Positions 1-54,425 of a stretch of DNA of 54,425 bases are shown here, piece after piece. How positions within the stretch are numbered: position 1 is the stretch's first letter; every line of letters starts with the position of its first letter. The DNA comes from Sulfurospirillum sp. (GTDB lineage: Bacteria > Campylobacterota > Campylobacteria > Campylobacterales > Sulfurospirillaceae): assembly GCA_045047115.1 (NCBI GenBank), contig JASFYR010000038.1:1-54425 (forward strand), in the 5' to 3' direction. A program made the translations under genes and the position numbers. A model generated the notes under the pieces. It saw only the letters and a list, made by a program, of their open reading frames with translations. It did no database searches and was not told the origin of the DNA.

Positions 1-13
1 ACACAAATCAAAT

Positions 14-660
14 TTAAAAAGATTTATCAAAATACATAACCTGGTTTCTTCCTAATTCTTTAGATTTATACATTGCAATATCAGCTTTTTTCATTAATTA
101 TATCTCATTATCTGTATGGTCTGGAAATATGGCAACACCAATACTTGTTGTGACATTTAATTTAATATTCTCTATAATCCATGGTTTCCTAAAAAGAGTA
201 ATGTTTTTTTTACTAATTTTTCAAGTGTATCATTCTTGATGTTTGTGAAGATAAGAACAAATTCATCACCACCAATACGAGCGAGTACATCTTCTGTTCT
301 TATATTTGGTAAAACTCTATTAGTTACTTCTTGAAGTAGCTTATCTCCAATATCATGTCCATACGTATCATTTACTTCCTTGAAATGATCTAAATCCAAA
401 AATAGTAAGGCAAATTTTGTATTTGTTCTTTTTGAATTGGAAATAATTCTGTTAAGTTCTTCTTGAAAAGCAAATTTATTTAATATGCCTGTAAGAGAAT
501 CCCTCGTTGCTAATTCTCTATATCGCTGTTCACTTTTTACTAATGTTGTTTGTGACTTTTGCTTCAACTCTTCATAAAGTTCTTTCATCTCTTGAGATGA
601 AGTTTCTAAAGTATGCTCTAAAAAATCTCTTTCTTCATCACTTTCATATTAAACTTGCTC
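14..660 (-). pseudogene. Diguanylate cyclase (GGDEF) pseudogene
   Basis: ORF 172..588 has DSLTG, DLDHFK and RIGGDEF. The domain C-terminus (FRKPW..TTSIGVAIFP..*LMKKADIAMYKSKELGRNQ) continues in another frame after the T8 run at 204-211, with an in-frame TAA at 98-100. A second in-frame TAA lies at 649-651 upstream and the 5' end is missing. Confidence 0.85.
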
Positions 661-880
661 AAATTTTAGGACACAAGTACAAAAATAATTTGTCCACCTC
701 TATTCACTGTCGTTCATATATAGCTCGATTATATCCCCTGTCAAGGGACAAATTTAGCTAATTAGTCGTTATATACAGCCAAAATGTCCCCTGCTGAAAA
801 AAACCGTACCATAACCATCATCTATAAAGCCCTATATTAGGTACTTTATAAAAATTATCAAAAAAAATCGATACATAAAA

Positions 881-1735
881 TCAATAATATTCTACTTTTG
901 AAACCAAAAGTTTAAAATAATCTTTTGACCAAAAATCAAATACACTTTGATCTTTCACAAACGGTTTCACTTCATTAATAGCTTGTTCAATATTCAAGTT
1001 TTCTATCTTATTATCAAGCATCTTCCTAAACTCTTTTTGCGTTAAGATATCTCCACTAAAATCACCACTATCAATCATTCTCTGCTCAAGATGCTCAAGG
1101 TTAAGCTTTACACCTTTTTTGACATACCATTCAAAATCAAACCAGTCTCTCCCTTTTACCCTCTTTTTCCATGTCCGAAAAAGGAGTGCATGCATTTTGC
1201 CTGCATAAAGGTTTGGAAGAGTCATGCTTCTTACATTAAAGGTTATTGGAAGCAACAAGGTTTTTGATTCGCTCTGAAATTTTAGAGGTGGGTTTGTATC
1301 AACTTCTATTTTTATTTTGAGCTTTATACCAGAGTGAATATTCTCTATCCCTTTAGCTTCAATTCCCAGCGTATAGATAGCAGTATCGTTTTTTAAAAAA
1401 GCAGAATCTATATTTCCATCTCCTTTTTTTATTTTTTTATTCAAAGATACAGGGATACCAAGAGCTTCAAACTCACTCACAATATATGGAAAATACTTTT
1501 CAATATCAAACTTTGGATTCTTTTGTAAAAGTGAAAAATCCAAATCTTCTGAAAATCTATCAAGTCCGTAGAGTATTCTCAGAGATGTACCTCCGTAAAA
1601 TACAGCCTCTTTAAAAAAGTCACCCCGATAGAGTCCAAGAAGTGTAATCTCTTGAAATATCTCTTTGAGTGCATTTATCAGTTCATTTTGACTTTGTGGG
1701 TTATATTTTTGTAGCATCTGTTCTATTATGCTCAT
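881..1735 (-). CDS. abiEii: AbiEii-family nucleotidyltransferase toxin (type IV TA / abortive infection)
   Basis: FYGGTSLR..YGLDRFSEDLDFS, KIKIEVD, KMHALL.R and KGRDWFD motifs. Overlaps the upstream antitoxin by 4 nt. Confidence 0.92.
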   Translation of the reverse strand: MSIIEQMLQKYNPQSQNELINALKEIFQEITLLGLYRGDFFKEAVFYGGTSLRILYGLDRFSEDLDFSLLQKNPKFDIEKYFPYIVSEFEALGIPVSLNKKIKKGDGNIDSAFLKNDTAIYTLGIEAKGIENIHSGIKLKIKIEVDTNPPLKFQSESKTLLLPITFNVRSMTLPNLYAGKMHALLFRTWKKRVKGRDWFDFEWYVKKGVKLNLEHLEQRMIDSGDFSGDILTQKEFRKMLDNKIENLNIEQAINEVKPFVKDQSVFDFWSKDYFKLLVSKVEYY

Positions 1736-2382
1736 ACTTGTAATTCCTCTATAATTTTTTGCAGTAATTGGATTTTTTTTGATTTTGTAATATTATAATA
1801 CTCTTGAAATACTTTAATATCAGACTCCATTAGCTCATCTAAGTCAAGACGCAAATCATCCTCTAAAAATTCCATCATAGCATTCTTGCTTCTTATCTGT
1901 ATATCTTTTGTATAGTAAACTTTGTCGCAGAGTGCTTTTTCTTTTGATGCTATGATGAAACTACCCCCTTTAGAGTTATGTATCTCAAGGGCAATATTGT
2001 AAAGTTCTTTTTTTGTTTGTTTATAGCTAAACACTCCAAAAGGTGTATTATACGATTTGGAGCGTTTTGTTGTAGCCGATTGTATCTCATGTACACTCTC
2101 CGGGATAAGTCCATGATACCAAAGAGCATAGTCAAAAGAGATATACGATGGTCCTAAAAGTACATTAGCAATAATCTCTTTTGAAAGCAATACTTCATCA
2201 TACACAGGATTGTAAATATACAAGCCAGTTTTTAAGGGTGTGATTACCCCTTTGTTTTTCAGCTGGACTATTTTATCGTTTATCCTCTTATATCCAAGAT
2301 TTGACAGTACTTGAGCAAGAGTCATATGTTCAATGATTCTTGATGGATATTTTTTTAATTCTTTCTCAAGTTCTCTTTGCAT
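1732..2382 (-). CDS. abiEi: AbiEi-family antitoxin / transcriptional regulator
   Basis: LKTGLY, PSYISFDYALWYHGLIPE and IASKEKALCD motifs. Lies directly upstream of abiEii. Confidence 0.88.
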   Translation of the reverse strand: MQRELEKELKKYPSRIIEHMTLAQVLSNLGYKRINDKIVQLKNKGVITPLKTGLYIYNPVYDEVLLSKEIIANVLLGPSYISFDYALWYHGLIPESVHEIQSATTKRSKSYNTPFGVFSYKQTKKELYNIALEIHNSKGGSFIIASKEKALCDKVYYTKDIQIRSKNAMMEFLEDDLRLDLDELMESDIKVFQEYYNITKSKKIQLLQKIIEELQV

Positions 2383-2392
2383 CTGTTTTCCT

Positions 2393-2439
2393 TTACATAC
2401 TAAATCTATATTAAACCGATTTAATATGTAAGTATAGCA
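2393..2439 (-). promoter_or_regulatory. abiE promoter with extended -10 and inverted-repeat operator
   Basis: Minus-strand TGCTATACT at 2431-2439. 14-bp inverted repeat with 1 mismatch: TTACATACTAAATC (2393-2406) / GATTTAATATGTAA (2418-2431), between the -10 and the RBS. Confidence 0.7.
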
Positions 2440-2447
2440 TATATTTA

Positions 2448-3038
2448 CTATCTTTTTTTAGTCAATATCTGCACTATATCTTCAAACCATTCGAGATCCT
2501 CATTTGTTGTTGCAAATTTTTCTATTATCAGCCCAAATGCAAAAGCATCAACTATATTTAATTTTGGATATTTTTTTTGCAGTTCAAGTACTCGTTCATT
2601 ACTTCTACAACGTTTTAGTTTTTTCTTATACTTGTCATTATATCTCTCAAAATAATGTATACTTGTTCGCTTGAGTTTCTCTTTTCCTTCTTGAGATTGA
2701 GGTTTGATTATCTCCCTTGTAAAATTTGTAAAGTATCCTCTAATTATAGAATAATTGTGAAATAGGTGTTCAAAATATGCTTTTTTGAGCCATGTTTCTG
2801 CTATTTTTTCAATTTTGAGCTTACTTTTTTGAGCTTTGATACCATCTATTTTATCCATTCCTTCAATTATTCTTTTAACATCTTCATCCTCTCTCAATAT
2901 CTGTCTAAAAAATGAAAAAATTGATTTTAAGACTTTTTCTTCATCAGAATATGTTTCAAACAATTGCCTATAGAAGTGTTTTAACGCATCTTTGGAGTAT
3001 TGATGTGTATCAATGAGTGAATGAGCATTATTTTTCAT
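2448..3038 (-). CDS. Hypothetical protein, translationally coupled to the integrase
   Basis: 196-aa ORF with AGGAGG RBS. Its ATG overlaps the integrase's native stop (TAATG). No family recognised. Confidence 0.7.
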   Translation of the reverse strand: MKNNAHSLIDTHQYSKDALKHFYRQLFETYSDEEKVLKSIFSFFRQILREDEDVKRIIEGMDKIDGIKAQKSKLKIEKIAETWLKKAYFEHLFHNYSIIRGYFTNFTREIIKPQSQEGKEKLKRTSIHYFERYNDKYKKKLKRCRSNERVLELQKKYPKLNIVDAFAFGLIIEKFATTNEDLEWFEDIVQILTKKR

Positions 3039-3957
3039 TATACACCTCCTATGATTTTATTAACATATTGCATTGATACCGCTTGATTTATTTTTACATA
3101 TCGATCTGTCGTTTCAATCTTGGCATGGTTCATCAAGTCTTTTATAACAAATGCATTCGCACCGTTTTCTGACAACAAAGTACCAAAGCTGATTTTAGTC
3201 TTGTATGCACACCAACACTGTATGGTGGTCTTTTTTTCATAGCCATAAAAATCATACTGGATAAATTCACTTCTATATCTTTTTTTCTTAAGTTTAGAAT
3301 CGCCTGCGGTCTTGCTCCTGTTAAAATAGCAATTAAGACAAAAAGATATGGTTTTGGCTTATGTTTTAAAGCCGTTAAAAGTGTTTTAATTTCATCTTCA
3401 TTTAAAACCCTTTGTCTATTATTATCTAGTGGTAGCAAGGGAACACTTGAAGATGGGTTATTACAAAAGATTACTTCATTTGAAATGGCATAATTTATAA
3501 TTGCTTTGAGCTGTGCTAAATAGTAATTTACTGAAGCAGGTCTATATATTTTAGATAAACTATCTTTAAAATCTCTAATTTCGCTGATTTGAACCGTGTA
3601 TATATCCCGATGACCAAACTCAGGATCAATAATATTGCAATACTTAAGATATGCATCCCTGTGATTTCGTATCTCAGTTTTTTCTGAAAAATATTTTTGA
3701 GCAAGTTCCCTCACTGTTACACTGTTTTTCCTATTTTTTTGAATATATAATGGCTCATTGTTTATCAAGGTTTTTGCCATTGTCTCTCTTCTTTGAACAA
3801 CAGCATCTCTTTCTGAATAACCTTCAGATTTTTTACCTACTTTTACCCATTTCTTTTTACCCTGCGAATTTTTATAGGTATAGTAATATGATATATCACC
3901 ATCCAACAACTTTTCTCTGTAGACTCCCGTATGAGACTTTGATTTTATTCTTGACAT
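3038..3957 (-). pseudogene. Tyrosine integrase with internal deletion and frameshift
   Basis: TGARPQA (catalytic Arg box) is present. After VHTRLKS (~3190) the frame shifts to SFGTLLSENGANAFVIKDLMNHAKIETTDRYVK..GGV*, which carries the His and catalytic Tyr. The intervening HxxR segment is absent. Confidence 0.85.
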
Positions 3958-3958
3958 T

Positions 3959-3980
3959 TTTCTACCCTATTTCTACCCCA
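3959..3980. repeat. 11-bp tandem repeat, candidate integrase arm-type sites
   Basis: TTTCTACCCTA TTTCTACCCCA immediately upstream of the integrase start. Confidence 0.5.
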
Positions 3981-4123
3981 AAATGAGGTTTAATGATATT
4001 TATTGGCAGAAACCGGTTTACTGCTTGGAAAAATTATATGATTATTAGAACACCTGTGTCAAGGCTATTTTAGGGGTTTTAGAGCTATTGAAATCTACTG
4101 ACATTTAATGACAAATCACACTG

Positions 4124-4190
4124 TTACAAGTTGAAACAATGATTATCTATCATTAAAATCATATAAAAATCCTTTGATAGTGTTATTATA
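4124..4190 (-). other. Candidate att junction: promoter, RBS and first 7 codons of a trpG/pabA-like gene
   Basis: Minus strand has TATAAT (4185-4190), AAAGGA (4170-4175) and ATG at 4162 reading MILMIDN-HCFNL*. TrpG/PabA proteins typically begin MILMIDNYDSF. A dyad AATGA-N7-TCATT lies at 4138-4154. Confidence 0.65.
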
Positions 4191-4197
4191 CCGTTTT

Positions 4198-4287
4198 TTA
4201 CTAGACTTCTTGCAAAACTATAGCTTAGAAGACAAATCCTCCCGTTGGTCTGAGCCTCACACTATAGTTTTGCAAGAAGTCTAGTAA
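4198..4287. mobile_element. MITE-like element with perfect 26-bp inverted repeats
   Basis: TTACTAGACTTCTTGCAAAACTATAG (4198-4223) and its exact reverse complement (4262-4287) flank 38 bp. CTAG occurs at both ends. Confidence 0.65.
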
Positions 4288-5237
4288 TTTTCTATTAAAC
4301 TCTTTGTGACAAGATCCAGTATCTCAAAGGAGTATTTACCTGAGATATTTTGTTTATCCAAGATAGGATTTATCTCAGCACTCTCCCAGCAACACACTTT
4401 TGAATTTTTTATAAGCTCCATATTTAGCTGAAGTGCCTGCTCAAAACTAAGTCCTCCACTCGAAGGTGTACCGGTCCCAGGTATATAGAGTGGATCTATA
4501 CTGTCAACATCAAACGATATATAGATATGGTCACAATGCGAAAGTCTTTTAAAAATATCCTCTACAACTGTTTTAATACCCAAATATGTTATCTCTTTTG
4601 TTGTGTAGTTTTTTATATCATACTTTTGGAGTATGTGCTCTTCTGCTTTCTCATAATCCCGCAGTGAACAGAAGATTATATCTTCCGGGTTTATGGCTCT
4701 TTTGACACCTGCTAGATTTTTTAATTTTTCCCAATACTCTATCTCTTCTTGACTTGGATTGTTTATCTTCATCACAGTATTGTCCATATCTGTTGCGATT
4801 GCCAGAGGCATACCATGCAGATTGCCGGATGGTGAAGTGTAAGGCGTGTGAAAATCAGCATGGGCATCTATATATACCACACCTATCCTCTCATCAGGAT
4901 ATGCCATCTTCAATCCTGCTATAGTGCCTGCACATGTGGAGTGGTCTCCCGCCATGATGATAGGAAAGAGATCATCTTCTTTTATCTTTTTCACTTCATT
5001 TGCTACTCTTTGCAATACAAGACTTACTTTATCGATATACTTGGCACACTTGTATATAGTTCCATCATATACCGCCCGATTTTCATCTTCTATGATGATA
5101 GAAGGAAACTCTTCAAAATATTTTGAACCATTGTGCATGCTAGAGAGTTTTAGTGCATTTATGCCCATGCTGGCACCACTTTTAGCGCCTGCTATGTCAG
5201 AGGGTACTTCTATGAGTCTGATTTTTGTATTTGACAT
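4281..5237 (-). CDS. rocF: Arginase
   Basis: GDHS, DAHADFHT, SPSGNLHGMP and SFDVDSIDP..PGTGTP ureohydrolase/arginase motifs. Confidence 0.93.
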   Translation of the reverse strand: MSNTKIRLIEVPSDIAGAKSGASMGINALKLSSMHNGSKYFEEFPSIIIEDENRAVYDGTIYKCAKYIDKVSLVLQRVANEVKKIKEDDLFPIIMAGDHSTCAGTIAGLKMAYPDERIGVVYIDAHADFHTPYTSPSGNLHGMPLAIATDMDNTVMKINNPSQEEIEYWEKLKNLAGVKRAINPEDIIFCSLRDYEKAEEHILQKYDIKNYTTKEITYLGIKTVVEDIFKRLSHCDHIYISFDVDSIDPLYIPGTGTPSSGGLSFEQALQLNMELIKNSKVCCWESAEINPILDKQNISGKYSFEILDLVTKSLIENY

Positions 5238-5243
5238 GGTAAT

Positions 5244-6254
5244 TTAGTCTTTAAAAGAGACAAAGAGATCTTTTGGATCTTGCATTTTGGGTATCAAATC
5301 CAACTCTTTTCCTGCATTATACTTTTTTGCCAACTCATATACAAGTTTTAGTACCGAAAAATCTTCTATGGCAAAACCGACCGAATCAAAAAGTGTTATC
5401 TCCTCATCATCTTTTCTACCCGGTTTTTTGCCTTTTATCACTTCTTGCAATTCTGTAGTAGGGAAATCATCACTCACTTGCTGGATCTCTCCTTCTATCT
5501 TTGTTTGAGGAAGGTACTCAACAAAAACTTTACTCATCTCAACCACATCTCTACTCATCTCGGTTTTTCCCGGACAATCTCCACCGACTCCGTTGATAAA
5601 CATACCATTTTGAATCATATCTTTTGTAAGTATGGTTTGATTTTTCTTGTCTGCCGTGATAGTCGTGACGATGTCGGAACCCTTTACCGCCTCTTTTGCA
5701 TCCTTGCATCTTGTGAGGTTGAAACCGTAACTTTTGATATTTTTTTCAAATTTATCCATGGCTTTTGAATCAACATCAAAGTATCTAATCTCTTTCATAT
5801 CAAAAAGTGTATCAAAAGCTAAGCTTTGAAACTCACTTTGAGCACCCGTGCCTATGAGGCAAAGCACTTTTGAGTCTTTTCTTGCGAGATATTTTCCTGC
5901 CATCGCGGATGTAGCTGCTGTTCTAAGTGCTGTCAAAAGAGTCATCTCTGAAATCAGTACAGGCTCACCCGTCTCTATCGTTGAAAGTTGACCTGTTGCC
6001 ATGACTGTTGTTTTGTTAAATTTTGGATTTCTTGGATGACCAGTAACATACTTATAGGCATAAAATTCATCATCACTTGTTGGCATAAGCTCTAAGACAC
6101 CGTATGAAAAATGCGTTGCAACTCTTGAAATCTTGTCAAAATTATCCCAATTTTTTAAATCACTCTCTAAAATTTCAATCAATCTAGTAAAAAAATCTCT
6201 GAAACCTGTTTTTTGAATTATCTTCTTTATATCATACACATCCAAGATGAGCAT
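5244..6254 (-). CDS. ocd: Ornithine cyclodeaminase
   Basis: GVLELMP, LTALRTAATS, IGTGAQSEFQ, GGDCPGKTE and LFDSVGFAIED. Start moved to ATG 6254 (MLILDV) after an AAGGA RBS. Confidence 0.93.
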   Translation of the reverse strand: MLILDVYDIKKIIQKTGFRDFFTRLIEILESDLKNWDNFDKISRVATHFSYGVLELMPTSDDEFYAYKYVTGHPRNPKFNKTTVMATGQLSTIETGEPVLISEMTLLTALRTAATSAMAGKYLARKDSKVLCLIGTGAQSEFQSLAFDTLFDMKEIRYFDVDSKAMDKFEKNIKSYGFNLTRCKDAKEAVKGSDIVTTITADKKNQTILTKDMIQNGMFINGVGGDCPGKTEMSRDVVEMSKVFVEYLPQTKIEGEIQQVSDDFPTTELQEVIKGKKPGRKDDEEITLFDSVGFAIEDFSVLKLVYELAKKYNAGKELDLIPKMQDPKDLFVSFKD

Positions 6255-6302
6255 ATGTTCTTTCCTTAAAGTTGAGGGAGAAGAGCTCTCCCCCACTCGT
6301 GT

Positions 6303-6752
6303 TTATTTGTAGTTGTCTATCTGAAAATCCCAGAAAAACTCTATCCACTCGGTAGCTTCTCTCGCCTTGAAATCAGGATGTAGCAAAGCTTTGTCTTTGT
6401 AAAATACTGCTGCTACTTTTATATCGAGATCAGGGTATTTTGCGCTTATGACCTTTTTTATCTCTATCATGGTTTCACCGCTGTCTATGATGTCATCTAC
6501 TATGACAACTTTTTTGGCTTTTGAAAGGTCTGGCATATTGAAGATATCTATAGTATCTAGCTTTCTGGTCTCTTCGTAATGTATAGAGTTTATAGAGTAC
6601 AGATCTCTCATCTCCAAAGCTTCAGCCAAAAAATGCCCTAGCGTCATGCCACCTCTTGCGATTGCAAGTATGACATCTGGTTTGTATGGTTTTATCTCAT
6701 GAGCTAGCAGATTTACATCGACTTTAAACTCTTCATAGCTATAAAATTTCAA
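6303..6752 (-). CDS. Purine (xanthine/guanine-type) phosphoribosyltransferase
   Basis: IARGG, PRPP loop VIVDDIIDSGET and WIEFFW. Adjacent to an NCS2 permease. Confidence 0.85.
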   Translation of the reverse strand: MKFYSYEEFKVDVNLLAHEIKPYKPDVILAIARGGMTLGHFLAEALEMRDLYSINSIHYEETRKLDTIDIFNMPDLSKAKKVVIVDDIIDSGETMIEIKKVISAKYPDLDIKVAAVFYKDKALLHPDFKAREATEWIEFFWDFQIDNYK

Positions 6753-6761
6753 ATCTATTCC

Positions 6762-8042
6762 TTAGTGAACTAAAAATACTATGAGGCTTATCACACCAAG
6801 AGATATAACACCTATATTTATATCGTCAAACTCTCTTTTGAGTAATTTTATCAAGAGATATGCCAAGAAACCAAACGCCAATCCATTTGTAATTGAGTAG
6901 GTGAGAGGCATCATGATGACTATCAAAAATGTAGCTATCGCGATAGCCGGATCTTTGAAGTTGATATTTGCCAATTCTGTAAACATCAGCACTCCAACCA
7001 TAACCAAAACAGGGTAAATTGCATTTTCAGGTATAGCTGAAAAAAGAGGCATCATAAAGAGTGTCAGTATAAAAAACAGACCTGCAAAAACAGCAGTTAG
7101 TCCTGTTCTTCCGCCCTCTTCAACACCACTTGCGCTTTCTATAAAACTTGTAGTTGTTGAGAGACCAAGGAGTGAGCCAGCAACTGTAGCAGCCGCATCA
7201 ACTTCTAGTGTTTTTTGAAGCTCTTTGCTGTCATCTTTAAATAATCCTGCACGAAAACCTACACCCGCCAAAGTTCCCAAGGAGTCAAACATATCTGTTA
7301 TCAAAAATGTGATGATTACAGGCAAAAGTGAGAGTTTAAGAGCTGACATAACATCTAGGTGCATAGCAATCGGAGATATGGAAGCCGGCATAGAGAGAAA
7401 CTCTGTCGGATATGGAGCGATACCCAAAACCCATGCTACAACAGATGTAAAAAGGATAGCTAGGATAAAAGCACCTTTAAGCCTCCAAGCATAAAAAGCA
7501 AAAACCAAAATCATACCCAAAACACCTATAAGAAGATGAGAGTCTTTGAAGTTTCCAAGTCCGACAAGAACAGCGTCATTGTTCACAACAATACCCATCT
7601 GCTTGAGCCCTATAAATGCGATAAATGCGCCGATACCAGCACTGATGGCACGTCTCAAATCATAAGGCACACTCTGCATCACCCAAACTCTAAATTTGGT
7701 AAAAGAGAGTACCAAAAAGAGGATACCAGAGATAAATACGATTCCCAATGCACTCTGCCAAGGTATCTTCATGCCAAGCACTAAACCAAATGTAAAGTAT
7801 GCGTTTAAGCCCATACCGACACTCATGGCTATCGGAGTGTTTGCCCAAAAACCGTTAAGTACCGTTGAAAAGATTGTTATCAAAGCGGTTGCTGTGATAA
7901 GTGCCCCCATAGGCATACCCGTCTTGCTCATAATTATGGCATTGACCGGGACTATATACATCATCGTTAAAAATGTTGTAAAACCTGCTGTAAACTCTGT
8001 CTTTACACTTGTTCCGTGTTCTTCTAGTTTGAAAAAACCCAA
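6762..8042 (-). CDS. NCS2/AzgA-family purine permease
   Basis: TEFTAGFTTFLTM.YI, GMGLNAYF and ESASGVEEGGRTGLTA; many TM helices. Confidence 0.92.
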   Translation of the reverse strand: MGFFKLEEHGTSVKTEFTAGFTTFLTMMYIVPVNAIIMSKTGMPMGALITATALITIFSTVLNGFWANTPIAMSVGMGLNAYFTFGLVLGMKIPWQSALGIVFISGILFLVLSFTKFRVWVMQSVPYDLRRAISAGIGAFIAFIGLKQMGIVVNNDAVLVGLGNFKDSHLLIGVLGMILVFAFYAWRLKGAFILAILFTSVVAWVLGIAPYPTEFLSMPASISPIAMHLDVMSALKLSLLPVIITFLITDMFDSLGTLAGVGFRAGLFKDDSKELQKTLEVDAAATVAGSLLGLSTTTSFIESASGVEEGGRTGLTAVFAGLFFILTLFMMPLFSAIPENAIYPVLVMVGVLMFTELANINFKDPAIAIATFLIVIMMPLTYSITNGLAFGFLAYLLIKLLKREFDDINIGVISLGVISLIVFLVH

Positions 8043-8057
8043 AACACCCTCCTTTTG

Positions 8058-9122
8058 TTAGTTGTATATTTTTAATTCATTGTAGAGACTGTCTCTCTCT
8101 ACGGGTATATATCCACTTGTCTCTATCAGATCCAAAAACTCTTGGAGTTTCAGTCCGCCCGCACTTTTTGCACCTGCGGCTGACTGTACGGACTCTTTTT
8201 CGATAGTGCCGTCTAAATCATCTGCTCCAAACTCTTGAGCTATAAGGGCTAGATTTATAGTTGAAGTCGCCCAATACGCCTTGATATGCGGTATGTTATC
8301 CAGCAACAGCCTACTTATGGCATAAGTCTTTAGTATCTCGACCGAGCTTAAAAAATCCTCTACATGTAGATAGTTGTTGTCTCTTTGGTAAACAAGCGGA
8401 ATAAAAGCGTTGAAACCTCCGCTCTTGTCTTGCTGCTCTCTTAGTCTTAGTATATGGTCTATCCTGTGCTCCCTCTTCTCTATATGTCCAAATAGCATAG
8501 TTGCATTTGATTTTTTGCCTTTTTTGTGCCAAATATCGTGTATCTCCATCCACTGCTTGGAGCTCACTTTTCCTTTGCAGATATACTCTCTTACCTTTTC
8601 ATCAAATATCTCTGCTCCACCTCCGGGCATAGAGTCAACGCCGTTTTGAATCATCATATCGATTATCTGCTCATAGGACATATCATTTGCAGTAGCTAGA
8701 AAGTTTATCTCAGCAGCCGTCAAAGCCTTTACATGTAGAGCTGGAAATCTCTCTTTTATCTTCTTAAATATACCCATATACCACTCAAGTCCTGCATCTT
8801 TGTTGTGTGCAGATACGATGTGAACTTCGGTGATATTGTGCTTGATCGACTCATCAAGAGCGCTTAAAATCTCTTCGTGAGTCATAGTGTATGGATTTGG
8901 ATTTTTTCTATTTGCGCTAAAGGCACAAAATTTACAGATATCTTTGCATATATTTGTGGGGTTTATATGTCTGTTTATATTAAAAAAGGCCTTGTTTTGA
9001 TACAAGGCCTTTCGTTTTTCATTTGCGTATTTACCTAGAGTAAAAAGGTCGAGCTCATAAAGCGCCAAACCATCATCATAGTCTAGCCTCTGCCCGCTTT
9101 CAAGTTTTTCTATTATACTCAT
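8058..9122 (-). CDS. mqnE: Aminofutalosine synthase (radical SAM)
   Basis: NRHINPTNICKDICKFCAF (CxxxCxxC), MPGGGAEIF, SNATMLFGHIE and HIKAYW. Confidence 0.9.
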   Translation of the reverse strand: MSIIEKLESGQRLDYDDGLALYELDLFTLGKYANEKRKALYQNKAFFNINRHINPTNICKDICKFCAFSANRKNPNPYTMTHEEILSALDESIKHNITEVHIVSAHNKDAGLEWYMGIFKKIKERFPALHVKALTAAEINFLATANDMSYEQIIDMMIQNGVDSMPGGGAEIFDEKVREYICKGKVSSKQWMEIHDIWHKKGKKSNATMLFGHIEKREHRIDHILRLREQQDKSGGFNAFIPLVYQRDNNYLHVEDFLSSVEILKTYAISRLLLDNIPHIKAYWATSTINLALIAQEFGADDLDGTIEKESVQSAAGAKSAGGLKLQEFLDLIETSGYIPVERDSLYNELKIYN

Positions 9123-9189
9123 ATACTACTTTCATAGATAATTTAAAAGAAATATTCTATCTAATTAAATATTATATACCAATAAAAAA

Positions 9190-10404
9190 TTATAAGTAAT
9201 TCTCCGGCGGATAATTTTCCTCTACGAAATCTATATCTTTGTCTCCTCTTCCGCTTAAATTTACCAAGATAGATTCATACGGTTTCTCTTTGGCTAATTT
9301 CATGGCAAATGCCACTGCGTGGGCACTCTCAAGAGCCGGTATGATACCCTCATATTTACACAAGTCGTAAAATGCCTGTATAGCTTCATCATCACCTATC
9401 GCCACAGCGTGAGTTCTTTGTCTCTCTTTATTTAGATATGCTTGCTCAGGCCCTACTGACGGATAGTCAAGTCCGCTGGCTACTGAGTGGACAGGTGCGG
9501 GAGTGCCGTCTTCGTTTTGGAGCATTATGGAGTTAAAGCCGTGCAAAATTCCCTCTTTTCCATAAGTCAAACTTGCGGCATGTTCGCCTAGCTTGGTGCC
9601 TTTTCCTAGTGGTTCAACTGCATATATCTCACATGGATCTTCTATAAAAGCAGAGAAGAGTCCCATGGCATTGCTTCCACCGCCTATACAAGCCACTAGA
9701 TTGTCAGGTTGATTTCCCGTCATCTCAAAAAACTGCTCTTTTGCCTCTATGCCTACTACGCTTTGAAAGTCTCTGACCATCTTTGGAAACGGGTGAGGTC
9801 CTACGACTGAGCCTATGGCATACAGAGCAGTATCGCTCTCTTTCATATATGCTTCAAATGCCGAATCCACCGCCTCTTTTAAAGTTCTGCCACCAAAGCT
9901 GACAGGCACCACTTTGGCTCCTAGCATCTTCATCCTTATGACATTTGGGTGCTCTTTTACCATATCTACTTCGCCCATGTGTATCTCACACTCAAGCCCA
10001 AAATACGCCGCAGCGGTAGCCAAAGCCACACCATGCTGACCGGCTCCCGTCTCGGCTATAAGCTTCTTTTTGCCAAGATATTTTGCTAAAAGAGCCTCAC
10101 CCATACAGTGGTTTAGCTTATGTGCCCCCGTGTGGTTTAGATCCTCTCTTTTTAGATATATTCTTCCGCCACCCACATACTCACTGAGTCTTTTAGCGTA
10201 GTAAACGGGGGTTGGGCGTCCCTGGTAGTGCTTTCTTATGTCTCTTAATTCCATGATGAAATTATGAGAATTTCCAATCGTCAGATAGGCTTTTTCTATA
10301 TCTTTAAACTGCTCGATTAACTCCGGAGGCAAAAATGCTCCACCAAATTTTCCAAAATATCCCTCAGAATTTGGATATGACTGCAGATAAGGCTTTTGAT
10401 TCAT
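9190..10404 (-). CDS. trpB: Tryptophan synthase beta chain (stand-alone)
   Basis: [13 protein letters not shown] (PLP Lys), [26 protein letters not shown] and NLSGRGDKD. Confidence 0.95.
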
Positions 10405-10512
10405 ATTTTTTCCTTAAAAAATTTTTCTAATTATAAAATATTTTGACTTAAAGAGCATAATTTAAACAAAAATATCTTCACAAAGACTCTTTTTTACTGT
10501 ATTATTCATACT

Positions 10513-13041
10513 ATGAAACTTGAAACAAAAATTGAAGAACTTATATATACAAAGGCTGATGATTTTCAAATCTCTAAAGTTATCAAGGAGCATATAGCTC
10601 GCTATTTAAATTCACTTGATGAAATTTTTGTACAAAATCAGGGTAAAGATTTCCTGGTCAAGCATACTAAAACTTTGGATAATTTTGTGAATATTATCTA
10701 CAAGTATGTCTTAAGAAAATATTTTGGCAACTATATGCCTTTTGTAAATGCTATACCTATAACTTTGGTTGCTATGGGAAGCTACGGTAGAGAGGAGCTT
10801 TGTGTCTATTCTGATATAGATTTGATGATAGTTTACAAAGATGTGAAAGGTTACAATACAGAACCTATGATCGAAGATATTTTGATGTTAGCATGGGATG
10901 CCGGGATGAAGCTAGGACATCGAACACACAAAGTTGACGAGCTCTTTAGCGCAAGCAATGAGGACTTGAGCATCAAAACTGCAATGCTTGAGTCAAGATT
11001 TTTGTGTGGATCTAAACTCCTGTGGATAGAGGCACAAAGAGAGCTGGAGAAAATCAGAAATTTCAAAAAGAGAGAGACTGTCCTTGCTCTTTTGAAAAAT
11101 TATAAAAAAAGAGTAAAAGAGAATTCTATCAAGATGGAGCCAAATATCAAAGAAAGTGAGGGCGGTTTAAGAGATGCAAATACTCTGTTTTGGCTCTGTA
11201 AAATTATATACGGTATAGAAAAATTAAAAGACCTTTCAGACTTCATACTTGATGAAAGAGAGTACAAAGAGTTTAGAAGTGCACTGGAGTTTTTATATAG
11301 AATCCGCTCTGCAACACATTTGAGTGCCAAGAAAAAGCAAGACACTCTAAATCTAGAATTCGTTCCTGATGTGGCAAAAAAATTAGGGTTCAAAGATAAA
11401 GTCTTAAAGAGTGCACAGATGCAACTCTCCCATAAAACTCTACAATCTATGAATACCTTGAACACAACAAGTAGAATCTTTATAAAAAAGGTAACTGCTC
11501 CTCTTCTGGCAGATATAGGTAGATTTTCCGAGCTTAAAAATGCCAGAGTTGAGCCTCAGATTTTTATCTGCGATGGCGTTGTTTACTCATCTTTCAAAAA
11601 AAGAGCAATCAGCTTGGATGAAGTGCTAGATCAGATAGACAGATTAAGCTTTGATGGTGTAAAGTTTGATATAAGTTATGTAAATTTTATACGCTACTGT
11701 TCGTTCAACACTCACAACAGCATTAAAACATATAAACTCTTCAAAAAAATACTCTACAAAGAGAAGATATATGAAATTTTTAGAACACTCGACACTGCAT
11801 CACTGCTCTCGCAACTCGCAAAACCTTTTAAAAGTGTAAAATTTTTAGCCCAATTTGATGGTTACCACCAATATCCTGTCGATAAACATACTATCAGATG
11901 CATCTGGCATCTTGAAAATATAAAAGATGAATTCATAAGCTCTTTATTTAGTAAACTCTCTTTAGAATACAAAGCACTTCTGAGACTTGTCATCTTTTTT
12001 CACGATATAGGCAAAGGGCGACGCGGAAACCACTGTGATTTAGGGGCAAAGATATTTAGAGTATATGCAAAAAAACTCGAATTCAGCAAAGATGCCATTT
12101 TAGACGGAACAACACTTGTTAGGATTCATACCCTAATGAACAATACTGCAAGCAGAGAAGATATATATAATGAAAGAATTGTTCTCTCTTTTGTCTCAAA
12201 ACTCAAAGATATAAATATCCTAAATATGCTCTATATCCTAACCTACACAGATGTAAACGGGGTAGGCAGAGGAGTTTACTCCAACTTTAGCGCAAACCTC
12301 CTAAAAGAGTTATATATCAGGTCTCTAAGAGTCTTTGAAAAACCAAAACTCATTGATGAAGTAAGCAGTCGCCTAAGAAGAGAAAAGTTTTTAAAGAAAA
12401 AGGAAGAATTTAAACAATTTCCACCTATTTTGCAGAGAAAAACTCTAAATATCAGCTCTAATTTCTTTTTTATAAAACACAAATCGGAACAAATCATAAA
12501 GATCTCAAAACTAGCTTTTGAGACAGAGACTTTTACATACAAGATAGAGACAAAACCATATCTAAAGATAGAGGTTATAAGAAATAATGAATTTAACATT
12601 GGTTATTTGCTTGGAAAACTGGGCTTCTTGAATCTCGTAAATATGGAAATATACAAACTGTTTGATGAGAAAAAGTACTTTAAACTGGAGTTTAATGAGG
12701 ACGTATATGGTGATGATGTATCGCATATAGAAGAGTTGATAAAAAGCTCATTTGATATGAGTAAAAAGACAAAACTTATAAAGCCTGTCATACTCAAAGA
12801 TGAGATAGAGCTTAACTGTGAACACTCCATGACATATGCACAGATGAATATACACACAAAAGATCAAAAAGGATTGATGGCATATGTAATGAGCAAATTT
12901 GATGAAGAGGATATAGATATAGTGATGGCAAAAATTCAGACCATAAAAAGAAGAACGAGAAACCTTATTTTAATCGAAAAAACACTATACTTATGCGAAA
13001 ATAAGAATAAAATACTAGAGGGCTTAACATGTGCGGAATAG
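10513..13041 (+). CDS. glnD: [Protein-PII] uridylyltransferase
   Basis: GSYGREEL..YSDIDL NTase motif, EPNIKESEGGLRD, YHQYPVDKH, HD motif HDIGKG and a C-terminal ACT-like segment. Confidence 0.88.
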   Translation: MKLETKIEELIYTKADDFQISKVIKEHIARYLNSLDEIFVQNQGKDFLVKHTKTLDNFVNIIYKYVLRKYFGNYMPFVNAIPITLVAMGSYGREELCVYSDIDLMIVYKDVKGYNTEPMIEDILMLAWDAGMKLGHRTHKVDELFSASNEDLSIKTAMLESRFLCGSKLLWIEAQRELEKIRNFKKRETVLALLKNYKKRVKENSIKMEPNIKESEGGLRDANTLFWLCKIIYGIEKLKDLSDFILDEREYKEFRSALEFLYRIRSATHLSAKKKQDTLNLEFVPDVAKKLGFKDKVLKSAQMQLSHKTLQSMNTLNTTSRIFIKKVTAPLLADIGRFSELKNARVEPQIFICDGVVYSSFKKRAISLDEVLDQIDRLSFDGVKFDISYVNFIRYCSFNTHNSIKTYKLFKKILYKEKIYEIFRTLDTASLLSQLAKPFKSVKFLAQFDGYHQYPVDKHTIRCIWHLENIKDEFISSLFSKLSLEYKALLRLVIFFHDIGKGRRGNHCDLGAKIFRVYAKKLEFSKDAILDGTTLVRIHTLMNNTASREDIYNERIVLSFVSKLKDINILNMLYILTYTDVNGVGRGVYSNFSANLLKELYIRSLRVFEKPKLIDEVSSRLRREKFLKKKEEFKQFPPILQRKTLNISSNFFFIKHKSEQIIKISKLAFETETFTYKIETKPYLKIEVIRNNEFNIGYLLGKLGFLNLVNMEIYKLFDEKKYFKLEFNEDVYGDDVSHIEELIKSSFDMSKKTKLIKPVILKDEIELNCEHSMTYAQMNIHTKDQKGLMAYVMSKFDEEDIDIVMAKIQTIKRRTRNLILIEKTLYLCENKNKILEGLTCAE

Positions 13042-14840
13042 TAGGATATATAGGCAAAAGAGAGAAGAGAGAATTTTTACTAAACGGGTTAAAAGAGTTG
13101 GAGTACAGAGGTTATGACAGTGCCGGTATAGCCGTGCTTCATCAAAGTGAAATAAACTATTTTAAAGCCAGTGGAAAACTTGACAACCTTATAGAAAAAA
13201 CCAAAGATTTTCGCTCTATCGGATTTGGTCTGGGTATCGCTCACACGAGATGGGCAACACATGGAAAACCAACTGAGATAAATGCCCATCCTCACTGGGG
13301 AGATTACTCTTTTGTGATACACAATGGCATAATAGAAAACTATATGGAGATAAAAAAAGAGCTTCAAAGTGGTGGAGTGGTTTTTTTGAGTCAAACTGAC
13401 AGTGAAGTAATAGTACATCTTTTTGAAAAATTTATATCTCAAAATTTAACACCAAAAGAAGCATTTCAAAAAATGGTAGAGTCTTTAAAAGGTGCTTATG
13501 CCATACTACTCATAACAAAAATGGAACCTGAGACTATATTTTTTGCTAAAAATGCAGTGCCTCTAATCATCGGCAAAAACAGTGAAAATGAGCTATTTTT
13601 GGGCTCTAGCGATGCTCCACTAATCGGATTTGCTGATGAAGTTGTCTATTTAGAAGATGGAACTTACGGATGGATGAACAAAGAAGAGATTGAGATATAT
13701 AAAGATTCTATAAAACTTGAGCCAAACTTCAAACTCCTAAGCACAAGCAAGATTTATGCTCAAAAAGACGGCTTTAGATTTTTCATGGAAAAAGAGATAT
13801 ACGAACAATCAGCAGTAGCAAGCGAAACTCTTATGGGTAGAATCAAAGATGAAAATGTCTATCTTGAAGAGTTAAGTGGTATAGATTTTGATGATATTGA
13901 CGAGATTAAGATTTGTGCCTGTGGTACAAGCTATCACGCCGCCCTTACCTCCAGCTACCTTTTTGAGAGAATTGCAAAGATAAGATGTTCTGTTGAGATA
14001 GCAAGTGAATTCAGATACAAAGAGCCTCTTTTAGATAAAAAAACTCTTTTTTTAGCCATCAGCCAAAGTGGTGAGACAGCCGACACACTAGAGGCTCTAA
14101 AGATGGCAAAAAAAGCAGGACTTAAAACCCTTGCTATATGTAATGTTGACAACTCTTCGATAGTGAGAATCAGTGATGCAACTATACTCACAAGAGCCGG
14201 GATAGAAAAAGGAGTTGCCAGCACTAAAGCATTTGCCACACAGGTTCTAACACTATGGCTCTTAACTCTTCATATTGCGAAATATAAAAACACCATAAAA
14301 GAGGAACTGTATAAGCAAGAGATAAAAGCTCTTCGAGGCGCACCTGAAGTCTTAAAAGTAGATGAAGAGATACACGAAAAACTTCATAGACTCTCCAAGA
14401 GATACCTTCACGGACACGGATTTTTCTTTATAGGCCGAGATATTTTCTTTCCGCTGGCACTTGAGGGTGCACTTAAATTAAAAGAGATAAGCTATCTTCA
14501 TGCAGAGGGATATCCAGCAGGCGAGATGAAACACGGACCAATTGCTCTTGCCGATAGTACGCTTTTTACAGTAGCCCTAATGCCTCAAACTCTGCTTTAT
14601 GAAAAAACAAAAAGCAATGTCGAAGAGTTAAGTGCAAGAGATGCTACTATACTGGCCATAAGCCCGAAAGAGTTTGCCTTGGCAGATGATTTTATAAAAA
14701 CTTCACCTCATACTCATCCGATGAGTGAATTCTTTGAGATGATGGTCATCACTCAACTTTTTGCACTGGAAATTTCGATAAGATTAGGGAATGATGTTGA
14801 TATGCCGAGGAACCTGGCAAAATCAGTAACTGTCGAATAG
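13029..14840 (+). CDS. glmS: Glutamine--fructose-6-phosphate aminotransferase
   Basis: MCGIVG, HTRWATHG, SQSGETADT and PRNLAKSVTVE. Confidence 0.98.
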   Translation: MCGIVGYIGKREKREFLLNGLKELEYRGYDSAGIAVLHQSEINYFKASGKLDNLIEKTKDFRSIGFGLGIAHTRWATHGKPTEINAHPHWGDYSFVIHNGIIENYMEIKKELQSGGVVFLSQTDSEVIVHLFEKFISQNLTPKEAFQKMVESLKGAYAILLITKMEPETIFFAKNAVPLIIGKNSENELFLGSSDAPLIGFADEVVYLEDGTYGWMNKEEIEIYKDSIKLEPNFKLLSTSKIYAQKDGFRFFMEKEIYEQSAVASETLMGRIKDENVYLEELSGIDFDDIDEIKICACGTSYHAALTSSYLFERIAKIRCSVEIASEFRYKEPLLDKKTLFLAISQSGETADTLEALKMAKKAGLKTLAICNVDNSSIVRISDATILTRAGIEKGVASTKAFATQVLTLWLLTLHIAKYKNTIKEELYKQEIKALRGAPEVLKVDEEIHEKLHRLSKRYLHGHGFFFIGRDIFFPLALEGALKLKEISYLHAEGYPAGEMKHGPIALADSTLFTVALMPQTLLYEKTKSNVEELSARDATILAISPKEFALADDFIKTSPHTHPMSEFFEMMVITQLFALEISIRLGNDVDMPRNLAKSVTVE

Positions 14841-14844
14841 AGAG

Positions 14845-16194
14845 TTACTGAAGCATCTCCCCTATGGACTCCGAGAGTGTCGGATGGGCAAAGACCATAT
14901 CTTTTAGATTATCTATTGTTAGACTTTGATTTACTGCTATCAGGAGAAGATGAATGAGCTCAGTTGCTTCTTGCCCTATGATTGCTCCACCTAGGATAAC
15001 TCCACTGTTTTCTTCGCACAAGAGTTTTATAAATCCTCCATCATCACCTTTTATCTTTGCTTTTGAGCTTGATTTGAAAAACTGCTTTTTTACCTCATAA
15101 TCTATGTCTGATTTTTTAAGAGTTTTTTCATTTAGTCCTACACTTGCGACTTGTGGATTGCAAAATGTCACAAAAGGTATCGTTTTTGAAGGCTCTTTTT
15201 TGATGGTATTTAAGATATTGTTTGCTACAACTTTTGCTTCATGGTAAGCCATATGTGCCAGAGCAGGCGTTGGAATCACATCGCCTAGTGCATAGATATT
15301 TGGATTGGCTGTTGTGAGATTTTCATCTACTATGATAAAACCTCTATCGTTTTTTATGTTTGCATTTTTAAGTCCAAGATTTTTGGTATTTGGAGCTCTT
15401 CCTATGGAAACTAGCACAAGTTCATAACTATCTTGCACCGCTCCTCTTGATGTTTGCATATCAATCATAACACTATTTTCATTTTTGGTGTAATTTGTTA
15501 CATTTGCATTTGTTGTGACTTTTATGCCTTTTCTTTTTAGCTCTCTCTCTAGCGTTTTTGCCACATCTTCATCTTCGGCAGGGACTAGATTTGGAGTAAA
15601 TTCTGCTATATGCACATTGACACCTAAAGAGTTAAAAAATGTAGCAAATTCGCACCCTATCGCACCGCCTCCAACTATTAGTATGGACTCAGGAATTTTT
15701 TCTAATTCAAATACTTCATCGCTTGAAATTATCTGTTTCTTATCTATCTCCAAAAGAGGATGTGGTCTATGAATGGAGCCGGTTGCTATAACAAATTTAT
15801 CTGCTTTTATGATTTGTTCTCCAACCTGCACGCTGTTTTCACCGATAAATCTAGCCTCTCCAAAGAGTATATCTACTCCTGCTTTTGTGATACTGGCAGT
15901 TGCTCCTTTTCTAATTTGATTTAGAAGTGTGGTTTTTTTATCTTTAAGGGTATTTAGTTCAAACATTGTATCTTTCATAGAAAAGCCTAAACTCTCAAGG
16001 TGCTTTTTTTTGCCTAAACAACCAACGCTCTCAAGATATAATTTTGCAGGAATACAACCCTCATTTAGACAGGTTCCTCCTATATGACTCTTTTTTTTTT
16101 CTATTAAACATACTTTTTTACCTGCTTTCGTCAAAGAAGCAGAACATTTTTCACCACCGGGACCACCACCTATAACCACTACATCATACATCAT
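14845..16194 (-). CDS. lpdA: Dihydrolipoyl dehydrogenase (L-protein)
   Basis: IGGGPGG, GGTCLNEGCIP redox disulfide, GGGAIGCE and AHPTLSE. Confidence 0.93.
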   Translation of the reverse strand: MMYDVVVIGGGPGGEKCSASLTKAGKKVCLIEKKKSHIGGTCLNEGCIPAKLYLESVGCLGKKKHLESLGFSMKDTMFELNTLKDKKTTLLNQIRKGATASITKAGVDILFGEARFIGENSVQVGEQIIKADKFVIATGSIHRPHPLLEIDKKQIISSDEVFELEKIPESILIVGGGAIGCEFATFFNSLGVNVHIAEFTPNLVPAEDEDVAKTLERELKRKGIKVTTNANVTNYTKNENSVMIDMQTSRGAVQDSYELVLVSIGRAPNTKNLGLKNANIKNDRGFIIVDENLTTANPNIYALGDVIPTPALAHMAYHEAKVVANNILNTIKKEPSKTIPFVTFCNPQVASVGLNEKTLKKSDIDYEVKKQFFKSSSKAKIKGDDGGFIKLLCEENSGVILGGAIIGQEATELIHLLLIAVNQSLTIDNLKDMVFAHPTLSESIGEMLQ

Positions 16195-17042
16195 TTCTTT
16201 CCTTCAAAATACTCATGTGCCATATATGAGCTTCTTGTGTATGGAGAGCTTTTTACAAACTCAAAACCCATCTCTTTTGCCATCTTTCCATATTCTTCAA
16301 ATTTTTCCGGCTTTATGTATTCGACTACTTTTGTATGCCCTTTGCTTGGTCTTAAATATTGTCCCATTGTCAAAAGAGTACATCCTGCATCCATTAAATC
16401 TTGCAAAACTGACTTTAACTCATCTTCCCTCTCGCCAAGCCCTAGCATCAAAGCACTTTTTGTTTTTATATCCGGATTTAGCTCTTTTAAACTCTTTAAA
16501 ACTTCAAGAGATCGACTATAGTGTGCGCCTTTTCTTACTTCGTAGAGTCTTGGAACCGTTTCTATATTGTGCCCGATAATCTCAGCTCCACAATTTGCTA
16601 TAGTCTCAAGTGCTTTTATATTATTCTTTAAATCGGGTATCAAAAGTTCAACCGTAATATGCTCATCTGTCTTCTTGATAACTTCAACACATCGCCTAAA
16701 AATCTCAGCTCCACCATCGCTCAAGTCATCTCTTGTCACACTCGTGATGACAACATGCCTAAGCCCAAGAGCTTTTACAGCATCTGCAACCTTTTGTGGC
16801 TCTTCCAAATCAAGCTCATTTGGTTTCCCCTTATTTACGTTGCAAAATGTGCATTTTCTAGTACAAGTATCACCCAAAATCATAAATGTAGCATTTTTTT
16901 TAGAAAAACACTCCGAGATATTTGGACACATAGCCTCTTGACAAACAGTATGAATCCCGATACTTTTTAACTTCTGCTCTACATCTTTTTTTTGTGAAAA
17001 AAACAGTTTCTTATGTAACCACTCAGGCTTTCTTTTAGTCAA
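16191..17042 (-). CDS. lipA: Lipoyl synthase
   Basis: CQEAMCPNISEC, CTRKCTFC and RSSY. TTG start. Confidence 0.96.
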   Translation of the reverse strand: MTKRKPEWLHKKLFFSQKKDVEQKLKSIGIHTVCQEAMCPNISECFSKKNATFMILGDTCTRKCTFCNVNKGKPNELDLEEPQKVADAVKALGLRHVVITSVTRDDLSDGGAEIFRRCVEVIKKTDEHITVELLIPDLKNNIKALETIANCGAEIIGHNIETVPRLYEVRKGAHYSRSLEVLKSLKELNPDIKTKSALMLGLGEREDELKSVLQDLMDAGCTLLTMGQYLRPSKGHTKVVEYIKPEKFEEYGKMAKEMGFEFVKSSPYTRSSYMAHEYFEGKK

Positions 17043-17115
17043 ATTTTATCCTTGTTTATATATTATAATTGTATCTAGTTTTCTTTTAGGTTTTGTTTAC
17101 AGTTAATCATAATTA

Positions 17116-17273
17116 TGATATACTAGAGCAATTTCAGCGTATCTTCGATCGACGACTGACTTCGTTTCTGTAATCAATTGATAACTTAACAATCTTATTT
17201 TTATAGCTTTGATCGAGAAAGTTTTTACTTTTCGAAAGCTATAAGTACCTTTGGTACTCACACAAGGCAAACA
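17116..17273 (+). promoter_or_regulatory. Extended -10 promoter and structured leader of the DEAD-box helicase
   Basis: TGATATACT at 17116-17124. Hairpins at 17201-17244 and 17244-17258 precede the RBS. Confidence 0.5.
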
Positions 17274-18485
17274 ATGTCATTTACAACTTTGGGTTTGAGC
17301 AAACCTATACTGCGCGCAATAAAAGATGAGGGCTACGATAAGCCAACTCCAATCCAGGAAAAAGCTATCCCTGTTATACTTAAAGGCAAAGATGTCTTAG
17401 CAGGAGCACAAACCGGAACTGGCAAAACAGCAGGTTTTACTCTCCCTCTCTTACAACTGCTTAGTACAAATTCTAAAAAAAGAGTCAGCAAACAAGTTCG
17501 TGCACTTATCCTTACACCAACAAGGGAGCTAGCCGCACAAGTCGGAGAGAGTGTAAAAACTTATGGTAAATATCTACCTTTAAAATCATCCATAGTATTT
17601 GGAGGGGTTGGGATAAATCCTCAGATTTCTACTCTTCGCGGAGGTTTAGATATACTAGTAGCGACTCCGGGGAGATTATTAGATCATGTTAGTCAAAGGA
17701 CAGTGGACCTCTCACATGTAGAGTATCTTATCTTAGATGAAGCCGATAGGATGCTGGATATGGGTTTTATACATGATATAAAAAAAGTTTTAGCGATATT
17801 GCCTAAGAAAAAGCAAACCCTGCTTTTTTCAGCGACATTTTCAAATGAGATAAAAAAACTAGCTGACAATCTCCTAAACGCTCCCATACTGATAGAAGTA
17901 GCAAAAAGAAATGCAACAGCAAAAGATATACGACAAATCATACACCCTGTAGACAAAACAAAAAAACAAGATCTACTAACACATCTCATAAAGAGTGAAA
18001 AATGGAAGCAAGTTCTAGTTTTCACAAGAACAAAACACGGAGCAAACCGTCTAAGCAAACAACTTGTGATGGACGGTATAAGCTCAGCCGCAATCCACGG
18101 CAACAAGAGCCAAGGAGCTAGGACTAAAGCGCTTGCTGATTTTAAAAAAGGAGCCGTTAGCGTTCTTGTGGCAACTGATATAGCAGCGAGAGGCATCGAT
18201 ATAGAGCAACTCCCAAATGTTGTAAATTTTGAATTACCAAATATCAGCGAAGACTATATCCATAGGATTGGAAGAACAGGAAGAGCCGGAAATGGTGGAA
18301 TTGCCAGTTCACTGGTTTGTGTAGATGAGTTAGAATATCTGCGAGGAATAGAAAAACTAACAAAGCAAAAGATAAAAAAAGTAACGATAGACGGATACGA
18401 ACCTGATATGAGCATAAAACCCGAACCAATCAATCTAGGACAAAGAAAAAACAGACCAAAAAACAGAAGAAGTGGGAGGAGATAG
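17274..18485 (+). CDS. rhlE: ATP-dependent DEAD-box RNA helicase, RhlE-like
   Basis: [29 protein letters not shown] and [10 protein letters not shown]. Confidence 0.93.
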
Positions 18486-18585
18486 TAGTTTTAGAGATTT
18501 TCCTCTCGCTTTATTAGTTCTTATGCAAAGATTAAGCGGAGGGGGTAGCATATATTTGATATTTTCTTAAAGGTGGTATATTGGA

Positions 18586-19677
18586 ATGTTTGGAAGAAAT
18601 CATGAGGTATTATCAAGTAAAGTAGAAGAGTTGGAGGAGAAAATTCTCCTTCTTGAAGATGAAAATAGCAAACTCAAAAGTAAACTAGATGAGCAAAAAA
18701 AAGATTTTGATAAAAATCAGCTGGTGCTTGAAGAAAACAAACTAAAAACATCCTTAACTAATTTATTGATTGATGGTTGTGAAAACAATATAAAAGAGGT
18801 GTAAAAATCTGTCGAAGAAAATTTGCAAAAATCAAAGGAGATATTAGAGAAAACAAAAACATCATCATCAGATGTGCGTTCATTGAATGATACTGCTGAT
18901 CTACTTTTAAATTCTTTGGAAACAATACTACAATCATCAGACCACTCTAGGACAACGACAGATGACTTGCAAAACGGTGTTACTCAAATAAGCGATGTAA
19001 TAAATCTCATAAAAGATATATCAGACCAAACAAATCTTCTAGCACTAAATGCAGCTATAGAAGCAGCAAGGGCAGGAGAACATGGAAGAAGATTTGCAGT
19101 TGTTGCTGACGAAGTACGAAAATTAGCAGAAAAAACACAAAAAGCAACTCAAGATGTTGAGATCAATATCGATGCTTTAAAACAAAATGCAAACACTATG
19201 CTAGAGCAGAGTACGAGTTTGGAGAAGATTACAAATGATTCAAATAACTATGTTAATAATTTCAAAGATGGATTTTCAGAACTCATCGATAGTTCTACAG
19301 TTATCGAGGAGGATGCAGATAAAATATCTTTGGAGATATTTGGTACTTTGGCAAAAATAGACCATATACTCTTTAAAGTTAAGGGATATAAAAATGTATT
19401 TGATAATAATCATGAACTGATGAGTGATGATACATCTTGCAGATTGGGTAAGTGGTACACCTCTATCGGAAAAGAAAAATTTGGAAATACTGATGCTTAC
19501 AAAGAGTTAGAGCTTCCTCACAAAATGGTACATCGAACTACAAACCAAGCTTTAGAGTGCATAAAAACAGGCGAGTGTTTGAGTGATATAAATCATGTCT
19601 TAAATCTTTTTGAAGATGCAAGCAAAAAAGTATTTTTAATTATCAATAAAATGTTAAAGGAAAAAGTCTTTGTTTGA
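18586..19677 (+). pseudogene. Soluble MCP chemoreceptor with C-terminal CZB domain, interrupted by an in-frame stop
   Basis: ORFs 18586..18804 and 18823..19677 are in one frame, split by TAA at 18802-18804. [31 protein letters not shown] has R where G is conserved. CZB motifs DH..K, CRLGKWY and PH..VH. Confidence 0.85.
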
Positions 19678-19697
19678 TAAATCTAGCGAATAAAAGG

Positions 19698-19985
19698 TTA
19701 TTTCATAGGTGGTTGATTTTTATTAAATATATTTAAAATAATGATAAAATTATCTTCCAAGTCAATTTCAAAAACTACTGTATATCCTTTAAAAATCATG
19801 TCTCTAACATTTTCTTCGTCAAAATATATCGATTGTCTGAATTTATACGGGAATTGCGATAACTTTTTTATCTTTTTAAGTAACACTCTTTTGAATCTAT
19901 TGGCAGCTGAGATTTTATCTTGGGCGATATATTCAAAGATTATATTGAAGTTGGTTTCAAATTTACTGTCAAATTTAATCTGCAT
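19698..19985 (-). CDS. RelE/ParE-family toxin
   Basis: IFEYIAQDKISAANRF, FPYKFR and RDMIFKGYTVVFEI. Start set at MQIKF (19985), overlapping the antitoxin end. Confidence 0.85.
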   Translation of the reverse strand: MQIKFDSKFETNFNIIFEYIAQDKISAANRFKRVLLKKIKKLSQFPYKFRQSIYFDEENVRDMIFKGYTVVFEIDLEDNFIIILNIFNKNQPPMK

Positions 19986-20250
19986 ATTTCGATGCAAGCT
20001 TTTTTGCAAAGATATCTGTTTTTTGTTCAAACTCTTCAAAAGAACTTAGTTGACTTTTGCCGTTTTTGATATTTTTTCTAATCTCCAAAAGCTCTTTTTG
20101 TCTCTCGTAAAAGTAAGGATCATCCACAAGTTTTTCATCTTTTTTAAAAGAAACTTCATTTTTGATTTGTATTTTATCTTTATAGTGATCAACAAATGTC
20201 AAAAAATCCTGCAAAAAACTATCTTGAATATTTACCTTTATTGTTTGCAT
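19975..20250 (-). CDS. Putative antitoxin
   Basis: 91-aa ORF upstream of and overlapping the toxin. MQTIKVNIQDS N-terminus and DPYFYERQKEL. Confidence 0.7.
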   Translation of the reverse strand: MQTIKVNIQDSFLQDFLTFVDHYKDKIQIKNEVSFKKDEKLVDDPYFYERQKELLEIRKNIKNGKSQLSSFEEFEQKTDIFAKKLASKYAD

Positions 20251-20389
20251 ATCACACCCTCTTGTTTTTATTCATTGTAGCAAAATTTTTATCAATCTAA
20301 AGTTAATTTTCCTATGTGGTATCGCATCCTTTATTAGCAAAGATAGATTGTACTTGTTATAATCTCCAGTATTCAAAAAGATGTGATTT

Positions 20390-20575
20390 ATGGATAAAGC
20401 AAATAACCAAGAACTATTAAATTTTATCTTAGAAAGTATTGAGATGATAAAAGATAGATTTGAGGGTATTAATAGTAGTGATGACTTCATGTATGATAAA
20501 GATGGAATGATAAAGCTAGACTCTATTTCTATGCGTCTGCAGTCTATCGGTGAAGCCTGGAAAACCCTTAAATGA
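20390..20575 (+). pseudogene. Truncated HepT/DUF86 (HEPN) ribonuclease
   Basis: LNFILESIEMI...LDSISMRLQSIGEA is a DUF86-type N-terminal half. The RxxxxH half is missing. Confidence 0.75.
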
Positions 20576-20648
20576 TAAAAAGTCAAAAGTCAAACCCTGA
20601 TCCCCAATAGATGTAATTGTGAAATAATTAGGTAACTATCCCTTGAAC

Positions 20649-21743
20649 TTATATATCTTTATATTTATTTTGAATAGTTGCAAATATATCGAGATTATTC
20701 AAAAAAAGATCTACAAGTTGCGGATCAAAATGTTTACCACTTTGTTCTTCTAAGAAGCTAAGAATTTTTTCTGATTTCCAAGCCTTTTTGTAAACTCTTT
20801 CACTTCCAAGTGCATCAAAGACATCCGCTACTGCAGTAATGCGACCATATATATGAATATTTTTGCCACTTAAACCTCTAGGATATCCGGAACCATCCCA
20901 TTTTTCATGATGTTCCCTAGCTACGATTGCAGCAGTTTTCAATATGGGTTTATTTGAGTATTTGAGCATATTATACCCTATCTGTGCATGTGTTTTCATA
21001 ATTTCAAACTCCTTTATTGTTAATTTCCTAGGAGCATTTAAAATATCATCGGGAATTCCTATTTTTCCAATATCATGCATCGGACTCGCCATTTGTAAAA
21101 TATCAGCTTCCTTGGAAGATAAGCCATATAATAAAGCAAGTTCTTTTGAGTAAAGAGCAACTCGTTTTACATGGTTTCCTGTCTCTTTTGAGCGAGTCTC
21201 TCCAATTTCACCCATAGCATAAATAATCTCTTTTTGTGTATCTTCAATCTCTTGCTTGAGTTGCACTAATTCCGTAACATCATTGAAGTGGATAAGCAAT
21301 AGGTTTTCACTCTTTATCCCTCTGAATTCAATTTGATACATTGTGTCATTATGTTCATAAAAACCGATATCTGATATATTGTTTTGTATAATATCTTTTG
21401 CATTTTGTATATTCAAAGCCAAAAGACTGTCTATTTCAGGTAATTTAGCAAGAGCAGACCCATTTTCAAAAACAATTTTATCATTTTTATCAAATATAAA
21501 TGTAGGATTTTTTCTGTATTTCGGCAAAAGAGAGGCGTAATAATTTTGCATACTAATTTTATTATTTATTTGAAAAAAATAATAAATAAAGCAAAATTTT
21601 GTATAAGCAGTATAAAAAATGACAACAGCAACAGTTCCAAGTAAAAAAGAGTGTATAAAAAAAGCATATAACATCAATGTAGCGGCAATAATTGCACGGA
21701 TATATGACTCTTTATTTGTCATATTGCAAGTATGTTTAAACAC
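20649..21743 (-). CDS. HD-GYP phosphodiesterase with N-terminal DUF2892-like membrane domain
   Basis: ETGNHVKRV, HDIGK, HHEKWDGSGYP and ADVFDAL. N-terminus CNM...IR..2 TM..FCFIY resembles DUF2892. Confidence 0.88.
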   Translation of the reverse strand: MFKHTCNMTNKESYIRAIIAATLMLYAFFIHSFLLGTVAVVIFYTAYTKFCFIYYFFQINNKISMQNYYASLLPKYRKNPTFIFDKNDKIVFENGSALAKLPEIDSLLALNIQNAKDIIQNNISDIGFYEHNDTMYQIEFRGIKSENLLLIHFNDVTELVQLKQEIEDTQKEIIYAMGEIGETRSKETGNHVKRVALYSKELALLYGLSSKEADILQMASPMHDIGKIGIPDDILNAPRKLTIKEFEIMKTHAQIGYNMLKYSNKPILKTAAIVAREHHEKWDGSGYPRGLSGKNIHIYGRITAVADVFDALGSERVYKKAWKSEKILSFLEEQSGKHFDPQLVDLFLNNLDIFATIQNKYKDI

Positions 21744-21815
21744 TTCACTCCCTTTCGATAAGTGGTATAAAATAAAGCTATAGAATTATAAGCACCTTCA
21801 TACAGCTAGAAAATT

Positions 21816-22910
21816 TTAATAATTTTTGTCCTGTAATATTTGATCCAATATGGAGAAAATTTTATCACTTCCATCTTCCATCTCTTGAAATGCTGATATC
21901 AGTTCATTAAAATTAGGATTTTCCTGAGTTATAAAATCAAATACTTTATGTATGCCATCGTGTACAACAGCATGGGGTTTTTCTAGTAAATTATAATATT
22001 CAGTTTGAGAAAAGCTCTCTTTTCCATCACCTTCATAGTACCATTTGCCAAGTCTACAGCTATGATAATCAACAAATTTGAATTGCTCTTTTTTTGTAAT
22101 TGCCGAGTAATAAGTGTTAACTTTCCATAAAATATGATCAAGTTTTGCAAGCGACATAAATACGCGATCCGTAGTAAAATTTATTGTTTTATATGATTCG
22201 CCAATTTTATTTGCATCATTTTCTAAATTTGAATTTAATTGTACAATTTTATCATTTGAATTATCTATCTTAGTTTGAATTTCAATAAATTGTTCTGAAA
22301 TACTATCTACATCCTGCTTCATCGATTGTAGTGAAATGTTTACTTCGCTTACTGCCTTGTCTGTTCTGTCCGCTAATTTTCTAACTTCGTCCGCAACAAC
22401 GGCAAATCCACGACCATGTTCACCAGCACGAGCCGCCTCAATTGCAGCATTCAATGCTAAAAGGTTTGTTTGACTTGAAATATCTTTGATAAGCACAAGA
22501 ATATTTGTAACATCATTTGTTCTTTCCGAAAGACCTGTCACAGTGATTTGAGAACTTTTGGATAATGCATTTAAATTATCGAGTATATTAACAATTTCAG
22601 AAGTTTGTTGTGAAACATTTGCAAGGCTTTCTACAAGATTTTTTGCTTTATCGATACTCTTTTTAGAAATAGATACTGACTCAGCCATATTAGACTGAAT
22701 ATCAACAATATTGTTTTTAAGGTGAAAATTTTGCATTTTCATTAATTTTTTTGAATCATCATCACTTTTAGAGTTTTTTAGTAATTTTATCTCAAGTTTA
22801 AGATTATTTACTTGATCTATAAGTTCACTATTTTCTTTAGTTAATCTTTTATTTTCGTCGATAACTTTTTTATTCGTATTTTGATAGTTGTTTTCGCCAA
22901 ATAATCCCAC
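21816..22910 (-). CDS. Soluble MCP chemoreceptor with C-terminal CZB domain
   Basis: [51 protein letters not shown] and PHAVVH. No TM segment. Confidence 0.92.
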
Positions 22911-23209
22911 TATATGTCCTTTATTTAAATTATTTAGTATTTTAAACTATATTTAATATTTGATTATACCCCCCCCATTTAAAATTAACTTAAATTAATG
23001 GTTCAAGTTTCATAATATTTGTCATAATGTAACATTCTTAAAATATCTTACTTGATAAAACAGGCTGTTTAGGGATTTTTTATATTTAAGCTTGGGAAAA
23101 TAAATTTTTAAACTGCTACTATTGGTAACAGTTTAAAAATCAAATCCATTTATCTATGTTTTTTGTGCTAATTCTCTTGTTTTATATAAAATCATTAAAA
23201 CTTTAGTTT

Positions 23210-24421
23210 TTATTTTCTTTTTGTATATTTGCAGTATTTTATTAGGATTGATTTTGTTAAAAACGGACCAATTAGTTCGTGGATTATGGTTGTTGCGATG
23301 ATGATATTTAGGATTATCGGAGCAACTGTCTCAAAATCGGTCATGTCTTGCAAAGAGAGTGCTAATCCGATTGCTATGCCGGCTTGTGGAAAAAGTGCGA
23401 AACCAAGATGCTTACCGATATTGTCATCGGCATTTGAGAGCTTTGAGCCAACCCAAACTCCAACAATTTTACCAATTATTCTAAATACCACATAGAGAAT
23501 AATTGCCAATGGCATTTGAGTTAAAAATGAGATATTTAAATGCATCGCCGAGATTGTAAAAAACAGTAAAAAAATGATGTCTTTAAGATGATTATCAAAC
23601 TCTTTTTTTACAAGGAAAAAATTTTTTGATAGATTAGAAGCTATAATTCCCATTACAAGTGATGACAACAAGGGCTCCAAAGAGAAATACTGACTAACAC
23701 TAAAAGTTATAAATATCATTCCAAGAGTAGAAGTTGTCTTCACTCCCTGATTTCTTTTAAAAACTCTATCGATAATCTCTGAAATAACAGCACCTGCAAT
23801 GCCCACGACAACAGAAAATATCACAGTTTTTATTATATTGATAAACAGATGAGCATTTATAGAACTGGAGTCTATAAATGTTTTAGAAATTATAACAATA
23901 AAGCTGAAAAATATAAGTGCAAAAGCATTATCCATCGCTACAATTCCGAGTAAAAATGAGTTAAATTTTCCTTTTGCTTTTATCTCATGGCTAACTGCAA
24001 GTATCGTAGCCGGGGCAGTTGCAGTTGCAAGTCCACCAAAAAGGATAGATGTTATTATGCGATACTCGTTATTAAAACTAAAGTTTAAAAGATCAAACAT
24101 TGCATAAAAAGAGATACTTATAAACAAAAAGGTGAAGATGGCTTCAAAAAATGAGATTGTAAAAATTTGTTTTAACATATTTTTCAAGATATCATATCTT
24201 AAGTTTGCCCCAACTAAAACAGAAATAAGCGATAAAGATAAGTCGATTATAAAACTGCTACCTTGAATAAACTCTTTTGGAACAAGATTAAGACCGTTGG
24301 GACCAACAATAACACCAAGTATCAGGTACCCAACAACACTTAAAATTCCAAGATTTTGTACAAACACTTTCATAAAAGAGCCAAGTACAAATATCAAACC
24401 AATAATCAGTAGTATTTGCAT
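23210..24421 (-). CDS. Cation:proton antiporter (CPA family)
   Basis: Highly hydrophobic. VVGYLILGVIVGP, ATATAPA, MDN, RIIGK and PQAGIAIGL. Confidence 0.88.
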   Translation of the reverse strand: MQILLIIGLIFVLGSFMKVFVQNLGILSVVGYLILGVIVGPNGLNLVPKEFIQGSSFIIDLSLSLISVLVGANLRYDILKNMLKQIFTISFFEAIFTFLFISISFYAMFDLLNFSFNNEYRIITSILFGGLATATAPATILAVSHEIKAKGKFNSFLLGIVAMDNAFALIFFSFIVIISKTFIDSSSINAHLFINIIKTVIFSVVVGIAGAVISEIIDRVFKRNQGVKTTSTLGMIFITFSVSQYFSLEPLLSSLVMGIIASNLSKNFFLVKKEFDNHLKDIIFLLFFTISAMHLNISFLTQMPLAIILYVVFRIIGKIVGVWVGSKLSNADDNIGKHLGFALFPQAGIAIGLALSLQDMTDFETVAPIILNIIIATTIIHELIGPFLTKSILIKYCKYTKRK

Positions 24422-24485
24422 CTTTATCCTTTATATAGTTTTACCACAAAAGATTCATAAACTGTGCTATATCAATTTAAGGAAA

Positions 24486-25148
24486 TTAAAGCAATCTGTT
24501 CCCTTTTAATTCTTTTAATAGACTTTTTATCAATCTCTTCTTGATCTCTTGTTCATCCAACTCTATTCCAAACTCTTCCAAAGAGTATCCGGCATGTTCT
24601 CTTTCATCTTTTTTTAGGGGGATTGAGCCGTGCTGGAGTATCAGATCTTTTGTTCTTTTTTGGGCATTTCCGCCTATCTTTTTGCCGTTGACTATGATGT
24701 CATATGGTTCAAAGCCCTCCTGACAGAAGGGACTGTGGGAGAGTTGCTCTTTAAATACATCTTTTGCCCAAGCAGGTTTTAAATCAAGTTCTTTGTAAAA
24801 GTTAAATAAAAATCCACAAAGGTACTCATAGCTCTCTTTTACACTTCTTTTCCCTAACATCTGCGTAGGTAAAATTATGGTATAAGAGACATCAAAACCA
24901 TGCAATAGTAAGCCACCTCCTGTGATTCTCTTCGTCCACTCATCACCATATCGTTTCCACTCTTGTATAGCCTCTATCTTTTGGAATCTTCCTATCGTAA
25001 AACAGTTTTTATTCCATGTGTATAGTCTGAAGATTGGCTGGTTATTGCAAGAGAGCAAGAGAGATTCATCTAACGCCATATTTTCTTTTGCACTAAGCTT
25101 TGGCGAGTCGATAAATCTCCACTCTTTTGTGGCTAACTCTGTTGCCAT
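24486..25148 (-). CDS. Lipoate-protein ligase / LipM-like octanoyltransferase
   Basis: NMALDE, FRLYTW, RITGGG..LH, KKIGGNAQ and LQHGSI. Confidence 0.88.
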   Translation of the reverse strand: MATELATKEWRFIDSPKLSAKENMALDESLLLSCNNQPIFRLYTWNKNCFTIGRFQKIEAIQEWKRYGDEWTKRITGGGLLLHGFDVSYTIILPTQMLGKRSVKESYEYLCGFLFNFYKELDLKPAWAKDVFKEQLSHSPFCQEGFEPYDIIVNGKKIGGNAQKRTKDLILQHGSIPLKKDEREHAGYSLEEFGIELDEQEIKKRLIKSLLKELKGNRLL

Positions 25149-26587
25149 CTTATATTTAACTGTCTTGCGGCTTTTGTCTCATCTGCTCTGCTGATAGACA
25201 AAGTTTTAGGAAACTCTTTAAATGCTTCGGGATTACTTTTGGCCAACTCAACCGCATCTATGACTTTTTGACAAAAATAGTCAATAGAGTCTATATTTTC
25301 AGTCTCGCTCGGCTCTATCATGATAGCTTCATGAACTATCAACGGAAAGTAGATAGTTGGCGCATGAAGTCCAAAATCCAAAAGATACTTGGCGATATCG
25401 AGGGTGCTTACATGGTATTTTTTATAAAGTGATTCTGCACTCAAAACGCACTCATGCATGCAATATGTATCATAAGGTACATCCAGATAATCTTTTAATT
25501 TTGAAAATACATAATTTGCATTTAAAACCGCTTTTTTACTTACATTTATCATGCCCTCTCTTCCTAAAGTCTGCATATAAACCAAAGCTTTCAAAGATAC
25601 CATAAAGTTGCCAAAAAACGGCGAAACTCTGCCTATGGTATCCGTGCTTGGTTTCTTTAGAAAATACCCGTTTTCTTTCTCGTATCCAACCATAAGTTCC
25701 GGTAAAAACTCTACCAGATGCTCTTTTACTCCAACAGGTCCCGCACCCGGACCTCCACCACCGTGAGGTGTTGCAAAAGTCTTGTGTAAATTTAAATGCA
25801 CTACATCAAATCCTATATCTCCGGGACGAATTAGTCCTAATATGGCATTTAAATTAGCACCATCATAATACATCAAAGCATCATGCTCATGGGCAATGTC
25901 GCAAATCTCTTTTATGCCGGGATTGAAGAGTCCTACTGTGTTTGGTACTGTCATCATCACCGCAGCCACCTCATCGCTTATGACTTTTTTAAACTCCTCT
26001 ACATCCATAGCACCATTTGCATTTGATTTAACTGTGATGACTTCAAAATCAACCATAGCAGCAGTTGCCGGATTTGTACCGTGTGAAGAGTCAGGGACTA
26101 TGACATATCTCTTTTTGTTTCCTCTTTTTTTATGATAGGCTCCTATTAGCATAATTCCTGTCATCTCTCCATGAGCTCCTGCTTCTGGAGTTAAAGTAAA
26201 AGTATCCATTCCTGTTATCTCTTTTAAATCATCTTCTAGAATCTTCAAGCTCTCAAGCGAGCCCTGCATAAACTCCGTTTTGTTGTTTGTAATATGGTGG
26301 GGATGTAGATTTGCAAAACCATCAAGCGCCCCCACTCTCTCTTCTATTTTTGGATTATACTTCATTGTACAACTTCCAAGCGGATAAAAATTTGAATCTA
26401 TAGAAAAATTCTTTTTTGAGAGATTTGTAAAGTGCCTTACAACATCAAATTCGCTAAGTTCGGGCAGTTTTGCACTCTCTTGTCTAAGAAGTGAATTTTC
26501 AAGTACAGGAGCATCATCAACCTGCTGCTTCGGTAAAGATATGCCGTTTCTTCCAGTATGTGATTTTTCAAACACAGTAGCACTCAT
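25133..26587 (-). CDS. gcvPB: Glycine dehydrogenase P-protein subunit 2
   Basis: PLGSCTMKYNPK, AGAHGE and HLNLHKTFATPHGGGGPG (PLP Lys). Confidence 0.96.
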   Translation of the reverse strand: MSATVFEKSHTGRNGISLPKQQVDDAPVLENSLLRQESAKLPELSEFDVVRHFTNLSKKNFSIDSNFYPLGSCTMKYNPKIEERVGALDGFANLHPHHITNNKTEFMQGSLESLKILEDDLKEITGMDTFTLTPEAGAHGEMTGIMLIGAYHKKRGNKKRYVIVPDSSHGTNPATAAMVDFEVITVKSNANGAMDVEEFKKVISDEVAAVMMTVPNTVGLFNPGIKEICDIAHEHDALMYYDGANLNAILGLIRPGDIGFDVVHLNLHKTFATPHGGGGPGAGPVGVKEHLVEFLPELMVGYEKENGYFLKKPSTDTIGRVSPFFGNFMVSLKALVYMQTLGREGMINVSKKAVLNANYVFSKLKDYLDVPYDTYCMHECVLSAESLYKKYHVSTLDIAKYLLDFGLHAPTIYFPLIVHEAIMIEPSETENIDSIDYFCQKVIDAVELAKSNPEAFKEFPKTLSISRADETKAARQLNIRWQQS

Positions 26588-27915
26588 AATATCTCCTTTA
26601 CGCTGGTAACAAAGTTATCCATCTGAGCTTTTGTCCTCTTTTCAGTCACACTAATAAGCACTCTGTTTTCAAAACCACTATATAAATTATCGAGTTTTAA
26701 ACCTGCAAAAAAGCCTTTTTGAGCCATCTTGTCTAGAAATTTATCACAATTTATCGGCAACTGCACTACAAACTCATTAAAAGTGGAGAGTTGATTGAAA
26801 ATCTTAATACTTTTCAGTTTGCTTAACTCAGTTTTGAGATATTGTGCATTATTGTAGTTTTGTATAGCTAATTTTTTAAAGCCCTCTTTCCCCAAAAGCG
26901 ATATAAATATAGTCGCTCTTAGAGTCATTAGGTTTTGGTTGCTACATATATTTGAAGTCGCTTTTTGCCTTCTTATGTGCTGTTCTCTTGCCTGAAGAGT
27001 CAATACATAGGCTCTCTTGCCATTTCTATCATTTGTAAGCCCTACGATTCTGCCCGGTAGATTTCTCACATACTTTTGTTTGGTCGCAAGTATCCCAAAA
27101 CTTGGACCTCCAAATCCTAGATAGTTACCCAGACTTTGTCCATCACCGCAGTATATATCAGCATCTAGTTCACCCGGAGTCTTCAAAAGCCCCAGAGACA
27201 CTGGATATGCACTCATAATAGCAAGAGATTTGTTTACATGTAGAGCTTTGATTATCTGTGTGTAATCATCGATTGAGCCAAAGAAGTTTGGGTTTTGGAA
27301 GATATATCCGGCTGTTTTGTCGTCTATCAGTTTTTTCAACTCATCAATATCTGTTTTATCACTCTTTGTTGGCATCATAACCACTTCTATATCATGATAA
27401 GCCAGATATGTTTTTACAATCTTTGTATATATCGGATTTACACCGCTGTCTATGATGATTTTATCTCTTTTTGTGATTCTTATAGCCATCAAAGCAGCTT
27501 CTGCCATAGCTGAGCCACCATCATACATAGAGGCATTTGTCACCTCCATGCCGCTCAGCTCACAAATCAAACTTTGATACTCATAGAGTGCCTGAAGTGT
27601 TCCTTGGCTGGCTTCAGCTTGATATGGTGTATAAGCTGTATAGAACTCGCTTCTTCCGCTTAGAGCATCGACTGCTGATGGGATGATATGATCATAGTAG
27701 CCACCGCCTAAAAAACAGATTTTTGAAGTGTCATTTTTATCAGCCATCTCTTTGAAATTTTCATAAACTTCAAATTCACTGAGTCCCTCTTGCAAATTAA
27801 AACTTTTGGCTCTAAGATTTTGTGGAATCGATGCGAAAAGTTCACTCTCATTTTCTATACCGATTTGTGCGAGCATACGGCTCACATCATCTTTTGTATG
27901 TGGGGTATATGGCAT
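26584..27915 (-). CDS. gcvPA: Glycine dehydrogenase P-protein subunit 1
   Basis: FYTAYTPYQAEASQG, NASMYDG and QAREQHIRRQKATSNIC. Confidence 0.96.
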   Translation of the reverse strand: MPYTPHTKDDVSRMLAQIGIENESELFASIPQNLRAKSFNLQEGLSEFEVYENFKEMADKNDTSKICFLGGGYYDHIIPSAVDALSGRSEFYTAYTPYQAEASQGTLQALYEYQSLICELSGMEVTNASMYDGGSAMAEAALMAIRITKRDKIIIDSGVNPIYTKIVKTYLAYHDIEVVMMPTKSDKTDIDELKKLIDDKTAGYIFQNPNFFGSIDDYTQIIKALHVNKSLAIMSAYPVSLGLLKTPGELDADIYCGDGQSLGNYLGFGGPSFGILATKQKYVRNLPGRIVGLTNDRNGKRAYVLTLQAREQHIRRQKATSNICSNQNLMTLRATIFISLLGKEGFKKLAIQNYNNAQYLKTELSKLKSIKIFNQLSTFNEFVVQLPINCDKFLDKMAQKGFFAGLKLDNLYSGFENRVLISVTEKRTKAQMDNFVTSVKEIL

Positions 27916-27925
27916 AAAAATCTTC

Positions 27926-28291
27926 TTAAAGAGTTTCTACAAAAGAGAGGTATGCCTCTTCATTCATCAAAGTTTCAAACTCACTTGCATCCTTAACTTT
28001 TATCTTCAAAATCCAAGTGCCTTTTGCATCTTCGTTTAAAAGCTCAGGCTTATCCTCTAAATCAAAATTTAACTCAACAACTTCACCACTAAGCGGAAAA
28101 TATATATCACTAGCTGCCTTTACCGACTCGATAAACGCTACACCATCACCTTTATTGCCGCTTTGTCCCACTTCAGGAAGTTCTATAAAAGTTATATCTC
28201 CTAGTTGATCTATCGCATACTTTGATAAGCCAACTGTTGCTATATCACCATCCAACTCTGCCCATTCATGTTCATTTGTATATCTTTTCAT
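27926..28291 (-). CDS. gcvH: Glycine cleavage H-protein
   Basis: YTNEHEW, QLGDI and ESVKAAS (lipoyl Lys). Confidence 0.97.
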   Translation of the reverse strand: MKRYTNEHEWAELDGDIATVGLSKYAIDQLGDITFIELPEVGQSGNKGDGVAFIESVKAASDIYFPLSGEVVELNFDLEDKPELLNEDAKGTWILKIKVKDASEFETLMNEEAYLSFVETL

Positions 28292-28444
28292 TTAATTTCT
28301 CCTTTTTTATGGGCAAAGCCCATTAAAAATTCCTCTCACTAAAAGCTTTCACCTTGTGAAGAATTTACCATCTAACTGTTTTTCTTTAGTCCAAAATAAT
28401 TTGGACTAAATTCATTAAACTAAAGCTTCGGCTGTCACCGAAAA

Positions 28445-29515
28445 TTACTTTAAAAATGGAAGTTTTGCTCTATATATAGGCATACTTCCCCTGCCTGTTC
28501 TTAGCTCTAAATCCACATCTTTGTCATATACTTTTGTATCCACAAAACCCAAGCCTATGCCATTTTGTATCGATGGAGAGTATGTTCCACTTGTAACATA
28601 TCCTATCTTTTGTCCATCTTGATAAATCTCAAAACCTTCTCTGGGTGATCTTTTGGAGTTGGTAGTAAAGGCTATGATTTTTTTAGAAATTCCATTCTTT
28701 TTTTGTTTTAAAAGTGCCTCTTTGCCCGTAAAATCATGGCTATCATACTGAACAAACATATCAATTCCTGCCTCAGCAGGAGTTGTCCCTTCATTTAGTT
28801 CGTGTCCATATAGACTATATCCTTTTTCTAGCCTCAGTACATCCCTAGCACCAAGTCCTGCCGGAACTGCTCCCAGCTCTATAAGCTTATCCCATAGTTT
28901 TACTGCTGTCTCATTGCCTATATATAGCTCATATCCAAGTTCACCCGTATATCCAGTTCGACTTACGATTGCCGGAGCATCCAATAGCGTAGTCTGTTTG
29001 AAACCAAAAAATTTAAGCTCACCCAAATCAAATGAGACAATTTTTTGGAGTATCTCTTTGGAATTTGGCCCCTGTATATCTATCTTTGAGGTCTCGTCTG
29101 ATCTATTTTCAAATCTACCGTTTTTTATGTGTGATTTTATCTGTTTAAAATCTATATCGATTCTAGCTGCATTTACCACAAACATCAAATGGGTCTCATC
29201 AAGTTTATAGACTATAAGATCATCTATAACACCACCTTTTTCATTTAGCAAAAAACCGTACTTACACTTGCCAATCGGAAGCTTTACAAAATCAGTAGTA
29301 CAAGCATTGTTGATACCACTGTTTGCGATATCGCCTTCATAAAAAAACTCTCCCATATGTGAGATATCAAATAGAGCCGCAGCATTTCTGCAAGCATTAT
29401 GCTCTTTGATAACTCCAGTGTATTGAACAGGCATTTCCCAACCACAAAAACCGACATTTCTAGCCTTTAACTCTTTGTGTTTATCAAAAAGGACTGTTCT
29501 TTTTAACTCTTCCAT
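28445..29515 (-). CDS. gcvT: Glycine cleavage T-protein (aminomethyltransferase)
   Basis: GWEMPVQY, FDISHMGE, SRTGYTGELGYE and GLGARDVLRLE. Start placed at MEELKRT (29515). Confidence 0.96.
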   Translation of the reverse strand: MEELKRTVLFDKHKELKARNVGFCGWEMPVQYTGVIKEHNACRNAAALFDISHMGEFFYEGDIANSGINNACTTDFVKLPIGKCKYGFLLNEKGGVIDDLIVYKLDETHLMFVVNAARIDIDFKQIKSHIKNGRFENRSDETSKIDIQGPNSKEILQKIVSFDLGELKFFGFKQTTLLDAPAIVSRTGYTGELGYELYIGNETAVKLWDKLIELGAVPAGLGARDVLRLEKGYSLYGHELNEGTTPAEAGIDMFVQYDSHDFTGKEALLKQKKNGISKKIIAFTTNSKRSPREGFEIYQDGQKIGYVTSGTYSPSIQNGIGLGFVDTKVYDKDVDLELRTGRGSMPIYRAKLPFLK

Positions 29516-29634
29516 TGTAACTCTTTGTATTGAATTTTGGATTATTTTAGCCAAAGTTTTATTTTAATTTGATAAAAACAGATGATAAATTCTACTTATT
29601 ATTGTATTACTTTCAAAGTGTAACAAAACTATAC

Positions 29635-32600
29635 TCATCCAAAACCGTTCAAGAGTAATTTTTCCATATCCTCAGAACATAAAGGTCTGCTGTAGTAATA
29701 TCCCTGAATATTTATGCATCCGTTTTTAATTAAAAAATTCTTTTGTTCTGTTGTTTCAACTCCTTCCGCAATCAAATCTAAATTTAGACTTTGGGCAAGT
29801 GCTATAATTGCTTTTACTATAGCAGAGTCATCTTCACTGTTTGGAATATAATCAACAAAAGATTTATCAATTTTCAACTTATCAATAGGCAATTTTTTTA
29901 AATAAGACAAAGAAGAATACCCTGTGCCAAAGTCATCTATAGCTATTTTTATACTCATATCATTTAATTTCTTAAGCTTTTCTATCATCTCTTTAGGTTT
30001 TTTCATAACCTTGCTTTCTGTAACTTCCAGCTCTAAATACTTGGATTGTAAACTATTTTGAGACATATTAGTTTGAATATTTTGGATAAAATTTTTATTT
30101 TCAAGATACCCCATGGAAAGATTAAGAGCCAATATCCCCGGGTCCAACCCTTTTGTTCGCCACTCTTTAACTTGGCTCATAGCTTCGTTCATGACAAACT
30201 GATCTATATCTGCTATCATTCCCATATCTGCAGCTATAGGAATAAAATCAGCAGGAGAAATCAACCCTTTTTTAGGATGAATCCATCTAACAAGACCCTC
30301 CATGCCTATAATATTTTTACTCACAGCATCGACTTGGGGTTGATAATATACAACAAACTCTCTATTTTTTATAGCTGATCGCAGTTGAGTCTCTAATGCA
30401 ACTCTTTCAAAAACTTGTTTTGTCATCTCTTGGGAATAAAACTGATAGTTATTTCTCCCCTCATCTTTGGCTTTATACATTGCAGAATCAGCATATTTTA
30501 GCAGATTATGTGCATCTGTACTATCATCTGGAAATAGACTAATACCTATACTAACCGAAATATACAGCTTGTATTTGTCAATCATAATAGGGTCTTTTAG
30601 AGAGTTGATTATCTTTTGGGCTATAACTTTCATATTTTTAGTATCAGTTAAACTGCCTGTGATAATAACAAACTCATCTCCTCCCAATCTTACTAGTGTA
30701 TCTTCGCTTCTCAGTGAGAATTTTATGATATTGCCAACCTCTTTCAAAATCATATCGCCCACTTCGTGCCCCAGTGAATCGTTGATTTGCTTAAATCTAT
30801 CCAGATCTAAAAACAGAAGTGCAAATTTACTCTTATGCCTTTTTGAAGTCTTAATGCTCTGCATAATTCTATCTTTAAAAAGAGCCCTATTTGGCAAACC
30901 TGTCAATAAATCATAATTAGCCTGATACCACAATGTCTCTTCTTGCTTCTTGAGTTCAATCTCAACCTTTTTTCTTCTGGTTATATCTTTTATATACCCG
31001 ACTATGCCTATCGCTTTTCCTTTTTCATCTCTAAAGATTGTCACAGTATTTTCAGCAAATATCTTCTCCTTAGAGTTCTTAAACAACTCTAATTCCATAT
31101 CGAACTTTTTTCGCTTCTGTAGTATTTTTACAAATCTTTTTACTGTATTTATATTTTCATCTCCATATAAAAGTCCTGCGTGCTTTCCTATGATTTCATC
31201 GCTACTATGCCCAAAAAGAAGTTGTGCACCTCTGTTCCAACTCATAATATAACCTTGCAAATCAGTCAAAATTACACAGTCATGAATCTGCTCTAAAATT
31301 TGCTGTTGGTATTTAAGCTTTATATGCAGCTCTTTCTCTTTTGTGATATCTGTTTGTGTGCCAATCATCCTGATAATCTTTCCACTTGCATCTACTATCT
31401 TTTTACCCCTGTCAAGCACCCAAATCCAATTTCCGTTTTTATGCCTTAGCCTATGAACATTTTCATAGAACTCACTCTTTCCGCTAATGTGATCTTCAAT
31501 ATCCTGCAATGCTTTTTTTAAATCATCAGGATGAACCCTCTTTCTCCATGCATCTGTCTCGTTCTTCAACTCATCATCTCTGTATCCCAACATCTCCTTC
31601 CAGCGAGGAGAGACATAAAGAGTATCTTCTATATAATTTCTATCCCATATACCGTCCTTATTTCCTAAAAGTGCCAGCTCCAAACGCTCTTTGAGTTTAC
31701 CAATCGTTTGGTTGTGTTTCTTTAAGCGTCCGTTCCTATACAAAAGAAACAACAAAACAAGAACAAAAAATAGTATAATCTCAACTATAATTTCATAATT
31801 AACCTTTTTTTTGTTGACACTTGACCATTTTGAATATATTTTAGCCTTCTCATTTTGTGTTATCGACGAAAGAGTTTTGTTTATTATCGAAAGCAACAAG
31901 GGATACTTTTTCTGTACAAAATAACTGTGCTTAAACTCAAATTTTGCAATTCCGGCAATTTTTAGATTTGCTAAATGCAAAGTAGAAATATAGTATATTG
32001 ATGTGGCTATGTGACCTACAAAAGCATCGGCTTTCCCTCCTTCAACCAAAGATAGAGCCTCTTTTATATTTTTTGTTGTTATTAATTTTATACCAGGATA
32101 ATTTCTCTTGAGATAGTCATAACTTGAGTAGTATTTTGGCACAGCTATACTCTTTCCTATCAAATCCTTTAAACTCGATACATATTTATATTTATCTCCG
32201 GTAACTATCACCATAGGATATATTTTATATACTTTGCTTGCCATGCCTGTATTTATATTTTGAGGACTTGAAGGAATTATATCTATATCTCTATTTTTAA
32301 ATTTCTGAATCACTTCATCCCAAGAATTTGAGCGTATATACCTAAACTTCAAACCACTTTTTTTGGAAACCAAATCCAAAAAATCACCAAATACTCCCTT
32401 CATTTTACCATTTTCTATGATGGATAATGGCTTCCAGTTTTTCTCGCTGTATGTTACAATAGGGTGTTTTTTAATCCACGCTTTTTCTTTATTACTAAAA
32501 TGAAGACTGTTATTTTCTTCCCTTAAAATCATATTGTTTAGATGTAGAGGTTTTTTAATATATCCCATGATTCTATAGATATTATATATCTCTTTAAGTT

Positions 32601-33453
32601 TGTTTATATTTATCTTTCCGAGTTTATCTGTATCTCTATACGCCAACTCTTTTAGTTTAAATGCTTCAAAAAAAAGCTCAGAATCTGTTTTATGCAAATA
32701 GTTATATTTTTTTTCTATTAATTTTATAGTTTCGCCTATATGTGAGAAAGCATACTCCCACCCCTTAAGTGAAGCTTTGTTAAAATTGATAACCAATCGA
32801 GGATTCTTTACATATTCATTTTTGCAAGTAAATAATATATCGCTATAAAAATCAAACCCAAAATCCCTGGGATTAAAAACATTTATGGGTATTTGTCTCT
32901 CTCTTAGAAGATGAACCTCATTTGATAAATATGCCGATATGATATCAACCTTGTTATCTAAAAACTGTTGCAGCTTATTTTTACTTTTTAATATCTTCAT
33001 ATCTTTTCTGCTTATACCTTGTGAGGATAGCATAGCAAAGATACCAGCAGAAGTTTTAGTGTCTGCAAGCATGGCTTTTTTATCTTTAAAATCCGCGATA
33101 GTGTTTATTCCGGATGTTTTTTTAGTTACTAAAACCAATGGAGAAGATTGTAAAATAGCTGACATAAGAAGTATATCATTTCCCCTGCTTTTGTCCGTCA
33201 ACAAGGAGGTTTTGCCTATGCCAAATGTTGCTTTGCCATTCATCACCTCTTGCGTAACATTCATGCCTGTCTTGAATTTTTTTATATCTACATCAAGACC
33301 AACATCTTTATAATAACCTTTCTCTTTTGCCATATAGTAACCTGCAAACTGAAATTGATCAAACCATTGAAGTTGCAAAGAGATTTCACTATTTGCTTCA
33401 AGTGTCATCAGAAACAAACATAATAAAATAAATATTCTCAAACCATATCCCAC
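29635..33453 (-). CDS. Membrane sensor diguanylate cyclase/phosphodiesterase (NMT1/THI5-like + SBP_bac_3-like + 2 PAS + GGDEF + EAL)
   Basis: Signal peptide, LQLQWFDQFQFAGYY, second binding domain (NWKPLS), TM helix, PAS (VHPDD), RLGGDEF, EGL variant and DDFGTGYSS. Confidence 0.9.
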   Translation of the reverse strand: MGYGLRIFILLCLFLMTLEANSEISLQLQWFDQFQFAGYYMAKEKGYYKDVGLDVDIKKFKTGMNVTQEVMNGKATFGIGKTSLLTDKSRGNDILLMSAILQSSPLVLVTKKTSGINTIADFKDKKAMLADTKTSAGIFAMLSSQGISRKDMKILKSKNKLQQFLDNKVDIISAYLSNEVHLLRERQIPINVFNPRDFGFDFYSDILFTCKNEYVKNPRLVINFNKASLKGWEYAFSHIGETIKLIEKKYNYLHKTDSELFFEAFKLKELAYRDTDKLGKININKLKEIYNIYRIMGYIKKPLHLNNMILREENNSLHFSNKEKAWIKKHPIVTYSEKNWKPLSIIENGKMKGVFGDFLDLVSKKSGLKFRYIRSNSWDEVIQKFKNRDIDIIPSSPQNINTGMASKVYKIYPMVIVTGDKYKYVSSLKDLIGKSIAVPKYYSSYDYLKRNYPGIKLITTKNIKEALSLVEGGKADAFVGHIATSIYYISTLHLANLKIAGIAKFEFKHSYFVQKKYPLLLSIINKTLSSITQNEKAKIYSKWSSVNKKKVNYEIIVEIILFFVLVLLFLLYRNGRLKKHNQTIGKLKERLELALLGNKDGIWDRNYIEDTLYVSPRWKEMLGYRDDELKNETDAWRKRVHPDDLKKALQDIEDHISGKSEFYENVHRLRHKNGNWIWVLDRGKKIVDASGKIIRMIGTQTDITKEKELHIKLKYQQQILEQIHDCVILTDLQGYIMSWNRGAQLLFGHSSDEIIGKHAGLLYGDENINTVKRFVKILQKRKKFDMELELFKNSKEKIFAENTVTIFRDEKGKAIGIVGYIKDITRRKKVEIELKKQEETLWYQANYDLLTGLPNRALFKDRIMQSIKTSKRHKSKFALLFLDLDRFKQINDSLGHEVGDMILKEVGNIIKFSLRSEDTLVRLGGDEFVIITGSLTDTKNMKVIAQKIINSLKDPIMIDKYKLYISVSIGISLFPDDSTDAHNLLKYADSAMYKAKDEGRNNYQFYSQEMTKQVFERVALETQLRSAIKNREFVVYYQPQVDAVSKNIIGMEGLVRWIHPKKGLISPADFIPIAADMGMIADIDQFVMNEAMSQVKEWRTKGLDPGILALNLSMGYLENKNFIQNIQTNMSQNSLQSKYLELEVTESKVMKKPKEMIEKLKKLNDMSIKIAIDDFGTGYSSLSYLKKLPIDKLKIDKSFVDYIPNSEDDSAIVKAIIALAQSLNLDLIAEGVETTEQKNFLIKNGCINIQGYYYSRPLCSEDMEKLLLNGFG

Positions 33454-33632
33454 CTAAAGCTATTGCTATTCTACCAAATTAAAATTCTTATATGATAGCA
33501 AAACAATATAAATAAAAATTTAACTTATTACTCCACCAATTTTTTTGCATCAGCATGAAAAATTCCTACTTTTTCTTTTGCTTTTTTCATATGAAACAGT
33601 TATAATAAATAATCTTCCAAGGAGATAAAACA

Positions 33633-33998
33633 ATGATATATGAAGATAAAATACTCTACATACAAAAAGAGGATTCGGAGATTCCCTGGCTAAAAATTTT
33701 TCCTATAAAAAAATGTAAGGAGCTGAGTGATTGTGATGAGCCAACAAGAGAAAAACTTTTTCAAACAATGTTGCTTATTGAAACAGAGATGATAAAATTC
33801 TATAAACCAAAAAAGATAAATATCGCTATGTTTGGCAACTATCTACCCGAGCTTCATATACATGTAATGGCAAGATTTAAAGAAGATTCTTTTTACCCAG
33901 AGCCAATGTGGGGTAAAAAACAAAGAGATGCAAAATTGCATCTGCCTGATTTTGAGAAATTCAAGCAGATACTTTTAAAACGGCTTGAGCTTTTGTAA
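33633..33998 (+). CDS. HIT-family protein
   Basis: IPWLKIFP and KINIAMFGNYLPELHIHV. Confidence 0.85.
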   Translation: MIYEDKILYIQKEDSEIPWLKIFPIKKCKELSDCDEPTREKLFQTMLLIETEMIKFYKPKKINIAMFGNYLPELHIHVMARFKEDSFYPEPMWGKKQRDAKLHLPDFEKFKQILLKRLELL

Positions 33999-34416
33999 TC
34001 TCACCGCTTTTGATGATCTTACAATAAAGTCCTCTATGATTTTTTATAAGTTTTGGTAGTTTTGTACCAAATACGCTCAGGTGATTGCACAGTGTGCACT
34101 TTTCTGTTATTTCTATGATACTTTTGCCTATCTGCAGTCTTTCAGAGATATTTAAAAGATGCGGGTCAAAATCAAAAAGTATATTTTCTCCATAACTTCC
34201 CTGCTTTAACTCTATACCTTTTTCTTTTGCCATCTTATAAGACTTCAGACCTATTATCATCACAGTTTTATGAAGTTCATCCCCTGCAAATTTGTCATTT
34301 TCTATGCCATATCCCTCTGTCAAAACAAGTTTTTCAACTCTCGGACGAGGCAAACCTCCTCCGTCTTTTGCAACACTAAAAGTATCAATTACTTTTCCCA
34401 GTACCTCTTCCTTCAA
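33961..34416 (-). CDS. MOSC-domain protein
   Basis: GIENDKFAG, GSYGENI, TEKCTLC and RGLYCKIIKSGEI. TTG start at 34416 after AAGGAAG. Confidence 0.85.
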   Translation of the reverse strand: MKEEVLGKVIDTFSVAKDGGGLPRPRVEKLVLTEGYGIENDKFAGDELHKTVMIIGLKSYKMAKEKGIELKQGSYGENILFDFDPHLLNISERLQIGKSIIEITEKCTLCNHLSVFGTKLPKLIKNHRGLYCKIIKSGEITKAQAVLKVSA

Positions 34417-34534
34417 ATTATCTTCCTTAAATAAATATAAAAATATAACACTTATTATACTCTTTATTGATTTAAAATATACAAAAATTGTAGAAATAAA
34501 AATTATTTTGATATAAAAAATAAAAAATTGACTT

Positions 34535-34633
34535 TTGCAAGGGGCCAAAAATGATTATTAAGAGGATGGAAACCATAGCTTCAAAGGATTAGATAGATAT
34601 CTCGATGAAACCACATCATTTTTGGACCATTAA
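34535..34633 (+). pseudogene. C-terminal remnant of a YqiA/YcfP-like alpha/beta hydrolase
   Basis: EDGNHSFKGLDRYLDETTSFLDH* (34562-34633), preceded by a frameshifted LQGAKMII. Confidence 0.55.
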
Positions 34634-34657
34634 ACTCATAAAGTTTATGGTGTATCC

Positions 34658-35752
34658 TTATATCGTAACAAGTTTTTTAATTCCCAAACCAAAATCATCC
34701 CTTAACTCTATATTTGCTCCGTCAAACTTCACTCCTCCTGCAACAAACGAAGATTTACATAAAATGGGAGCATCAAGATCAAGCATAGTTATCGTATCAC
34801 TCCTGGCACTTGCTACATGTACAGCTGCACCGACACTTATAGGACCTTCTAGCATACAACCTATCATGCACTTTACACCATAAAGTTCACATATATCTGC
34901 TATCAAAAGAGCTTTTTTAATGCCGCCACATTTATCTAGCTTTATATTGACAAAATCAACTGCTTTTTTCTCCAAAATATTGATTGCATCAAGCGGAGAA
35001 AAAACACTCTCATCAGCCAGTATCGGTATAGAGGTTCGCTCTTTTATGTATATTAATCCCTCTATATCCTCTTTTTTTACGGGTTGTTCTATCATTTCAA
35101 TCGGAATTTGATTTTTTTCCATACTGTTTAAAAATTCTACACACTCCTCTTTGCTCCACCCTTGATTTGCATCAAGCTTTAATAAAGTCTCTGCATGTAG
35201 AGCATTTTTTATACAGATTATCCTCTGTATATCTTCTTTGTGATTGTCACCCAATTTTATCTTTAAAGATTTAAAACCTCTGTTTTGTGCCTCTATAGAG
35301 TCTGATATCATAGTATCTATATCATTTAGACTTATTGTAATTCCGGTTTTAAAATCTTTCTTACTGCCTCCTAATAACTTATACAGAGGGGTTTTAAAAC
35401 TTTGGGCAAGAAGGTCATACAGCGCTATCTCAACTGCTGATTTTGCACTAAAATTTTTTTCTATTGAATTGTAAACTATATCTGTGAGTTCACTAAAATT
35501 CTCTATAGATTTACCTTTTATCTGCTTCTGTATTATATGTAAAGCTTTCACTATCGACTCTTTGGAATCACCTGTAACTGCAAAAGTCGGAGCTGTTTCA
35601 CCATATCCTATAAGACCACTTTGTGTTTCTATGGTTAGAATTATAGCTTCAAGCTCACTTACGCTTCTTAGAGCCGTTCTGAAGGGTTTTATGAGTGGTA
35701 CTTTAGTGACTTTTACAGCCATTTTTTTAATAAACATTTCGTTTCTACTCAC
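34658..35752 (-). CDS. L-Ala-D/L-Glu dipeptide epimerase (enolase superfamily)
   Basis: KIKLG, DANQGW, EQP, ADES, NIKLDKCGG, GCMLE and DLD. Confidence 0.9.
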   Translation of the reverse strand: MSRNEMFIKKMAVKVTKVPLIKPFRTALRSVSELEAIILTIETQSGLIGYGETAPTFAVTGDSKESIVKALHIIQKQIKGKSIENFSELTDIVYNSIEKNFSAKSAVEIALYDLLAQSFKTPLYKLLGGSKKDFKTGITISLNDIDTMISDSIEAQNRGFKSLKIKLGDNHKEDIQRIICIKNALHAETLLKLDANQGWSKEECVEFLNSMEKNQIPIEMIEQPVKKEDIEGLIYIKERTSIPILADESVFSPLDAINILEKKAVDFVNIKLDKCGGIKKALLIADICELYGVKCMIGCMLEGPISVGAAVHVASARSDTITMLDLDAPILCKSSFVAGGVKFDGANIELRDDFGLGIKKLVTI

Positions 35753-35872
35753 TTTTTTTATATATTAGATGAAATTATATCAAAAAATAAATATTTTACT
35801 TTTTTTTAAGGACAAAACTTTGAAACTGTGGTACAATTAACATGGAACAAAAAAATAAATTGGAGGTAAAAT

Positions 35873-37465
35873 ATGAGAAAACTACTCATGACAGCTTTGT
35901 TGTTCGCAACAACTTTAATGTATGCTGCACCAAAGTATGGTGGCGTATTGGTTTTTGGAAGAAGTGGGGATTCAGTCGCAATTGATCCTGCGCATGTTAC
36001 AGATGGAGAAAGCTTCTACGCTTCAACACAGGTATATAATACCCTGGTTCAATTTAAAAATGGAACAACTATTATGGAACCGGGACTTGCAACATCCTGG
36101 GATGTTTCAAAAGATGGCCTGGAGTATGTGTTTCATTTAAGAAAAGGAGTATATTTTCACCCTACAAAATACTATAAAAAAAGAAATGAATTCACAGCAG
36201 ACGATGTTCTTTTCTCAATCAAAAGACAGTTTGACAAAAGCAACCCTTACAACAAAATAGGCGGTTCTTTCAAATATTGGGGCGCCATGGACATGGACAA
36301 AATCGTAAAAGATGTTATCAAAGTTGACAAATATACTGTAAAGATTACTCTCAAGAAGCCGGAAGCTCCATTTTTATCAAATATGGCTATGGACTTTGCT
36401 TCTATACTCTCAAAAACTTATGCTATGGATTTATTAAAAGAGGGCAAAGCAGACAGACTTGCTAGATACCCTGTTGGAACCGGTCCTTTTGTTTTGGTTA
36501 AGTGGATTAAAGATGACAAGATGATATTTACCGCAAATGAGAACTACTGGGATGGTAAGCCTTATATCAAAAAGCTTATCTTAAAAGTCATCACCAACTC
36601 TTCAGTTAGAGCAGCTGAATTGAAAGTCGGCTCTATCCATGTTATGGATTTCCCAAATCCTGAAGAGATTGCAGGACTTGAAGCAAATCCTGACATAAAA
36701 CTTGTAAAACAAGAGGGGTTAAATGTAGGCTATCTTGCACTTGACCAAGTAAAATTTGCTCCATTTAGAGATGTAAGAGTAAGAAGAGCTATAAACTACG
36801 CTATCAACAAAGAGGCTATAGTAAAAGCTATCTATGCTGGTTTTGGTAAGCCTGCATACTCTCCGATACCTCCTACAATGTGGAGTTATAATCCAAACAT
36901 CAAAAAATTCAAGTACAATCCTGAAAAAGCCAAGCAACTTCTAAAAGAGGCTGGATATCCAAAGCTATCGTTTGAGCTTTGGGCAATGCCAGTGGCTCGT
37001 CCATATATGCCAAACGCAAGAAAAGTGGCTGAAGCTATGCAAGCAGACTTGGCAAAAGTAGGGGTTACAACAAAAATCGTAAGTTATGACTGGGGTACCT
37101 ATCTTGACAAAGGAAGACACTTTGAAGATGACTCTTGTCTTCTAGGCTGGACAGGTGACAATGGCGATCCTGATAACTTCTTAAATGTTCTTTTGACTTC
37201 AAACGCTGCAAAAGTTCCTGCTGCAAACAGAGCAGGCTGGAAAAATCCGGAATTTGACGCACTAATCGCAAAAGCAAAAACTACAACTGACATGAAAGAG
37301 AGAACTAAACTCTACATGAAAGCTCAAGAGATTTTTGCAGATCAGGTTCCTTGGGTAACAATAGCCAACTCTTTGGTTGTTGAGCCTATCAGAAAAAGTG
37401 TTATGAACTTCAAACTTGACCCTATGGGCAAGAGAAGATTCAATAAAGTTTGGTTTGACAAATAG
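35873..37465 (+). CDS. dppA: Dipeptide ABC transporter substrate-binding protein
   Basis: Signal peptide, PGLATSW, PVGTGPF, AMPVARPYMPN and GWTGDNGDPDNF. Confidence 0.93.
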   Translation: MRKLLMTALLFATTLMYAAPKYGGVLVFGRSGDSVAIDPAHVTDGESFYASTQVYNTLVQFKNGTTIMEPGLATSWDVSKDGLEYVFHLRKGVYFHPTKYYKKRNEFTADDVLFSIKRQFDKSNPYNKIGGSFKYWGAMDMDKIVKDVIKVDKYTVKITLKKPEAPFLSNMAMDFASILSKTYAMDLLKEGKADRLARYPVGTGPFVLVKWIKDDKMIFTANENYWDGKPYIKKLILKVITNSSVRAAELKVGSIHVMDFPNPEEIAGLEANPDIKLVKQEGLNVGYLALDQVKFAPFRDVRVRRAINYAINKEAIVKAIYAGFGKPAYSPIPPTMWSYNPNIKKFKYNPEKAKQLLKEAGYPKLSFELWAMPVARPYMPNARKVAEAMQADLAKVGVTTKIVSYDWGTYLDKGRHFEDDSCLLGWTGDNGDPDNFLNVLLTSNAAKVPAANRAGWKNPEFDALIAKAKTTTDMKERTKLYMKAQEIFADQVPWVTIANSLVVEPIRKSVMNFKLDPMGKRRFNKVWFDK

Positions 37466-37474
37466 AACCTCTAC

Positions 37475-37503
37475 ACGTAAAGAGAGTGCCACTCTCTTTA
37501 CGT
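37475..37503 (+). terminator. Stem-loop after dppA (stabiliser or attenuator)
   Basis: ACGTAAAGAGAGTG-C-CACTCTCTTTACGT perfect dyad. No U-tract follows. Confidence 0.55.
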
Positions 37504-37517
37504 CACTGCAATTTTCA

Positions 37518-37563
37518 CTGAACTTACGCACTGTTTATAACTATAATCCGTGCGTAAGTTCAG
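37518..37563. repeat. 14-bp inverted repeat element (micro-MITE-like)
   Basis: CTGAACTTACGCAC-N18-GTGCGTAAGTTCAG. Confidence 0.6.
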
Positions 37564-37586
37564 ATACTAAATATTAAGGAGAATTT

Positions 37587-38591
37587 TTGTTTTCTTACAT
37601 TGTAAAGAGATTGCTCTGGACAATTCCCACACTCTTTGGCGTTACCTTACTCGTTTTTTCAATGGTTCACTTAACACCCGGCGATCCAGCCGCTGCCATA
37701 CTCGGCGATAAAGCAAACAAGCAGTCTATCGCTGATTTGCGAGCTCAAATGGGGCTTGATAAGCCTCTATATATGCAGTATTTTATCTATATAAAAAATC
37801 TCTCACACGGAGATTTTGGAAAATCTGCAAACAGCAACGAAGAGGTGCTAACCGAATTTAAAGACAGATTTCCAGCTACGGTTGAACTCTCTATGGTTGC
37901 GATGTTTTTTGCTGTTTTTTTAGGTATAGGTGCAGGAATCATTTCTGCCGTCAAACGATACTCAATATTTGACTACGGGAGCATGTTTGGAGCTCTTGCG
38001 GGGGTGTCGATGCCCGTCTTTTGGCTTGGGCTTGTGCTTATATACTTTTTCTCCGTACGGCTCGGATGGCTACCGGTTTCCGGACGACTTGGATATGAGT
38101 TTGATATAGACAATATAACAGGACTCTATCTGGTTGATTCGATTTTAACGGACAATATACCTGCTTTTTGGGATGCCTTAAAACATCTCATACTTCCTGC
38201 TATTGCACTTGGAACTATCCCCATGGCGATAATCGCAAGAATGACAAGAAGCAGTATGATAGAGGTGATGAAAGAGGAGTATATAAAAACCGCACGAGCA
38301 AAAGGGTGCAGTAGATTTCAAGTCATATTTATCCATGCCCTAAGAAATGCTTTGATGCCTGTTGTCACTATAATCGGTCTGATGTTGGGCAGTCTTTTTG
38401 CAGGTGCAATTCTAACTGAAACTACATTTTCATGGCCGGGAATCGGAAAGTGGCTGGTAAATGCAGTCTATCAGAGAGATTTTCCGGTTATCCAGTCAAC
38501 TACACTTATAATCGCAATCATCTTCATAATAGTAAACTTTATTGTTGATCTGTTATATGCTTTTATAAATCCTAAAATAAGGCTCAGCTAA
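37587..38591 (+). CDS. dppB: Dipeptide ABC transporter permease
   Basis: PGDPA, RFPATVEL, YIKTARAKG and HALRNA. Confidence 0.93.
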   Translation: MFSYIVKRLLWTIPTLFGVTLLVFSMVHLTPGDPAAAILGDKANKQSIADLRAQMGLDKPLYMQYFIYIKNLSHGDFGKSANSNEEVLTEFKDRFPATVELSMVAMFFAVFLGIGAGIISAVKRYSIFDYGSMFGALAGVSMPVFWLGLVLIYFFSVRLGWLPVSGRLGYEFDIDNITGLYLVDSILTDNIPAFWDALKHLILPAIALGTIPMAIIARMTRSSMIEVMKEEYIKTARAKGCSRFQVIFIHALRNALMPVVTIIGLMLGSLFAGAILTETTFSWPGIGKWLVNAVYQRDFPVIQSTTLIIAIIFIIVNFIVDLLYAFINPKIRLS

Positions 38592-39451
38592 TGGAAAATT
38601 TTCTTGAATTTATAAAACAGTATAAAAGAAATAAAGCGGCAGTCATAGGATTTATAGTGGTTGTTATGCTTTTGTTGACTGCTCTGTTTGCACCTTTCGT
38701 AGCACCATATTCGCCTGATATTCAAAACCTGGCAGATAGACTAATTCCGCCTATGTGGGATGCAAAAGGCGTGAGTAGCCACATCTTAGGAACTGACGAT
38801 TTCGGAAGAGATCTCTTTTCCAGGATAATTTTTGGCTCTAGAATATCCTTGATGGTAGGAGCTATCTCAGTTGGAGTTTCACTCTCTTTTGGTTTAATAA
38901 TGGGTATAGTTGCAGCATATTTTGGTGGAAAAACAGATCTTTTTATCATGCGAATTGTTGATATTATGCTCTCCATACCCGCCATTTTACTTGCCATTGT
39001 AATCGTATCTATACTGGGACCCAGTCTCTTTAGCGCAATGACGGCTATAGGAATAGTCGGAATTCCTACTTATGCAAGAATTGTAAGGGCTTCTGTTTTA
39101 GCAGAAAGAGAAAAAGAGTATGTGATAGCAAGTCGGATAAACGGCTCGTCAAACACAAGATTAATGTTTGCCGTGATATTACCAAACTGTGCGAGTCCTA
39201 TCATAGTGCAGGCTACCATGGGATTTGCTTCTGCTGTTTTAGAAGCTGCCGGACTTAGCTTTTTAGGTCTTGGCGCCCAACCTCCAACTCCTGAATGGGG
39301 CGCTATGCTTAGTGATTCACTAGAATTTATAACAACTGCATCCTGGATGATTTTCTATCCCGGTCTTGCTATATTTTTGACTGTTCTTAGTTTTAATCTT
39401 ATGGGCGATGGACTTATGGATGTACTGGATCCAAAGTTAAAGGATAAGTGA
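38591..39451 (+). CDS. dppC: Dipeptide ABC transporter permease
   Basis: LGTDDFGRD and [16 protein letters not shown]. Confidence 0.93.
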
Positions 39452-40317
39452 TGAAAAATCTACTCGAAGTAAAAAATTTAAAGACATTTTTCTACTCTGA
39501 TACTGGAGTAAACAAAGCAGTAAATGATGTGAGTTTTGAGATACCAAAAGGAAAGACAGTATGTATAGTAGGTGAAAGCGGTAGCGGAAAAAGTATAACA
39601 TCTCTATCTATACTAAGGCTGATAGACCATCCAGGCGAAATAGAAGAAGGGGAAGTCCTGCTGGACGGAACAGACCTCCTGAAACTCAGCGATGCAGAAA
39701 TGAGAAAAGTCAGAGGTCGTGAAATTTCCATGATATTTCAAGAGCCCATGACATCTTTAAATCCATCCTATACAGTTGGATATCAGATAGATGAAGCACT
39801 TAGACTCCATCAAAAACATCTAAATAGAAAACAGAGATTTGAAAAAGTTGTCGAATCTCTTGATTTGGTAGGCATTCCTGACCCTAGAGAAAAATACAGA
39901 GAGTATCCTTTCAAACTAAGTGGCGGGCAGAGACAAAGAGTGATGATTGCAATCGCTATGGCCTGTGAGCCAAAGCTACTCATAGCAGATGAACCTACAA
40001 CAGCACTTGATGTAACTATCCAAGCTCAGGTGTTAGATCTTATGAATAATTTGCAAAAAAAGAAAGGCACATCCATACTTTTTATAACCCATGACTTGGG
40101 AGTAGTCTATCAAATAGCTGATGAAGTGGTAGTTATGTATAAGGGGCATATAGTAGAAAAAGCGAGTGCAAAAGAGCTTTTTCATGACCCGAGGCATCCA
40201 TACACCAAAGCACTTCTTCATTCGATTCCGGTGCCAGGAATTACTCCTAGAAAATCAAAACTTGATACTGTGGATGAGAATGTTGACTACCTCTCTTTTC
40301 CAAAGGAGATAAGATGA
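39448..40317 (+). CDS. dppD: Dipeptide ABC transporter ATPase
   Basis: [26 protein letters not shown] and ADEPTTALD. Confidence 0.93.
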
Positions 40318-41105
40318 GTAAAGTGATATACGAGATAAAAGATTTGAAAAAATATTATGAGATAAATCTTGGACTCTTCAAAAAACCAAAAATAATAAAA
40401 GCACTCAATGGTGTCTCTTTTGATGTCAAAAAAGGTGAAGTTTTAAGCATAGTCGGTGAAAGTGGCTGTGGAAAATCGACTACTGCAAAACTTATCCTAA
40501 AGATAGAAGAACCGACAGGTGGTAAGATTCTTTTTAATGGTGAAGATATAACCAAACTAGAGCACCATGAGTTAAGTGAGTACAGAAAAAAGGTCCAAAT
40601 CATCTTTCAAGACCCCTACTCCTCTTTAAATCCAAGATGGAAAGTCGGAACCATCATCGGTGAGCCACTGAAACTAAATACCGATATGAGTGATAAAGAG
40701 ATAAAAGAGAGAGTTTTATACCTGATGGATAAAGTCGGTATGCACCCTGACTGGTACGAGAGATACCCTCACCAATTTTCAGGTGGCCAAAGACAGAGGA
40801 TAGGGATAGCCAGAGCATTGGCTCTAAATCCGGAGATTATAGTCTGCGATGAGCCTGTAAGTGCACTTGATGTCTCTATACAGGCTCAAGTTTTGAACCT
40901 GCTTTTGGATTTACAAGAGGAGTTTAACTTAACATATATATTTATTTCTCATGATTTAAGTGTTGTTGAGCATATTTCAGATAGAATTGTAGTTATGTAC
41001 TTTGGAGATATAGTGGAGCTAAAAAGTGTAGATGAACTCTTTAGCAACCCTGAAGCTGACTATACAAAAAAGCTTCTTAGCGCAATTCCGACGATAAAGG
41101 ATTAA
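40314..41105 (+). CDS. dppF: Dipeptide ABC transporter ATPase
   Basis: [26 protein letters not shown] and DEPVSALD. Confidence 0.93.
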
Positions 41106-41112
41106 AAACATA

Positions 41113-42045
41113 ATGGAAGAGACACTAGAAGAGAAAAAGATACTTTCATATCTCTTGGACTACAGAGAGTGGGGGATATTTTTAAAAAGATTTATACTGA
41201 TTATTGTATTGGCAATCATCGCATTTGCGCTTTGGTTTTTTCCCATAAGCCTTATAGTTGCACCTTTTTACAGTATAACAACAGACAAAGTTCCGACCAT
41301 AAAGGTTTATCCAAAACTAGTCGGAGAAACAACAACAGATGCCCTAAAGAGTGGTTTGCAAAATTTGTTAAACGAGGGACTGGTTACAAACTTTGTGGGT
41401 GTGAGAACTTGGATAGACAACAAGTACTACCAGCAAGTCGGTGAGATAGAGATGTATAGAATCGGATTGTATACACTTGAAAACAACCTGGCAAGAAACC
41501 GAGGAACAGGCGGAGCAAACGAGCATATAGTCCAGGCAAGGTCAGATGTATATGCCGATTTTAGAATCCCAATATTTACCAGCTACAGCACAAGAGTCAA
41601 AGAAGCGATAGCAAATATAGATATATATCTGAAACAGCTAAAAGAGGACAAAAACAAAGATATGGCAAAAAAGAGAGCTGTCTTTATAGTCAACTCCGAT
41701 AACCTCGCAGTTGCGCTTGACAGACTTAAACAGCAACTTCAAACAAATCTGATGTTAAAAACTACCTTTAGCACCCAAGACGATAAGTTTTATCGCATCA
41801 AAGGTAATTTGATAGCCATGTACTATATCTTAAAAGGTATAGAGTATGATTTTAAAAACAAGATGATAGATAAAACCTCTTATGAAGAGAATTTTATACC
41901 TATGATGAATCTGCTCAAACAAGCCATAGCTCAAAACCATATCGTAGTTTTGGAATCACTTGGACATCTCTCAAAACTTGTCAAAGATGCCAGCCTGATT
42001 TCACAAAAGTTAGCAGAATTAAGAGATAAATTAAGGAATGGATAA
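41113..42045 (+). CDS. Membrane-anchored DUF2333-like protein
   Basis: Single N-terminal TM. WIDN...QVG, NSDNL..ALD and DDKFYRIKG resemble DUF2333 motifs. Confidence 0.6.
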   Translation: MEETLEEKKILSYLLDYREWGIFLKRFILIIVLAIIAFALWFFPISLIVAPFYSITTDKVPTIKVYPKLVGETTTDALKSGLQNLLNEGLVTNFVGVRTWIDNKYYQQVGEIEMYRIGLYTLENNLARNRGTGGANEHIVQARSDVYADFRIPIFTSYSTRVKEAIANIDIYLKQLKEDKNKDMAKKRAVFIVNSDNLAVALDRLKQQLQTNLMLKTTFSTQDDKFYRIKGNLIAMYYILKGIEYDFKNKMIDKTSYEENFIPMMNLLKQAIAQNHIVVLESLGHLSKLVKDASLISQKLAELRDKLRNG

Positions 42046-42053
42046 TGGATGAG

Positions 42054-42299
42054 ATGAATATAATTATAGCATACTGTGTAGTTTGAAACTATTTGCCAAG
42101 AGCTTCCCGTGCGGAAGAAGAGATAAAAGAGGCATTTAGTGACGCTAAAGTTACACTGGTCCCAGGCGAAAGAGGCGCTTTTGAAGTGACCCTGAACGGA
42201 AAATTGATTTTTTCAAAACTGTTTAAAGTAGGTACTTTCATAGAGAGATTTCCAGATCCGGGTGAGCTTGTAAAGTTGATAAAAAAAGAGGGCTATTAA
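42054..42299 (+). CDS. SelT/SelW/SelH (Rdx) family selenoprotein
   Basis: MNIIIAYCVV-U-NYLPRASRAEEEI...GAFEV...LIFSK...RFP. In-frame TGA at 42084-42086 sits in a CxxU motif. Confidence 0.9.
42103..42117 (+). promoter_or_regulatory. Candidate bacterial SECIS hairpin
   Basis: CTTCC-CGTGC-GGAAG starts 16 nt after the UGA, with GU near the start of the loop. Confidence 0.65.
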
Positions 42300-42308
42300 T
42301 TAGCCCTC

Positions 42309-43579
42309 ATGAGTGATAAAAAACTTCTCAAAACCGCTTTTTTAAACTTTTAGAAGAGATCTCGCCACAAAAACTGGTAGAATCTGGATGTAGCTTTGAT
42401 AATGATATACTCAAAATTCAAAACCGCTTATATGATTTGAAAAAATATAACAATATATATCTTTTCGGCTCCGGTAAAGCAGTCTTACCAATGGCAGAAA
42501 CTATGCAAAAAATCTTGAAAGAGAGGATTAAAAAGAGTTTCCTGGTAGGAGCTTACAAACAAAATATCAATCTAAAAAACACAACCTACATGCAGAGCTC
42601 CCATCCGTTGCCTACTCAAAAAAGTATAGATTTTACTAAAAAATTGATACTTGAGTTAGACAAACTAGGTAAAAATGATTTTTTCATATATCTTCTCTCA
42701 GGTGGAACTTCTGCGCTTTTAGAGCTTCCTGAAGCATGTATAAGCTTGGAAGATATACAAAAAACGACAGATATAATGCTTAAAAATGCCCTGCCGATAG
42801 AGGATATAAACTGCATAAGAAAACATATCTCCAGTATCAAGGGTGGAAAACTGGGTAAACACATAAAAGCAAATGGGGTTGTACTTGTATTAAGCGATGT
42901 TTTAGATAATAACCTCCAATCCATTGGCTCTGCACCACTCTATTTTGACAGCACTACATTTAATGATGCCCTGTCTTGTCTCAATAGCTATGGTATTTTT
43001 GATGCCATCCCTAAAAATGTACAAAAATTTATCACTGAGGGCATAGAACTCAAGCAAAAAGAGACTCTAAAAAATGAGCACAAAAACATAAAACACTTTA
43101 TACTTGGTTCCAATAAAATAGTGCTTCAAAAAGCAAAAGAGATACTGGAAAAGCAAATAAAAACTACCATAATAGACAAACCTGTAAAAGATGAAGTAGA
43201 TATAGAGACTCAAAGATTGTTGGCTTTCACAAAAGCAAACAGCGGCGAGAGAGCCTGCTTTATATTTGGTGCGGAGTGCACCGTAAAAGCAAACAAAAAT
43301 GGAATAGGAGGCAGAAATCAACACCTTGGACTTAATTTTTTAGACAAATTTAGATCCAAAGCAACCCTGCTTTTTGCCGCAACAGACGGTGTTGATGGAA
43401 ATAGCGATGCCGCAGGAGTGGTGATAGAAACTAACAGCAAATCCAAGGATAATTCAGATGCAATTAGAGCATATCTGAGGGATTTTAATTCAAATCTATA
43501 TTTCCAAAAAAACAAATCTCTCGTAGTGACAGGACCTACTCATAATAATCTTTTAGATATAATTATGATGATATTATAA
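42309..43579 (+). pseudogene. Glycerate 2-kinase (GckA/TtuD/MOFRL family), frameshifted near the 5' end
   Basis: GSGKA, SHPLP, LSGGTSAL, IKGGKL, GGRNQ, TDGVDGNS and TGPTHNN. The ATG 42309 frame ends at TAG after 14 codons; the body frame is open from ~42317. One missing base (e.g. in T6 at 42338-42343) would join them. May be a sequencing error. Confidence 0.8.
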
Positions 43580-43591
43580 AAGGAATTTTAA

Positions 43592-44419
43592 ATGATAAAA
43601 AAATGTCTATTTCCCGCAGCAGGATATGGCACAAGATTTTTACCTGCTACAAAAGCTATGCCAAAAGAGATGCTTCCTATACTCACAAAACCTCTTATTC
43701 AGTATGGAGTAGAAGAGGCCATGGAAGCCGGATGCAACATCATGGCTATCATAACAGGACGTGGAAAGAGAGCCATAACAGACCATTTTGATATATCGTA
43801 TGAGCTTGAACATCAGATAAAAGGCACTTCAAAAGAATCTCTATTGACAGATATAAGAGAACTTATAGAGACATGCACTTTTACATATACCAGACAAAAC
43901 AAAATGAACGGTCTAGGAGATGCGATATATAAGGGCAAAGCACTTGTCGGTGAAAAGTTCCCTTTTGCTGTAGTGTTGGCTGATGATCTTTGTATAAACC
44001 CTGATGGCGATGGCATATTGACACAAATGGCACAACTATACGAAAAATACAAATGTTGTATCGTAGCTACGATGGAAGTCCCAAAAAACGACACCGACAA
44101 GTATGGAATCATAGAAGGAAAAGAGCTAGAAGACGGTGTTTTTATGGTATCAAATATGATAGAAAAACCTGACATCAAAAGTGCCCCAAGCAACTTGGCG
44201 GTCATAGGTAGATACATACTGACTCCGGATATATTTCCACTTATAAAAGCTACAAAACCGGGCAAGAACGGTGAAATTCAGATAACAGACGCTCTTTGCA
44301 AAATGGCCCAGAAAGGTATGGTTGTAGCTTATAAATTCAAAGGCAAAAGATTTGATTGTGGAAGCATAGATGGTTTTGTAAAGGCTACAAATTATTTTTA
44401 TAGCTTAAAGGCCGATTAG
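43592..44419 (+). CDS. galU: UTP--glucose-1-phosphate uridylyltransferase
   Basis: PAAGYGTRFLPATKAMPKEMLP, IEKP and GEIQITDA. Confidence 0.97.
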   Translation: MIKKCLFPAAGYGTRFLPATKAMPKEMLPILTKPLIQYGVEEAMEAGCNIMAIITGRGKRAITDHFDISYELEHQIKGTSKESLLTDIRELIETCTFTYTRQNKMNGLGDAIYKGKALVGEKFPFAVVLADDLCINPDGDGILTQMAQLYEKYKCCIVATMEVPKNDTDKYGIIEGKELEDGVFMVSNMIEKPDIKSAPSNLAVIGRYILTPDIFPLIKATKPGKNGEIQITDALCKMAQKGMVVAYKFKGKRFDCGSIDGFVKATNYFYSLKAD

Positions 44420-44447
44420 TTTACATTTTATACTGCAAATAAATCTA

Positions 44448-46411
44448 TTATTCTTTGGCTGGAGCAATTGAAAATCTGATAATATATCTGTATTTTTTAT
44501 CATCAACAATCTCTATAGAGCCGTCTAGTTGATTCATAATCAAAGAATCAACTAGTTTTAAGCCTAGCGTCTTATGGCCCTTTTGCATCTGTTTGCACCC
44601 TTTTCCGCTATCCCCAATTTTAAGTATATAGTTGTTGTATTCTTTGGAAATATAAATGAAAATTTCACCTCCTGTTTTATCAAAGGCATATTTAAACGAA
44701 TTTGAAATAAGCTCATTGACCACCAACCCGACATATACAGCCTGGACTAGAGGCATTGTGGCATATATATTTTGAGAAATCTTGATACTTTTATCGCCAA
44801 ATCCACTTTGCATCTCTTCACACAACTCACCAATGTATTGGCTCATATCTACATTTGAGATATGTTCGCTATCACAAAGAATCACATGCGTTTTTGCAAT
44901 GGATTTTATGCGATTGCTTAATTTTTCAAACTCCTCCATACTGTGCTTGTTATTGATATTGTGTTGTTGCAACCTTATAATAGAGAGTATAAGCTGTAAA
45001 TTATTTTTAACTCTGTGATGAAGTTCTCTGAAAAGAGTGTTTTTCTCCTCTAGCGCCATTTTTAAATCCTTGGTTTTTTGTTCCACTTCCTCCTCGATCA
45101 TTTTTTGTCTCTCTTGCATTTGAGTTATAAGTTTTGCACTCAAAACCCCTCTTTCTTTAGCCTCACTCACATAATGTAAAAATGTCAAAACAAGATACAA
45201 GACAAAACTTGAAATAAGAGGAAAAATGATATTTATAATTAAACCATAGCTAATAAACAGGTAAAACGCCATATACAAAAACCCAAAAATCAACAAAAGA
45301 GAAGAAAATGCATTTTTAAACGGACCTGTTAGAGAAAAAAGTAATACAAAGATCAGCACAATACAAATCATTACTGCATCCACCGCCTCTATCCAGCTCG
45401 GTCTAATTAAGAAATTTTGATTTAGAATATTGTCTATTGCAGATGCTAAAATCTCAACTTTGGCAAATGTACTGTCTATCGGAGTTGCTCTCATATGCTC
45501 ATTTGCACTGGTTTTGCCAATCAAAACTATCTTGTCTTTTATGTAATTTTCATCAAAATTGTTACTGTAAATATCCTGTGCATTTATATATTTATATGTT
45601 TTTGATTTGCCTTTAAAATTTAACATCAATCTGCCAAATCTATCGGTTGCTATAACAAAATCTCCTAATCTTATATCATCTATCCCGACTTTTGAGTAGT
45701 CTATGGTTATCTGTTTGATTTTCTTAATATATCTTACAATCTCCAAAACAAGTGAAGAGTATATGGAATCTTTATATCTAATCAAAAGCGGAAGACTTCT
45801 CACTACTCCGTCTTCGTCTGAAATTATATTTATAAAGCCACTTGAAAAGGCACTCTCTTGCAATACCTTTATATTTGAGACTATGCCTTGGGCTCTGGGT
45901 AAAAATTCAAAGCCTTGATAGTTTTTTTGGATCATTATACGGTTTAAATTTGGAAATTCACCTCTTTTTATGTTTGAATTAAAACTAAACATATAGCTTA
46001 AAACCACGGGTGCCTGTTTGAGACTTTTTGCAAGCAACTCATCATAATCCACCATCAAATCACCATTAAAGTTCATTTTCTGCAAAACTCTTCTTGGAGA
46101 GCTGTTGTCAAACTCTGAAAACACCATATCTATACCTATCACTTTTGCTTTAGCATTTTTCAGGTTGTCTATCACTTTTGCCATCATCTCTCTTGAAAAA
46201 GAGCCAAGACTTTCAAGGGTTTTGTCATCAATATCAACTATGACTATGTCTTTATCACTCTCTTTAGCACCTCTTGTATCAAAAACAGATCTGTAAACTT
46301 ACTGTTTATTTTCTCAAAAAAGGGTATATTTTGCATATACAAAAAAGATGAAAAGCCCCCTATAAAAAGTGTTATTAAAATCTCCAAGATTATTATCTGT
46401 TTTTTATTCAA
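44448..46411 (-). CDS. CHASE2 sensor histidine kinase (HisKA_2 type), frameshifted near the 5' end
   Basis: IVIVDIDD...SRE, DEDGVVR and DKIVLIG (CHASE2); 3 TM; RELHHRVKNNLQ and NELISNSFKYAF. The TTG 46411 frame encodes the first TM and joins if the A5 at 46281-46285 were A6. Confidence 0.85.
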
Positions 46412-46415
46412 AACT

Positions 46416-48356
46416 CTACTTTATCTTAATATTTAGCACTTTACTCTCAGATATATTTCCACTTTTATCATAGACTTTTAGCATATAAAAATAGCTTCCT
46501 TTTTTAGAAATTACCCTGTCCCTAAAGCTTTTACCTATAGCAAAACTTGAAATTTTATAGTATCTAATATCATTTCCAAAACTCTTATAAACCTCAAAAC
46601 CACTATAGTCTTTATCTCTACAAATGAAGGAGAGTTTTATACTCTTTTTGGATAAAACTGCCTTAAAATTCTCTATGACTGGCGGTGTTGTATCTACTGT
46701 TTTTATAGATATCATACTCTTTTTAGCTGATTCGTTTCCACTTCTATCCACAGCTGTAACCAGATATAAAACTTTGCCTTTTTTAGGTGGATTTAAATCC
46801 TCAAAACTATTTATTTTGATTGGTTTTTTATTGACTTTTTGAAACTTTTTACCAAATCTTACATATACATTATAGTGATCCAAATCATACACCAAAACTC
46901 TATCCCACTTCAGATAAACTCTGTTCGGATAGACTATAAACTTAAGTATCTTCGGCTCTCTGGGTGGTGTAACATCAGGTAGTTTTGTTTTTACTATATT
47001 TGAAAATCTGCTTTCGTTGAAGCTTTTATCTACGGCAACTACAGCATAATAGTATGGATATCTACTTAAACTCTTCTCTTTTTTATGTATAAATTTGGTA
47101 TTTTTTATAGCCTTTTTTGTTATCAAACTCCAATCTTTTGCCTCTTTATCCATAGACATATAGACTCTGTATCCTAACAAATCATCACTTTTTACACCCT
47201 TCCACTTAAGCTTCACCAAGCCTGGTTCAACAGAAAACTGTAAAGTTTTTAGAGTTGGAGGAGGAGTCACATCTCTGGCATATGCCAACATCTTCATTGA
47301 TGGTTTTGATTCTCCTCTTAAATCCAAAGAGCTTACATAATAGTAGTAAGTTTGGTTGGATTTAAAATTTTTATCCTGATATATTTGTTTTTTTATCGGT
47401 TTTTTATTTAACTTCTTATAGCCACCTTTATAGTTCATGCTTCTATAAACATTATAACCTATCACTTTCGGAACTTTTCTCCATCGAAGAGTTATAACTT
47501 TATCGCTGTTTTTTATAAAAATATGTTGTACAATTTTTGGCTTTTGACTTACTAGTCTTTTTGCCTTTATGCTATACGAAGGCTTGCCTTCCTTGCCAAA
47601 AAAATCAACCTTTTTTACATAGTAGCTGGCAGATTGATTCTTTTTCAAACTCTTGTCCCTATAAAATGACTTTGATTTTTTTGCAAAAGAAGGAGTCACA
47701 TAAACAGGAGTCGAATTTAGCCTCTTAAACTTCTTTTCACCTTGTAATTTTCTATATATATTGTAAAATCCCGACTCTTTCCCACTATCCCATTTGATAC
47801 CCACTCCCCATTCATACCCTTTTGCTTGCATCCAAAATATACCACTTAAATATTTTTTATTTGCTGTATTGGCGTTCACACTCGCTTCTGATATCTTCTT
47901 GTCGTTTTTAAACAAAACCACTCTGTATATATATTTTTTGGACTTTTTTACTCCAGTATCTATAAAAAATTGTCCCAAATTTTTAGCAAAATTATTATCT
48001 TCAAGCAGTTTTAAAACTCTAAAACCGCCGGCTACCTGTTCAGCTTTGGCTACGGCAATCTCATCATCTATATTTTTTACATCTTTGAAAGGATAGACTA
48101 AAAAGATATAGTCTTTGCTGTATTTTGCTTTTTTCAAATCCTTATACGGAACTGCTTTTACAGTGGCTAAAAGCTTCTCTTTTTCTCCATCAGTTTTTCT
48201 ATATATTTTATACACATTTTTACTGGAATACTTTTTTGGTATCCACTTGAGAAGAATTTTATTATCTTGCACATTTGCATACAATCCCAAATCTCCGCTA
48301 CTTTTTGCATAAACGGTACCTAACAATATCAATATAATTAAAAATACTCTTTTCAA
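46416..48356 (-). CDS. Secreted Lys-rich protein with about 6 fibronectin type III domains
   Basis: Signal peptide MKRVFLIILILLGTVYA. Repeated LxW...YxxYR...D...YYY.V.AVD.S.NES units with DVTPP linkers. Confidence 0.85.
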   Translation of the reverse strand: MKRVFLIILILLGTVYAKSSGDLGLYANVQDNKILLKWIPKKYSSKNVYKIYRKTDGEKEKLLATVKAVPYKDLKKAKYSKDYIFLVYPFKDVKNIDDEIAVAKAEQVAGGFRVLKLLEDNNFAKNLGQFFIDTGVKKSKKYIYRVVLFKNDKKISEASVNANTANKKYLSGIFWMQAKGYEWGVGIKWDSGKESGFYNIYRKLQGEKKFKRLNSTPVYVTPSFAKKSKSFYRDKSLKKNQSASYYVKKVDFFGKEGKPSYSIKAKRLVSQKPKIVQHIFIKNSDKVITLRWRKVPKVIGYNVYRSMNYKGGYKKLNKKPIKKQIYQDKNFKSNQTYYYYVSSLDLRGESKPSMKMLAYARDVTPPPTLKTLQFSVEPGLVKLKWKGVKSDDLLGYRVYMSMDKEAKDWSLITKKAIKNTKFIHKKEKSLSRYPYYYAVVAVDKSFNESRFSNIVKTKLPDVTPPREPKILKFIVYPNRVYLKWDRVLVYDLDHYNVYVRFGKKFQKVNKKPIKINSFEDLNPPKKGKVLYLVTAVDRSGNESAKKSMISIKTVDTTPPVIENFKAVLSKKSIKLSFICRDKDYSGFEVYKSFGNDIRYYKISSFAIGKSFRDRVISKKGSYFYMLKVYDKSGNISESKVLNIKIK

Positions 48357-51300
48357 AATGAACCTCCAAGATTAAATTCTGCTCCAACTCCTACACCTTC
48401 ACGAGCTCCACCCATCATGTTGCCGGAATTGTATCCGCCTCCGACATTTCCCATACCGGAGCCATTAGGTGCAAACCCGCCTCCTGCTCCAGGGCTTTCC
48501 CCCGTCACACCGATCAGTTCACCGGCAGAAGCTGCTTCTGTGGCACTGTTTCTTGCCCTATCTTGCGCCTCTTCAACACCCGCTGTTGAGTAGTCTTCTC
48601 CATTTGAGATATTATCTATCGGTATAGTACCTAAAAGCTCATCTGTGGCTCCAACCCTATACTCTATCTTTGCATTTAAGAGATTTATACCGGCTTTTCT
48701 TAGATGCACTATCTTTATACCGTCATCTGTTGAGATTTTTTGTTCACTTCCGTCTTCAAGCCTCCATATAGTCTTAACAATTTTCTTAATACCATAGTAT
48801 GCTCCTATCGCCCCCAATCCGCTATCGGTATCTAGCTTGAACTGTTCCGGATGATCAATGTTTTTACTGATGACCATACTTGGTTCCACCAAATCCTTCA
48901 TGGCATCAAATCGCCTTACGCTCTCCTTATCACTGCTGTTGTATTTCACTCCAAAAGAAGAAAAATATACAATTTGATTTGTGCTGTGATCAGTAACTAT
49001 GATATTGTAAGTATTGTTTGTAAAATATGAGTACAGACTATCCTGACTTGAAGCTTTAAACTCACCAACATCAACATTACTCAATGATGCAGAAGAGATA
49101 TAAGGCGGTATAGCAACTTGGTTGCTGCCTGGGCTACTCTCTCCATCAACCGTATAGTTTTTAAATGGATTTAGATATTCTCCCTCACTGTTTTTAAAAG
49201 TCTCTTTAATCACGCCTGTTTGATTATTCATGCAGAAATGATAAACTCTAAGTGGCGATACAGGTTTAAATACCGACTTAGGTACACCATCACTGGCATC
49301 ATAGAAAAATTGACCGTTTATTGGTTCATTTTTGGCATTTGTAACTTTAACTATGTAATTTCTTATAAGATAGTTACTTGTACCTAAATATTTTACCACC
49401 TCATCGTAATACAAGACAACACTCTCTCCTTCAATTACATCTTGTTGTAAATTTGCCGGATAGACCCTGTCTATGACATCTGAAAACTTCAGTTTATTTT
49501 CACTGCTTACAGTAAACTCTTTGGCAAACTCCTCTCTTTTTACCTCAACCAAACCCTCGCCTGTTATCTCTCCATGATCTCTCAAATATGCTTCAGGCTC
49601 TCCCAAGGCGTCAAACATATCTTCTTGTCCTGCAAAAGTGGCTTTTTCCCTTTGATAATAGTATGAGAGAGTTACATAACCACTCAGCTTATATCTGTGT
49701 CCTGGAATTAAAGCCTGAAATTTCGGTATAACTTTTATCTCGTTTTGGCTAATACGAATCTTATCTATACTTATGATATGGTTATTTGTCAAGTCTCTCA
49801 AATATACACTTTTTACATTACTTATATAATATAGTTTTTCAAAAGTCTCAAAACTACCCTGCATTGAAGAGGCATTTGTTATGTTGGCTCTTGTTTTCAT
49901 ATCCATATCTCCTAGATCAAAATGGCTTCCGTCAGAGTTAAATGTTGTAACTATCTTCATCTTCGGCATAAGACTTACATTATCACCCTCATAAGGTTCT
50001 ATATGATTTACAAGATTTGGTATAGTATCTCCTGATGACGAACTTGGACGATACGGAAAGTATGTCGTAAACGAAGCACTTCCATATATAGGTATATCAA
50101 CATAGGCCCTGACTCTTGCATAGGTTGGATTAGGAGCTCTAAATTTTACGCCCAATCCAGCTCCCAAAGTTCCACTAAACAGATCTCCGTAACCGGCTGT
50201 CATACTAAGGCTTGCCTCGATACTAAAATCCATAAAAAACGGATTATACTGCATGAGAGCATCACCTCTTGCATCTGCCTTCAGCTCAAGGTAAGGATCC
50301 GGACCCCATAAATCTATAGAGAGTCTTTTTTCAAAATGGTAATTGGCACCAAATGCAAGCCTTCTTGTATCAATCATAAAGTAACCTTGAGGTCCCATAT
50401 CAAATATACTGATTTTTACATTACCCAACGGCTCCTCTACATTAAACCCTTCGGCGTGAGGATCTGTGCCTATAAAGACATGTTTTTCAGTTGAGGTAAA
50501 CATAATATCCGCTCCACCATCAACACCTATTCCCATATATTTTATATTTGCACTGGCAGTTATATGTAAAGATGCCGGGGACATGCCTAAAGTAATAGCT
50601 CCATGGATCTTTTTATCAGCAGGAGAGGAGCTTTTAGGGCTCAATATATATGTATCTCCAACCATAACAATCTGTCCGGCACTGTCCACATTTAAATCTA
50701 TCTGCCCATGCCATGTAAATCCCAAATCCGGTGTACCCATCAAAGAGGATAAAATTATGATTATATTTTTTTGTCCGCTTGGAACAAAATCATAGGTGAT
50801 ATTTTGTCCGCTTCCACTTTTACTTATACTCATATTGTAGGCGGCTCCACCTCCTAATTCATATATGGTAACCGGACCCAGAGGAATACCGCTTGGCCCC
50901 AAGCTTCCCTGTGCTTTTGCCATCCAGTAGAGTCCGTTTTTTTGTCCTAATCTAAATGCCCCTTTGACACTAAACATGCTAGCGATAGATAGCTGAAGTG
51001 GACTAGGTGTTCCAAATCCATTGCCGTACACTGGGTCGTTATTGTACCATGCGATTTCACCTGCAAATGTGACAGCAGGGTTATTTACCATAACTTTTAT
51101 GCTATCCACATCTATACTGCCATCACTATACAGTTTCAGTCCTGCTCCGGCTTCTGCAATTTTTAGAGACAGAGTTCCTTTTGTGCTAATATAAAACTTG
51201 TTGTTTAAAAATCCCAATCCAAGCTTTTCTATACTCAATCCGAATCCTCCAAGAGATGCGCTTGCTCCGCTCACATCAAAATCTACCCCGGCACCATCTA

Positions 51301-54300
51301 TACTTACACCATTTGATGAAATTTTCAGATTTTGAAACTCTACACTTGAAACTGCGTTAAAGAGGCTATTTTGAGGTTTTACATTGCCAGAGAGCTTTAT
51401 CCAAAAATTATTAAAACTCGGATTTGCTTCTACTGTATCGAATGTAAATGTTGCAAAATTTGAGATACTAAGGTCTCTCAAAGCAGATGAACTTATACCC
51501 AAATCCTCTATTCCGTTACTGCTTACTGCCGCTGCTAGTTTTAATTCAAACGGCGTAGTCGAACCCAAAAAGTTCTCTTTGTTGTATTGAAGCCCAAAAT
51601 TGCCAGATATGGCTCCACTCGAAAATGTCGTATCAAACTTGGTTATTCTAAGCCCAGAAATACCAGGAAAATTCATACTTGAAGCCAGAGCAATACTTCC
51701 ACTTACTCCATATCTGTTTATCTTAAAGTTATCAAGCAGAATATTTAAGCCATCTATATCCTTATATCCAAAATTACCTCCTACGCTTACATAAGGAGTG
51801 GTTGCACCAAAATCAAAACCACCATTTAAGCCTTTAAACTCAAATTTGCCTATGTTTACAGTCCTATCAAAAGTCCAGTGAATATTTGATTGCACATAGC
51901 TAAGACCTGCTTGTACCGTACCATCAAATATCTCACTCAAATCGACTTTTCCATCAAATGCAGTAAGCTTAAACGGTATATTCCAATTTGAATTAATACT
52001 GACTCCAACTTGATTTAGTATCAACACAACTTTATTATTTAAAATCACAAATCTTTTATTGTTTAAAGCTGCGAGAACATTCCCGCTAAAACCTGTATTG
52101 CTTATCTCCAAGTTGCTAAAATCTAGTGTCTGTATGCCTACTTTTGTGAAGATATCTGCTTTTACACCTATTTTTCCTGCGAGTTTAACCTTGTATGTGC
52201 CATCACTCTGCTTCTCCACACTTCCACTTATGCCTGAAAATACTATAGTTGTATCATCTTTTTTATAAGTCAAAACCTGAGAAGTACTAAATGTATATAC
52301 TCCTTCATGCGAATAATAGATATCGACAGGCGCCACATCTCCATCAAAGAGTTTTCCAAAGTAAAGCTTGCCATTTGCACTATCAACTCCACTTCCACCA
52401 CTTCCTACATGAGCATTTAAATTTGAGATTTCTACTCTGACATCTTTATCACGAGTTCCAAGATCAAGTATCGTAAACTCTGCTCCTGCACCCTGTATAA
52501 CAAGATTCCAATCAATTCCATCTTTGCTTATCTTTGCATCTGTAAGTTCCACGCTACCTAAGCTTGCAAAGTCACTTAAATATTGACTAAAGTTTGCATT
52601 TGCATGAAAGTATATGACAGGGTTACTAAGACTTCCAAGATCAATCTCCCCGCCGATAGCACTTACAACCACTTTTGCACTTCCATTTTTTATCAAATCA
52701 TGATTGCCACTGAGCGACCAACTGTATTTGCCTCTCTTTAGCGCAGTAGCTAGATTATGTCCGTACTCCTGTATCTCACTGGCAGTTGCGACAGCTTTTG
52801 TGAGGGCTATAACCTCTCCGTCAAGCAACTCTCCAAAATCCAAAGATGCACTCAAACTCTTTACACTCACATCAAAACCGTCTCTTGTTACTTTTATGCC
52901 CAGAGTCGGTGGATTTTGAGCATCAAACTTAACCTTTACTTTTTTGTCACTCCAAACCGTTATATCGTTTATATTTGCACTTATATCACCTCTAAAACCT
53001 CCTCTTGAAATACGAGCATTCCTCAAAGAAGCAGAACTTAAATCAAACCCCAAACTCTGCTCAAAAGCAACATTTGCATTTAAATTCAACACTGGACTCT
53101 TTAGAGATGCCAAATTTATACTTCCTGAGAGTTGGCTCAACTCTATACCATCAATAAGTTTCTTACTACCCCCTAATGACCAGGAATACAAATCATCTTT
53201 TAAGTTACTCAAGGTTACTTTGGCACCTTCGAGCACATCCCCAAAGTCTATCTTTGCTTTTACATTGCTTATGCCTATATTTAAGCCGCTTGAGCCTAAA
53301 TTTAAGTTAAATTTAGGTTTATATTTATCATCAAAAATCAACTTGACATTCTTATCTTTCCAGATATCTATGTCTTTTATATCAGCTTCTATACTGCCCT
53401 TAAAACCACTTTTTGAAATCATTGCATCTTGAAGAGTTGCAGATGTAAGATACCTAAAAACCGTACTGTAATTACTCATGTCTGCAGTAGCATTTAGGAT
53501 AATTTTAGGATTGCTCATATCTGAAAAATCTAAAGTTCCCATAAGTCCGCTTACAGCTATCTTGCTTCCAAACAGATTGCAAGAACCACTCAAACTCCAA
53601 TCATAAATACCACTGCTTGAGACTACTGCATTTTTTGCATCGGACACACTCTTCTTTGCCTCATTTACCGCATCTTTTACATCTTCTGCTACATCTGTTA
53701 TCCTGCCTATCGTTGCGATTGCTCCATCAAGTGCCGAACCAAAATATAGCTTTGCATTTAAGTCGCTAAAGCCAAGTTTGAGTCCTGATTTTTTAACACT
53801 TACATATAGAGTAGGAGCTTTTTCAAAATGAAGCTTCACACCCTTCTCTTGCCAAATCGGCAAATCACTCAAACTCACCTGTATATCTGCACTAAATCCA
53901 TTCTTACGGATTGTAGCATCTTTCAATACTGCCTCTTTTACATTTGAAAACAGACTTCCATAGCCACTCAAATCAACCTTGGAATTAAATACTATGACAG
54001 GAGATGATATATCTTTTAGGTCTATACTGCCTTTTATTCCTGAGAGCTTTATCTTTTCATTCACCAAGTTTTTTGTGCCATCTATATTCCACGAAAGCAG
54101 AGAGCTTGCATCTTTTTCTAATGTCTTCAACTCCACTCTTGCATCTTTGATAAGTGAGCCAAAATCTACGGATGCATCTATATTTTTGATACCAATTTTT
54201 GGGAGTGACGACAGAGAGTTGATCTCTATATTAAAGGTAGGTTTAACTTCATTGTTAAAAATCAGTCTGACATCTTTCCCTGCTCCACCACGATTCAACA

Positions 54301-54425
54301 CAACTACAGGGTCTATATCTGTTTGAGCGCTTATCTCGCCACTAAATCCGCCAGGGCTTATATCTGCACTCAGTGTTGCGTTTGTAAGTTTTTTTGCTAT
54401 CACATTATCATAATTGCTAAAATCC
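48353..54425 (-). CDS. Giant beta-rich repeat protein of unknown function (5' end outside window)
   Basis: Frame is open to the window edge (>2020 aa). Four 136-164-aa repeats, a beta-rich core, two Ig-like segments and a Gly-rich tail. Its stop overlaps the Fn3 gene start (TTGA). Confidence 0.85.
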   Translation of the reverse strand, partial: DFSNYDNVIAKKLTNATLSADISPGGFSGEISAQTDIDPVVVLNRGGAGKDVRLIFNNEVKPTFNIEINSLSSLPKIGIKNIDASVDFGSLIKDARVELKTLEKDASSLLSWNIDGTKNLVNEKIKLSGIKGSIDLKDISSPVIVFNSKVDLSGYGSLFSNVKEAVLKDATIRKNGFSADIQVSLSDLPIWQEKGVKLHFEKAPTLYVSVKKSGLKLGFSDLNAKLYFGSALDGAIATIGRITDVAEDVKDAVNEAKKSVSDAKNAVVSSSGIYDWSLSGSCNLFGSKIAVSGLMGTLDFSDMSNPKIILNATADMSNYSTVFRYLTSATLQDAMISKSGFKGSIEADIKDIDIWKDKNVKLIFDDKYKPKFNLNLGSSGLNIGISNVKAKIDFGDVLEGAKVTLSNLKDDLYSWSLGGSKKLIDGIELSQLSGSINLASLKSPVLNLNANVAFEQSLGFDLSSASLRNARISRGGFRGDISANINDITVWSDKKVKVKFDAQNPPTLGIKVTRDGFDVSVKSLSASLDFGELLDGEVIALTKAVATASEIQEYGHNLATALKRGKYSWSLSGNHDLIKNGSAKVVVSAIGGEIDLGSLSNPVIYFHANANFSQYLSDFASLGSVELTDAKISKDGIDWNLVIQGAGAEFTILDLGTRDKDVRVEISNLNAHVGSGGSGVDSANGKLYFGKLFDGDVAPVDIYYSHEGVYTFSTSQVLTYKKDDTTIVFSGISGSVEKQSDGTYKVKLAGKIGVKADIFTKVGIQTLDFSNLEISNTGFSGNVLAALNNKRFVILNNKVVLILNQVGVSINSNWNIPFKLTAFDGKVDLSEIFDGTVQAGLSYVQSNIHWTFDRTVNIGKFEFKGLNGGFDFGATTPYVSVGGNFGYKDIDGLNILLDNFKINRYGVSGSIALASSMNFPGISGLRITKFDTTFSSGAISGNFGLQYNKENFLGSTTPFELKLAAAVSSNGIEDLGISSSALRDLSISNFATFTFDTVEANPSFNNFWIKLSGNVKPQNSLFNAVSSVEFQNLKISSNGVSIDGAGVDFDVSGASASLGGFGLSIEKLGLGFLNNKFYISTKGTLSLKIAEAGAGLKLYSDGSIDVDSIKVMVNNPAVTFAGEIAWYNNDPVYGNGFGTPSPLQLSIASMFSVKGAFRLGQKNGLYWMAKAQGSLGPSGIPLGPVTIYELGGGAAYNMSISKSGSGQNITYDFVPSGQKNIIIILSSLMGTPDLGFTWHGQIDLNVDSAGQIVMVGDTYILSPKSSSPADKKIHGAITLGMSPASLHITASANIKYMGIGVDGGADIMFTSTEKHVFIGTDPHAEGFNVEEPLGNVKISIFDMGPQGYFMIDTRRLAFGANYHFEKRLSIDLWGPDPYLELKADARGDALMQYNPFFMDFSIEASLSMTAGYGDLFSGTLGAGLGVKFRAPNPTYARVRAYVDIPIYGSASFTTYFPYRPSSSSGDTIPNLVNHIEPYEGDNVSLMPKMKIVTTFNSDGSHFDLGDMDMKTRANITNASSMQGSFETFEKLYYISNVKSVYLRDLTNNHIISIDKIRISQNEIKVIPKFQALIPGHRYKLSGYVTLSYYYQREKATFAGQEDMFDALGEPEAYLRDHGEITGEGLVEVKREEFAKEFTVSSENKLKFSDVIDRVYPANLQQDVIEGESVVLYYDEVVKYLGTSNYLIRNYIVKVTNAKNEPINGQFFYDASDGVPKSVFKPVSPLRVYHFCMNNQTGVIKETFKNSEGEYLNPFKNYTVDGESSPGSNQVAIPPYISSASLSNVDVGEFKASSQDSLYSYFTNNTYNIIVTDHSTNQIVYFSSFGVKYNSSDKESVRRFDAMKDLVEPSMVISKNIDHPEQFKLDTDSGLGAIGAYYGIKKIVKTIWRLEDGSEQKISTDDGIKIVHLRKAGINLLNAKIEYRVGATDELLGTIPIDNISNGEDYSTAGVEEAQDRARNSATEAASAGELIGVTGESPGAGGGFAPNGSGMGNVGGGYNSGNMMGGAREGVGVGAEFNLGGSF

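Follow-up and report, generated by a model that had tools for sequence, protein, structure and literature searches.

The window, by which we mean the whole stretch of 54,425 nucleotides analysed here, carries at its right-hand end three genes that lie, as a sequence-only reading had already noted, in a common orientation, all of them on the minus strand. The front of the first gene is found on a second contig of the same genome, C4, and the features referred to below are the following:

48353..54425, minus strand: last 2023 residues of a giant protein (ORF 48353-54424, open at the window end)
51905..54424, minus strand: six copies, the first partial, of a ~130-residue amphipathic beta-strand repeat (iterated repeat HMM, alignment A7)
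50015..51301, minus strand: conserved beta-rich core, residues 1042-1470, common to TANFOR-like giants by HMM hits
48548..50014, minus strand: C-terminal region with Ig-like starts at residues 1471 and 1650 (motif positions)
48356..48547, minus strand: Gly-rich tail with a short hydrophobic strand at its end (terminal strand pattern)
46416..48356, minus strand: exported, very basic six-module Fn3-like protein of 646 aa, first module atypical
44448..46411, minus strand: CHASE2/HisKA_2 sensor kinase, frameshifted (Pfam CHASE2 7e-40, HisKA_2 2e-21)
46244-46411, minus strand: front frame of the kinase, 55 codons from a TTG at 46411, with the first membrane helix
46281..46285, minus strand: run of five T at the kinase frameshift (sequence reading and four orthologues)
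44448-46187, minus strand: main frame of the kinase, 579 codons from an ATG at 46187
contig C4 8044-10320, plus strand: 5' part of the giant gene

The full-length giant has about 2,780-2,930 amino acids; measured against the closest homologue (P0004, 77% identical) the C4 piece stops at residue 752 and the window piece begins at residue 903, and with P0006 as the reference there is no gap between the two. The front on C4 consists of a putative signal peptide, a FecR domain (PF04773, E 5e-13) and an Ig-like domain of ~100 residues, termed here the 'handle'; domain searches of this N-terminus returned FecR as the only family and no TPS domain. The sole hydrophobic stretch of the protein lies at its very start, with no membrane helix afterwards, and its Ala motif suggests a cleavable signal. 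Ahead of this front C4 also encodes a predicted outer-membrane barrel of 524 residues and an NTF2-like/CARDB protein, which bears out the earlier expectation that more components would lie outside the window. A 7TM-DISM kinase and a response regulator stand ahead of the module on C4, and likewise in G013, L030, L037 and L038.

Full-length Campylobacterota homologues of the giant carry 9-11 copies of the ~130-residue repeat, which has no significant match in a sequence search of the PDB (best E 0.17) and none to the separate TamB that this genome encodes (probability 0.9%). The giant is rich in S, G, L, I and V, and beta-type hydrophobic periodicity prevails in the majority of 100-residue windows as far as residue ~1600, in agreement with the composition and beta patterns first described for it; the motifs quoted at that time are all present, at residues 1129, 1166, 1175, 1187, 1471 and 1650 of the giant and at residue 34 of the Fn3 protein. 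Within the core, residues 1379-1463 give a weak match to DUF6603 (Pfam E 1.4e-6, 27.7 bits against a cut-off of 27), a family for which we found no papers. The C-terminal region is variable, with 20-46% identity to 10 orthologues, and its homologues give weak Big_5 matches; the terminal hydrophobic strand pattern recurs in 19 of 34 full-length homologues. Neither the giant (pI 5.3) nor its handle has a significant match among PDB sequences, no characterised adhesin or S-layer family is matched over the full length, family searches including Pfam revealed no toxin domain or family in the giant, and no plasmid searched carries the core. In PHROGs the only matches were to tail fibre J, a generic Fn3 resemblance, and, for the FecR region, to a family without a name; an origin from a phage tail was considered and dropped.

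The giant stop and the Fn3 start share the 4-bp overlap TTGA (48353-48356) that had been pointed out before. The Fn3 protein is as basic as was claimed (pI 9.99) and six module starts can be counted in it; it has no Pfam fn3 match itself at E<=0.01, but its orthologues do, and in the PDB it matches titin (E 1.7e-5). The kinase had been said to begin 4 bp further on, and a TTG at 46411 does lie 4 bp past the Fn3 stop; the frame that it opens, however, ends after its 55 codons, and the CHASE2-kinase frame is a different one that starts at ATG 46187. Since four orthologues keep a single open frame across the five-T site, the gene is frameshifted in this assembly, whether this may have arisen by mutation, slippage or sequencing error.

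Comparison with other loci establishes a conserved set of four genes, encoding the small NTF2-like/CARDB partner, predicted to be exported, the barrel, the giant and the six-domain Fn3 protein. The giant is followed by the Fn3 gene in all 15 GTDB loci that reach past it (Campylobacterota and Desulfobacterota), so that the linkage proposed for this pair holds elsewhere; the barrel lies upstream of the giant in 14/14 informative loci, and an NTF2-like gene is present in the 12 of 12 own-type loci that extend to it, as counted with an HMM that was iterated on these same loci. No small conserved gene follows the Fn3 gene among the loci compared. Cultured environmental strains are among the carriers of the module, namely Desulfoluna limicola ASN36 (L040) and the strain from which P0009 comes. 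All counts of loci and genomes given here include kin and are hence non-independent.

The sensor kinase is accessory and stands outside this unit. It follows five of six FecR-bearing loci (the exception being L033), as against none of the 10 FecR-less loci, which have no CHASE2 gene at all and keep all four core genes. Two further loci are informative in this respect: G001 retains the barrel, the FecR-handle protein and the kinase and is without the giant body and the Fn3 protein, and G010 has no kinase and an in-frame deletion of the FecR domain. The idea that the system possesses its own sensor kinase thus survives for the FecR-bearing subclade only, and in the present genome with a frameshifted gene.

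The constant core of the module is the barrel, the handle and the NTF2-like domain. In the phylum to which G423 belongs, the barrel occurs in 27 of 401 genomes, the handle in 21 and both in 17; ten of the 27 lack a handle match at E<=1e-5 and four of the 21 a barrel match, many of these genomes being fragmented. At 20 other barrel loci in the Desulfobacterota phylum the barrel is accompanied by an adjacent handle protein (17), by NTF2-like proteins only (2) or by a CARDB protein only (1), the handle is frequently joined to the NTF2-like domain in one protein, up to six neighbours bear an NTF2-like domain, and the giant core or body and the Fn3 protein are found at none. Barrel clades match the type of cargo in a quick tree. 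Sequence identities fall into two blocks, barrel/handle/NTF2 and core/tail/Fn3 (between L030 and L037, 80% for the barrel and 90% for NTF2, 32% for the core and 29% for the first Fn3 module), but this pattern is predicted by DNA adjacency alone, because the handle adjoins the barrel gene and the core adjoins the Fn3 gene.

The barrel itself, with about 25 amphipathic strands and a terminal Phe, has no significant match to PDB sequences or solved structures. Searches for Omp85/POTRA or ShlB (65 members against NCBIfam, three orthologues against Pfam, and the PDB) and for TonB-receptor (Pfam, NCBIfam) or TPR families gave no match in it, and the one sub-cut-off ShlB match in the genome lies elsewhere than the module. 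For the NTF2-like domain the PDB holds nothing significant (a de novo NTF2 at E 0.24), and the fold label reflects the pattern together with weak matches, SnoaL_2 being reached at E 0.003 in one of 21.

A resemblance to the TANFOR-type giants of Bacteroidetes had been suggested at the outset, and in part it stands. The giant core matches TANFOR-like giants at 66 bits (shuffles at most 2.1), and the whole Fn3 protein is colinear with that of the TANFOR-like cluster L049 (24% over 695 aa, E 6e-31). The giant is not, however, a TANFOR protein: TIGR02542, the TANFOR domain, has no match in the C4 front piece, in P0004 or in the genome, and matches P0053, P0075 and L047 below the cut-off. Neither of two candidates for a TANFOR head was retained, the handle giving an hhalign probability of 0.2% against a TANFOR-like head and a 357-aa protein on contig C9 scoring 2.7 bits where shuffles reach 2.0. 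The kinship of the barrels is weak: a single-sequence comparison yields a probability of 0.3% and profile-profile hhalign one of 34% (E 4e-4, 312 columns), and in a cross-search the mark of 10 bits is passed by 18 of 91 sequences one way and by 0 of 119 the other way. Both systems thus comprise a giant protein, predicted to be Sec-exported, whose beta-rich core is homologous, together with a colinear six-Fn3 partner and a weakly related barrel, whereas the present module is without TANFOR head, recognised toxin tail and immunity gene, belongs to a host outside Bacteroidota, and alone has the 9-11 long repeats, the different handle, the NTF2-like partner and the FecR-CHASE2 link. T9SS-type tail proteins, recognised by eye from their motif, flank L049. 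Export of TANFOR proteins by T9SS has been proposed, in the one paper devoted to these giants that we found, whose available part mentions no barrel (Jana, Salomon, Bosis 2020, PMC7073777).

On this sequence evidence it is likely that the four-gene set uses a hitherto undescribed route to mount the giant on the cell surface, and likely also that in this lineage the module reports to the neighbouring sensor kinase. More specifically, and here we would argue neither for nor against with much force, the giant and the Fn3 protein may be the cargo half, with the barrel serving as a dedicated port or anchor; the giant would be attached to it through the N-terminal handle, leaving the repeat rod and the Fn3 partner to extend outward from the cell surface. 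The four proteins would cross the inner membrane by Sec, as their N-terminal hydrophobic stretches and the lack of a later membrane helix suggest, and the barrel, judged by its strands and terminal Phe, would insert in the outer membrane. From gene context, the barrel would be the docking site of the handle and the NTF2-like domain; the 9-11 repeats would form the rod, at whose far end the acidic giant may bind the basic Fn3 protein in an adhesive or scaffolding structure. In one subclade the FecR domain ahead of the handle would stay periplasmic and convey to the CHASE2 kinase what state the complex is in, as their joint gain and loss suggests.

Such an arrangement is close in its logic to two-partner secretion (type Vb), in which an Omp85-family TpsB with POTRA domains serves a beta-helical TpsA passenger with an N-terminal TPS domain. 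In both, a barrel gene lies beside that of a giant beta-rich passenger whose N-terminal domain would be recognised, but here the barrel has no Omp85, POTRA or ShlB match, the giant has no TPS domain, and there are two extra conserved partners. In the MtrB-type porin sheath a barrel surrounds a multiheme c-type cytochrome; the present barrel is of similar size and may likewise sheath a partner protein, but a multiheme partner is absent (Cys counts of 2, 1 and 0 in the window part of the giant, the Fn3 protein and the barrel, with no cytochrome family match) and the barrel matches no solved structure. With type IX secretion, as outlined in the accessible part of PMC10202324, the module would share a small terminal domain acting as a tag that a barrel recognises, although the tag is N-terminal here and unrelated in sequence, and neither SprA nor a T9SS tail was matched, in searches of this genome whose controls were silent as well. 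A search of the literature outside subscription papers found no description of the module; the supplements of PMC7073777 may list the barrel among neighbours, and the available part of PMC13209400 does not mention fibronectin, adhesin, secretion system or outer membrane.

The giant might instead remain periplasmic and, like TamB/AsmA proteins, span the gap between the two membranes as a beta-groove bridge, docked on the barrel, along which lipids or another hydrophobic cargo would travel. The long series of amphipathic repeats encoded beside an outer-membrane barrel recalls TamB/AsmA-like bridges with TamA, lipid transfer by such proteins is a precedent (PMC13507460 and PMC13542527, in their available parts), FecR-CHASE2 coupling requires a periplasmic part, and the hydrophobic strand found behind a flexible tail in those 19 homologues would suit a bridge. 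We nevertheless consider it unlikely, for the giant, its start being read as cleavable, would have no inner-membrane anchor and has no AsmA/TamB match in Pfam, the repeat resembles neither the genome's own TamB, which already exists, nor any PDB entry, the barrel is non-Omp85 and mostly found without the giant, and the module is patchy (close barrels in nine of 61 family genomes).

It is decidedly unlikely, in our estimation, that the module is primarily a trans-envelope receptor, in which barrel, FecR-handle protein and inner-membrane sensor form the relay and the giant body and Fn3 protein are an add-on antenna. A FecR-handle protein adjoins the barrel in seven of the 20 Desulfobacterota-phylum loci, with ECF-sigma/anti-sigma-like genes in three (Pfam-checked in L092), G001 offers a minimal set, and the 7TM-DISM kinase and regulator ahead of the module would fit. 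FecA-FecR signalling and the relay of Sinorhizobium, where the NsrA barrel works with inner-membrane CHASE2-cyclases, offer a parallel, in that FecR stands between a barrel in the outer membrane and a CHASE2 sensor in the inner one (PMC5498481, PMC7529298 and PMC13001267, as far as their available parts go). The present barrel, however, has no TonB-receptor or TPR match, the FecR domain forms part of a giant passenger, and a HisKA_2 kinase is the output; the TonB-dependent receptor and ECF sigma partner of the FecA/FecR type were not found, the partner being the CHASE2 kinase. Moreover, the FecR-less loci dispense with CHASE2 and keep all four core genes, loci with several NTF2-tagged proteins of 1,000-1,300 residues resemble cargo sets and not relays, and the set in G001 looks derived, because its barrel is nested among giant-bearing ones in a quick tree.

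That the giant serves a TANFOR-like polymorphic toxin system as its delivery body, with a toxin unrecognised at the giant's end or separately encoded, is very improbable: the homologous core, a variable distal half that appears exchanged, and the toxin tails and occasional separate toxin genes of TANFOR proteins (PMC7073777, available part) speak for it, but the giant has no toxin family match, the TANFOR head is absent, and the next gene is in all 15 loci the Fn3 gene and not an immunity gene, with no conserved small gene beyond. We give hardly any credence to exit of giant and Fn3 protein through an established general pathway (type II secretion in this organism, type IX in Bacteroidota) with the barrel a mere neighbour or surface clamp, since, although another exit exists given the four secretin genes in this genome, tail proteins flank L049 and PorP/SprF barrels have been proposed to anchor type B cargo (PMC10202324, available part), T9SS reportedly does not occur outside Bacteroidota (PMC7073777, available part), the genome has no match to TIGR04183, TIGR04189 or SprA (control genomes being equally blank) nor the giant or Fn3 protein to Por_Secre_tail, and the barrel-handle link is kept across unrelated cargo sets.

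Returning to surface mounting by a dedicated barrel, we tentatively suggest, as a wider reading that we would not yet favour over its negation, an undescribed class of export-and-anchor system in which one barrel family serves passengers with an Ig-like handle and/or an NTF2-like tag and with very different cargo sets, namely a beta-repeat giant with an Fn3 rod, long helical proteins, or FecR relays. Such a class would span Campylobacterota and Desulfobacterota and extend to the TANFOR clusters, for which it would supplant the type IX hypothesis, and in the present clade the giant would also serve as a surface sensor acting through FecR on the CHASE2 kinase. Novel routes for crossing the outer membrane or inserting into it are seldom found. 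Phyla for which type IX secretion is not reported share this body and Fn3 partner, always with a barrel alongside, and the TANFOR export route is itself a hypothesis (PMC7073777, available part). The other cargo sets of the barrel suggest a general platform with two short candidate tags, and the natural deletions in G001 and G010 delimit a putative FecR-to-CHASE2 relay that would bear on what the many unassigned CHASE2 sensors perceive.

The three genes in which the sequence-only reading saw a candidate surface or secretion system are joined by further components outside the window, as that reading had expected: a search of the same genome located the front of the giant on contig C4, where the genes run 7TM-DISM kinase, response regulator, NTF2-like plus CARDB protein, barrel-like protein and giant's front.

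Features of the module and of a second system in the same genome
Window, 48353-54424, minus strand: giant gene, 2023 aa; the window ends inside it
Window, 46416-48356, minus strand, 3' of the giant gene: Fn3 gene, 646 aa, followed by the kinase gene
Contig C4: NTF2-like plus CARDB protein, 276 aa; domains seen in orthologues
Contig C4: barrel-like protein, 524 aa, terminal Phe
Contig C4: front piece of the giant, 759 aa, running off the contig
Contig C9, 7721-18730 (locus L026): second, distant system

The C4 piece comprises a start resembling a signal peptide, a FecR domain (E 5e-13), an Ig-like 'handle' domain of about 100 residues and the initial repeats. Aligned with the closest homologue (2932 aa), the two pieces are one repeat short of meeting, and aligned with another they leave no gap; G013, a single-contig genome, and loci L029 and L033 show the combined gene order without a break, and the flanking genes of both pieces adjoin each other in G009. 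The closest homologues bear names that put the host in Campylobacterota. Within the window, the TTGA overlap of the giant and Fn3 genes, the quoted motifs and beta-type periodicity of the giant, and a basic, six-module Fn3 protein were all found as described. The kinase gene does start at 46411, but its frame shifts at a five-T run (46281-46285), a site at which sequence comparison shows four orthologues intact; the front frame carries the first membrane helix. In locus L025 (genome G018, 1-5564) the giant gene lies in two frames in the assembly, close to unresolved bases.

From its start, the giant consists of signal, optional FecR, handle, repeats, a conserved core that matches DUF6603 marginally, Ig-like domains and a tail rich in Gly; of 34 full-length homologues, 19 close this tail with a hydrophobic strand. 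The repeats, of about 130 residues, number 9-11 in Campylobacterota members, and the window part has a pI of 5.3 and two Cys. A crude scan gives the barrel 25 amphipathic strands; none of the family libraries or solved structures searched puts a name to it.

When 185,579 species genomes were scanned, 17 loci emerged, in Campylobacterota and Deltaproteobacteria-type lineages. The proposed giant-Fn3 linkage is conserved, the Fn3 gene lying 3' of the giant in all 15 loci that extend past it (another two stop within the giant). A barrel lies 5' of the giant in 14/14 loci reaching upstream (13 close, L039 distant), and an NTF2-like gene 5' of the barrel in 12/12 own-type loci reaching that far. The module is both rare and patchily spread: of 61 family genomes 9 have a close barrel, as do 2 of 401 phylum genomes sampled, and Fn3 orthologues occur in 5 of 40 relatives. 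In a quick tree a Desulfuromonadaceae barrel is placed among those of Campylobacterota, which suggests transfer. Locus L034 also holds a stand-alone 334-aa handle protein gene 5' of the giant (3397-4401) and an NTF2-like lipoprotein gene 3' of the Fn3 gene (14763-15209). Window genes at 35873-44419 encode an oligopeptide ABC transporter, DUF2333, glycerate-kinase-like and sugar-nucleotidyltransferase proteins; in G013 and L033, too, the module is flanked by the genes for the transporter and DUF2333. The low-GC left end (881-3957, about 31%) holds an AbiEii/AbiEi type IV toxin-antitoxin pair, an unassigned 196-aa ORF and a tyrosine integrase-like gene.

The barrel and handle also occur where the giant does not. 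Among 401 genomes of one phylum (that of G423), the barrel profile matches 27, the handle profile 21 and both 17. In 20 barrel loci inspected, from 19 of the 26 genomes besides G423, a handle protein adjoins the barrel in 17, two have NTF2-like proteins only and one a CARDB protein only; the giant's core and the Fn3 protein are absent from all 20. Handle-NTF2-like fusions are present in many barrel loci, and the cassette recurs closer to the window, in its family (G344, G837) and its genus (G009). L089 has the NTF2-like domain on six proteins, on four at the end of long chains, as counted with a profile that had itself been iterated over these loci (shuffled sequences ≤5.8 bits, own-genome background 10.5 bits). 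Barrel clades track cargo type in a quick tree, and in giant-bearing loci identities form two blocks, barrel/handle/NTF2 and core/tail/Fn3, although DNA adjacency alone could produce these two blocks. Taken together, these observations suggest a wider barrel-handle-NTF2 platform that has the giant body with its Fn3 protein as one cargo.

Other cassettes vary in content. In G009, amid the same flanking genes, L106 (4766-14173) carries another cassette, one that belongs to this barrel family: a barrel split between two ORFs, one handle-NTF2 protein and two long NTF2-tagged proteins. In L092, L093 and L095 two handle-NTF2 proteins come after the barrel, and behind them an ECF sigma factor, a zinc-finger anti-sigma factor and a subtilase (Pfam-checked in L092). 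L083, L087, L089 and L091 combine a barrel with several proteins of 880-1,300 residues, without a Pfam family and with an NTF2-like domain at their end, as a candidate cargo set; three of these loci have a TPR protein.

The leading reading, to which we give an even chance, makes the barrel a dedicated port and anchor for the handle-tagged giant, with FecR signalling where present. Beyond gene content and homology its steps are inferred: the handle would dock on the barrel, aided by the NTF2-like protein, the repeat rod and Fn3 partner would face outward, and FecR, where present, would remain inside and signal to the kinase. That the giant is instead a periplasmic beta-groove bridge seems rather unlikely; no match for its repeat was found in solved structures or in the TamB of the same genome, and the membership test for AsmA-like bridges, made by sequence, failed.

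The system had also been credited with its own sensor kinase. This holds where FecR is present, CHASE2 following in 5 of 6 such loci (the window's own, L028, L029, G018 and G001, not L033), but in none of 10 FecR-less ones (G013, L030, L031, L034, L036, L037, L038, L040, L041, G010); the downstream side is not visible in L103 (FecR-bearing) or in L032 and L042 (FecR-less), which stand outside these counts. As the genomes are kin, we treat the co-occurrence as a pattern and attach no statistic. G001 has lost the giant body and Fn3 protein and kept barrel, FecR-handle and kinase; G010 lacks the kinase and has lost FecR cleanly, in frame. A module that is a receptor first is less probable again than the bridge. 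Sinorhizobium NsrA and its cyclases offer a precedent of a barrel-to-inner-membrane relay (PMC7529298), a pathway that has a FecR-domain gene as a target (PMC5498481). The window also encodes two short chemoreceptors (18823-19677 and 21816-22910), each with a CZB zinc-binding domain, adjoined by an HD-domain protein whose membrane domain is YgaP-like.

The suggested likeness to TANFOR-type clusters stood for the core of the giant and for its Fn3 partner, but not for the handle, which is unrelated to the TANFOR-like head. A core search of 1.84 billion representatives gave 78 relatives, two distant ones bearing sub-cut-off TANFOR heads; through the one named from Flavobacteriales we retrieved a metagenome locus, L049, with giant, Fn3 protein and barrel. 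The core profile scores 66 bits on its giant (shuffles ≤2.1), and the Fn3 proteins can be aligned over their whole length (24%, E 6e-31); the barrels show a weak likeness (probability 34%, HMM signal one-sided). Since the L049 giant has no TIGR02542 match, its 'TANFOR-like' label rests on likeness to the homologue P0075. Jana et al. (PMC7073777), in the text portion seen, class TANFOR proteins among the polymorphic toxins, report Fn3 neighbours, propose type IX export and do not mention a barrel. A giant that carries a toxin is improbable, the window system having neither toxin match nor immunity gene. Least credible is a giant and Fn3 protein that are cargo of a known system. Two-partner secretion is closest in working, but its membership test failed, as did those for TANFOR toxins, T9SS cargo, FecA-type signalling and MtrCAB. 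T9SS searches of the genome gave no match, the control searches being equally silent. The 2.1-Mb genome carries four secretin genes (contigs C19, C29 (two) and C32).

In L026, one strand carries a giant of 1977 aa, in which the same core is present (52.7 bits), together with an Fn3 protein of 662 aa; facing them on the opposite strand are a barrel (652 aa) and an exported protein (357 aa). In G572 the barrel, a 358-aa protein and the giant stand in a single row, and the giant of G450 contains a match to the second half of the small protein.

A description of the module was not found in the literature, of which supplements and subscription papers could hold one. What the window adds is a Campylobacterota member with a different handle and an NTF2-like partner, a predicted barrel that travels with handle proteins where the giant is absent, a link between FecR and CHASE2 that comes with natural deletions, and a further, distant system elsewhere in this genome.
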